A stretch of 61,247 bases of DNA, counting the filler, from Ionaspis alba (taxonomy: Eukaryota): assembly GCA_964255285.1 (NCBI GenBank). It is 4 parts of 4 records of this genome, joined end to end, with 100 filler letters (N's around TTAATTAATTAA, not from the genome) between each part and the next. Parts side by side here need not be neighbours in the genome. Positions count along the whole stretch, not along the records: positions 30,744 to 45,954 come from CAXUUL010000386.1; 3 more parts are not named here. One strand, 5' to 3'. The notes beneath the pieces were generated by a model. It saw only the letters and a program-made list of their open reading frames with translations. It did not search any database and was not told where the DNA came from. Below, one piece after another: positions 1-61,247 of the stretch. Both the position numbers and the translations under genes were made by a program. Within the stretch, counting starts at the first letter, position 1, and every line of letters begins with the position of its first letter.

Positions 1-1110
1 AAGGATGGGGTTGTGGAAGAGAAGAGTATAGTGAGGAAGCACCTACACAGCTGAATGATCTTATGTGCTAATTAGTTCTACTAGTTCACCAAACTCGAGG
101 GCTTTTTGGCAAACTACCTGGTCCGGAGAGGATATAGTGCGCAGATGCCCTCGAATCCATTTCAGGACTAGGGCAGCTCCTAGTCACCAAGGCAGCACGT
201 TGCATATAGTGGTCCTGTTTACAAGAGAGGGATTGGAGCCTTCGGAATATTCGCAAACACATACTATACAGGAAGACTTCCAACCTAACGCTGCGTAGAT
301 TCAACCACATCTCAAGACGCATCAAACAACCAATGGCATTGATGGACCTTTACGTTGACAATTTTCTCGAAGTCTCTTGACATAAGCCAAGCTTTTTGCC
401 GAGGCTAACGGGCGAGCTAATAAGCCGCTAAGAATAATCATGGCGTCACTCGGCGTCTCGGGGATTGGGATGACCGATTGCCCAGACATTGCTACAGCAC
501 ACAATCGACCTTGGTGGTATATGCCTGCGAGGGATGGAACAGGACGCGAGAGCCCGAATAACCGCTGCGAATGTCATAGAAGGCCACATAGTTCAGGTTG
601 TGCATTACTCCACAGTCGATCGCTATGATTAACGTGGCTGAGCAAGGTTCTCCAGCCTACTGTGCACCTCGTTTCAGATCTCGCTTCTTGTGTACATGGC
701 GTCCAATGGCTTTGTTTTGCCGGCATCGGCGTTTTGCATTTTACTTTCCGATGCTGTATCTATTCCTGCGCAGTCTTTTGATCCTTCAAATAGTTCGAAC
801 TCTCTAACTCTTCTTCATCTCGTGCTTATATGTCCATGATGAACACGTCGGACAATCATGACTTTCCAAACGGCTATCATGATTCCTTAGGTCTTGATGG
901 CTTGAACGGCAAAGACGGTGGTTATGTTAGTCTTTACGAACATAGTACCGATGATGTAGAAGGTCGAACGGCACAACATTCCGCACGGAGCATCCCTTCC
1001 AACAGTCTTCCAGCAATGAATAATGCCAATGATCCGAGAGCTGTTGCTTCAGAGATGGAAAATCTGACCGGACCCAATTTTGACGGCTCAGCGAGAAGCG
1101 GTCCGGGACG

Positions 1111-2956
1111 ATGAAAGACAAAAGATCAAGTTCGGTATGGACAGTCTCTGACTGGTGGCATCTTGAGCTCTTAGGGGCAGCCGTTGGCCTTGCTGCGTTG
1201 ATAAGTCTGATTGCGGTCCTGGTGTCCTTCGATTCCAAACCGATTCCTAGATGGCCCTGGCATATCACAGTAGGCCAGCTTCATGTACTCCGGGAATTTC
1301 GACTGATGTGAAATTAGCTCAACGCGATCATCGGAGCTCTTGCCACTGTCATGAAAGTCTTACTATCCATGATAGTTGCCGGAGCTATTAGCCAATACAA
1401 ATGGCTCTGGTTTTACAGCAAGAAGCCGCAGAAGCTGGAGGACTTTCAGAAGTTTGACGGTGCGAGCCAGGGCCCTTATGGTGCGGTGCAGTTACTCTTC
1501 ACTTTGCGGGGAAGGTAGGACATTCTATCGAAAATCTCGATTATTTCATGCTGACAGTTGATAATTGGCCAGGCATATAGCTTCCCTCGGTGCGATCATT
1601 ATGATAGCTGCCCTTGCTTTCGATGTTTTCGTTCAACAAATGGTCGAATACCCTTTGCGTAATATTGAAATCGGGGATGCGTCAATCGGTCGAGCCCAAT
1701 CCTATGAAGACCGAGCGAGTAAGGCACAACTGCACGTCATCTATTAACGAATGCATGCGACTGACACTTCAACAGCAAGGGAAACATTAGGAGTAAACCT
1801 TCCAGTCAAGGCAGCAATATTCAATGGAATCTTTGACGGAAGCAACGCTGCTCGGCAACCGCCTCTCTGTGCTACCGGAAACTGTACTTGGCCACTATTC
1901 TCCTCGCTCGCCTTCTGTAGCCAGTGTCAAGATGTCACCAAAGAGACAGTGAACAAATGCGGCGACTATCAAGAGAGTCTCCAACGAAGAAACTGCACAT
2001 GGACAACACCGTCAGGCATCGCAATAGACAACTACCTATGGGCAAAAAGCGCCAACGATTCCGGTGTAATCTACGATAGCGACACCATCGTCCGCTCCTC
2101 CGGCTCCTACGGTTCCGGTCGCTTAGACGCCACGGTCGCTGGCATCAAGACCCCCGTCGGAGCCTTAGCCATGCTCAACAACACGGCTGGTGCCAGTAGC
2201 ACTCCCGAAAACGCAACCTGGGCGGTCCAGGAATGCGCGCTCTACGTCTGCATCAACACCTACAACGTTACCATGCGATCCGGACAATTATCCTCAACCA
2301 TCGTGTCCTCCTGGACCAATTCCAGTGGCGCCATGGTACTGGGCAGAACCGCTCCTGGCACCAATGGCATCATCTCGAGCCCATTTCCTTGGCAACCGCC
2401 GGCGGAGTCGCTTGCACCAAACACGACGAATCGGACGTTTTCGATGCCTGGGCAGACGTATTTCTTCCTGGGTGCGTATCTGGATGCTTTTTTTAACGGC
2501 AGTCGAATCAATCACGAAACGCCGAGATGGGTTGGGTCAGATGGCTCTTCTCACGATGTCATTGAAGCTCTGAGTAAACAGCCGTTCGACGTGGCCGTAG
2601 CTAACGTCGCGGCATCCTTGACGGATTATATCCGCAGCGTCAGTCCTGCCACGGAGAAAGCGGTCGGTACAGCCTTCGGCACTGAGGCTTATGTGCGTGT
2701 GGCATGGGCCTGGCTCTCGCTGCCCGTTACTCTTGTGCTGTTGTCCTTTTTGTTCTTGGTGGCGGCGATTGTGCAGACGGCGGGACGGAAGGCGCCGGTT
2801 TGGAAGTCGTCGAGCTTGGCGGTTATGTTTCAGGGGTTGAGAGAGCTGCCGGAGGGGAGTCAGGGGAAGGTTAGTGGGATGGAGAGGTTGGCGGAGGGGA
2901 TGAGGGTGAGGTTGGAGAGGGATGGTGGTGGGGGTTGGAGGTTAGTGAGGAGTTGA
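1111..2956 (+). CDS. DUF3176-type fungal membrane protein (multi-exon)
   Basis: Spliced reading WWHLELLG..WPWHITLNAIIGALAT..QYKWLWF..DFQKFDGASQGPYGA..CATGNCTWPLFSSLAFCSQC..VRVAWAWLSLP..PVWKSSSLA; GT-AG introns near 1270-1317, 1515-1572, 1719-1775. True start may be upstream (see findings). Confidence 0.8.
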
Positions 2957-4853
2957 CGGATTCAGATACAGTCGCAAGATGGGATGTCTCGGTGTTGTGT
3001 ATGTTCTTGAATGTTGACGATTTTGAATGCATAAGAGCTCGCATATGTGAATGCTTCGGTTGTCGGATCTGTGGAAGTATCCAGGGTGCCTGAAGATAAG
3101 CATGTGGCAAGCGCCGCAATGAACGATCGGATTAGCTGTGGTACATGTAAGCAGCCCTAGCCTTTGGGACTCGCGAGCATAAATACAAATCGTCATGGGA
3201 CGAATGGAACAATCAGTAAGACTGGTACGGTGTCTCGATTATCCGACCAAGCCCAGGGAACCTTATGATACGTGGAAGGTAACGGAGCTGAGAGACGAGA
3301 AAGTCGAGCCCACAAATCGTGCCTCAGCTTCCTTCTTCTTCCGCAGGGCTAGAGTCGCGTTCCTGCCTTAGTGCGGTTGAGCTAAGCCTGTTCCTGTCAA
3401 GCGTTTAAGGTTGGCGGAATCCAAAGGTTCAGAGAGGCCGAGGAAGCCGCTGAACGAGGGTAAGCCATTCGACTGCGAGAATCATGACCAGAGGGAGACC
3501 TTCCTTCGCGTGTGCAACCGTCTCTGAACGATTGAAGGAATAGCCCCTGTGAAGGACACATCAACAACGGTTATACATAGATCGGCGTACCCAAAAGCGG
3601 TCATGGATGCTTGCTCGGTCCAGGTCGAGGTGGGCGGCAACGTGGATTCCGTGTTGACGATGACATGGATGGCACGAGTAGATAGTGGTTAGCCATGCCG
3701 TTCCATATCCCTGCTGATGACTCTGCTTCCCTTCTGGCGCTCCGAAAGATCTCCACCATGGGTCGTGTCAAAAGGAACGGCACTGGTGATCGGAGGTCCG
3801 GAAGACCCATAAAGAGAAAGCAAAAAGGGAGGGCATGTTGGTCAGAAATAGGAGACAATCCTGGTGTCAGCTCTAGTCTCACGCAGCTAGAATCGACGTG
3901 CCTGAAGGTTGGACTGTATTGGGACAACAGCTATTGTTGACGATGGGGTGGGCAGGCAACTCCACTTGAGCATCGGCCTTCTCTTACACCAGTGAGAAGG
4001 AGGACCGTTATGCAAGTGGAAGGATGGATTGCTTGCGAAGCCTCTTTCCCATGCGACGCTAAGCATGGACCTTGAAGGCTTTGCCGCGCCTAAAGCCCCA
4101 AAGTCCCTAAATCCTTCCCCCCCCTTCTCGTTCCTCTTTGCCCACCTTACCAGCAAGGTAACGCAGTAGTAGTGGGTGCTGGGCCCCCCGGGGGCAAAAA
4201 AAGAAGTGCAGCTCAGGGGTCCTTCAGCCGAGTGCGTAGTGTACAGTACATACATACAGTGCAGAGAGGCTAAGAGAGGCTAGAGCCACTCGCCAACATC
4301 GAACCACACCCCCCCCTTATTCCCTTTTCCCCTTCCCACCAATACCACCCTCTCACTCTTCTCCTTCTCCTCCTCCTCCTCCTCTCCTCCATCAGCCTTC
4401 GACCTCACCGTCGCCAGTTTTCTTTTACGGTCGTCAACTTCGTTGTTCGACTACTTACACTCCTTTACCCCATTGTTTTCCTTGTTGTGTTATCAGGCCC
4501 CTTCACGAACACCGTCACTCCTTTCGGGTTCATTACTTTCATTCGGCTTCGACACTTATTCCGCTTTACATTCTACGAAAACACTCCTTTTGACCACTTT
4601 GGTCTTTGCAGCTCGACAGCTACTCACGAGAACAATCCTCGGCATCCTTCAATACTGATTCAAGTTGACCATCGACGATTAATCGATTCGACTTCCAGCG
4701 GTTTCAGGAAGCAATCCGTGCCATCCCGGACATTAGCCTTGCCCGCTGGCTCAGAGATATTCAAGAACGATCTACCCAGGTCCTATTGACTTCAATCTGC
4801 CTTGAGCGAAGATTTATCTCTTCTCACCCGTCTAGGCATCGTGTCGGTGACGA

Positions 4854-6767
4854 ATGGCCAACATGGGTGCTTTGGAGCATATGGACTCCTCAACGCCCTC
4901 CCCCACGGCGTCAGCAACCAACGGCACCACCCCTGTCTCACGTCGACCTCCACGAAAGAGCACTTTAACACAACAACAAAAGAACCAGAAGCGTCAACGA
5001 GCCACTCAAGACCAGCTTTCACTCCTCGAGGTTGAATTCAACAAATCCCCAACACCTACCCAGCAAACCCGTGAGCAGATAGCCCAGCAGATCAACATGA
5101 CAGAACGCTCGGTTCAGATATGGTTTCAGAATAGGTTCGTATCGCAGTATGTTCATTGTAGTTTATGGATGACTGATTCAGGAAGTCGTAGGCGGGCTAA
5201 GATAAAGTTGCTTGCGAAGAAGAGCATCGAGTCTGGCGAGGACTGTGACGCGATTCCCGAGTCTTACCGGAACTACCTTGCACTACAAGCCATGGAATCT
5301 GGCAAACCGCTTGGAAGGAGTTTCATGCCACAGTCTGGTGGTCCAATGCCATTTGGCAGCGGAGGTATGATGATGGGGGGTGAGACTCACACTCCACAGA
5401 AAGTTGGTGAGTGTTGATAATTTGTATCCAGTGGTGATGCATGAAGCTTACACAAAACAGTTATCCACAACTTCCAATGTCGATCTTTGAGTATTGGGAC
5501 GTGGCGGAGGGTTGGTCAGAATGCTATGGACCTGGTCGTCTTCTATTCTTTGGGGGAAAAGCCCTGCCTCACATACTACATCAACAACGAATCGGCTGGT
5601 TACAAGATCGAATTTCCTTTCTCACACATCAAAAACATCACGCTCGACAACGGACAATCAGAAGATGGAACTTCAAGACCAGCCGGACTCGTCGTTGAAT
5701 TGAACCGACCACCAAACTTCTTCATGGACTCCTCTGGATCTGGAGGTTTCTACCAATGCGGCGATTTCACCGAAGATCAACAAGCGTCACAGATCATGGT
5801 TCATCACCTCGGAGGCGATCCAAGAATACTGAGTGGTCAACTTGCGAAGTTGACCGTGCTCGACGTCTTCCAGCACCGTCACAATCCCTACATAGACACC
5901 AGCGCCATCGCCGCCTCTGCGCCAGTTTCCCCAATAGGCCACCGACCCGCATCTCAGCCAAACGCCATGTCCCACCATCCTCAACTCAACGTGTTCCAAG
6001 AGCACGGCTTCGGCATGTCACTCCACCCTGGAGCACGAGGCCACAAGCGGACGCGAAGCAGATCCGTCCCGGCCATGATCGACTTCTCGATGCTTCACAA
6101 CCCCATGCCCTCCTTCCACGTCCAACACCCCTCAACAACCATAACCGACGCCAGCATCTTCGCCCCGACCCCTCAACACCACAACCACCTCGCACCAGCC
6201 GGCTCCAACCTACGAATCGACACCTCCACCGGCTACGGCCTGGACTTCCGCCAATACCCCATGTCCGCCGCGACCACCACCTCCCCCTCCGAATACGCCA
6301 GCCCCTCCTTCTTCTCCTCCTCCGCCACCCACATGGACCCCATCCCCGCCTCCCACTACACCACCAATAACAACAACAACAACTACAACCTTCCCTTCCT
6401 CTCCCCCATGGCCGAACACCCGCAAATGATCCAACCATCCGTCTCCCCCCTCTCAGCCCTCAGCCACGGCGACCCCGTCATAGCCGGTCACTCGCCCCCT
6501 TTGTCAAACATGCCTCGCAGCGCCTCTGCCGACTTCCTCACCATGTCCCACGAGCACTCCAATATGTCTGATGACGGGCTCATGCTCAGTGAAATGTACT
6601 CGAAGCAGAATCTCAATCTGCCTATGCATTCGCCCGGCGTCGACGACGCGAATTTGCAGCTGCATCTTCATGAGGAACCGAGCAGTGAGGAGATGGATAT
6701 GCAGGCTATGCTTTCGTTTGGGACGATCGATCCGTCGACTTTGAGTCCGGAGAATGCGGGGTTGTGA
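4854..6767 (+). CDS. Homeodomain transcription factor (Pho2/Pah1/Hoy1-like)
   Basis: [44 protein letters not shown] homeodomain; introns 5135-5191 and ~5408-5460; downstream [22 protein letters not shown] domain and a low-complexity tail. Confidence 0.9.
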
Positions 6768-7922
6768 GGGCGATGGGGAGGGGAGGGTGGTGGGATATAT
6801 ACCCGGATTGGTGTTCCGATCGATATGCTTTTTTGGTTGACCTTGTTTCTGGATGGCTATTTTTGGGAGTTTGCGGGGTCAATTGCGGCCAGTACATATA
6901 TACGTACATCTCGGTTTCAATTTGGGGCTTTGGGTATTTCTCGGGTGGCAAGGGGCTGGGTGGCGGATTAGGGGAATGGGGAAATTTTGGAGGGGAGATT
7001 GATACCCATTCCACACTCAGACTGTTACTCTTGCAAATGATCGGTTTTCCTTCTTCTTGCTTCTTCGAGCTCTCCTTTGTGAAGCATCATCAGCATCTCC
7101 CTGTTGTTGCGCCGAAACTTAATTCTTGTTGTGTCACCAGCGAGTGTGTCGTGTTTGTCGTTGCGGCTGTTGGTCGATTGGGTTTTGCCTGCTTGCTTGT
7201 GTGCTGTCTGGTACAGTGGATAGTGAGGGCTTGTCCTTCTGTTCTTCTACTTCTTTTACTACTTCTTCTGCTGTGTCTACTATCTTGTCAGAAACACAAC
7301 TGCTTGGCGATTTTGTGCTGTTTGCGGCTTTTGTTTCTTGTGGATTGTTGGGGTGGTTTTTGGTGGGTGTAAGTGAAGTGATGGAGGGTAGTTGCTGGGG
7401 ATGAACTGAAGGAGCTTTTTTGGAGAGGGGCAACTCTTCTGGATAATTAGAGTAGCCCGATGTTTGAAACGCTTGTTATGACTTAGGGATAAATCCAGAG
7501 ATTGATGCTTTTGAAATACATCTGTCCGTTCTTGCTTATGCTGAACCTGTTGGTCATGGATGCGTAGTGAGATCCTTTGGATGCATAGCTAAATGGAATG
7601 TCCTCTGTCAACCGTCTGGTATCCGCTACCGTAATCATCGCTAAGGATTTCTCCTTCATAACACTTAGATGCACAGTCAAAAGTTATCCAGACTTTTAAG
7701 GAGCTGCACGCGTGATTGGTCACACAGGGATAGGACATTTGCAAGATCTGCTCATCTACCTTCATCATGTCTATCTACCTGCTCAGCTACAAGATCTATC
7801 TTTTCTAGTCCGACTCCAATATCGAGCACACAAAAATCCCTTGCACTAGCCAATCACAAGCCCGAATCCACGCCAGCCCTTTGATATGCTCAACATGCTC
7901 TCCCTCCACTTCACACAGCCCA

Positions 7923-9684
7923 TCAATAAGCATAAAGCCTCCTCCCCTTCATCCCCTCATCCCCCCTCCTAATAGCCTTATTATCCCTCCAAACCAACGC
8001 CGCATACCCCGCCCCCGCCACCACGCCCACCGCCGTCACAGCAAGACAAATGGTATACCCCTTCGTATACTTCGGGGCATCGGCCGCCAAAAACGTAAAA
8101 GTGGCCACAATCCCCCCCGTATTCCCAAACCCAATCATCCACGCACTGCCAATACTCCGTTCCGCATGTCCCTGCAAATTCATCACATACCAGCAGACGA
8201 CGATCGGGCCGGCGGCGAAGGCGCCCATGGAGACGAGGTGGATGCCCAGGTATTGGACGGAGAAGAAGTTGTGGATGGAGATTAGCAGGGCGAGGCCGAT
8301 GAGGGTGAGGATTGTGCAGCCGAGGATGTAGGGCGAGCGGAGGCGGTGAAGGTCCGAGAGGTAGGCGACGATTATGCAGAGGACGAGGGCAGCGGCGACG
8401 GGGGGGACGGTGTGGAGTTGGGTTTGGACGGTGCTGTAGCCGAGGGCTTTGATTATTGTGGGGGCGAAGTAGGCGAAACCTGGGAAGGAGGAAGGTGTTA
8501 GCAATGTGGGCTGTTTGGAAAGGCGGAAGGACACTACGTACTGTAGATTGGTACGACGATGGCTGCGGATTAAGAAAGTTAGCATGGATATTCTAACGGC
8601 TGGAGCTGATGAGTAGAGGTCTTACCGAAGTACACGATTCCAGCTAGAATATTCTTAAAATCACTGAAAAACCTCAAAATATCCTTGGCTCCTATCTTCT
8701 GTATCCCCTCTTTATCTCTGCCCGTCCTCGTTATCACCCAGCCCCTCTCATCCTCCGTCAACCACTTCGCCTGTTCGGGGAAATCCGCTAGCGTGAAGTA
8801 TGCCACGACGCCAATGATGATCGTCAGGATGCCCTCGAGGATGAACACCCAGCGCCAATTGCTGTAACCGCCAACGCCGTCCATGTTGGCGATCGCGCTG
8901 GCGAAGAGACCTCCGAAGGCGCTGGCGATGAGCACCGAACACCAGTAGAAGGTGAAGCGTTTTTGGGCTTCTTCACGCTTGTACCAGAAGCTGATGAGGT
9001 AGAAACCTATTATTTCGGTTAGTGAGCTGGAGACGAGTTTGCTTGGTGCGGCGCTGAGATAAACATACTGCCTGGGAAAATTCCGGCTTCTGCAAGACCT
9101 AGGAGGAAGCGAGTTGCGAGGAGGCCGCCATAGCTTTGGACTGGATTTTGTTAATTGTGGGCTTGATATGAGGGAGATAGGGGTGCGCGTACCGAATCCT
9201 TGGGCGAGCATAACGACGCCGAACGCAAGAATGCAGCCAGACACTGTTCAGCCATTGTATCAGTAGAGCTTCTGATTCCACGGTCTTGGTAGCACGACTT
9301 ACGCCATATATGAGGTCGAAATCGTTTCAGAAGGATATTCGAAGGAATCTCAAAAAGCACGTAAGGGACGAAGAAGATTGTGAGCGCGACATTCGGCTGA
9401 GTTCCCGTAAGATGCAGGTCTCTGGGCAAGTTCATCGTGAGAGCATTCGATATATTGACACTACACCCTCATGAGCTACCGTCCTGCATAGCGAAAGCGA
9501 AGTTTGCTGCAACTCACCGGTCTAAAAAAGCTGCCACATAGACGATGAACAGCATCGGCATGATCCTCAAATCCATTCTCCGCACCAATCTCTTCTCGTT
9601 GACTGAAGCTGGACATTGCGCATGTGATTCCGCTTTCTCGACTCCGTTGACCTCGAGCGCGTCAGGTGTATTGGAGCCCGACAT
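7923..9684 (-). CDS. MFS transporter, allantoate/nicotinate permease (Dal5/Tna1-like) family
   Basis: EKRLVRRMDLRIMP..AFLDR, FFVPYVLFEIPSNILLKRFRP, SFWYKREEAQKR, WRWVFILEG, GFGNTGGI across several exons; ATG at 9682-9684. Confidence 0.9.
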
Positions 9685-11448
9685 TTTGTAGATGCCGTCT
9701 ACTGCGAGTTTCGTACACACGGTAGGAAGGATTCTCAGTTGGGTAGGACAAGAAGGAAAACCCACGTGGGAAAGGCAGGAAAGTCAAGGGAATGAAACGA
9801 ACTAGACAGTCTCCGCACGGGAAGCACCGAATGCACAAAGTGAAGCGGGCTGGATGATGCTGCCTGACTTATCTGCAAGTGCAGAGGCGGGACACGGGAG
9901 AGGAGAAATGTAAAGAAGTATGAGAAGAGCTGCTCTTTTGCATTCACTTGGTCGCACAGTTCAGTTCAAGGATTGAAATAGGATCGATGGGTACCAGGAA
10001 AAGGAACACAGGAGCGGAGGGGCTTTCGAGGGACACACTCAGGCGCTCAGTAGGAGGAGTTGCATCGCTTCTGCGAGGCACAGCATTGACAATAATAAAA
10101 GGAGATGGAGTGGGTGTGGAAGGAGTGGGATTGCGCGGGATGTAAGACTCATTTTTCCTTTCTCACTGTCCTCCGTCTTGTTTGTCTCTGGAAATTTATT
10201 TAAAGCCACTCGAGATGGGAAGATGGCTGCTTGCATGAGCGGTATCCTCGGTGTGAACGGGATGTGGTAGGTAACACAGAGATCAGTAATTACTGGGGGA
10301 CGTTTCTGACATATTTAGTGGCAGCGGTCTCCCGTCCCCCTTGGCTTGTTGACGTCTCTGGCTTCCGCGCGTCAGTGGCTCTCTAGAACCTCAAGTATCA
10401 AGGTCGCAACCAGTAGGAAAGGCCGGTTATTCTAGTTCCAGCATGCTCCCCTGGGATGGCGCGAGTAGCAGCAGCCGGCGACAAGCCATCGGCAGCATCA
10501 CCATCAAGGTTATTATTATGGCTCGCATGGCGACTTGCCCAACTGCAGCAGACCACGCATCCACTCGATTTGGTCATAGCAATCTAATCATGGCGCTTGC
10601 CCTCGAAACACGTCTTTTTGTAGATCTTTCACTAAATCTATGTCCGTCCCAGAGATACACGATTGAATCCGCGTGGATTCATGACGCCCGCCCACCTCCA
10701 TGGCTCCCGCTCCAATACCTCTTATGCCGCCCTTTTGCTTCTGCTCAGCACGGAGCGCTGTCGGACCGAGGAACAATTGGATCGCATCATGCACAAGTGT
10801 CGGCACAGACCGTTACAAGGTTGCAATGAGAATTGGAATCACGACGAATCAAGCTGGCGGCCGAAGGCTGCAGAAGCTACGGACTTTTCGTGACAACCTA
10901 TCATGTCCAGTGGCTGCAGAAAGCTCAGGTTACACTCTCCTTCCGTACTACCCTCCGAAAGTGCTTCCTTTCCCTTTCTTGATTCCTACCCGAGCTTATT
11001 CGATACCGTACTTTGTTCCTTTCCAGGTGCTTAGTGATAGCCTCGCCCAATTTCCGTTGATCGAGGTTCTTGCAGCTAAATGGCGTGGAAGCCAAACCCC
11101 CATGCGTTCACATGTATTGCTGCAGAAATGCAGGTTGGCACACCCCAAGCTGACATTCTACCTCATTTCTCCATCCTTTTTTCTCCATACCTAGGGCGGC
11201 ATACTGCTCATACCCCCCCCTCAGCCACGTTTCTTCTTCTGCTCACTTTCCCGTCTTTGGAGTTGCCGTGTCGATGGTGTTGATTAGATGTTTCGCATGA
11301 ACACCAGGCTAAGGGCTGCCAACACTAAATACATGTCATTGTCACTGGCTTTTCCGAGATCCGGGTTTCCCAGGATAGTTTGGATCGCCGCGAACTCGTC
11401 ACTTCAGCATTATCACTGTGGAGACTCTTCCGTCAGCACATCGTGATC

Positions 11449-12889
11449 ATGGCTACGGCCACTACTTCCTCACCTGTTCCTGCCCTCTCTGCTCCTCCAG
11501 GCGAAGTTTCCAACTTCGATAATCCTGAGACCTTGTGGAAGTGGTTTGTCCTTTGCCAAACAGCATGTCTCTCAATCGCCGGCACTATGTTCTTCTTGAG
11601 GGTGTATATAAGGATGTGGATAAAGCGAACCTGGATATTAGAGGATTGTAGGTCTTCCCGGATCACATACTGTGGGCCCACGGAAACTAACAGCACCTAG
11701 GGTTGTGCTGTGGTGCATTCGTAAGTCCTGATGTCTTTGTTCTCATGAAGTGCACAAAAATCTGACATCCGTCCAGGCAGGCTTGGCAGTATACTGTGGA
11801 CTCTTGACAACCATAATATCAAAGCATGGAGGTACTCATCAATGGAACGTAACCATGGACGACGTCAGAAGCATTCTATATGTATGTTGGTGGTCTTCAA
11901 CCAGATCGGCCCGACAAGCTGACTCACCCAATCTGCAGTTCAATAACATCATACAAATATGGTACGGCATAGCAGCCGCATGCACAAAGTGCGCCATTCT
12001 TGCACTTTATCTCCGAGTCTTCTCACCTCGTCGATGGAGCAAACTCGATATCGCCATCCGTGCCTTCATCGCCATCACTTGCCTCTTCTATCTTGGAATA
12101 AGCATTGCCAAGATCTGTCAATGCATTCCAAGAGCGCGGATATGGGACAAACGTGTGCCTGGCAATTGCGTCGACTTGGCCATATTACTGGACACCAGCG
12201 GTCTGTTCAACATCATCTCTGACGTGTGCATCTTGCTAGTGCCACTGAAGGGCGTCTGGAATCTACAAATGAGCCGACTGCGTAAGATCGGCATCTATTG
12301 CATCTTCACTGTGGGCATTGTGTAAGGTCTATGGTCCTTGCGAACGTTGGTACATAATCTAATACTGCTTCGCATTCTAGCGCTCCAATCTTCAGCATCA
12401 TCGGCTTCGTCATGCGCTTCCGCTTAACCGCAAACCCCGACCAATCATACAACCAAACCCTTCTCTTGCTATGGGCGTTTGTCTTCCCGAACCCCATCCA
12501 CAATCCCCACTCCCACACTAATACCTCTCAGCATGGCCGAACTCGCTACCGGCGTGATGATCATTTGCATGCCCACCCTCCCGGGTATTTTGCAGCACCG
12601 GAAAAAGAAACCTAGTCTAAGCATCATCAATGGCAGCGCCAAATCCCGCAGCCTGCGGTATGGACCCAGAGCCACGGAACAAGACGATATCGACGGCGAC
12701 TACTACCCACTGGAGGGCTGGCCTAAGGACTCGCGACTTCGACCGCCACAACATGCCGTTACGACTGATATTACGGGAGGGGATACGGAGGGAGGCAAAA
12801 AGAGCTTCGATTTTGGGTCAAAGGGCGAGGAAGCGATTCCGCCAGGGGGTATTGTTAAGATGGTGAAGATTGAGCAATCAAATGTGTAG
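11449..12889 (+). CDS. PTH11-like/rhodopsin-domain integral membrane protein (no CFEM domain seen)
   Basis: APPGEVSNFDNP, FFLRVYIR, HGGTHQWNV, KCAILALYLRVF, QCIPRARIWD..PGNC, NIISDVCILLVPL..VWNLQM, ELATGVMIICMPTLP; multiple short introns. Confidence 0.85.
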
Positions 12890-13472
12890 GATAATTCTCA
12901 CAAGGGCGTTGAAGATGGGTTCTCTTATTGTGAAGAACCTCACGTTATGGATGATACCTCTGGAGCATATTTGTGAAGCGCAAATAAACCGGGCAAATGC
13001 CGCATCCTTCTATGATCGTTCCCGTTCGGGAAGATGTACCATTCGAGCTTAAGACATTTCTTAATTCTTTCCGGTAAAGGAGATGAGATGTTGCATAGGC
13101 CAGAGCGAATACCATGCCATCTGCATCAAGCCTGTGTTGACTTGTACAATTGAAGATGAATCTGTTGCGGGTGGTCTCAATATCGGTTGGTGCTCTCCTG
13201 CCATGGTCGTTTCTGTCCGAACGTGTTGTGTCTTCCCGCGTCACGATCAAATAGTCTTTTGCACGAGCTACATGGTCATCAACACAAGACATCAATATTG
13301 GTAGTTTGAAACTTGAAATGTGTACTTCCCGGTGGCTGTTACGAACACCGCTGGGAAAAATGAAAATTATACCCAGCGTAATGAGTACAGTAATCTCTCG
13401 AGCACTGATAGGACTCTGAGCTTTCGCGATAATTCTGTTTCTCCTTACCGCCACGAAATACAAGTCAACCTC

Positions 13473-13871
13473 CTAGAAGTTCCCTAGCTGCGCCTTAAGA
13501 GACTGCCTTACGGTCCAGACTTCGTGAATGACCTTCTCTTTCTCCTGTCCCCAATGCATATCCAAGCTTCTGACCTGTTGAGCTAAGGCGTATCGGACAT
13601 GATTTTCAAGATCGAATCCATAATTCAGCATCGTGTGCATTAAGGACACCCATCTCCCTGCAAGTTTGACCTTCGCGAGGTTTTCAGGGTAGGTGGCCCT
13701 GGGGGTGTGGAGAGCAGGATCGATGTTAAGAGCGTAGTCTTCAAATACTTCGGTTGCGTAATAAAAGGCAAGGAGAGCTTCTGTCAGTTTCTCTGAGACA
13801 TAGGAGAGAGGTAGAGACTCGAGTATCAGTGGGAAATCATCACGAGCTTGAATTCGAATTGGTGCTGCCAT
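13473..13871 (-). CDS. Small hypothetical protein (~132 aa, helical-looking)
   Basis: Uninterrupted ORF from ATG (MAAPIRIQ..) with protein-like composition and TATATAA ~90 bp upstream; no recognised motif. Confidence 0.45.
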   Translation of the reverse strand: MAAPIRIQARDDFPLILESLPLSYVSEKLTEALLAFYYATEVFEDYALNIDPALHTPRATYPENLAKVKLAGRWVSLMHTMLNYGFDLENHVRYALAQQVRSLDMHWGQEKEKVIHEVWTVRQSLKAQLGNF

Positions 13872-14366
13872 TGGGAAGGTTGATATGGTCAAGACGACAG
13901 GTCTTGGTTAACGGAGACCCGGATATCGTTTCCAATACCGGCGATCTGACTAACAACTTATATAGCCCTTCTTTTAAGCATGCAAACGAGATAGATCCAT
14001 TTGTAGCTTGAAGTGGGAGCAAGAAATAGCTCATGACCATAGTCATAGGACTGTTTTTCTGGGCAAGCATTGAAAGTTTGACGAGTCGACCTTAGTTGGT
14101 GATCAACATGAAGCACTCAGACCACAGGGTCGATCAGTTTGTGGCATACAAGGCACTGTAGAGTGCATCCACTGCTTGCCTGTATTCCCTCGGAGAATAA
14201 CTGGCTGGGATGATCCGATCAATAGACGATCCTATTGGCAAGCTCCTGCTGATGTCTTGGCCCCGAGTTATGACAAACCCGATGGGCATGGGAAACCGTG
14301 CTAGATCAGGCACTCTATCAGTGCATAGTGGCTGGCCCAAGTACACGATATAATGCCTGGCACAAA

Positions 14367-14931
14367 TCACAATTTCGATTTGATCTCTGTACACAGTCTC
14401 TGTAAGGCATCCCTGGCCTGCGTGGGCATGCCATCTGCAAGTGGTCTATTGCTCTTTCGATCCACATAGACATGCGTAAATCCTCCAACCGCTCGAACAT
14501 CCTCTGCTCCTCTTTCAAAAACGCCGACTTCATAAGTGACGCTTGACTTCCCGAGCTTGCTGACGCGTAGTCCACAATCCACAATACTGGGATACGCTAC
14601 GGATCCAAAGAAATTGCATGAGGAATGGATAACAAGAGGAGTGATTGTGGCAGTCGGGGGATGCAGTCCACAGTGTTCAATGAGATAGTTGTTGATTATC
14701 GAGTCGAAGCTTGGAAACGACTCAATAACAAGAATCAATCACGAGCTTGGAATACTCACAGAAAGCCATATACACTATTGTTCATGTGGTCATACATATC
14801 GTTATCTGACCTTGACACAGTTCAGCGCGTGTAGCCACGGAGAAGGGAAGCCACCTAGACCATCTCGTCCTGTAGTCTAAATGATATCCATAGTCACTCC
14901 TCCGCCTCTTCTTCAACAACTCTTGAGCCAT
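14367..14931 (-). CDS. Hotdog-fold acyl-CoA thioesterase (4HBT family)
   Basis: Y..RTRW|SDNDMYDHMNNSVY..FDSIINNYLI..HSSCNFFGSVAYP..GLRVSKLGKSSVTYEVGVF..GGFTHVYVDR; two introns. Confidence 0.9.
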
Positions 14932-15215
14932 TATCCACTCATACGTCTTGCAGAAAGACGCTCCCCATTCCTTACATATGAAGAAGCGAAAAGAGAGACA
15001 AAGTTGAGTATCTCTAGCACGTACCTCGGCTGGGGAGCACAACAAGCCATCTAAAGAGACATCCCAAAATGATACAGCCACACCCCTCCAAGCAATGACA
15101 GAGGCATCGAAAATTGTACCTGCCGTCATCCTTTCACTTTCAACACAATACCCCCCTTTCCTTTGTTATCCAACCCACGATCCTGCCGCCTTGCCTCCCA
15201 AAACGGCCATCAGCG

Positions 15216-15289
15216 ATGCCGACCGACGACCTCAGAGCCCACACGCACTCCACCACCGATTTCTACGCCCTCCTATCCCTCCCCAGCAC
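15216..15289 (+). CDS. J-domain protein N-terminus, probably Cwc23/Cwf23-like (truncated by scaffold end)
   Basis: MPTDDLRAHTHSTTDFYALLSLPS resembles the DFYxLL start of a DnaJ domain; only 24 codons visible; divergent from the thioesterase. Confidence 0.5.
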
Positions 15290-15389
15290 NNNNNNNNNNN
15301 NNNNNNNNNNNNNNNNNNNNNNNNNNNNNNNNNTTAATTAATTAANNNNNNNNNNNNNNNNNNNNNNNNNNNNNNNNNNNNNNNNNNNN
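15290..15389. other. Artificial scaffold-joining linker
   Basis: N44-TTAATTAATTAA-N44 (stops in all six frames); genes are cut on both sides. Confidence 0.97.
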
Positions 15390-17401
15390 AGGCCGCGGCT
15401 GTCGAATTTTGGGATCCCGACATCACTGTCATGGATCGGAACAATATCGGACTCGTCACAATCAAGGCTCATCTTGTGCCCGCCCGGTCGGAAAAGAATG
15501 CCCAAGACTATATACATCTCAGCCCAGGCAAGACTGGAGTCCTAATGTTAGCCATTTGTCATGAATAAGATATTAGAATTATTGGATGGAATCATACTTC
15601 AGACCCAGACAATTTCGCGATCCCTTCACGAACGGAACTAAATTCCTATTTACCCGAGGATCAACATTGCCAATCCACCGGTCAGGAATGAACTTATGGG
15701 GCTCGGGATAAACCTCCGGATCCATGTGCAAATGACAGATCGACATGCCCACCGGTGTCTGTTCATGAGGCTGTAAGCAGCTACAAATAAGTATATAGTG
15801 ATAGGTCAAGTCTCACGTTTTTTGGAATTATCCACTGCTTGTATCGCAGCTCATGATCCGGTGATATACGAGGATTGCGTCTCATGAATCGTGCGAGACT
15901 GGAGTTGATCGAGACCATGTCAGCTGGAGATCCGGTAGAGTTGAGCGTGCAGCACAAACCGTAAGCCTTCTTTGATACACCCTGTCAAATAGGAGATCTT
16001 CTCTAGATCTGCCCACCGGGGGACCTCTTCGGGATAATGAGCTGTAACTTCCTTGAGGTCTTCACGAAGTCGTTTTTTGATCGTTGGATTCTCGAGAACG
16101 AAGTAAGTAATAAGAGCCAGAGTTCCAGCGGTAGTGATTGTGCCAGCGGCGAGGAGGGCGAACGCTTCTCTTTTCAAACGGGCAGGATCTTTTTCAGGCT
16201 CCGGCAAATCACTTGTAAGAATGTGGCGGAATATAGAGCTCTTCTGGTCAAATTCGTCATGCTTGCTTTCCTTGGCCACTTCTGCCTTGATCTTCTCGAT
16301 GTGCCCTTCACTGAGCTGTTGGGCTTGTGGTTAGTAATCATATCGCATAGATCGGTTGCAAGAAGTGGGAATGACTGACCAGATGAAACATCCTGAAGCC
16401 GGCGACATGGGGATTGATTGCCTTCAATACTGCCACTGGAAGCATTGCAGCCATACTTTGCGAAGAATTAGTATCCGCAATCGACGGCCTAGGGAGCATG
16501 GTTCGATCACCTGTTGATCCAGGGGAAATTCCGCACGAATGGCACCACGGTCAATATACCCATCAGAGACTTATACCTACTTTCAGAGTTAGTCAAGTGT
16601 TTTAGGATAATTGTAGGGGCAGCTGACCACTCAGGATTGAAATCGGATTCCTCAAGTAACTCTGGGTTCTCGCCGCAGGCGAACTGCCCTGCAAGGTCTC
16701 CGGTAACGCACGAGAAGGCGTGGTCGAGGCGCACAATAGCGCCTGTTCCCGCGTAGCGGAGCAACTTCTCATCTAAGCTTCTAGCTTCATGATGAATTCT
16801 TGATTCCAGACGAGTTACACTCTGCTTTGAAAAGAAGTTTTCCACAGCTTTCCTTCTTAATTGGTGTAGCTCATGTGGAACTGTCGTCGCGATCGCGTCT
16901 ATGCAGCTGATTAGTCGCATTCATTCTAAACGGTGGAAAGCGCAGGAGCTCACCAGACATGCCAAGACCGGCACGATTTCCTGCTATCAGATTTGTTCTC
17001 CGTTTTCCGCCCGGAACATATAACTCGTTATAGTATTCTGCGTCTCTGATGGAAAGCTCCGTAGGGTTGACCCGGACGATGGGACCTGAAAACCAATCAG
17101 TCCAAGAGTTTCTGCCAGTGTACAGGTACATACCATATCTGTCATGTAGGTCCGACAGAATATCAGGGAAATTCTTGCTTCGAAGGTCGTAAAAGGCTTC
17201 ATACCATGACGTCGCCGCAGCAAGTTTGGGCCCCGGGAATTTGGCAAGAGGGGAGAGAAAGAGACGGTAGATAATAACAAGAACACGATATAAAAAAACA
17301 AATACGGCAATACCACCCGCAATATTTGCGACATTGCCACTTCCAGTGGGCATCGCTGCCAAAGCCTTAAGTTGGGAACCCACGTTTTGTGCCATCTTCA
17401 T
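15390..17401 (-). CDS. Cytochrome P450 (trichodiene-oxygenase-like secondary-metabolism type); extreme C-terminus cut by scaffold end
   Basis: TM anchor then YRLFLSPLAKFPGPKLAAATSWYEAFYD, GPIVRVNPTELSI, I-helix AAGTITT, KEGLR (ExxR), FIPDRW, heme motif FVKGSRNCLG; many introns. Confidence 0.95.
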
Positions 17402-17855
17402 TTAATTGAGGAAGACACAATGCTCAAAGGGATTTAAAGAGAGTACAGAGTTTAGATGGTCAGAATCGAGAGACCACGTAATTAAACGTTGATTAGAAGA
17501 CCTCTAAGACTCACGGACGAATACTACTTTGAACTCATTAACTGATACAGATTGATAATAGAACTCGTGAATGCGTGAGCACCATATGCAGTCAGAAGCT
17601 AGCTTGGCGGTCATGTCCGATACAAACAATACCTTCTAAAAACGCAATATGCTGGGACACCCGAGTCTGAACGTTGACTTGGCATAAATAACGTGCTGAC
17701 GGGGAGGTCTTCCCACTAACTACTATAGTGGATTAACGAAAAGGATTACGCGGCTGTATTTTGCTCCAATATTCGAAATCAGGTAGGTGGTCGATTGATT
17801 ATGGATTCGGAGGCGGTGAGCATGTTGTGACGGCGGAAGCAAGGGCTCAGGGGGA

Positions 17856-17930
17856 TCACATGACCTCACTAGTGTCCTAGCATAACACACTTTCGCTTAG
17901 ACTAGTAGTAGATGGGCCTGGAATACTACA
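17856..17930 (+). repeat. 75-bp dispersed repeat, copy 1 (P450/cyclase divergent intergenic region)
   Basis: Ungapped match to 23145-23219 with 15 mismatches in 75 nt by hand count. Confidence 0.85.
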
Positions 17931-18565
17931 GCATGGTGATTACTGCAGCATGGATGAGATTCTTGAATACTGTCAGCCGTGACCTGACGTAAGTTAGTTG
18001 TCCGGCAACACGGGTCGCAAGACATCCTATCATGATGATTAGTATGGAACTGTCGTGACCGACATTCCTTTACTTGACACAATACTTCTGGGCAGGAGCA
18101 GTCTTGGTACCTGGATGTCCAAACTTGGATTGAGCTGCNNNNNNNNNNNNNNNNNNNNNNNNNNNNNNNNNNNNNNNNNNNNNNNNNNNNNNNNNNNNNN
18201 NNNNNNNNNNNNNNNNNNNNNNNNNNNNNNNNNNNNNNACTTCTGGGCAGGAGCAGTCTTGGTACCTGGATGTCCAAACTTGGATTGAGCTGCTGAACAA
18301 GAGGATCGACCTGCAAAACAATAAGCTGACATGCTGTATGCTCTGGCATATCAGTCTTCGAAGATATGGTCAGCGTATCAGATTATACGACAACGTATCG
18401 CATCACTTTGCACAGCAATGCGTTGTCAATTGGTCTATCAAGGCTTGGGTATGCGATTTCTGACGGTTGGACTTATATATACCTCGAAGACGGTAATTAA
18501 CGCTTCTCTCTCCTCAATATCGTACTTGAGATCTATTGTGACTTTGACTGCGAAGACTTTCTACA

Positions 18566-20243
18566 ATGACATCCAAATTCAAGGTTCTCATTTTCGATCT
18601 CGGGGGTGTGTTGTTGGAATGGGACCGTCACAGCGTCAATGCCCTGTCCCCAGGGCAATTTCTGACCATCATGAATTCCACAACCTGGCATGCCCTGGAC
18701 AGAGGCAATATCACGCTCAAGGAAGCTTGTAAGGTAAATTGTTTTGTCTTTTTGGACCCGCGAAGATCGAAAGGTTCGACTAAAACATAAAAAGGATTTT
18801 GGTGATATACTTAATGCAGATCCGTCCGTCGTTGAAATCGCTATGGACCAGGCTCAGCTTTCGCTGAGGCCCAACATTCCCTTGATCCAGATAATTCAAG
18901 ACATAAAGGCGTCAAAGCCTGACCTCAAACTCTACGTCATGTCGAACATTTCACGGGTAAGTTTTTTCCAATGTCTTAACCGAAAACGACTGATCAGTCT
19001 TCAGGAGCATTTCGAGATTGTTCAGAGTATCAACCTCCCTTGGTGGATATTCGACAAAGCCTTTGCATCAGGGGTTGAGGGCATGCGGAAGCCGGACCTG
19101 TGTTTTTTCCAACACGTCATCAAAGACACTGGAGTTCACCCAAGCGAAATAATCATGATTGATGACACGCCTGAGAACGTTTGCGCGGCGCGGTCTCAGG
19201 GGATGCATGCAATACTTGTGGACAAGTCATTGCCCAGCGTCGGCGGGAAACTACTAAATCTATTTCGGGATCCACTCCAACGGGGGAAAACATTCCTGAA
19301 AGATAATGCTCGGAATCATTATTGTGTTGTCGAGGGCCACGAGGAAATCAGACTCAGAGACAATTTCGCCCAACTTATGATTTGGGAGCTCACTGACGAC
19401 GAAGACATTATCTTCCTCAAATGGCCTTATGGTAAGATGCACGGAGTGCATCCTTCTGAGAATGATGATATGAATGGTCATTCAAACGGCCAATCGAATG
19501 GTCACTTTCATGGCAACGGCTTTGTGGCATCGGATGTCGGGAATGGGCTCTGGAACTATTTCTTCGAAGCCCCTGTTCTCACAACTCGCGACTTTCCCCC
19601 GGATGCCGACACAACATCGACAGCCTATCTATCACTCCCTAAACGATACCTCTCTACGGTCCCAGACGTTCATCTTGTTTTGGAGAAGATGACTTCGAAC
19701 TTGGACCTAGACGGAATCATGCAGACATATTTCGACCCTAAACGGCCCCGCACCACTCCTGAAGTCTGTTGCAATATCCTGAGGGTGTTTCACAAGTTTG
19801 GCTTCGGCTCCGATCCTCGTATCAAGAAAACGGAGGATTACATCGTGAACTGTCTACAAAACAATGCCTGCATCCATGGAAACCGGCACTACTCAACACC
19901 AGAGAGCTTCCTGTATTTTGTGGCTCGCTTATACACCGAAACGCGCTGCGTATCGCTACGAAAAAGGCTGAATGCAATTACGGCAAAACTCGAAGAGCGA
20001 CTCAACGTGCCTACAAACCCGTTGGCTCTGGCACTCCGTCTCTTTGCCTGCCAATCCGTGGATATCGATCCACAGTTGTATAGGAAAGATCTGGAGACAC
20101 TGATGTCCCTGCAACACGAGGATGGTGGATGGCCGGCTGGCCATTTCTGTTGTATTGGTAGGACGGGGGCTCGTATAGGCAATCGGGGCTTGACAACTGC
20201 ACTTGCCGTAAGGATACTACAGCGGGAGAAAAGTGGAAAGTAG
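18566..20243 (+). CDS. HAD-like hydrolase fused to class II terpene cyclase (AstC/DrtB-like drimane sesquiterpene cyclase)
   Basis: N-terminal HAD motifs LIFDLGGVL, MSN, RKPD, IDDTPEN; C-terminal DADTT (DxDTT, 19602-19616) and QW motif QHEDGGW (20112-20132); two introns near 18734-18794 and 18957-19004. Confidence 0.9.
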
Positions 20244-20991
20244 AGGGGTAAAGCTTACTGAACTATGGAGGGACTAGCTAGGTATGATATACAACGGGGG
20301 GTTGGTATACCCAGCCATCTAATACCCTGAAGTTCAGGGCCTGAACTTTGGCAAAATCGAAATGCTTAAATTTCTCAGTTGTAATTTGCGATAAATTCGT
20401 GTAACTTCATTGACTTATAACGAGATTTTCAATATAAAACTTGTTGGAAATAGTGATATACAGCAAAAATAACCCTTTCACTTATTGTTATGGTCACATG
20501 ACTTAGGTGGCTGAGGCTAGTTCGGGGTTAGCGACCTCGGTCAGGTCTATAGACTGTGTCTCCCAGTTTCCTGGATCGGTAGCTTCACCATACACATTTA
20601 TACTATGATCTATCTATCATTGGAACATGATGTGCGTAGCTCATTCAGTTCTTCGTGTTACAGTTTGTCATTGTCTATACCAACAAATGTTGTATGGTCT
20701 ATAATAAGCAAAAACTGAAATTGTACAGAAACAGCAACAGTACCGGCATTGTCTGACAGCCCTTACTCAACAAAGCTTCGAATTTGGAGTCTACATATCA
20801 GTTATGCCCGATTTTCCAAGCGCTAGTAGTCAGGATCTAAGACCAGTCCGCGAGGTTCGCGGGGACAGCATGGTACCNNNNNNNNNNNNNNNNNNNNNNN
20901 NNNNNNNNNNNNNNNNNNNNNNNNNNNNNNNNNNNNNNNNNNNNNNNNNNNNNNNNNNNNNNNNNNNNNNNNNNNNNCTAGTAGTCAGGAT

Positions 20992-22669
20992 CTAAGACCA
21001 GTCCGCGAGGTTCGCGGGGACAGCATGGTACCCATTGAAGAGACCATGAGGATCATACTTTCTCTTTAAAGCACTGAGACGCTTATGGCGCCACTCCTCA
21101 TACCCGTACAAGGCCGACAGAGGCTCGTCATCGTGGGCATAGTTCTGGTAAATAACCATCCTGTCGTATCCGGAAACTTTAGGCTGAGCGAAGTGGTCGC
21201 GCCATTGCAGCGCCCACGCATCCGCAGCATCAGCCACGCTAGGATCAGTATAGGTCATGGAGAATACAACGGCGTTGTTGAATTGATGGCGGTGGGGAAA
21301 GGCGGAGAAGTCGTCCGGGAACGCCGTGATGCCCGCTTGGCCGAAGGTCTCGATGAAGATGACGCTGTTGTTTGCTGTTGGGTGCTCCTGCACAAAAGAC
21401 CTGTATGATTCCAACGCTTTGCGAAAGTCCTGAGTCTTCAGGTCCCTAGTCAGGACGCTGTACTGATTGTGCTGGTTGCCAGTGGGGCATCCAGATATGA
21501 CAACACTAGGAAGAGCCACATTCGCCAGGTTTGCCCATGGGGTCATTTGTTCGGTCATGCTGTCGCTAAAATTTGAGTAGAGACGTGCGTATTCTTGACC
21601 CTTCTCTTCAGGCCCTGGATAAACAACGTTGACAAGAATCAATGGCTACATCAAGAATATTAGTACAGCCACGCTCCGTGGATCTGCGTACTCACCTCGA
21701 GCGTTTTAGGATCGGAACCAATTGCTATCGCCAGAGATAGAACTGGATCCAATTTAGGAGTCAATAGTCGATTTGTTATGTCGAAAACGGCCTCCAATTT
21801 GTCTGCGCTGAAGGTCATATCTGAACTATATTGCTGGCCTCCATTCGTGGCGGAGTATGTCTCGAATACAGCTTCGATAACGATGCCGAAATTCTGGCCA
21901 GCTCCTCGTAGACCCCAGAAAAGGTCTTCGTTAGTCTGGGCTGATGCATCGACAATAGTCCCGTTCCATAGCGCTACACGTGCGCTTCTCACTGCGTCGC
22001 TTGTGAGACCGTGAAGACCTTGCAACCGACCCAGGCCACCACCAAGCATGGCACCCATGGCTCCAACGCAAGGACATGCTCCGACGGCTGCTGTTATGTT
22101 AGATCATTCTTGATTATGAGGGCACTAAAGGTTAAGAGGGACTGACTCAGTTCTCGCCCAGCATTGCTAACCACATCGACTAGTTTTGAGAATCGTGCGC
22201 CGCTGCCTACGGTAACACTGAAATCTGAGTTCATAGTCACATAATCGAAATTCTCCATGTTTATCATAGCTGCATTCTGGATCGCGTGGAGCGTGGGAGA
22301 GTACCCATGGCCGCCCGACTTGGCCAAAAAGGGTTTTCCAGCACTCGACAAGTATTGAAGCTATATTATCTTGTCAATCGAAAGCCCTCCAAAACACAGT
22401 AGATCAGGGTACAAACTCACACCGATGCCTAAGTCTTCTTTAGTCTTAGGAAGAAACACGTCATTGAACGATGGGGGCTCATATGTTGACCAGCGAGTTG
22501 TTTTATCGACGAATTGTGGCCACGAAGGATCATGCGCCTGGTCTGCTATTTCGCTGGGCCATGTGTAGTTAGGCTGAGGCTCATATTGCCGCCGGTATGG
22601 GGTCGCGGTCGTCGTAGACGCCAAAAACAACACAACCTGCACAGTTTGCAGCAGTGCAGATCCAACCAT
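20992..22669 (-). CDS. Secreted BBE-like FAD-binding oxidoreductase
   Basis: Signal-peptide-like MVGSALLQTVQVVLFLASTTTA; AKSGGHG FAD-attachment motif; GACPCVGAMGAMLGGGLG; DLFWGLRGAGQNFGIV; C-terminal YQNYA..LYG..LKRKYDPHGLF. Confidence 0.92.
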
Positions 22670-23144
22670 TGTGTTACCGAGTGAAAATGCTGGAGAGGGA
22701 GGAAGATTGAATTTCTATGTTTCGGCACTGGGATATTGATAGAACTGAAAAGCCAAACCAGTGGAACGTCTCCCAATATATACAATTCCACATTTGGCTC
22801 CTATCTCTAACTATAGATTTAATTGTAAGCAGGGAGGATTAATACGTGCCACAGTGATCTAAGCCAACAGAACGCCTTATGGTCTGCGCCCATTTCTCCT
22901 CCGATATCCTCGGCAATCCCAATATATTCGCCACTTCTAATAGTTTTCCTGGGCATTCAAAAGCACTCAGTCCAACCTTTTTCAAAGCACGATAGGGTGG
23001 TCAACTGATTATGATTATAAGTGATCTCTGCTGGAAAAAAAACATATATCATAATGTTATGATGGCACCTATCTCCCGGACGCTGCTAAAACAAATCGTG
23101 TTTTTGGAAACTAGAATGTTGTAGGAAATAGGGGCCCAAAGGAG

Positions 23145-23219
23145 TCACATGACGACACTAGTAGCTTAGTATAATACACTTCTGCTTAGACCAGTAGTAA
23201 ATCAGCTTGGAATGCTACA
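23145..23219 (+). repeat. 75-bp dispersed repeat, copy 2 (FAD oxidase/SDR divergent intergenic region)
   Basis: Matches 17856-17930; begins TCACATGAC. Confidence 0.85.
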
Positions 23220-23549
23220 ATATTTTATTTTTAGCCGGCAGGGCTTCGCATGCCCTGCTGATCACGTTATTTCAGCTCTGCCTAGGACTGACGCTCTGCC
23301 TGTATTGCGACCAATCACGCCTAGATTCGGAGTTGGTACTGCCGAAACAGTAAATTTGAAGAGTTCAAAAGAAGCAGACAAAGGAGCTGTGTAGACTACG
23401 TAACGACACCGGATATTGCCGGGATTTTTCTTTGACTGTTTTATACGATACGACTTGTATGTATTAGTCAACGATATTATATCGGGTCTCGTATATAGTG
23501 CAAGGGGTGCAAGGGGTGCAACTGTGAGATGATGTGATTGAGGAAATAC

Positions 23550-23790
23550 ATTGATACTCCTTACCGCCTCGCTGATATCTCTCACCTTTTGCTGATATTC
23601 GTCATCGATTCCTCGCTGACATTACTCTTGCTGATATTTCTCATCATTTTGTCGGTATTCTTTGCTGACATTTCTCACCGTTTGCTCATCGATCCCTTAC
23701 TGACATTCGTCTTGCTGATATTTCTCACAGCCTGCTAATATTCTGCATCGATTCATTGCTGACATTCCTTACCACCTCATTGATATAGTG
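23550..23790 (+). repeat. Degenerate array of (G)CTGA(C/T)AT cores
   Basis: About ten GCTGATAT/GCTGACAT-like cores at 15-25 bp spacing, interleaved with CATCGAT and TTTCTCA sub-motifs. Confidence 0.7.
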
Positions 23791-24463
23791 TAAAATAGCG
23801 ATACTAAAATATTTTGTCTTTATAATTCCTTCAAATATCCAACATCAGCGAGATGTTCAGTAGAGTAAATTGCGCTTGATGAAATTGCACCTTGGGATTG
23901 TGAGGATTGCCCGAGTACGCACTGCAAAAGATCCCTATCGTCGGCTTACTGCTCATCACAGTTATCTGGTTCCACGCTCCGGCTTACTTGTGCCAGGTCA
24001 TCTGGTCATTGCCAAGGTGTAATCCTTATCGGGACTGCCGAGTCATGCATATATAAGCGCTCAGCGGACCATGAAATAGAACCTTCTCCGTTTAAGCTGC
24101 AATATGAAGGTAATGGGCAGATAGAGGTCAGCGAATGAAAAGCCACGGTTCTGTTGGTCGCTCACGCCGTAGGTCCGACCATGTAAAGCAGTCACAAGCT
24201 CTAATTGGGTTAGCCTCTTGGCAATACACGGTGTATACGAATCCTCCTTAACTTGTCAGACCATTATTTAATGGTCAATAAGTAGTTTGCCCCGTATTCA
24301 TTATGGCAGATTCCAGGTCAGTAAGCTAGGTCCAGAGTTACCTTATAACATTATATCACATTTTGTGCCCACAGAGCCACGTCCAATCTCCTAAGTATTC
24401 AACAACCTGCTGCATTATTGTGAGGTAGTCGAACTAAAGTCTAAATAAACGACTACGCCCAGA

Positions 24464-25598
24464 ATGGAAAGCCCAAATGCCAAGCCCTACAAGCTTCCTT
24501 CAGATGCCGTCTGGTTCAGTCAGTAGCCCGTCATCAATACCCATCTGTTCGTCCAAACACTTTCACTAATATCGATCTAGTCACTGGCTGCTCTTCAGGA
24601 ATTGGTCAAGCATTGGCTCAGCTCGTCGCTCAATCCCCGAACCGGGTGGTGGCAACCGCACGGAAGACCTCCACTCTAGGAACGCTTCCTAATAACGACC
24701 GCGTTCTCAAGCTCGAACTTGATGTCACTTCAATTCCTTCCATTGATGCCGCATTTCGCGCCACATTGGAGAAGTTCGGCCGTATCGATGTTGTCGTCAA
24801 CAATGCCGGTTATACTCTTGCCGGCGACACGGAAAGCGCCGAAGATGGCGAGTCTCGAGCTGTATTCGACACCAACTTCTGGGGTATGGTCGACGTGACC
24901 AAGAAGGCCCTGGGGATCTTCAGGGACGAGAACCCGAAGACTGGTCAGCAGGGTGGTGTGGTTGTCAACGTGAGCTCTTTAGGAGGCTGGTCCGGTTTTC
25001 CCGGCCAGTCGTTCTATCATGCCAGCAAGTTCGCAATGGAGGGATGGACAGAGTCCGTGGCCAAGGAGCTACCTACGTCGTGGAATAGTAAGTGCATTTG
25101 CTTCTACGTCCCTTCATTGTCTTATAGCTTCTGCATGAGAGCAGCCTGTGGCGCATACCGTAGGCTTCGCACTCGATGCGATGCAATCTCAACGTATATG
25201 AAGGCATATCAGGCTCACGTGCACATTATCTAGTCCATCTCACCAATATCGAGCCCGGTGGCGTGAAGACCAACTACGCAACTTCTTCGCTGAAGCCCAT
25301 GGCCAAGAGACACCCAGCTTACAGCGATCCTAGCGCTCCCAGCAATCAGCTGCTCGGCTATATGCAGAGCGAGCAAGGCCGCAGCATGTGGGCAGAGCCA
25401 AGTGCTCTAGCTGCCGCTATCTACCATGTCGTAGGCCGCGGATTGCGTATCCCAATTCGGGTCCCTCTGGGAGCTGATGCCTGGGGTATGATTTCCAAGG
25501 ACCTCGAGGATATCAAGAAAGATCTCGATGAGTTGAAGGACGTCAGTCTGGGCGTCGGCGATGTGAAACAGCTGGAGACGATTGATTTTCTAAAATAG
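24464..25598 (+). CDS. Classical short-chain dehydrogenase/reductase
   Basis: VWFITGCSSGIG, GRIDVVVNNAG, VNVSS, YHASK (YxxxK), IEPGGVKT; introns ~24519-24580 and ~25088-25233. Confidence 0.93.
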
Positions 25599-26760
25599 TC
25601 CGGGCAATTAGTATAGGTTTTAATCCGAAATTGGATAATCTCGAAGACGGTGTCGCCCTTGGCAAAGGTTGGCAAGAGGATGTTTCTATGCCTTCTAAAC
25701 AGTAAACTAGACAAATGAGCAATGAACCACCATGCAGTTTGATTCTACCTGGCTTTCTTTCCAGAGCCTCTAGAGTGATACCGAGATATTCCCTTAGTCT
25801 TCTTTTGTTGGTTGAGTCTAAGAACACGCTAGGAGTTTTTTCTCGCAAGCTCCCCATCTCTGCTTCATTTTGAGCCTGATACTGGACATCCTTATTAACA
25901 CTCACACGGTCACGCTTCTCTTAAAGATGACAAGAGTACACGAATCTTTACACTACTACAGACACATCAAAGATAGCCAGCAACAATGGAGATTGGATCG
26001 AAAGCAGTAAGGTTTGGCGCCACGGTAGATCACGACTCTGGCAGGAGCCCGTATCTAGTAATTGCTGAGTCCAGGAGATGTTCATATACATCTGAGAGGA
26101 TTGAACCACGGCGTGCAAGTTCTGATGACCATCTCGACTGAGGGAATAGAGCGTACCGTCGCGGCCCAGCGACCAAATTACACCGGGATAGTAGTCGACA
26201 TCTCCCTTCTCTTCCTTGCTGTTGACGAGGACCTAAAACACAAGATAACGGCAACAAAGTACTTGGTGGCTCTCTCACTGGAAGATCCTGAGGGATATAA
26301 CGCATCGGAAGAATGGCTCTTACAATCTTCGCACAAAGATGTTCCTCCCAGTCTTCGTCGACGCACTAGGCTCTCTCAGACCTCACCCTCTGAATCGAGG
26401 GTGATGCCGCGAGATTCAAAGATCGACGGCACCAGTGTTCACCATATAGCTCGGATCTCATGAATCAATCGACTGTGCCGTAAGGATCAAGAAACACATT
26501 AGAGATATGAAAGGGTTATGAAAGACGCCTCAGCTTAAATGAGGCTAGGAAGGGTCTAGCATATTCTGTTCGGGCTTCCCGCCATAAAAGACAAGCATAG
26601 GAGCTTGAGAGCACATCATATCTCATCACGCAGAAGCACAATCGATCACAACATCCAGCCTCATCAGGAACTCCGTATAGGGGTCGAAAAAAGACGCTTC
26701 GATTGAGCCTCAAGCAACATCCTCTCCTCCGTCGCCTTCCCCGTCTTTCAGTCTACCAGT

Positions 26761-28632
26761 CTAAATAGTATACCTAAACCCAACCTGACCTTCAATCACC
26801 ATCTCCCCTCTGTCGGCCTTGCGATTGCACCTCCTGAAATAAAGACTCAAAAGTGCCACAACAACAATAATCAACAAATTACAAGCAATAGCGGCATAAA
26901 TACCTGGATGATACTCCGGTGCGTCTTGGCTCCTAAAAACCAAACTCCCCGCAATACCCCCAATACCTCCAAAACCAACCAAACTCGCGGAGCAGAACGC
27001 CCTCTTCCACTGCCCGCGAATATTGTTCGCCTGATAAGCCATCGTAGACGGGATGTTCGCGTTGGCGCCGGCCGTAACCAAAAACACGCCGAAATACCTA
27101 GCACCGGAATTTGTCGCAAAACCCATGATGGGGAGACCGATGAGAGCAATGAGAGCGTTGAGGACAAGAACGGGGCCGCGCATGTGGTGCTTGTCGGCGA
27201 GGTAGGCGGTGCTGAACATGAGGATGCCAGCGAGGACGTAGGGAGGAGCGACGAGGCATTGGGAAGCGCCAACGCCAAAACCCATTCCTTCGTGGAGGAT
27301 AACGGGCAGGAAGTAGGCGATGGCGTAGGTGACGGTTGTGACAGAACTTTAATTGGCGGGTGATTAGTGGTGTGTTTCAAGAGCAGTGGAAAGAGGGAGG
27401 AGGACGTACAAGAAAATGAGAGCAAAACCCCAAATCTTGAAATCGAGAGCTGGACGCAGGAAGCGACCGAGGGTGAAAGGCTCGAGGAAGGCGTCACCGC
27501 GGTCTTTGTTCACGCGGCGGATGATGTAGGCGCATTCAGCCTCGGTGAGGAATTTCCAGGATTTGTGGGCTTTTTCGGGGAAGTCGACTAGTAAGAAAGC
27601 GCCGACGATGGCAACGAGGCAGGAGAGCTGTGGAGAAAGGCTTCGTGAGCATCTGTTTGGGTGTGTTGGGACGAAAAGAGGCAATGAGGTCATTGTGGGA
27701 CTTACGATGCCTTCCATGATGAAGATCCAGCGCCAGCCTGTTTTATGGGCTAAACCGTTCATTTGCATGAAGCCGAAGGCGAGGATACCTGAGGCGGCGG
27801 ACGCGAGACAGCCGATGAGGTAGAAGACGGAATAGCGTTTCTGGACGTCGTCTAGAGAAAGGGGAAACGAAAGTCAGATTGGTATGACTTTGAATATCAA
27901 CTTCACAAATCTCGAAGACGTACATCTGGAATACCATGTCGAAAGAAGATATACACATCCGGGAAAGAAACCAGCTTCAAGGATACCGAGGAGAAGACGA
28001 AGACCTAGAAGAGTAGTCCAGTCTGGGACAAAGCCAAATGCCTAAACCATTGAACCACATATATTAGGAGCCGGTCTTCCTGGACGGAATGGTTGGATTG
28101 CTTACAATCATGACAGCACCCCAAGCAAGAGTGATGCTCGCAAGGAAATTCCTCGGTCCGAGTTTTCGGACGAGGACGGTAGCTGGTGGTTGGCATAGGA
28201 CATAGGTAATGAAGAAAACCAGAACGACGAGCGACTGTAGCAACAATCATCAGCCCCAATACCTCAACACCTCGGATCCACTGGCAAAAAAAAACATACA
28301 TATCGAAACCCGACAGTCAACTTCAACTCCACCAACATTCTGCCAGCCCAATCAGCCTCCGTCAATTGATCTTCCTTTCGAACCTCTCAGAAAACAGACC
28401 CAGCAATAGCCGCTGCCGACAAATTCGTCCGATCCATCAAACTGATACAATACATAAACCCACACATGGTCACCAGTCTCCGATCGACGCGATGGATAAT
28501 CTTCTTCTGCTCTCGGAGCGTATAAACCTCATCGACACTGATATCCGAATTGCTATCCGCAGTCGCACCTTCGATATGAGTAGCAGGGCCGCCATAGCCA
28601 ATGGCTTTTTCGTCGTCGATGGAGGATCGCAT
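26761..28632 (-). CDS. MFS transporter, allantoate/phthalate permease (Dal5-like) family
   Basis: KKIIHRVDRRL..SLMDRTNLSAA, LVFFITYVLCQPPATVLVRKLGPR, GWRWIFIMEG, AYQANNIRGQWKRA..GGIGGIAGSLVFRSQDAP. Confidence 0.92.
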
Positions 28633-30458
28633 GGTAGATGTATGACTCTGGAGTCAACTCTCAGTGGTAAACTCACAGATTAAAGCAAGAGTGTCGTTGA
28701 AATCAAGAGCTGAGGAAGTGTCGTGAATTTGTTCAGCTGAGAGAAATAGATGATTAGCGGTGACGGTAACACCAAGCAATCAGCCACGAGGCACGTCGCT
28801 CCTTCTTTAACCATTTCTCTTTTGCAGATCCGCATCCCCAGTATCTAGTGGTAGTATAATGTCGTTGCCCCGCATATCGGTAGTAGCCACTTCCCGTCGA
28901 ATTGAAAACGAGTATCTAGTGCTTCGTTCATGTATTTGGCATGGGCCCCGCTCCCCCATAGGAGAAAGGCTAGCAAAGGGATTCGATCCAAAACCGGCCG
29001 GAGATGGTACTGCATCGAGGAAGGTACGAACGGGTGGATGCAAGGGATGCATGCGATGCCTGCGATGCCATGCGTGGGCCAAGTGNNNNNNNNNNNNNNN
29101 NNNNNNNNNNNNNNNNNNNNNNNNNNNNNNNNNNNNNNNNNNNNNNNNNNNNNNNNNNNNNNNNNNNNNNNNNNNNNNNNNNNNNGACTGGTTATGATCA
29201 TGGGGATTAAAGGGACTTGGCATCCCCGCTTTTTGGAAGCGAGAGAATGCTAGTGCATCTGGGAGCCCCGGGGGTGGGAACGGTCAAAGTTGTCTCGGTC
29301 TTGCCCGTTAGGTTTGCCACCTGCCGTTTTGGAATGGTATGTGAGATTTCGAGAATAATGATATACGACGCCGAGGTAAATTGGATAGTCGTGGCTCTAG
29401 GGTATACCGGTCGGAAATATCTCCTAGTTCTTTACAACTCATCTGGGTTGCATGCAGGACAAGCAACGAACGGCCGTTCGAGCGCTAATATGTGCCGTTG
29501 GTAGTACGAGTAAGGAGTCTGCACATCCGTTACACGTTGTCATAGCTATCTATCTGCGTCTGCTTTCCTGTGGTTCTTGCAAATCATTGATGTTCCAAAC
29601 AATGCTCGCGGAACTGCATAGGATCTCAACCCTCAGAAGCACTTCCTTTCATGATGGCCACTATCAAGGCAAATGATGTTCTTGCACTCCTCTTCACCCT
29701 CGCTGGACTGTACGCATATTAAACATACTCTCATTATTGCTTGTTCCCTCAAAGCTGTGTGTCAGGTCCTCCATCTGCACCCAGCGTGCTAATTACGTCT
29801 CTCGTGATAAGGGACTAGTATAGAAAGCTAGTGCATATCACCAGGACTCAGTCGATTCAGTCCTTGCGGTAGCATCGGCGTTCCATCAGTGAGCAGAGTA
29901 TTGCCTGACGACAGAACAAAGCCTCGGACAGGTCTGCTTTGTGAACGATGACCTGGTTGGACTGAAGCTAAAAGTTCCGTCATTGAGAGAGTAGCCTGGT
30001 TGCAGGTGACTGGAGCTGGCAACTAAAAGAAGTTCAACGAGAAAGGTTCTGTAAGATAGCGGAGAGAGCCAAAATATTGAAAACAGGGTAGTAGGGAAGG
30101 CGCGTCAGGCAACAACGCAACAGCTGAAGAAAGACGACGGATAGATGCAGACACTGAAGGCGGCTAGCATTCATCGAGAGATGCGGCTCAAACACAACAA
30201 AACGTATCAATCACGCGTGATGCAATACAATCTGTGAGAGCACAACGCATCGTCAAACTTCCAAAGCTATACATTGAGCCCACCATCCGCTCGCTAATAT
30301 ACAGTACGCCGCTTTTGAGTCCTAACCCGAAGATTCGTGACTCCCTCTCAGTCCACCAGAGATCTAAATACCATCCTCCTCCCCAGTAAATCTACACTCT
30401 CCCGTTCCCAAGCTCTTCATCTCCACCTACTCAACTCCCCAAATTCATGCCTTGAAAA

Positions 30459-30592
30459 CTAAAATTCCTGCTCTTCCTGGAAGAACATCGTAAAACTGAT
30501 AATAGTGCCATAAATCAACAATCCGCCAACGATCGACATAGCCATCGCCGGAATCTGAATTAGTTGGCAATGTGCCAGGAGGACGGGTAGAG
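30459..30592 (-). CDS. VPS55: Vacuolar protein sorting 55, last exon (rest of gene beyond scaffold end)
   Basis: After an AG acceptor: LPVLLAHCQLIQIPAMAMSIVGGLLIYGTIISFTMFFQEEQEF-stop, the typical fungal Vps55 C-terminus; read by hand, not in the ORF track. Confidence 0.85.
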
Positions 30593-30643
30593 CTATTTGA
30601 TAGCACGAGTCAGCTTGTAACCTCGAAAACCACATTCGACCTT

Positions 30644-30743
30644 NNNNNNNNNNNNNNNNNNNNNNNNNNNNNNNNNNNNNNNNNNNNTTAATTAATTAAN
30701 NNNNNNNNNNNNNNNNNNNNNNNNNNNNNNNNNNNNNNNNNNN
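30644..30743. other. Artificial scaffold-joining linker
   Basis: N44-TTAATTAATTAA-N44. Confidence 0.97.
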
Positions 30744-32635
30744 GATGGGGTAGGGGTGGGGAATGTGCGGGAAGTTGTTACTTGTGTCGAAGTGTAGGAG
30801 GAGGTCGGTGAAGGGTAGGTCGGGTGTGTCGGCGCGGAAGAACTGCCCGGAGGTGCTGGTGATGATCCACTTTTGGCCGGGGCGATATTCAGTGCCGTCG
30901 AAGATGACGTTGCGGTCGACGAAGTAGTCGTAGAGACCGTGGAAGTCGTTGCGGAGGCGTGTCACCATGTCGTGGGTTAGCCAGGTGGAGTCGTTGACTG
31001 TGGGTGGCCAGTGAAGGAAGGCTTTTTCGTAGTACTTGCAAAGCCATTTGCGTAAGCGCTCGAAGGCTGCACGTGCTGTGGTGTTGGGCGTGCTTGTGGC
31101 GGACCACATCTCGGTGAAGTCGAAAGAGAAAAACCATTGCTGGGCTCGATGGATGCGCTCTTCCATTTCTAGGCTCGCATTCTTGATGAACATCCTTGTG
31201 TGTGGAGAAATGAGCTGCCATTCTGGGACTTCTTCGAGACCCATCTTTAGCATGCCAACGCAGTGAACGAAGCCTTCGATGTAGCCTTCCCTCCAGTGAA
31301 CGTTACGCAACTCACTGAAGGCGAGAATCGAGGCAGCGAGACTGGGACTATTGCGAACATCGTGAAAGTTATGACGCCTGATGTATTCGATAATCCAGTC
31401 GGCTGCCTTGACGTTCCTATCCAGATAATCGGGGTATGTCTCCAAGCGCTTGAGCAGCTCAGTCAATGCTTCGTAAAGGGATGTTCCGATCAACGAATTG
31501 GCATCGAACAGAACAGCGAAGAAGTTGCGACTAGTGATATGCCAGAGGGTCGAGGAGATGCCAGACGCTTTTCCTGGCCAAGGGATGTAGATTTCGTATT
31601 GAATTCCATTGGGAGTTCTCGCCGCTGGAGCTCGATAAGCGTCCCAACAACGTGGCGAGTCCGAGTCGCTAAAGTCAGAATACATTCCATCTCGAGGTAG
31701 GCCCTGACGAGGTAGCTCGAACGAAGTAGCGGTTCCATCGGGAGAGTCAGAACCAGGAGGAGATGGCATATCACTCGGGCAGAATCGTGGCCAGCCATAA
31801 GGCACTGAGGTGTCACGAAGCTGACCTATGAAAGCGGCCGATCCGGATTCATAGATGACTCTCGATCTGATACGAAAGGACGGCGGTGGCTTGATCTTGC
31901 AGTCACGCATGTACATGTAGACGAAGGTGTCGCCTTTTGGATCCCATAGTTCAGGGTTCTGTAATCTGTCAGCTAGGGTGAAGCTAAAATTCAAGCACCA
32001 CAACTCACATTTGCCAGACTCTTCCAGCCATTCAGAGGTGATTTCCCACCACCTTCGAATCGTCTGATTTGGTTCTTGCCAGGTGATCGCGAGTGGTCCG
32101 ATTTGGAATGTTCAGGTAGGTCGGAAGCAGTGCGTGGAAGATCCGACTGATTTGTAGATGGAGAGCTACCTGGAGACAACGAGGGCACTGCAGTGATCGA
32201 TGGTGTGAAGGCTGATGAAGTCTCCGAGCTACCGTCAAAGGCAGTACGTGGACGTGGTGCTGCAGAAGACTGGTTGTTATCGTCCTTCCCTTTAACCAAT
32301 TTCTTCACTGTGTAACGGACAGTACTGCTCATGCCATCGAGATGTGTTCGAAAGTCGCTCTTCTCAATGGCCGAAGCAACGACGATAGGTCGGAGCTTTC
32401 TTGAGGGTGGTGGAGGATAGCAATAGGTGCTTCCTCCGGAAGATATGGACTGATGACGACGGATTGGTAGACCTGTTGTGAATGACGGATTTGATATCGT
32501 CGAAGGTGGAATTGGAAGGCCGGAGAAGCCATAGATGAACGTCCCATCATCATCATAGTCTTGAGCAATCGATCTGGTAGAGTTGTCTGCGGCCTTCACC
32601 TTCTTCGCTCGAACATATGCGCTTCTTCCCGACAT
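30744..32635 (-). CDS. Conserved fungal hypothetical protein (DUF8004-like), 3' truncated
   Basis: Disordered N-terminal exon (MSGRSAYVRAKK..RRFEGGG), then NPELWDPKGDTFVY..PSFRI, WHITSRNFFAVL, WREGYIEGFVHCVGM, HIPHPYP. Confidence 0.7.
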
Positions 32636-35488
32636 GTCCACGGACGTGAAACGGTCAGATGCACGATACAAGACTCAAGAACATCTGATCTCAAGATGTA
32701 GGAACCCGTAGAAGGGTGTCGACCTTTCGTGTTGATGGATTGGGTGTTGACGAGGCAAGTGAACGCTTGCGATGGTGTTTGGGTTGCTCCACCCTTTCTT
32801 TGGAACTTGTGAGTAGCAAAAGTGCTCGAGCAGGTAGCTGGGAGCTTGAAGCTTGGAGCTTGGAATTTGGAAGCTATGGGGTAATGAGAAGCAAGAGTGA
32901 GCGGAAAAGACTTCCCCGAACAAGAAGCTGCCCTACAGCGGTGAACGTAGGCACGGGGGCATTTAATCAGAAGCCCTTAGTGCAGCAGCCGGTGCAAGGG
33001 CAGGGCTTGACTAGTCCTTAGTTCCCGACTTGATCGGAAGTATGTCGACGCGCAAGATGAAGAAAGCTTTCTATTCGATGGAAAAGGAAAGCGGTTGACA
33101 AGACTGAGATCGCGGTTCAATCATAGGAAGAAGAATTGAGTGGCTAGGTTAGGGTTTTTCGCGTGAACGACAACCAGGGCTCGAGGCAGTTGATGCGACA
33201 CGCGAAATTCCAATCGTTTTGCTCTGCTGCAGAACAATCTGGCGGGGGAAGAGAAAGTAAGACGCACAAGCAGCATGCAGTGTCAAGGTGGGGAAAGAAG
33301 GAGAGGAAGAGCTGGTCGGGGGAGAGATATGCGCCAGCCAGAGAAATAATAGAAACAGCATGGAGCAGATGGGCAGGGCTTGATCTTCTGCCAGGATAGT
33401 CCTCATGCCTACCCTGACAGGAACAAGACAAGGGCCAAAGGAGAAAAGGGCCACATGAACGCTCTGATCCTGACAAGATACGGAATAGCTCAAGCAAGAG
33501 GAAGCATGGTCGGCAGGAAGGGTACGCGGACACTTGGGGAAGTGGTGGTGAGTTGGAAACATACGCATCTGGTATGGGGTTGAGTCTACCGAGGAAGTCA
33601 CTCCATGTGCCACACGCTACTCTGCTTACACCACGACGGGTGGTACTTAGCGGGTGTTTAGTGGGTGTGCACGGAGGAAAGAGCCAAGCTAAGCCAACAG
33701 CCAGACCGAAGCCGTGATGAGTAGTAGGAGTGGTAGTAGTAGTGGTGGCAACTGAACCAATTCTCAGCCGTGTAGCCTTGAAGACTGTGTTTCAGAACTT
33801 CCTTCCCTTCAATCCAAGTCTAACAAGCAAGCCCGCCAATGGCTAAAGCCGACCATCCAACTGCCTTCTCTCCACCCGCCCGTACACACGCACTACACAG
33901 AAATCCCGACAGCGCATCTCACGAAAGGTCCCCTGCACCGCATGGCAGCGCATCATCATCATCGTCCTGTGTCACGGCCACAGATGTCATGGATCTCTGT
34001 ATCGCTGACGATTCTCTGGTTCCTGTTCGACTGCGTTGACGTCGGCGAGCACCGCCCTGCCCCCTTTTTGCTGCACTTCGACCAAAACTCTGTCCTTCGT
34101 CGCAAAGCATAATTGAAGCCAAGTGGAAGCTGCTTGCACCAAAACACCAGAGACTTCGAGAAGTCGTGGATTATTGTTCTATGGGGAGTTGATGTTACAT
34201 ATCCAACCATCGAGGCTTGTATTGGCGAGTTTATCGATCCTTCAAATGCCTTCGCCGGTACTTGCCAAGGCAGCTAGAACGTTGTCGGGTGGAATGCAAC
34301 AGAACAACAATCGCTGCAAGGTTGAACGGACGGAGGAGCGAGTACGAGTGACGAGCCGCTCTGGCCTGCTATCTGCGACTGTGGTCGCACAGCTTTCATG
34401 CAGGACGTGCTGCACCTACGGGCGATCGAAGATTCTGGAGTAGAATAACGGCACACGCGCAGAATGGAAACACGCCCCTTATCTGTCTTGGGCAAGAAGG
34501 CCGAATCTTTCTTTCTTGCCAGCTTGAAATAGGTACGGGATGAGCCTTCCTGCAATTGTCCTGTCTTCTCGTCATTTCATTTCGAGTCCCCCTTCTCATG
34601 GCTATTGTATGGAATTGCAGGAAAGACAAGATTGTTGGCCGCTCTAATTACCGGCGCTAGGCACTCCGGCTTCAAGCAGGCTCCGTCTTATCAGAGCTTG
34701 CATTTCTTTTTAGCCAAGAGCACAGCTTATCAAGCTTCGAGCAAAAACCAGCATTTACTTTCTGTCGAGTCCGTTTCACGCTCGGAGAATTTCGCGGAGG
34801 ATATCACCTCTAGCTCAGGATCCTCTATAACAGGCTCTAAGATAGTCTCTAAGATAGTCGGCGACCCAGCAAACAACAATTCATCCCTCCACAAATCCAG
34901 AGCGTGGTAATCGCCACCCATGGTCTCTCGTGCCAGAACCAGATCCGAAATCAACAAAGTTACGTGCATCATAAGGCACAGCAATTCGTACCCCTCTCCC
35001 TCTACCATAGCGATGATCAAAAGCCGACCCGCCAACCAGCCAGCCATGCAGCCACCTCGGCCACTGCTCCCACATTTCGATTCACTCGTCAAGCAATGCA
35101 TATCTATCCAACCATTCACTATGGAACGAGTGGCCCTCTGAGCCGAATGTGCACCTGCCCACCAAGGCCGAGAAATCCCCTCAAGGGTGGTTGCACTCGA
35201 CTTTGCCGCAAACTCACGAGTCGGTAGGATCTCGCCCAGACCAATGCCACAAGGTCGTACCACGTTTTTGCCCCTTCTGCCCTTTCCATCGAGGGGAATT
35301 TCAACCTTAACTCGACGACGTGGGTAGTATCTATGCCGTAGGACACTTCTCAATAAACGTGCTAGAGATTCAGCTCGTGAAGGTGATCATCCCCGCCTCA
35401 CTTGCTTGGCAGCATAGGCGATAAATCGCATTGATTGTAGGCATCCTTTCGCGTAGACGGGGCATGTCATAGGTTGGGTTTGTGATTG

Positions 35489-35510
35489 TATGCTATGCTA
35501 TGCTATGCTA
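35489..35510 (+). repeat. (TATGC)n microsatellite
   Basis: tatgctatgctatgctatgcta. Confidence 0.8.
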
Positions 35511-36303
35511 GATCTGTCTGTGTCGTGATGGGATTTTCAGGTGAGATTTTGGCATGATTTCCCTTCCTTCCAAACGTGATCGACGTCTGGGCCGCTTTTC
35601 AGGCCACCCTACGGCTGACTGTCCGGTCTTTGCTATGCCTCCCGACTAGGTCTAAGCGAGGTGGGTCGTGGTTGTTGAGGAGATGTCAAACATGCCTGCC
35701 GTCATGCCGAGGCTGTGCTGTGAGTGAGTGCAGATCTTATGGCGAATCAGAGGGCAGCTACGTTTCGAGATTGTTGTGTGACACACAAAACTCGTTTGAT
35801 ACAAACCGAATGATTCAGTGTGTGTCGTCTGATCACTGCCTCCGTTTTTTGATGTCGAATCTCGCCATGCTCCTGTTCTCTCGACTAAAGTGTGGCCTGG
35901 GCCATAGCGTTCGGGAAAGATCCGAAGAACGTGTTGCGTACAGGATGTTCGGGAGGACCAATCTTAATGTCCTGGTTCTACTATCCCGAGTGGTAGGACT
36001 TCGCTGAATGGGTTTGTCAGCCACGGTACCTGCCAAATTCGAACGATCGGATGTTCCGAGATATGTCAGCAGCGGTTGATTTAACCGGGTCTTTAGTACT
36101 TTGTTTAGAAACACGAGGCTCCCAGCGACACCAGCCTTCAAGCCTTGCCCGTCGAGCTATCAGGCAGTATGAGCCTCTTAGTCAACGTTGGGTATTGAAG
36201 TGCCCTGAACACTTGGCCTGTATTGCCGATTTCATAGGCTCGGTTCTGGCTGTCATCAAATCCTTGAAGAGTCAGGAGTAAATTGTGATTCGTCCTGGAG
36301 ACC

Positions 36304-38195
36304 TCATTTCCCAAATTGCCGGAATCGCCTTAATGCACGTAGCCGTTTGATTTCTTTCAAAGCACTCATAACCAGCGGAACACCGATAGGACCGAGTAAA
36401 GGTAAATAGACAGCGACTTTGTGATCGTCCGGGAAATAGACTTGTCCGACCATGCTTTTCTCAAAAAATCCCTTTTCGGCCTCGGCTTCGGCTATCCTGG
36501 CATGCGCCAAGGCAGCCTTGAACTTCCCGTCCCGAAAACTCGAACAGGTTTCACGTAGATGTGAAAGTGCCTTCTCCACAGCAAGCGCGACTGTCTCAGG
36601 TATAGCGATTGAGGGCAAAGCGACTGTTAGTCGGGCCAGTGAGCCCATCGTCGAAGACGCCGACAGCAACAACGAAGCAGCTCGAACTCGAGTAAGGGTC
36701 TGCAGCTGGAATGGGAACGAAGGAGGCGATTGAGGAGCCCCGAGCAGAGACAATAGTTGATGAGAGAATGTCAGCATTGCCGGCTGCATGACTTGCTTCG
36801 TCAGATGAGACGGCGACTTTACAGCACCTGACTCTTGAGCTGGCGGGTTCAGGATCGTGATTCCACCCCATTGAGGAATAAGCCAGCTGGTCGCCTGGCT
36901 TTCTTTGACAATCAAGGGCGACATACGCTCGTCAGGCACGTAAAGCACGAAATTTAAGGTCGGTCCTGCTCCAATACTTGGTCCTAACGGCCATTCAGCT
37001 GCATTGATAAAGCCGCTCAGATCCTCTGTCCGTAGAGTCCAGCTCTTGAGCTCGCTGTCATACTCTGGCTGCTGCACTGACGGCGAGAAGGTAGCGTATA
37101 GCTGGACTTGAGAATCGACTGTGAAGTTGCTGATAGAGAACGAGTCGAGCAGTGGATCTAGGAATTCATTAACAGCTGCTTCGATATCCCATGATGATGG
37201 AATTGCCGTTGGTGTGAAAAGTGATATCGTGATATGATAGGTGGGTGCATATTTTAGGGACCGTGTCGTTCGGCGGGCCAATTGAGCAGCGAGGTCTGGG
37301 GATAAAGTTTTGCATAGAGCTGGTCTCTGCTCACGGGTAGCTGAAGAGGCTGCTGGAGAGACTAGTGAAGCTTGTCCTGACCCGGTGGAGGAATGCTGTC
37401 CATTGGTGGAAGGTAGATTTGACATCAGAATGTAAGCTATACTCGCTTGCTCTTCCGCAAAGAGGTCCTGTAGTTTACTTGCAATGACGTTGGCAAGAGT
37501 AGACGAGCTCGATGATGAGGATTGGATCTGGCTTGTAGCATAGAACACGTCAAGGGTGGTCGAGTGTGGTTGCAACTCGGCCGTTGGGGGTGATGTGCCG
37601 TCTCTAGGATTGAGCTTCACTGTCAAGGCTACCTCTTCCCAGATTCCTTCTGCTGAGTCAAAGCTCTGTACATTTCTCGAATTCCCCAAAGCGCTCACGA
37701 CGTTTTCTGTACCATTGTCCTTGTTCAAAGAATTACCCAAGGTCAGCCGAAGATGATGAGCCGAGAACTCATTCAAGTCATCTAGGGCATGCTGTGTAGT
37801 ACGAATCAAGTTTTGTGCCTCACTCTCCTGTAGAAAGGGTGCATCGATGATAATCTGTAGAGGAAAAATGGGCCTGCAAGCCTGGAAGGAGAGCACTAGT
37901 CAGCGCTGGCCAGATTGAGGAGAGCATTGCGTTCGCGTACCTTGCCATCAGCCCATTCCAACATTTTATCCAAAGGCAAACGTGCCCGATGGATCGAGGT
38001 CGTCCACCACCATAGTGGAAGTCCCAAGAACACGACAACGGCCCAGAAAGAGAGGATTACCAGGCTGCGAGTCCAAATGGCCTCAGCAGATTCGAGAGGA
38101 GGCTTTTTGGTAGCGGCTTTGGTACTTGGGGCAAGCGTATCAATTTTCTCGTCATTGTCTTCTGAGACCGCACTCGTCTCGGCCGCGTCGCCCAT
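36304..38195 (-). CDS. GPI17: GPI transamidase subunit PIG-S
   Basis: SFWAVVVFLGLPLWWWTTSIHRARLP, LKYAPTYHITISLF, FINAAEWPL, WLIPQWGGI, EKGFFEKSMVGQVYFPDDHKVAVYLPLLGP; one intron near 37883-37939. Confidence 0.95.
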
Positions 38196-39080
38196 ACTTG
38201 AACAGAGCCAAAGGAGACGCTTTGCAGGAAATGCACTGAAAAGGGTGTAGCGAGACCGTCAAAAGAGGTACCATGCGTAAATTGACATCAGCCTTATCAG
38301 ATCCCATCTCCGTGCCAAGGATTTATTGCACCATCTCCTGGGTGATTTATTGAAAGAAAACAGTTGAATCAAAGACAAAACAGTACTAACGAGGGTAAGG
38401 TCCTCCTGTATATAAGTTACTCGAGTGGTGACGGAACAATTGACCACTGACCTCTCCTACTGCCTGCCAGTCTGCAATAGTTGTAGGTATTCTTTTTGCC
38501 GCATCCCGCGCGTGTGGCACTTACTTCGAGCCACGATGATCCACAAACTCTCGTAAAGCATTCTCATTAAATCTCCATAGGTCATAATTGCATGCTAATT
38601 ATGTTGTCCTATGCATATGCAGCGCTACTGATTCCTACTGCGTGACGAGCTTCCTAATTGAAGTTGGCGGACCATTTCAAGCTTCTTATCGGTTATTCCC
38701 CACACTTGATAGCCAAATCACAATTGCCATGTTATGGGCCCTGCATTAACGTGAGATCACCCAATGATCATTTGCGGGCATAACCCAAGCTGTTCCTGTT
38801 CAACCATAGTCGGTGCCCTATCAGAAGCTAGCCCATGCCAGACTTGGGAAGCTCTAGACGGCAGATTGTGGAAATGACGTATGAAACGTCCCCGTTATCG
38901 CATGTTGAATTTATTGCCGCTTCTGTTTACTCATTTTCGTGAGACTTCTTCGGGCACTGAGCCTAGCTAGAACGAGAAGCTCGAAGGAATACCTTCGCAG
39001 ACTATGTGGGACGGCATGGAGCATTTTAAAGGAAGGGAAGCCCGGCCAGCTTTCCTTCGCATTCTGTCCGTACCGCAAAA

Positions 39081-41045
39081 ATGTCCCGCTTTGCCCAATC
39101 GCTGCTGCCAATTGCTGTCGTTATCCTGTCGGTTTTGTTAGTATTTACAGACGGGCAATCCTCTTGTCAGAAACAGACTGGTACGCCGTCGTGCTTTGCA
39201 ATCGGTAACTTCTTCTTACAGAGTAGTAGTCCGTGGAAAGCCTTTTCCAAGTCTCATAGATGTCACCACCGAAGACCTCGTTACAGGACTAGAGAGCGGA
39301 CAGTTTACGAGTGTCGAACTTACGAAGGTGCGTTTCTCTCAAGCCCTTAAGCCGCAGCATTTGAGACCTGTCAGGCGTACATTGCCAGGATCAACGAAGT
39401 CAATTCGACCCTGAACGTTGTTACCGAGATCAATCCAGATGCCTTGGCTATCGCAGCAAACCTGGACGAAGAGCGTGCGAACGGGAAAAGTAGAGGGTAT
39501 GTGGCACTTTGACAGACCTGGAATGATCTTGTTGACACCCAGGCAGTCCTCTACATGGCATACCAATCCTCATCAAGAACAACATTGCCACGAAAGACAA
39601 AATGTCAAACACTGGTATGTCAAAGCGTTCCTGATAATCGTCAAAAAATCAACTCATGTGGTAAGCGGGATCGTTTGCCCTACTTGGCGCCACGGTACCA
39701 CGCGATGCTGGGGTAGCCGCTAAGCTTCGTGCTGCCGGTGTTGTCATTCTCGGTAAGACAAACCTGAGTCAATGGGCGAATTTCAGATCGACCAACAGCT
39801 CCAACGGCTGGAGTGCCTATGGAGGCCAGGTCTTTGGTGCCTATTATCCACTTCAAGATCCGAGTGGAAGTTCAAGCGGGAGTGGCGTAGCATCGTCCAT
39901 TGGACTTGCTCTAGCATCCTTGGGCACCGAGGTATTTATCCCGATAATGGGTACCGGGGAATTAAGCTGATTTTGCAGACAAGTGGAAGCATTCTTAGTC
40001 CTAGCAACGTCAATAATCTTGTAGGAATCAAACCCACAGTGGGCCTCACATCCCGAGCATTGGTCATTCCTATCAGTCAGCGGCAGGACACCGTTGGGCC
40101 AATGGCTCGAACTGTCAAAGATGCCGCATACGTTCTTCAAGCTATTGCAGGAAAAGATCCCAATGATAACTACACCTCGGCCATTCCACACGGTCCTCTC
40201 CCAGATTATGTCGCTGCATGCAAATTCTCTGGACTTGTGGGGAAGCGTATTGGTATCCCACGAAACATCATCTACAAGGAAGAAGGGGATGCTCCTGTGC
40301 TGGCCGCGTTCGAAGAAGCTATCAAGATCGTCAAAAAGGCTGGAGCAATAGTGATTGACAACACAAACATTACCGCGTTCGCACTGGACAACTATTTGAA
40401 CGGCAACGCCTCTCTTATCGTGCTGGAAGCAGACTTCGTCGCTGATCTCCCAAACGAATACCTCTCGAAGCTCACAACGAATCCAAACAAAATCTTCAGT
40501 CTTGCAGACGCCAATAACTTCACTCACAGGTTCAAACCCGAGGACTATCCGGACCGCGATACGGTCATCTTCGATTCATCACTCGCACTGGGCTTTGACA
40601 ACACGAGTCCTCAATTCCAACCGTACCTTCAGAACAACCTCGTCACTGCAGGCACCCAAGGCATCATCGGGGCCATGAACAACAACAGCCTCGACGCTTT
40701 GATGATCCCGACGGATTTCTCGCCCGGGCTACCTGCCTTGATTGGGACTCCGGTCGTCACTGTACCAATGGGATTCTATCCTTCAAATACCACTATCATA
40801 AAGAACACTCGGGGAGATTTGGTGGCTACTGGACCAAACGTTCCGTGAGTGTCAACTTATCCTTCAGATATTTCAGCATTTCTGACCAATAATACAGCTT
40901 CGGTCTTAGCTTCATGGGCCGAGCCTTCACTGAGGCGAGTTTGATCTCGTATGCCTATGCGTACGAGCAGAGAACAATGGTCAGGAACAAAGTGCAACCC
41001 TATGTCGTACCAAACACCGAGCTGTCAGCAATAACCGGGGCGTAA
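39081..41045 (+). CDS. Secreted amidase-signature family enzyme
   Basis: Signal-like N-terminus; GPLHGIPILIKNNI (Lys), GSSSGSG, GTETSGSILSPS (Ser), GIKPTVGLTSR, QDTVGPMARTV; multiple introns. Confidence 0.92.
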
Positions 41046-41121
41046 ACTTGGGTAGGCGGGAAGGATGTGTTGCAGTTAATGCATGAAACGACAAGACGAG
41101 GATGTTGTTATTACTCTGATA

Positions 41122-42431
41122 TTATGTATCTATCCTAGTGTCTAGTGCAACATTGAATAGAGCACCTTCCGCTGCGTGTGGCGGTGTTTCTGGTTTTCGA
41201 AATCTTCCTTGCATCCAACATCGATACATCTTGAGCTGCTTCTGTCTATTGACAAGAAGTCGCCGATCAACACCGAGGCTGACAATCTCGAAGGCTGGCA
41301 CACTGGATCTGTCCTCCGTTGCCGAGACTGGTCGCGACTCGGTTTTCCCATTTCCGTCCTCCCTCTCATTCGATGCTGTGAGAGTCTTTCCTCCATTCTC
41401 TCCGTTAACCACATCGCGCAGCCAACTCGACCCGTCCCAGATGCCTCTCAACTCCTCCTCATCAAAGAAGTAAACCCTCGTCCCATCCCCACGAACATAA
41501 AAATTCTCCTCCAGCCACCTCCCCTTCTTGAACCTCACCTGCGCCAAATCTCCCCTACCATAATCCCTAAAACAGACCTCCCCACCCGGCTTCAGCGCCC
41601 TCCATACATTCCGCACAGCCTGGGCCCACTCCGTCGGGTTCAAAGCACTGAATATGAACACCATGAGAACCACATCCACGCTCTCAGGATCCACCCCAGG
41701 CGGCAGCGTCTCGGTTGTAGACGCCACATCCCACACCTCTGCCCTAATATGCTTTCCATCATATGCCTCATTCGCCCTAATCAACTCCACAGCCTTCTTC
41801 GAATAATCACACGCATAGATCACGAACTCCGGGTTCTCATTGACCGCTAGGATCGGGAACGCCGTATTGCCCGCTCCCGCCCCAATTTCCAGTATCACAT
41901 TCTTGCCCTTTTCGTCAGGCTCGCGTTTGCGGGTGCATTCAGCCAGAATGGGGAATTCCTGCCGCAGCCACTTGCGGTCTTTGAAGAAATTGGAAGAGTT
42001 GTGGCTGTAGAATTTGTTCCACCATTTCGCGGGCTCGGCGTTGAAGCGTTTTCGGTCGTAGTCTGAGACGCCGTTTGTGCGTTGAAGGGCGTATTGTGCG
42101 GTGCTGTAGGAGGTGTAGAGGGTGTCGGTGGAGGGGTCGACTGTAGCAAGAGATGATCAGGAGATTGTACGCGGATGGAGTGCGGTGGGAAGTTGGAGAA
42201 GGGGCTTACCGTTGTCCCAGGCGTTATAGCTTAGCACTTCATCTGTGTCTTGTAGGTAACGGGTGCCGAATTGGAAAGGATCGGTGCGTTTCAGGGTCTT
42301 GGAGGGGTCGTGGGTGCGCTGGTAGGGGATTTTAGGGGGCTGGACGTGAGCGGCTATGTTTTGGATTTCTGAGAAGCGGAGAGCGAACTTTGAATTTGGT
42401 GATTGGTTGTCTGGTGGACTTTGCTGAAGGG
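41122..42431 (-). CDS. TRM140: tRNA m3C methyltransferase (Trm140/Abp140/METTL2-6 family); start lies in N gap
   Basis: RTDPFQFGTRYL..YNAWDN, KWWNKFY..NFFKDRKWLRQEFP, LEIGAGAGNT, FRDYGRGDLAQVRFKKGR..ENFYVRGDGTRVYFF, RLLVNRQKQLKMYRCWMQ. Confidence 0.92.
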
Positions 42432-42531
42432 NNNNNNNNNNNNNNNNNNNNNNNNNNNNNNNNNNNNNNNNNNNNNNNNNNNNNNNNNNNNNNNNNNNNN
42501 NNNNNNNNNNNNNNNNNNNNNNNNNNNNNNN

Positions 42532-45392
42532 ATCCCACCCAATTTCTGGTCCAAGTCTGGGCAGTTCATCCGCCACGCTTTGCACATCCTTGTCACTTGA
42601 ATACAAGTCAGCTGAGAACGCGAGATGCATTGGGAATAAATATACCCTCTTCCACTGACACAGATTACAACATCTTGGTCTTTCCTCATTGTCTTGGCCA
42701 GCTCAATAGCGCCCCAGACAGCATGAGAAGTTTCTAGAGCGGGAATGATCCCCTCCATCTCACTGAGCAGCTTGAACCCCTCGAGAGCTTGAGCATCGGT
42801 AACGGCAATAAATGTTGCGCGTCCTGAATCTTTCCAAGCACTTAGCTCTGGCCTGTTGAGATATTTAGTGAAACATTATGATATTATTGATGACGTGACA
42901 CATCAGGGAAATATGCAGACTCTACTCACCCAACCCCAGCATAGTCCAGACCAGCTGAGATGGAATGGGTATCTTGTATCTGTCCGTGCTTATCCTGCAA
43001 CACATATGTCCTACTTCCATGCAAGACCCCCTTAGTGCCGCCAGTTAAAGAGGCGGAATGCCTCTTCGACTCAAGGCCGTCACCCCCAGCTTCGACTCCC
43101 AAAAGCTTCACACTTGGATCATTAATAAACGGATAAAACATTCCTAAAGCATTACTGCCCCCACCGATGCAGGCAACAACTGCATCCGGTAGTTTGTTTC
43201 GTTGTTCTAGCATTTGGGCCTTCGTCTCATCCCCGATGACAGTCTGAAAAGTGCGCACGATCGTGGGAAAGGGGTGTGGACCAATTGCTGAACCGATAAT
43301 GTGATAGGCGGTATCCACCTTCGTGATCCAAACTCGAAAACTCTCATTTACGGCGTCTCTAAGAGTTCGTGAACCTGCCTCAACAGGGATGACCTGAGCA
43401 CCAAGTAATTTGATCCTGAATACGTTCAGTGCCTGTCTCCTGACATCTTCCTATAGAGCTGTTAGATATAAACTTGCAACACTGTCCCAAGCCTGTGAAC
43501 TTACTGCTCCCATGAAGATTGTGCACTTCATGTTGAATTTAGCACAGACTGTAGCAGTTGCCACACCATGCATGCCAGCACCGGTCTGAGCAATGATTTC
43601 AGTCTTACCCAAGCGACGAGCCAGAAGAATCTGTGCCAGAGCGCTGTTGATCTTATGACTTCCAGTATGGTTCAGATCCTCACGCTTCAACCAAATGGTA
43701 GCTCCGCCAACATGTTCGGTAAGGCGTTCTGCGACATGAAGATGCGCAGGCCTTCCTAAATAGGGGTAGTGTGATCGAAATTCTGCCCAAAACTCGGGGT
43801 CATTCCGAATTTTATGAAAACCTGCCTCCAATTCTGAAAGGCAATTCATTAGCGATTCTGGGGCATAGGAACCCCCAAATTCACCAAAGCGTGTAGAAAA
43901 GAGTTCTGGATCTTCTCCCTCAGCATTCATGGCCTCTACTTGATCAAGCAGTCCTGACTGGTTGCCATTTGAATAAATGGTACCATTCATCTGCGCGGTA
44001 CCATTCACCTGCGCGGTACCATTCACCTGCGCGGNNNNNNNNNNNNNNNNNNNNNNNNNNNNNNNNNNNNNNNNNNNNNNNNNNNNNNNNNNNNNNNNNN
44101 NNNNNNNNNNNNNNNNNNNNNNNNNNNNNNNNNNACCATTCACCTGCGCGGCACCATTCACTTGCACGGCACCATTCACCTGCACGGCACCATTTAGCTC
44201 TTGAGCTTCAGTCAAGGTTTCAATAATACTAACTTTTCGAGTCGTTCGACACTCTGGCGAATTCCTCCTTCCACATATCTCAGCGCAGTATTCCTCGGCA
44301 ACTTTGGCCCGCTCTCCAGGAACGGCCTCGGCCAAGGTTGTGATAATTTGACTGCCAATGACAACACCATCTGCTATGCTGGCTACACTCAAGAAGTGAT
44401 CTCTTGTGCTGACACCGAAACCAACTGCTGTTGGGACATTGCCAGAGTATTGCTTGATTCGTTTCAAGAGCTGTGGTAGATCGGCATTAAGAGTACCTGT
44501 TGCACCCGTGACGCCCATACGTGATACAACGTAGACGAATGAGTCCGCAAGTTTGCAGAGTAATTTGAGCCGGCTCTCAGAAGTGGCTGGAACAAAAAGT
44601 CAGAAGCTAAGCAGGTCGGACGAATAATGTGAGAAGGGCTTACAAGGGGCGATAAGAGGTACGTATGACAGTCTGTATACAATTGTCAGTGAGGATAATT
44701 TATCGTAATAGAAGTATCATGACTTACCCGCCCTTCGCACAGAAATTCCTGAATTTCACAGCCTCGTGTGGAGGAAGATCTACCACAATAAAGCCATTCA
44801 CACCAGCCGCACGACAATCATTCAACAATCGCTCCTCGCCATAGCTCAATAGTGGATTGTAATAACCCATTAATAGCAGCGGTGCTCTGAGACCTCTTTT
44901 CCGAGCTTCCCTTACCATCCCTAGGGTTGACTCTATGGTGACGTTATTCGCAAGCGCTTGCTATACATATGATGAGCAAACATGCAGATAACACATGAGA
45001 ATCAACGAACAGTATTTGCGTTCTGAATCGTAGGCCCATCCGCGAAGGGATCCGTGAAAGGCTGGCGTTAATATTAGAAAGATCGGTGAGTATCAAAGAG
45101 ACTACTAACAACACCGAGTTCAATGAGATCTGCGAAAAAAAGTTAAGAACGTAAGTCAATCGAGTCGAGATATTGCATACCTGCACCCCCAGCTTCTAAT
45201 CCTAATATGATATCTACAGCTTCTTCAACAGTAGGATATCCAGCTGTGACAAAAGTCACAAAGGCAGGCTATATCATAAATCAGCAATGCCTTCATGAAC
45301 CTCATATCAATACACATAGCTTCCGCCACTAAAGGGATATATACCCGATTTTCTTCTTTGCATTGCGCAAATGTCTGAACAATAGCCTCCAT
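42532..45392 (-). CDS. TRP5: Fused alpha-beta tryptophan synthase-like protein with a non-canonical beta active site; last few codons in N gap
   Basis: Alpha: [44 protein letters not shown]. Beta: [52 protein letters not shown]. About nine introns. Symbol denotes family; orthology is doubtful. Confidence 0.9.
43980..44193 (-). repeat. Coding 18-bp minisatellite (NGxAQV hexapeptide) in the TrpS alpha-beta linker, with an unresolved N gap
   Basis: Units accattcacctgcgcggt on both sides of the gap 44035-44134. Confidence 0.9.
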
Positions 45393-45562
45393 ATTGAAAA
45401 GAATGAAGGTTTTCTGCTGGCCGATTGATTGAATTGGGAAATTCTCAAGAGGTCAAAGCCAGCTGTAGGAAAGGAGGACTAAAGAGTGTGTTGTAAAGAA
45501 GATTTGGATTATATACACGTAACTCTCAGTTCTTACTGGATTCAAACCCTTGATATCCAGCA

Positions 45563-45675
45563 CAGCGAGGTACCCACCCAAGGTCTTACGTATGACTCGG
45601 TCAGCGTGGTAGCTATCCATGGTCTTACGCATGACGCAGTTAGCAAGGTATTTATCCAAGGTCTTACGTACAATC
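45563..45675 (+). repeat. Three tandem 39-bp imperfect repeats upstream of the TrpS gene
   Basis: Units start at 45563, 45602, 45641; shared core (t/c)cca(a/t)ggtcttacg; unit 1 contains ATGACTC. Confidence 0.85.
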
Positions 45676-45954
45676 TTCATGGGTATCTATTGATAGTGGT
45701 GCTTATTTCAAGGGTGTGCATGAGAAGGCACCGAGGAGTTGTAGAAAGCGTACAAAGGAGGTATGCTCGATTCAGGGATTGAACGGAGGAATTGCACGCG
45801 TACCGCCGCTGGCTCAAGGTATTTCTATTGCTCACTGCTTTAGTGGCTTAGGTAGGTAGGTGGTTTGCAATAGTACTGTACTTCACTCTATACGATGCTA
45901 CTTAGCAAGTGCCAGGATTCTTAAAACCGGGGGTTTCGTGTACCAATAACAGAC

Positions 45955-46054
45955 NNNNNNNNNNNNNNNNNNNNNNNNNNNNNNNNNNNNNNNNNNNNTT
46001 AATTAATTAANNNNNNNNNNNNNNNNNNNNNNNNNNNNNNNNNNNNNNNNNNNN
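45955..46054. other. Artificial scaffold-joining linker
   Basis: N44-TTAATTAATTAA-N44. Confidence 0.97.
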
Positions 46055-46387
46055 ACAACACCCAATGCTGGGACTATTCCGATCTGGCCTGTTTGGGTTG
46101 TCGTAGAAGGTACTGCATTTGCAGCGAGCTGAGTGGGTGAGGTCGTCGTAGGAACGCTTGCTGTGCTCGTGGTTGATGTAAAGGATGTCGAAGAGGAGTC
46201 GCTAGCAGTTGTAGAGACGTTAAAGGCCCGGGCATGCTTGAAGTGCCTGATATTCGTTAGCTATGCCTTACCCTGGCTTTGTGAGACATGGCAGATCAAC
46301 TTACAAGTGAGACTCTCGACGTAGAATCGGACCAGCGACAGTATTATGAGCAAGAGCTGCCAGCAGCACCAATCTTTCCAGAAGCAT
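46055..46387 (-). CDS. Secreted Ser/Thr-rich protein, N-terminal fragment (truncated)
   Basis: Hand translation MLLERLVLLAALAHNTVAGPILRR (signal peptide + dibasic site), intron 46247-46304 (GTAAGT..CTAAC..CAG), then HFKHARAFNVSTTASDSSSTSFTSTTST... Confidence 0.65.
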
Positions 46388-48476
46388 GGTTAAGAGTCGT
46401 GATTAGCGCGAGTATTGTGGTACAAGACTTGTTGCCAATGCGAGATATAGAAAGAGAGAATAGGAAACCTTGCGAGCAGCAAAGAGCAGCAGGTGAGACG
46501 CTGTGTTTGGGATATTGAAAAGTTATTAAAATGAATATTACAGCAAAAGATCGAAATGGCAAACAAGTAAAGAGTGAATAGGAGAGATCACACGAACAGT
46601 AAGGAAAAGTAAAGAGAGATGAACGAAAGTGAGCTACACGATAGTGAAGCAGTTCGTACTGGAGTCACGAATTGACGCGAAGGGAAGGGCAGAGATTCTT
46701 GTAGCATCTGGTGGTCCTTCGGAGAACAACGAAGAGCTCGATACGCCTGTCGCAGGAGTCGTAGCCATAGCTGTGTAGCTATTCTTGAGAACATGAGACA
46801 GCGATCCAGAGCCTCAGATCCCTCAGGTACCAATGTATTCCTACCAGAAAGAGTCTCGGCCATTAGGCCGGCGGGTTCTGCGACATAGCGCCATGGATCT
46901 GTCTGCTCGGAAGTTACCAGTCAAGCTCATAATAGCTTTATTGACGTTTCACATCAGAAAGAAAGCTGGCGAGTCGCGACGTGAGTTGAGATGCAAAAGT
47001 TTAAGGTCGCGGGCGGCTGCAGATAATTGTGGAGGAAGAGGCATGATTGGCTCTCCGCGTATTGGCCCAAGTCCGGTCTCGGCGGGCTAGACTCGTTGGA
47101 ACTTGAGGCTCTTCATATTAGTCTTCCGTTTTTACCATTGCATATTCTTACAACTACGAGTATCGTAATGTACACGTGTATGAATGGATCTTGCATATTC
47201 GAGGGTATAGAATCTGCTATTCATAGTTTAGAGTAGTCCGCATGTGTAAATTTATGAGTGCAAGCAACAGTCCTGACCGATCGTGGAAGTCTGCTCACCC
47301 GTTCCTACCGCATTGGCACTGTAGCCAATACCACCTCGTTGGCTTCGACTCTCTTACAGACCTTTTCCATTCTCGTACCCATGCTCGACTCGCAGTCAGT
47401 GAGAGCAACGACCTCGACCATGCCTGCGTCTTTATCCTGAATTCGTCTCCCCTACCAGACGTCTTCATTCTCGACGTCTACTATCGAAATTACGGTGCAG
47501 ACGAACCAAAGGGATGCGTAAAAGAGAAATCGTTCGTCTGCCCTGGCTAATTGACAGTATAGCTCAACGGCGCTGTTCCATGAGGAAGGATATTGGTAGC
47601 AGCATTGCAGGAAAATGCTTTCAACTGTCAGCAATACAGTCGATGGCAGAGAGAGTTATATCCGTGTGCATGTAGTACCACCCTCAGAGCTGCGGCAGAT
47701 CGTAGTTGCAGCATAGTTAACCACACAAGAGCATGTGAGACAAGGCATACATTTCAGCACCGGATAATTACCCCACGGCTCATCGAGGGCGGATACTGCA
47801 ATGGACAAGACACGCATGCCTGAGAGCAAGCAGATTCAGGGGACATGCATCCGTGGCAAAGGGCCACCAAGTATGGAGGGTGATATGATGGAAAAGTCGC
47901 TGGTGATCGCCGGTGCATAGATACGTCCAACGAACCCTAGGCAGCAGCAGCAGCGAGCAAAGGGTGATGCGGATACAGCAGAGTGATAGACCACCGGCAC
48001 AGGGCAATGGTCTACTGCCAATCCATTCGGGCTCACAGTGGATGCATATTACGTTTGAATCCTCAATGGTATAAGTAAGCGAGTCATATCTTATCAATCA
48101 GGCTTGACGAGGATGTAGCGAGACGTTTCGGGGGATACAAAGAAAAGAAAAGGCGGACTACCGCTGGTAGTAGTGGTGCTAGCCACAGCCGAGACATGGT
48201 GCAAGACGGAAGTGGAAAAGAAATGGCATTTGCGCTATTATTCCGACACGCATTTGAGACGAAGCGAATGGCAAGGAAGGGATCTGCGCTTGCGACACAA
48301 ACGCGGAGTAACAGACCTTGCTACTGCAGGAAGCCAATGCGGAGGTAGTACGTAGAGTAGCATTCACAGCCCACCGCCAAACCTGGACACCAACCGAGCT
48401 TGGGTCTCGTGCTTATATTCTTGCACTCAGGCCATGGCCAGACAAACCCTGCCCTAGTCTCTACCTATCTACCTCC

Positions 48477-51400
48477 TTACCATCCCATAGCACGTAGCCC
48501 CGCTATCGTATCATTCCCATCCCCACTCTCCTTCTTCCTCTGTCCCGCCAACTCCAGTTGAATGCCTCGATGCACATGCACCAACCAATCAACATAACTC
48601 TGCGCCTCACCATTCCGATCCTCGACCAGCAACCTCGCGAATTCATATTCCGCACCATCCAGTCCTTGTCTCGCCAACTGCACCGTCAGAGCTTTACTCC
48701 CTCTCACTGACGCCCAGTAGGACAGAATATTCCGGACTTGGCAATTGAGATGCGTCTGGAGGATGGGGATCGAAGAGAGGAACGGATCGAGCGCCTGCAA
48801 GGAAGTTTGATTTTCGCCAAAGAGATCCTCGAGCAGGTTCGGCGAGACCTGGGCATGCAGCCAGAGAAGACAGCACTGGCCGTCGTCGACAAGGTAAGCC
48901 CCGCCCTCCTCTATTCGGGAGAACGACGCGCGCAAGGATGACGGTAGGACCAGGTGGCCTGTTTCGGGATGCGGGAACCCTTGTTCCGGGGACAGTGAGT
49001 GCAGGGCTATGATGCGGGGGTAGAGGAGGAGCGACAGTTCGAGGGGAGAGGCGGATTTGATGAGGCGCATGGTATGGGTTCGGCGGTCGGACGGTTCGGA
49101 GCCGGCTTTGAAGGCTCTGCATTTGAGCAGGCCGAGAGTGTACATACTGAATTCCTTGAGGTTTTCGGGCAGCACGAGTTGGCCTGGCGGGTGGGAGCCG
49201 GAGAAGGCTTTGCGGTAGCCGCCGAGGATGTCGATGGTTTTTTCCGTCAGTGCACTGCGGAGATCCTTGAGGGTTCGCTCGGTCATTCGTGTGGCAGCTG
49301 GGAAATCTGTCAGCCCATGCCGGAGATGTTTTTCAGTGTTGGGAATGGTATATCACCTTCTTTCGCGATCATGTTGACGACAGCGTCCTGATCAATGAAC
49401 CTCATGCTTTCCACAGCTCCTTCGCTGACACTCGCCACTGTATTTGTACATCTAACCCTTCTCTCTCCATTGGCTGTGGTGTAAAGTAAAGCGCATTGGA
49501 AATGGGCATCCAGCTTGGCATCCAACTTTCCATCATAGCTGAACATTACACCAACAGCTTTGTCGGCGTCGATGACACCGAACTCGAGATCAGCACCAAA
49601 TGTATGCTGCAAGAAATTTCCATGATAAGACGAAACTTGCAAGCCGTTCGAGCACCGCACTTTCATCAAAGCTTGGTAACCCGTTTCTCGGGTCACCGTA
49701 TGTTTGATCTCTAGGGACAGTTTGAGAACATCCCTAGGAGAGTGGAAGTTTGGATAGAAGAATGTCTCGCCTCCGCTCAGTGCCGAGACATGTCCTTGCC
49801 TGCATGTCAGCCCGCTCTGAGATTTGGACGTCTCGTACAGACTTACCAATGGTAGCAATATCCATATAGACCCCTCCAGGAGCAGCGATAAAGAAGTCCA
49901 CTCCAACGCCACTTTCTACCATTTTGCTTCCAGCTTTCTTCCATCCCGGATGTTCGGTCTGGAACAACTTCTTTTCGGTCTCGATGCCATGATGCTTGCC
50001 GTCGTCTCTCATGAACAATCTACCTGGACCCCACGTTGGTAGAGCTGACAGTGAGCATACGATCTTGCCACCCGTCGAAGACAAAGCAGCTAGAGCGGCA
50101 TTCAATGTTGGTAGTAGAGCTGGTTCAGGATTCTTGATGTCAGAGAAGAGTTTAGGTATTTGCGTGAGGAGCGAGGTGATGATTGATCTGTACAATTCAG
50201 CGATGTCTCAGTCATTGGAAGCCCTGAATGCGGCCCACCTTGACTCGTATGGGTCAACAAACAGTCCGTCACTGCCAAGCGGAACAAAGGGATCTTCGAT
50301 ATCCGGCATCACGAGCATCTGAGGCTGCTCCAGATTCGCCTAAACAAAATTAGCGCCATTAGTCAAAAATATGTAGTGGACGATATATACTTACGTTGCA
50401 ATTATAAAAATGAATATCCTTATCAAACGTCACAAACCCCACCTTCGACCCCAGCGGAATCGCCCTCTTCACCTCCCCAGCCTCCCCATTTTCCTTCTCT
50501 CCCTCCCCATCCTCCTCCCCATCAGCATACAACGCTCCCAGAACCCCATCACAAAAAGCCTCAAGAAAGCCCCGATTGATAGCTTCCTGCCCCACATCTA
50601 TAACAAACAGCCATCTCAACCCCACAGGCTCTTTCGCCCAATACTCCTTCGGAACCATAAACTCCACAGTCCCCAGCCTCAATTCGGGCCGCTGCTCCCG
50701 ATCGACCCTCACGCCTGAAGGGTCGGTGGGCGCGAAATATTCTGGTGGCACATCGTTCGGGAATGTACACATGTTGCAGACGAATTTGTTGCCGCCAGAT
50801 CGGAAGCTCATGAACGGGTTGATGTACGTTCTACACCTTCGACACCTTGGAGGTCCCGGCTCGCCGAAGTCGAGGACGGGTATGGGCTGTTCGCCAGGTT
50901 GAGTAGTCGCGGCCAAGGGTTGCAGGACAAGACCCAGTGGTAGAGCAGTGGTTGCGAGAGCCTCGGAGGTCGAGGGTATGTTGTTAAGGGTCAGACGGGC
51001 GTATTTCGGAGACGAGTTGCCCTGGTCGTAGGCGATGAAGGGGACGGCGCCGGGAGGAGGCAGATGTTGGTCCATGGTGTAGTAGACGTGATCGAGATAG
51101 TACTGAGCCGGAACGTCTCGAGATCTCGGAATGCTTGGTATCGCTTCAGGGTCAACACGCCCTTGAGCAGAGACTCCTGGACCAGTTGGTGCGGGCAATC
51201 CTCCTCCTCCTCCCGTACTTGGTCGACTACCCTGATTAAATCCCACTTCTCCCGCAGCCGGAAATTGATTCATAGCCGATGTGATCTGTTGGCCTGCGTA
51301 GGCATGTCCAGGGCCCGTCTGCTGCGGCTGTTCCCCACTCAGGTATTGTGTTGCATTTACGTTGCCTTGTGGTATGCCATTGAAGGCCTGAGACGAGCCA

Positions 51401-51789
51401 CCCGGCTGCTCAAGGTTGTGGTATGCATGCCGATGCTTCTTCTTGTTTGTCCGGCCAGGCCCAGTCCCATCATGACCAATCCCCATAGATCCCATCTGGG
51501 AAGCAAGACCTGCCATTTGTCCGTCGCTTTGCTGTGTGCCATAGCCAGCCTGTGGGAAATATCCTTGCTCCTGTGAAGGCGTGCCTTGAGAATGGTAGTA
51601 GGGTGGTTGAGGGGATCCATATTGTGGGGCTCGAGTGGTAGGACTCTGCTGGCTGTATGGGTTGTCTCCGGGATATGCTGACGGTGTGGAAGTAGCCTGG
51701 GGACGGTATTGTGAGCTAGTCGGCCTGCCCTGCGCGTTACGGAGATCGTGCTCTTGCCCGAGGGCGTGATACATGGTATGTTCTGACAT
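48477..51789 (-). CDS. SFB3: COPII coat Sec24-family protein (Sfb3/Lst1, SEC24C/D-like)
   Basis: Q/G/P-rich N-terminus, DQGNSSPKYARLT, zinc finger RCRRCRTYINPF..CNMC, trunk domain, KVRCSNGLQV, LVEDRNGEAQSYVDWLVHVHR. Confidence 0.9.
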
Positions 51790-52685
51790 TTTTGCGGATT
51801 TTCTCGAGAGTCGTGATGAACCTTGACTCTCAGCGAAGCAACTGTTGCTCGGTAACTAAAGGCGCGGATTTTGAAGGAGACATTGTCTAAGGTATGAACC
51901 AGAGCTATATCAGAAACCCACTTTGATTGGCAGCACTTATGCGGAGGGTTGATAGCTAACGGCGTGCGTAGCTATTCACTAGAGTGAAATGAATTCATCC
52001 ACAGTTAATTGTTCTGGACAGCTTGCCGGATTCATGTGACCGAGGGCATAGCCAAGCTTGCCTGCCAGCCCTATCCAATGGTAGGCTGGTAGGCTAATTC
52101 TTCGGATGGAATTGTGGGATGGAATTGCCGCCGCTGTTTCAGTCACGCTCTGAGCATCCCAGGCTTTATATACAGTTCAAGATATAGTTTTAAATGGTCA
52201 CAAATAGATCTGCTGGCTAATATAGTCTCAGCTTATACAAATATCCCAACTATAGGAATCGCATCGAGAAGTTATCAAACATCAATCACTAATACCACCC
52301 GAACAAGTACGTCAAAAGCCACTGAGATAGCTCATGTCCGTCACTGGAGGAGGAGAAAATGTCATTCAGATGTTCCCATAAACCCCTTACACCAACTGTG
52401 TCTACCACTTTTAAACCCATCCAACACTCGAATGTTCCTCCAGCGCCGGACCCCATCGAGCAAGGAAAACTCCATTAGCCCTAAGTTCCTAGGACCAGCC
52501 GGTCCAACGAACTATTTTCGTTATCCAAGGAAGAAAATCCGCGCTGGAAATTAAAAACTTCTTCAAAAATCCGCCCATCTCGTTGATCATTAAATAGGCG
52601 TTGAAAGAAATCCTCCACAGAATCCTCAAGAACCATTCTTGCTGTTTGTCGTGTGCATTAAAAAAATCCACTGATTTGTTTTTGT

Positions 52686-54752
52686 TCATGTGATCAAGAG
52701 ATCAATACCCATATCCGCCATGATAGTCTCCCAATCCCAACTCATCTCATCCCCAGCATCCATCATCTCCCAAACCCGATGAACGACCCTCCTCGCTGGC
52801 TTGATATTGCCCAGATTGCTGTAAGCCTGCAGATTGTCGAAAGCATTCTCGAGTTCGGGTCTCTGTTTCTCCTGGAACGCAGCACAGCTCAAGATGAACA
52901 ACGGCAAGAGCAAGATACATTGCGTTGATTCTCCTGATGGCATCATCCGCAGATACTCGAGACCAACGTCGACGGCAGCAGCGAGGTTCGCGCTTGGCTT
53001 CGATGCCTGGATGGTCCGGTAGAGGTAGAGCCAAGTGCACTGACGATAGAGCTGAGCTGCAATCCATCGTGAGGTCTGTGGTTCTTGATTTGGATCCCAA
53101 TTGCGGATCTCGGCGTCGATCTTGACGGCCACAGCGAGGCTCTCATAAGGTACAGGTGGTCGTAGTCCCTCTGCCTTGCGGGCGCGGATGTTGTCTCGTA
53201 GTGCAGTAATCTTGTTGATGTACTTGAAGAGGCCATCCAGCACTCCAACCATGACACCGGCACCAGGATGGATAGCTGGGCGAATGATGAAGTTCGGCAA
53301 AGAGTGATCGTCCTCTTCCTCGAAGTTGACAGGTCGACGGTCCAGTGAGGTCACAGAGTTCGAGACGTCATGGTACATAAAGAACTCCCAGATGAACTGC
53401 CGGAACTCTGGGTTCTTGGACTTCTGCGCGGTGATCAATTTGCGAGCACCGTTCATGTGTATGCGATATTCGCCTTTGGTCCAGCCTTGAGAGATGCAGA
53501 TCAGACATTGAACGATGGTTGAGGCAATTGTAGGATCTTCGACGATCAACGTGGGGTTTTGGTCCGTATTACGCTCATTGGCAGCTGCAATATCGGCGTG
53601 GAGGATGCTGATGGCATTAGAGTGATGATGTTCTTGACGCTCGTGGAATGCCGGTTGCGATTCCTGGGCAATGATGTGTGAGCCTGACAGTGCCATCAGA
53701 GAGTGCATCAATCCTTTGTGCTGAGTCGCCATTGGAAGGAGCAGGTCTTTGAAGGGGTTGGAGCTGTTGTCGTGTAGTGTCAAGACACCGCTCAAGTCGT
53801 AGACGAAGTGATCAAGGAAGCGGCGGTCGATATCCGTCTCGATCCCGTCGATCAGGAAGGGCAGTCCCCTTGGGAGTGAGAAGGAGAAACGGCGGGCTGT
53901 GGTGGGCGATGTGTTGTTCCGGGTCAAGCCTTGTATAGCTCCCCAATTCTGTTCGTCCGTGCGGTGTCGACCGCCTCTCCAGATTTCTTTAACCGGATAG
54001 CCTTCGCAGATGACCGAGTTCTTCTGGCAATTGTGACCTGCGACATGTCAGCCTTGGATTTCGAAGTGTTGTCGACATTCGCAGGCCTACTTACACGCTG
54101 GCTTGGCTTCATCACATTTCTTCTTCCTGCGACGACAAGTAATGCAACCAGTCTTCGATCTTCCTTTCGCAACTTTGTTCTGCACGGCAGATGAAGCTGG
54201 CGGGTTCTTCCTTGGACGGCCTCGCTTCTTCCTCGTTTCTGTCATCGCCGGCGTAGTCCCGTTTTCTCGTGCTTCCGGACTATCGGAGCTTTCCATCGTC
54301 TTGATCTCCTCCATCGAGAGCTCATCGTTATCTTCCTCAATCTTAGGCATGATATCGGTATCCTCGCCGTTCATTGCGTCGTCGTCTTCGGCATCCGATG
54401 ATGCACAATCCTCAGAGGCCATTGTGGAGGCCGAAGATATAGAGTTTACTGAGAGGTCAACGGCGTTGGTGATTGCGGTATTGACTTCGAGGTTCGATTT
54501 GCCATTGGTCGAATGGCTTTTGGCGGGTTTGTCATTGAGACGCAATAGTGTGGAGGGCTCGGACAATCCCATCAGCTCCCGGCGCAGAGGGAGACTCCAT
54601 TGGTGAGTAGTCGCCAGAACTTCCGAGTCGCCGTGAACAGCGAGTAGAGACGAAGGTAATTCGGTGCTGTCAATTCGAGATGACGTTGAATGGGAGAAGG
54701 AAAAAGGCTCGTGAGGTTGGCGATAATGGCTATGGCTTAGGATAAGGACCAT
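52686..54752 (-). CDS. Zn2Cys6 transcription factor with AT-hook and Fungal_trans_2-type domain (Acr-2-like)
   Basis: KKRGRPRK AT-hook; KGRSKTGCITCRRRKKKCDEAKPAC|HNCQKNSVICEGYP; NPFKDLLLPMA..GLMHSLMALSGSH; EFFMYHDV; SWDWETIM. Confidence 0.9.
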
Positions 54753-57700
54753 GGAGGGCTGGCTGTCGATTTAGTGTGCTCTCATGCTGGGTGATGCCGA
54801 GTCACTGAAGGTGGGTCCCCTGCAAGCTTGGAGCAGAAAGTGCATTGAGCAAATTGGTAGAGATGCCAGAAGTCGCAGCGATAACCCAGGCCTGGAACGA
54901 GGAATCCAGACGACCCGTCTCGGTCAATCAATCGGGAGGTGGAGTAGCGGACCGGCTGCAGGCAAGGGACGCTAGAGCAACGATTGTAACTAGGTTGGTC
55001 GGAGGATCAGCTCCCAGGTGAAAGCGAGAGTCGGCCCAGTGCAGACAGGGTACTTTGGTAGAGGGAAAGCAAGACGAAGTAGGAGCAATGCTGTCCGGTG
55101 CTATTATTTCAGCCCGAATCAATTGGCCCATAGGATGGAGTTGTGATTGGAGTTATTAATATGGCACGGAGCGGAATGCTAGGGGTTCCATCAACATCCT
55201 ATCCCAACGGATGATACTTTCGGCGGCGTTCAGATATAGAGGCGGCGATTGCCCCAGCTTTAAGTAGGGAACTACACCGTACTGGGACTACGCTTTGGTG
55301 CGTGCGAACCTTACTTTCCTCTGCCTTCTCCCTAAGCTCGGCTTCTCTTCTCCTAGAGCGAACGGGCGGTTGTGGTTGTTGGGGTCATGGCGGGGTGTTT
55401 GGAGGACGGTTTGGCGGCAGATGGCTTCTTCTGGTCGGGTGGAGATGTGGTACTGGTAGCGAGGGCAGGCAAACTTACCGCACGAGTCCGGTCAGTGCCC
55501 GACCAGTGGGTTTGAGTTCCAAGTGTCTCGGGAAGTCATCCGAGCATGTTTCGTCGGGGATTTCTGGTGATCATTCATCCCAACGCCCGTCCGTCCCAGC
55601 TCCCAGAAATGCCACAACTGTCAGTGCATGCACGCCTCTGATTACTACGCCTGTCGCTCCACCACATCGTATTCGCCTCGACAACGTGCCGTGTCGGCTG
55701 ACTCAACTCTATCTACTGCTCTCGGCGGGGAGCGAGAATCCAGATCTGGATGTTGAAAACCTTCTTCGCCCAGCCACGATGTTCATTAAGTTCAGACCAA
55801 CAATCGGTCCCGCTATCGTTCTCGATGATGATGATAATGCTGTTGCTGATTGTGGGCTTGTGCCAAGGTCTTGATGAGCGTGCACCAGTATCATGAGACA
55901 AGGGAATCCTGAACTGATGAGCCTGATGGAGGCGTCATCCACGGTCGTGGTGAATGTACACTCTATGCAGATCAGATATCACGCCTGTCTCCTGGAATGG
56001 AAGATCTGTTTACCGGGGACTGGTGCAAGGTCGAGATTGCACGACCAAGAAATAAAGCTGTTGGCATCCTACTCGAACCCGGATGGCTGGTAGGAGGATG
56101 CTAATGCCTTTCCAATGCTGAACATTAAAGTTCCGTGTCTCGAGATGATCCTAACATGCGGTTGGTTAGATGATGTATTGGCATTGTCTGATTTGGCAAA
56201 GATCACTGGCTGTCTGTTGTATCTAATGTACCCCTATGTACTGTACCTCCCATGCTCATGTACTCGTCCATCTTTGCTCTGCAACCTGCACCACCCATGA
56301 TCGCAGATAGCGAGGTTGGTCACTCGTGGCTGCATCGGGGATGACGGCTAGAACTCTAAGCATGGAACCACCATTCGGTCGCGTAATGCCTGGCTTTGTT
56401 TATTCTTGGGCCAGTCGTGATCAGCCCAGATAGTACTGTGCACGATGGTTCGTAGATTTGTCTTCCTTGATATGCTGCCGTAGATCTAGTTAGGATTGCA
56501 GCCTGGGACTTTGAGACTGTGAGCCGTGTTTCGATATTGTATCTTTGGACCAGCAGGCATTGGATGACCAGGATTGGTGGACAGTAGCTCCTCGTGACTC
56601 GCTTCAGTACCAATTCCAATATTGGGCTAAATCGCAAGCGGCTCATTACGACTCAAGGAGGCTGAAGGTTGGAAGCCATCACGATTCTTGAGTTGAGAGT
56701 GTCCAAATTTAGCGGGAACGGGGGATGGAGTGGAAGACGACGGATCTGCGAGAGATGATAGTGAAGTTGCAGGGGAGCTCATAGGCCAACGTAGAGGGCC
56801 CGAGCGCCGTTCAACGAAATCCGCCGCCGTGTAATCGAGATCGTCACCGTTCAGCTGCCAGGTCATGCTTGGAGTACCTGATCCTGCGCGAAACTCCTCA
56901 CGCCTGAGGTTAGTAAGGAAGGAAGGAAGGGAGGAAGGCAGGGAAGTGCGCAGCAGATGTCGACGTGGGTCTTCCCTCGAGCCTCAGCAATCTAGATACT
57001 CTATCTGCGACGAACTCTGCGAAGTGTTTTCCCCCAGCATATGCAATGTACTGTATGATCTCGTTGCCTGTTCAAGGACAGGGCTTTGGCGGGATTTGTG
57101 TTCCGCTCTTCCTCTTCTGTGCCCTTGCATATTGGAAAGCACGGAGTCTGTGCCGTTGCTTCAACCATTCCGCCAGCATTACGTGCTACTGTACTTGCAA
57201 GGAAGCTAAAACTGCCACCCAATATCCTCATAGTCTAATGTGCTCGTCCTTACTTGCAGCGCCCCCGATGATCGCCGGCCGTTGACAACCACCACACCTT
57301 ACCGTCTCGAGGTGTAGGCCGTTTACTGGCGCGAATTTCCCGAATCCTACGCTCAAACAATGGTAGAAGCCGTCAAGGCGTTTCGTTCCGAGGCTCTGGT
57401 CACTGTCTCGGGCTTGGTGGCGCTTCGATCTCTTCTCCAGAGCATGGTACGCGGCATTACCACGCATCAGATAAAGCAACTTCCTCCTAGCTACACTGCA
57501 ACCAGGATCCCGGCGATGTCTTGAATCAGCGCTCAGCTTCGGCCGCGAGGAACCCCCCGACTAGACATTGACCAGGTGTTCGGCTACAAGCAGTAATGGC
57601 CGAGTCAAACAGGATTCTGGATGGTTGAGGAGGTCAAAGCACCCATTCGCCACGAGGAAAATTCCCCGTCCTTCCTTGTCATCCAACAATAATAATGGTG

Positions 57701-58721
57701 GCTTACTTTCTTTGAACATGTGTCTCTCTGTATGGGATCAGGCAGGAGTCTCATGGCCTTCCTTCGCCTTGAACATTAGAAAGTACTGGTAGCGTGTCTA
57801 TTCACGTATGCATCTTCCGCGATACGGCACCACGCCTCGCCGGTCATGTGTCTGACCAAACCATTGCTTTTGACCATGGTCTGTGTCTCAGGCAAGGAGC
57901 ATGGAATTGAACACCTGCAAGCCAGAAAATACTTCAAGACGGTCTCTTTTCGAGAAGCAAGTGAGCAAGCAAGCAAGACCCTGACCATCCGGCCCGCTGT
58001 GCATTGGGCTTTCTATTCGGAGTTCACCTACTTCCTCGACTATGGCCCCACCAGCTCTCTTTCTACCACCAGAGTCTATGATCATTCGACCGCTTTAAGC
58101 CAATGGCGCGATTCACTTCAGCGTGGGTATCTGGAAGTATATCGGTGAACCCAAAATCTACAACGATGGACCAATGAACCCTGCATGAAGCCAAAGACTT
58201 TCGACTTCCTCTTAAGCCCAGGCAGATCCTTTTCCATCTTGGCTCATAACCCAATTGGCGCCGAGGCTCAGTCGTCTATGTGTTTGCTTAAGTGCTATGA
58301 GAAACCATTTTACATTATGATTGGGGCTTTGTCTTATGTGCATCCGACGGTCTGTCCTCAGCTCATTGACTACACTTTGTATCACAGAACACTACAAGAT
58401 TGCCATCTTGTTTGCACTACCATTAATATCTTTTATGTATCGGTGAATGCTATTGGTTGACAATGTCGTGCTTGCATGCATGGACCATGGGACTGGCGGG
58501 AACTGTTCGACCTCGGCGATAACAGAATCGATAACAGAAATTTCCGCAGCTCCCTCGTATCATGCATAAGGACGTCCATGTAGGAAGGTTTTTGGTAGAT
58601 TGGATAGTGTATTATGTCGTGCTCAGGACTAACAAGAATCTCGTCTATTGACAAACTTCGGACGCACTCCAGGCCTATGTGCAATGTGCTGCAAGGCCAA
58701 TCTTTGCAGGAGATGTGTCGC

Positions 58722-59574
58722 CTACTTGTTTTGGAAGTATTCCGGCGATGGTGTTTCGAACCTCCTGTACATGAGGTCGGTCCGCAAAGTCAATTTGATT
58801 CCATTCTCGACCTCCTCCCCGGAATGCAAGAGATCGCGATGCTGGAAGATCAGAACCCTCCCAATCTTCGGTACGACCCTGAATTCTTGCTTCATATTCC
58901 AAGAATGAAATGCTGTGCTACCTCCGACAAGTTCACCACCGGGTCCAACAGGATCCGACTCATTCAAATAGAGGTGCAGCGTATAGAAAGATAGTTCCGT
59001 TTTGTCAGGAGTCTCATACGCACCGTCTTGGTGTGCTATGAGTATAGTCAGCGCCAACCAAGACATGCGACAATCATAGCAAAGACTGCTTACGCCGGAA
59101 ATACTGTCCACTGCCATATTTCAGGAACCGCATCCTCTCGTTCAATCGACTCATCTTCCACGCCTCTTTCCTCTTTACAGGCCCGTTACCTGTGACAAGG
59201 GGCATGTCTCGAAGCATCCCAATCTCTGGAACATGCTCCTTACACCGGTCCCAGATCTTTTCGACAACTCCTCGATCATCCCAGAGAATGCGACCACAAT
59301 TCCGTGAATCCAAGATCAGTCTTTGCCTACCCATCCCTACATTGATCATAGCTGGTTCCCATTCCCCACAGGTACTCTCTGCGGCTTCTACTAGGAGCTT
59401 GCATTCCTCCGCTGTAAGAACATTATCCAAGATGACTGCGTAGAGGCCTGAATTTTCGCGTAGCCCGACTTTATCGAAGTCGACTCTCTGAATCTCGACT
59501 GATGGACCTGGTTTCGCGAGGGCGTCGATGAGTAGGCTTGACGTGGAAGATCTGGTTTGATCTGGTTTTGCCAT
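58722..59574 (-). CDS. 2OG-Fe(II) oxygenase (prolyl-4-hydroxylase-like)
   Basis: LDNVLTAEEC, RLNERMRFLKY, HQD (HxD), TLHLYLN, GGSTAF, FQHRDLLHSG, KLTLRTD; one intron. Confidence 0.9.
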
Positions 59575-60047
59575 TGTATTCTGGATGTGACGTGTGAGAC
59601 GGGTAGGCTTGGCTAGGTGGGGCTGGTAGGATCTATAGAGTAGATTGGAGATGCTCTTTGGACGAAGACTGTTGACATGTGTGGACGAAGCTCTAACAAG
59701 TAGCATGTCACTTTCACTGAGTCCCGATTTCAAGGAAGCCTTCCTGGTGTTCTTTCAAACAAGCCTAAGTACAGTACGCTGGCAACACTTAGATTATTGC
59801 ATTGAAGATATCGCTTGTCTATGTATACATGTATACAGAGTAATATACATGATCGGTGACTCTTACGAGGCTGAGATCTGATCCACTCACTGAAGGAATC
59901 TTACTATGTAACACCTTCAGCCCCGTTGAAAACGACCTCGGTGCAGTCTCCGCCCCGACACGACCTGCTGCCTAACAAACCACGAAAGGATTGATTCACC
60001 CACACCATCAAGAACCGAGATGCCCATCTCAACTTCTCGATCCAATC

Positions 60048-60335
60048 CTAAGTCTTCACTTTCCGCCTCGCTCTGATTGGCCCCTTGACATCCTCCAGCG
60101 CAACGTTATCTGACAGCGGTATCCCGCCCTGCAGAATCTCGACCTCTTCCCCTGCCCGCATCTCCCAGATGAGCTGGCGCACATCGGCCATCAGATCCCG
60201 CCAATTAGACACTCCGCACGATTGTAGCTCTGCGGCTGAGAGGGCACGGGGAACCTCGGACGGGCAGATAGTTTTGGGGTAGGTGCGAGATGAGAGCAGG
60301 TTTTCGAGATGGGCTTTCAGGATCTGTTGCGCCAT
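60048..60335 (-). CDS. DUF3253-family small protein
   Basis: LLSSRTYPKTICPSEVPRAL..WRDLM..VEILQGG..KGPIRAR. Confidence 0.8.
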   Translation of the reverse strand: MAQQILKAHLENLLSSRTYPKTICPSEVPRALSAAELQSCGVSNWRDLMADVRQLIWEMRAGEEVEILQGGIPLSDNVALEDVKGPIRARRKVKT

Positions 60336-60482
60336 GGCTTGTGAAATGGATTGTCCTTGTAGTCGCTAGGTTATGGGCGATTTAGGTCTTAGGCGGAGGT
60401 TCAGACTGCTCCAACACCGCTTTGAAGCAGTATTGGAAGCGATGCCAAGACGCAACAGGGCTTGGTCGCGCTAAGCCGAAAA

Positions 60483-60511
60483 GAAAAAATTGCTTCAATC
60501 GTGGGATGAGC
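60483..60511 (+). promoter_or_regulatory. RRPE-like (GAAAAAATT) and PAC-like (GATGAGC) elements upstream of UTP15
   Basis: Both ribosome-biogenesis motifs occur in the usual order ~95-120 bp before the ATG. Confidence 0.45.
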
Positions 60512-60604
60512 TTTTTAAACAGAAATCAGACATACCTATCGTTGAACACAGCCAAAAATGACTCAATCACGATGACCAGAACCTGATTGCCCAATCCAGC
60601 CAGT

Positions 60605-61247
60605 ATGGCTGCTCCAGTGACATCTCTACAGCCTGTCAAGCTCCCTCCCGGTCCCTCGCCGCTGACGCCAGAGCAAACATACTGGAAGACATTTAAATCC
60701 CAGCAACTTGTTCCCTCACCCTCGAATAATCCCATAACCTCTATCTCTTTTCCACAACTACCATCTAATCCCTTGACACCACCCTCAGACTATTTTGCCG
60801 TGACCACAGGCGCACGCGTCCAGATTTTCTCCATCCGCTCGAGGAAATTGGTCAAGACTATTGCCCGTTTCGATGATGTTGCCCACGGTGCGGAGATCAG
60901 GCGCGATGGGAGGGTCATGGTTGCAGGAGATGAGACAGGGACCATTCAAGTTTTTGACGTGCATTCCCGGGCGATTCTGAAAACATGGAAAGAGCATAAA
61001 CAGCCGGTTTGGACGACGAGATTTTCGCCGGTCGAATTGACTACGTTAATGAGCGCGAGTGACGATCGGACGGTCAGGCTTTGGGATCTACCTAGCGAGA
61101 GTAGCACAATGTCCTTCGTCGGACATCAAGATTATGTTAGGACAGGAGCGTTCATGCCAGGGCAGGCCTCCGGCCTGCTAGTCTCCGGGAGCTACGATCA
61201 GACGGTGAAGCTCTGGGACCCGCGTGCTTCGGCGACAGCTGTGATGA
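60605..61247 (+). CDS. UTP15: U3 snoRNA-associated WD40 protein Utp15 (runs off window end)
   Basis: Hand translation MAAPVTSLQPVKLP..TPEQTYWKTFK..FAVTTGARVQIFSIRSRKLVKTIARFDD..RRDGRVMVAGDETGTIQVFDVHSRAILKTWKEHKQPVW..SASDDRTVRLWD..GHQDYVR. Confidence 0.9.
   Translation, partial: MAAPVTSLQPVKLPPGPSPLTPEQTYWKTFKSQQLVPSPSNNPITSISFPQLPSNPLTPPSDYFAVTTGARVQIFSIRSRKLVKTIARFDDVAHGAEIRRDGRVMVAGDETGTIQVFDVHSRAILKTWKEHKQPVWTTRFSPVELTTLMSASDDRTVRLWDLPSESSTMSFVGHQDYVRTGAFMPGQASGLLVSGSYDQTVKLWDPRASATAVM

Follow-up and report, generated by a model that had tools for sequence, protein, structure and literature searches.

The window (the whole 61,247-nucleotide stretch of Ionaspis alba DNA that was analyzed) contains an intact, spliced, and transcribed gene of the TRP5 type, which encodes a tryptophan synthase alpha domain, a linker, and a pyridoxal phosphate (PLP) beta domain in one fused chain. 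In the beta domain, the indole-activating beta-Glu109 is replaced by Gln and the closed-state-stabilizing beta-Gln114 by Met. The gene is an accessory paralogue and not the organism's tryptophan synthase, and the Gln109/Met114 pair marks a family that is conserved, monophyletic, and subject to purifying selection. Several moulds have conserved this altered copy, so it probably has a different job, possibly the release of free indole.

Gene structure and motif codons

The gene starts with an ATG at 45392-45390 on the minus strand and comprises ten exons and nine introns (Table 1). Pfam places Trp_syntA (PF00290) before PALP (PF00291), fused in alpha-beta order. Eight of the nine introns were matched exactly as GT..AG joints by RNA-type contigs from the sequencing runs X3 and/or X4. 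For the ninth (45062-45109), the contig joint goes from 45058 to 45110 with three letters between, and the acceptor was set by hand. The final few codons and the stop are hidden by the N mask at 42432-42531; the related protein encoded on metagenome contig L003 ends in ...GWDLRL, followed by a stop. The tandem repeat in the linker, partly masked by N's at 44035-44134, has about 12 units in the window paralogue versus one unit in relatives. A 207-base linker segment is removed by splicing in one X3 RNA-type contig (joint 44024/44232, cut +2, side 244). By its PIG-S gene, the organism is a Lecanoromycete-like (lichen-forming) fungus.

Residues are numbered as in Salmonella, using the TrpB chain 1k8x_B. 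The alignment to this chain is ungapped at beta 4-136 and beta 138-308, so the altered window codons are those of beta-109 and beta-114. When re-read on the minus strand, the motif is GCT CAG ACC GGT GCT GGC ATG CAT GGT. A 1541-base Logan contig from run X1 (depth of 111) spans 42532-44020 and differs at two letters (42864 and 43001); as X1 is the likely source sample of the window, its support is not independent. The X3 and X4 RNA-type contigs, which stem from two related organisms in different studies and are 95-99% alike, span the motif and differ solely at 43538, 43553, and 43562. Metagenome contigs L001 and L003 also carry both altered codons. The CAG and ATG codons are no sequencing error. 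We rejected an artefact of sequencing or assembly, or contamination, as having virtually no chance, because the altered codons recur in the X3 and X4 contigs from two other studies, in L001 and L003, and, as Gln/Met, in 27 protein clusters of many sources.

The first-pass annotation of this DNA had reported CAG and ATG at these positions and considered a single sequencing error unlikely, and both statements hold, as the X1, X3, and X4 contigs have CAG/ATG and not GAG/CAG. It had also described the frame as open and the catalytic residues as intact. The ten exons do translate throughout, apart from two of the 100-base N masks that the window holds, and alpha Glu49, Asp60, and Thr183 are present together with the beta PLP machinery (HKIN with Lys87, GGGSN, Asp305, ALE with Glu350, and SGRG).

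Table 1. Features of the TRP5-type paralogue, in positions of the window
Feature	Position	Strand	Detail
TRP5-type alpha-linker-beta gene	42432..45392 (3' end about 42432)	minus	Translation, Pfam
Exons 1-5 (plus-strand coordinates)	45345-45392, 45181-45268, 45110-45129, 45011-45061, 44728-44960	minus	
Exons 6-10 (plus-strand coordinates)	44644-44672, 43505-44586, 42930-43450, 42646-42852, 42532-42595	minus	
Alpha active-site stretch	45038..45121	minus	Glu49 45119-45121, Phe58 45044-45046, Asp60 45038-45040; intron 45062-45109 inside
18-base tandem repeat, alpha-beta linker	43979..44194	minus	About 12 units; encodes (A/T)(A/V)QVNG
207-base in-frame GTTAGT..AG segment	44027..44233	minus	Most of linker repeat; X3 RNA-type contig
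AAG, beta-Lys87	43652..43654	minus	PLP Schiff-base lysine, kept
AGC, beta-Ser90	43643..43645	minus	Ser in 10/12 paralogues, Asn in 73/73 canonical
CAG, beta-Gln109	43586..43588	minus	Replaces indole-activating Glu; Gln in 12/12 paralogues, Glu in 73/73 canonical
ATG, beta-Met114	43571..43573	minus	Replaces closed-state-stabilizing Gln; Met in 12/12 paralogues, Gln in 73/73 canonical
Beta 165-186, end of COMM domain	43301..43366	minus	9 clade-specific substitutions
ATC, beta-Ile231	43166..43168	minus	Canonical Val; 231 carbonyl is a monovalent-cation-site ligand
Asp305-Tyr306-Ala307	42938..42946	minus	Asp305 42944-42946; Pro307 to Ala

A paralogue family beside the canonical enzyme

A second TRP5 with canonical residues, which the first-pass annotation had proposed to look for in the assembly, was found as contigs of the same public runs. 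In X1, a second TRP5-type contig with Gly-Gln at codons 113-114 has a depth of 106, against 111 for the paralogue, and its hand-translated overhang reads AKFGMKCTVYM. The canonical contig of X3 (hand-translated overhang IIAETGAGQH) has a depth of about 990, and that of X4 (overhang SHKINNALGQ) is also of high depth (bin mean of 227), while the contigs of the paralogue lie at depths of 2 to 6 in these two runs; these are contig k-mer depths, not expression values. The two copies are thus equal in depth in the DNA-like run, with the canonical one far higher in the RNA runs. This co-occurrence was observed in runs X1, X3, and X4. Run X2, in which paralogue contigs identical to the window have a depth of 2 to 5 beside contigs of depth 33, was left out as possible carry-over or a possible low-abundance organism.

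Homologues with the AQTGAGMHG-type motif are indeed found in other fungi. Gln109 and Met114 occur together in 27 of the 120 nearest protein clusters, and a 28th, from A. brasiliensis, keeps Met114 with Pro109. Besides relatives of the window gene, the family includes proteins of Aspergillus, Penicillium, Talaromyces, one Chaetothyriales, and one Phaeosphaeriaceae, among them the orthologues of Talaromyces pinophilus (P0009) and Penicillium oxalicum (P0007). Phylogenetic analysis places the Gln109/Met114 proteins in one clade with an SH-aLRT support of 100 and a stem length of 0.32. The tree has no Eurotiomycete or Sordariomycete canonical TRP5 sequence, so the duplication is not placed relative to these classes. 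P0029, the canonical match closest to the paralogue, was used as a query for canonical Eurotiales TRP5 proteins and proved Leotiomycete-like. The family was defined by Gln109, Met114, Phe174, Tyr185, Ile231, alpha-Phe58, and a position inside the clade, all of which were found for the window gene. Its protein is 87% identical to the Talaromyces member, and L003 is a 92%-identical relative. Comparison with two metagenome relatives gave dN/dS values of 0.235 (690 codons) and 0.115 (255 codons). With a canonical copy in the same runs, a monophyletic family, and purifying selection, the earlier proposal of a specialized paralogue is supported. Literature searches for a fungal Glu-less TRP5 paralogue family and for PDE_02771 found no paper, and a search of the protein atlas gave generic tryptophan synthase clusters only.

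We compared 12 paralogues with 73 full-length canonical fungal TRP5 proteins. Alpha Glu49, Asp60, Thr183, Gly184, Gly234, and Ser235 and beta His86, Lys87, Thr110, Gly111-113, His115, and GGGSN are present in 12 of 12 paralogues. About 30 fixed substitutions beyond Gln109/Met114 separate the two sets. Nine of them (A173S, L/M174F, A176V, V178I, V179T, L181V, T184A, H185Y, and Y186H) lie in beta 165-186; these 22 residues hold 8 to 9 of the 32 to 33 discriminating beta positions (binomial p of 3e-4 to 6e-5, for a stretch picked after the list had been seen). Alpha-58 is Phe in all 12 paralogues versus Ile in 67 of the 73 canonical proteins. The window paralogue retains Asp305, which forms the salt bridge, and the indole sub-site wall, with the loss of the invariant Pro307. 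This position is Pro in all 73 canonical proteins versus Ala in 10 of 12 paralogues, while the window gene and 9 of 12 paralogues retain Asp305, and Arg141 is also kept. According to a review, the cation site, made up of the carbonyls of residues 231, 232, 268, 304, 306, and 308, determines how large the indole sub-site is (PMC9512447). Remodelling affects both the beta surface facing alpha (beta 165-186, alpha-58) and the region around the cation site (231, 268, and 307), and the two motif changes are part of this wider remodelling.

Candidate functions

Our best guess, made tentatively and with less than even confidence, is that the window protein releases indole as a fused enzyme, in analogy to the TSA/TSB-like pair of plants. 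The alpha site would still cleave indole-3-glycerol phosphate (IGP), and the beta site would still bind PLP and L-serine and form the aminoacrylate that switches the alpha site on. Without the Glu109 carboxylate, indole would not be activated for C-C bond formation, and without the hydrogen bonds of Gln114, the closed, indole-trapping state would be weaker, so that indole would leave free. The window-type enzyme would then be a single-chain fungal counterpart of the indole-producing plant pair. We know of no report of free indole from these fungi.

According to the review, indole cannot be activated without Glu109, the hydrogen bonds from Gln114 to Asn145 and Arg148 form in the closed state only, Q114A destabilizes the closed state, and it is this state that prevents indole escape (PMC9512447). 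The plant precedent named by the first-pass annotation is real: the report on TSB-like proteins describes loss of the equivalent Glu, upon which TSA releases indole instead of Trp (PMC12727527). Against indole release, the plant solution is a different one (Glu to Ala and Asp305 to Glu), with Asp305 and Arg141 kept here, and because Gln can accept a hydrogen bond from the indole N-H, residual Trp synthesis is possible. The literature search found no assay of an E109Q enzyme. The strict conservation of the serine/PLP site is equally compatible with a real beta reaction and with an activator role. The uninformative gene neighborhood, the occurrence of Met114 beside an intact Glu109, and the decay of the gene in places (see below) also count against indole release. 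We infer indole release, or the use of another nucleophile, from the sequence.

An altered beta chemistry, in which the aminoacrylate meets another nucleophile or is attacked by another atom of indole to give a non-Trp beta-substituted alanine, is unlikely but a serious contender. Conservation is complete at the PLP and serine residues, whereas the pocket positions 109, 114, 174, 185/186, 282, and 307 change together, and the patchy, tree-incongruent distribution of the paralogues is typical of secondary-metabolism genes. Engineered Glu-less TrpB enzymes take other nucleophiles (PDB 8egy, "Engineered tyrosine synthase (TmTyrS1)"). A literature search on such enzymes found nothing relevant; the key change in TmTyrS1 was reportedly Glu to Gly. 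However, the alpha catalytic residues are conserved in all 12 paralogues, which leaves IGP-derived indole as the most likely partner, and no candidate product is known. Nor did the neighborhood offer a biosynthetic cluster: a Pfam scan of the window showed no biosynthetic core gene near the paralogue, and none formed a cluster around the gene in L003. Synteny between the window and L003 ends with the gene and some 100 bases upstream of it, so neighborhood conservation gives no functional clue. The Gcn4-type site TGASTCA is absent from the ATG to 46500 and occurs 6 times in the whole window against 11 expected, which is too weak to use.

We doubt that the protein is still a tryptophan synthase, that is, a slower or differently regulated isozyme in whose sequence background Gln109 suffices. 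It matches canonical fungal enzymes in all its other catalytic residues, its fusion architecture, and the tunnel residues Leu279 and His280, the gene is under purifying selection, and Gln may still hydrogen-bond the indole N-H. Glu109, however, is present not only in all 73 canonical proteins but also in 135 of the 138 nearest motif-showing TrpB representatives, the remaining three having Gln (the window's own), Ala, and Lys. Among these 135, Gln114 occurs in 131 and Met114 in four, so Met114 alone is not disabling. The review calls the carboxylate essential, and the plant TSB-like protein in the published account gains Trp synthesis, at low levels, when Glu is restored (PMC9512447 and PMC12727527, respectively). 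The far higher RNA-contig depth of the canonical copy, the long stem branch, and the roughly 30 fixed changes also argue for a functional shift.

It is improbable that the copy is idle or decaying, whether as a regulatory pseudoenzyme (e.g., in mixed dimers with canonical TRP5) or as a gene nearing loss. The gene is dispensable and decays in places, as most A. niger-complex gene models lack the alpha domain, models of this complex are truncated or split, and the A. brasiliensis member has Pro109/Ser110. L003 has a frameshift near beta-18, the RNA contigs of the paralogue are of low depth compared with those of the canonical copy, and a dN/dS of 0.235 is not very low. It is nevertheless well under 1, the gene in the window is intact, with correct splicing, identity to the Talaromyces protein is 87%, and the catalytic residues of both domains are kept in 12 of 12 paralogues from several fungal classes.

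Returning to indole release, we put forward a broader form of it with slightly more doubt: that fungi independently evolved a single-chain indole synthase from a TRP5 duplicate, its beta half acting as an internal activator that frees the indole of the alpha half. A patchy and perhaps horizontal spread would have taken the gene to lichen-forming fungi, Aspergillus, Penicillium, and Talaromyces, and it would supply tryptophan-independent indole for signalling or for auxin-type or alkaloid chemistry, in convergence with the plant TSB-like system of 2025. If indole is indeed released, the pseudoenzyme-type indole route just found in plants would have arisen a second time, independently, and lichens and common moulds would have an unrecognized indole source. 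If another amino acid is made instead, the family would be a natural template for TrpB biocatalysis. A natural clade that swaps Glu109 but otherwise keeps both active sites intact offers a ready-made experiment in the re-tuning of alpha-beta communication, and the plain database label "tryptophan synthase" for these paralogues would mislead metabolic reconstructions.

Comparison with known systems

Like canonical fungal TRP5 (EC 4.2.1.20), the window paralogue is an alpha-linker-beta fusion of PF00290 and PF00291 with alpha Glu49/Asp60 and beta Lys87, GGGSN, Arg141/Asp305, and Glu350, and it shares 71 to 76% identity with the canonical proteins from Lecanoromycetes, Leotiomycetes, and Dothideomycetes. 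It differs in Gln109, Met114, and the further fixed substitutions, and the paralogues form a separate, patchily distributed clade on a long stem, beside a canonical copy.

The plant TSB-like protein, as described by Florean et al. (2025; PMC12727527), is likewise a TrpB paralogue that has lost the activating Glu, with the rest of the fold kept and a canonical enzyme alongside. There, Glu is changed to Ala (Ser or Pro in Solanaceae) and Asp305 (Thermotoga Asp300) to Glu; in the window paralogue, Glu is changed to Gln and Gln114 to Met, and Asp305 is kept. The plant protein is described as a separate subunit that borrows TSA, whereas the fungal one is fused to its own alpha domain, and its fungal clade makes its origin independent.

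The Salmonella beta-Q114A and beta-Q114N enzymes (PDB 7KQ9, 6C73, 6DZO, and 2J9Y) also lack the side-chain amide of Gln114. They are, in contrast, laboratory point mutants with Glu109 intact and Ala or Asn rather than Met; besides the effect of Q114A on the closed state (PMC9512447), there is a suicide side reaction with Q114N. Engineered Glu-less TrpB enzymes such as TmTyrS1 share the removal of the catalytic Glu, with a changed substrate scope, but are stand-alone beta subunits from laboratory evolution without an alpha domain. BX1 and IGL of grasses, which the TSB-like paper also mentions, are stand-alone, alpha-type IGP lyases that function without a beta partner. If the indole-release reading is right, the net product, free indole from IGP, would be the same, but the window protein retains a complete beta domain.

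Gene structure and the altered β motif

A gene of ten exons and nine GT..AG introns on the minus strand of the window codes for a TRP5-type fusion protein. The codons at β-109 and β-114 (Salmonella TrpB numbering) were re-read from the minus strand and are Gln and Met, in agreement with the first-pass annotation, and the α catalytic and β PLP residues which it listed as intact were all found in the translation and alignments (α Glu49, Asp60, and Thr183; β His86/Lys87, GGGSN, Asp305, Glu350, and SGRG), as was β Arg141. The motif exon gives an ungapped alignment to Salmonella TrpB chains across β 4-136, as does the exon after it across β 138-308, and this places the two codons at β-109 and β-114. 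Eight introns are seen as exact joints in spliced contigs of the RNA-type public runs X3 and/or X4. At the ninth (45062-45109), the joint in the contigs is slightly offset, with three letters between, and the acceptor was placed by hand.

The α-β linker carries a tandem repeat with one unit in close relatives versus about 12 in the window, and its 18-base period maintains the reading frame over a mask within it. One X3 contig skips an in-frame segment containing most of the repeat, and such splicing may be why the expansion is tolerated. A relative on metagenome contig L003 (92% identical) has the C terminus GWDLRL, followed by a stop. Eight 100-base stretches of the window are masked (15290-15389, 18139-18238, 20878-20977, 29086-29185, 30644-30743, 42432-42531, 44035-44134, and 45955-46054); three are split 44+12+44, and two touch the gene.

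Coordinates of features of the Gln109/Met114 gene and of metabolism-type gene fragments in the window
Feature	Position	Strand	Detail
Start codon	45392-45390	minus	ATG
Skipped in-frame segment	44027-44233	minus	207 bases, GTTAGT..AG; skipped in one X3 RNA-type contig
Linker tandem repeat	43979-44194	minus	18 bases, ~12 units; encodes (A/T)(A/V)QVNG
N mask in linker repeat	44035-44134		100 bases
PLP lysine Lys87	43652-43654	minus	
Motif AQTGAGMHG	43565-43591	minus	GCT CAG ACC GGT GCT GGC ATG CAT GGT
β-109 codon	43586-43588	minus	CAG (Gln)
β-114 codon	43571-43573	minus	ATG (Met)
N mask over last few codons	42432-42531		100 bases
MFS fragment	8582-9247		
Fungal rhodopsin domain fragment	11732-12322		
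4HBT thioesterase fragment	14370-14738		
P450 fragment	15923-16330		
Short-chain dehydrogenase fragment	24445-25230		

Run contigs and a second, canonical copy

Contigs from public runs X1, X3, and X4 confirmed that the codons are real and not a sequencing error. In X1, probably the source run (95% of sampled words found), a 1,541-base contig of depth 111 spans 42532-44020 and differs in two letters, none in the motif. X3 and X4 come from other studies, with contigs 95 to 99% alike to the window; their spliced contigs span the motif with differences only at 43538, 43553, and 43562, so the Gln and Met codons are unchanged.

A second TRP5-type sequence, with canonical residues, was found in all three runs. 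The X1 contig (depth 106) aligns at about 43542-43606 and has plus-strand T, G, and T at 43572-43574, reading GGA CAG (Gly113-Gln114) on the coding strand; its overhang, translated by hand, is AKFGMKCTVYM. The X3 contig (depth about 990) has the colinear, in-frame overhang IIAETGAGQH, and that of X4 (high depth, bin mean 227) has SHKINNALGQ. Contigs of the paralogue have a depth of 2 to 6 in X3 and X4, depth being a rough guide to expression only. These lineages therefore own a canonical enzyme, and the window gene is an extra, weakly represented transcript beside it.

In another run, X2, paralogue contigs identical to the window have a depth of 2 to 5. One X2 contig of depth 33 joins an α segment straight to a β segment (43222-43302 and 44726-44795), skipping 1,423 window bases; it could represent either a TRP5-like copy with a deletion in an organism denoted B or an assembly chimera.

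Distribution, phylogeny, and gene context

The motif exon was used as a query, and the nearest 120 clusters at 90% identity were inspected. ETGAGQHG is present in 92, PSGAGMHG in one (Aspergillus brasiliensis), and QTGAGMHG in 27, the mark of a conserved family. Named members are Penicillium oxalicum, P. brevicompactum, P. egyptiacum, "P. occitanis," Talaromyces pinophilus, T. verruculosus, Aspergillus alliaceus, A. caelatus, A. pseudocaelatus, A. niger, A. welwitschiae, A. brasiliensis, one Chaetothyriales, and one Phaeosphaeriaceae, with A. awamori and P. bialowiezense inside clusters. The nearest matches (85 to 93% identical) are metagenome or Logan sequences with the same intron read-through tail as the window. 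Among the 150 best representatives from a 1.8-billion-protein library, the motif was visible in 138: residues 109/114 are Glu/Gln in 131, Glu/Met in four, Ala/Gln in one, and Lys/Gln in one, and the sole Gln/Met is the window's own protein. Gln109 is confined to the paralogue family in this sample, and Met114 alone is tolerated in nature, given the four Glu/Met proteins. These (P0355, P0368, P0372, and P0433) are otherwise canonical TrpB; the Lys109 protein is P0390, and the Ala109 protein, P0384, may be a plant TSB-like protein.

In an IQ-TREE quick search (43 rows, 722 columns), all 14 paralogues form one clade (SH-aLRT 100, stem length 0.32). The clade falls in a starred group together with canonical proteins of Leotiomycetes and away from those of Lecanoromycetes, and an AU test rejects joining it with Lecanoromycete/Candelariomycete proteins (P = 0.014, a grouping named post hoc from the tree). 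Branching within the clade is incongruent with the species tree, with A. alliaceus placed with P. egyptiacum and the Chaetothyriales sequence rather than near A. caelatus. As the canonical set was without Eurotiomycete and Sordariomycete sequences, either an old duplication with many losses or horizontal spread may account for the origin. Identity of the window protein is 87% to the Talaromyces paralogue but only 74% to the canonical enzymes of its class, against 84% between canonical enzymes of different classes. The dN/dS ratio is 0.235 against L003 (690 codons) and 0.115 against metagenome contig L001 (255 codons).

The PIG-S protein on the same contig (36307-38258, 6 kb away) is nearest to those of Trapelia, Xylographa, and Lambiella (about 72%), all Lecanoromycetes, which indicates a poorly sampled lichen-forming lineage. 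By this gene, the organism is Lecanoromycete-like and outside the Eurotiales, the source of most named paralogues. Canonical TRP5 of its own group (Ptychographa and Lambiella) has Glu/Gln. The other neighbors are ordinary genes (a methyltransferase [41125-42156], an amidase, Sec24, a zinc-cluster-type transcription factor, and a WD40 protein), and no NRPS, PKS, or prenyltransferase was found among the window genes. Gene fragments of metabolism type are loosely grouped at 8582-25230, 18 to 35 kb from the paralogue along the window, with no link to it seen. On L003 (1-15433), the gene has RIP-like flanks of 22 to 35% G+C and a divergent MFS transporter gene; synteny with the window is limited to the gene itself plus about 100 bases upstream, so the locus lacks conservation even among close relatives. 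The reading frame of the L003 copy shifts within a C-run near β-18, perhaps through a read error or because the copy is a pseudogene.

In section Nigri (proteins P0018, P0024, P0472-P0480, P0030, P0490, and P0492), most models from the A. niger, A. welwitschiae, and A. awamori group start past the α domain or are broken up into two neighboring ones, and three A. brasiliensis proteins have Pro109-Ser110. Judged from these models, the family seems to be decaying there.

Residue changes and proposed function

Residues were compared between 12 full-length paralogues and 73 canonical proteins. The catalytic and phosphate-binding α Glu49, Asp60, Thr183, Gly184, Gly234, and Ser235, the PLP- and serine-binding β His86, Lys87, Thr110, Gly111-113, His115, and GGGSN, and Arg141 are kept in all 12, and Asp305 is kept in nine. 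Fixed β changes at canonically invariant or near-invariant positions are Q15S, V17A/S, N90S, E109Q, Q114M, Y133F, A173S, L/M174F, A176V, V178I, V179T, L181V, T184A, H185Y, Y186H, S206T, G221N, V231I, S268A (Ser in the window), V282S, P307A, and F333L; those in α are Y22F, I58F, E134H, V200I, and V253A. The stretch β 165-186, picked post hoc, holds eight or nine of the 32 or 33 discriminating β positions (binomial P of 3e-4 to 6e-5). According to the parts of a Salmonella review consulted (PMC9512447), Glu109 is essential for indole activation; Gln114 hydrogen bonds to Asn145 and Arg148 in the closed state only, Q114A destabilizes that state, and closure prevents indole escape; the monovalent-cation site, made up of the carbonyls of 231, 232, 268, 304, 306, and 308, sets the indole subsite size; and α-β contacts are made mostly by the COMM domain and α loop 2. 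The changes therefore hit indole activation, closure, the cation site, and the interdomain interface, and both active-site chemistries are spared.

The gene is a conserved, expressed accessory paralogue without the indole-activating carboxylate. To that extent, the specialized paralogue proposed by the first-pass annotation stands, now with a canonical copy beside it; of the two activities it offered, indole release is favored here, tentatively. The α half would keep making indole from IGP, and the β half would still form the aminoacrylate that turns α on; free indole would then leave because the β half would neither activate it nor hold the closed state well. A changed β-substitution chemistry is a less likely reading, and a Trp synthase that is slow or under different regulation is slightly less likely still. 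An idle or decaying duplicate, which gains some support from the truncated or split A. niger-complex models, Pro109/Ser110 of A. brasiliensis, and the L003 frameshift, seems improbable.

No fungal Glu-less TRP5 paralogue was found in the literature searched, supplements aside. The precedent for an indole-releasing enzyme is the plant TSB-like protein, which, in the portion of PMC12727527 consulted, lost the same Glu, to Ala, together with Asp305 to Glu. It makes no Trp, its α partner TSA releases indole through it, and putting Glu back regains some Trp synthesis. The fungal paralogues differ from it in having Gln in place of Glu and in retaining Asp305 in nine of 12.
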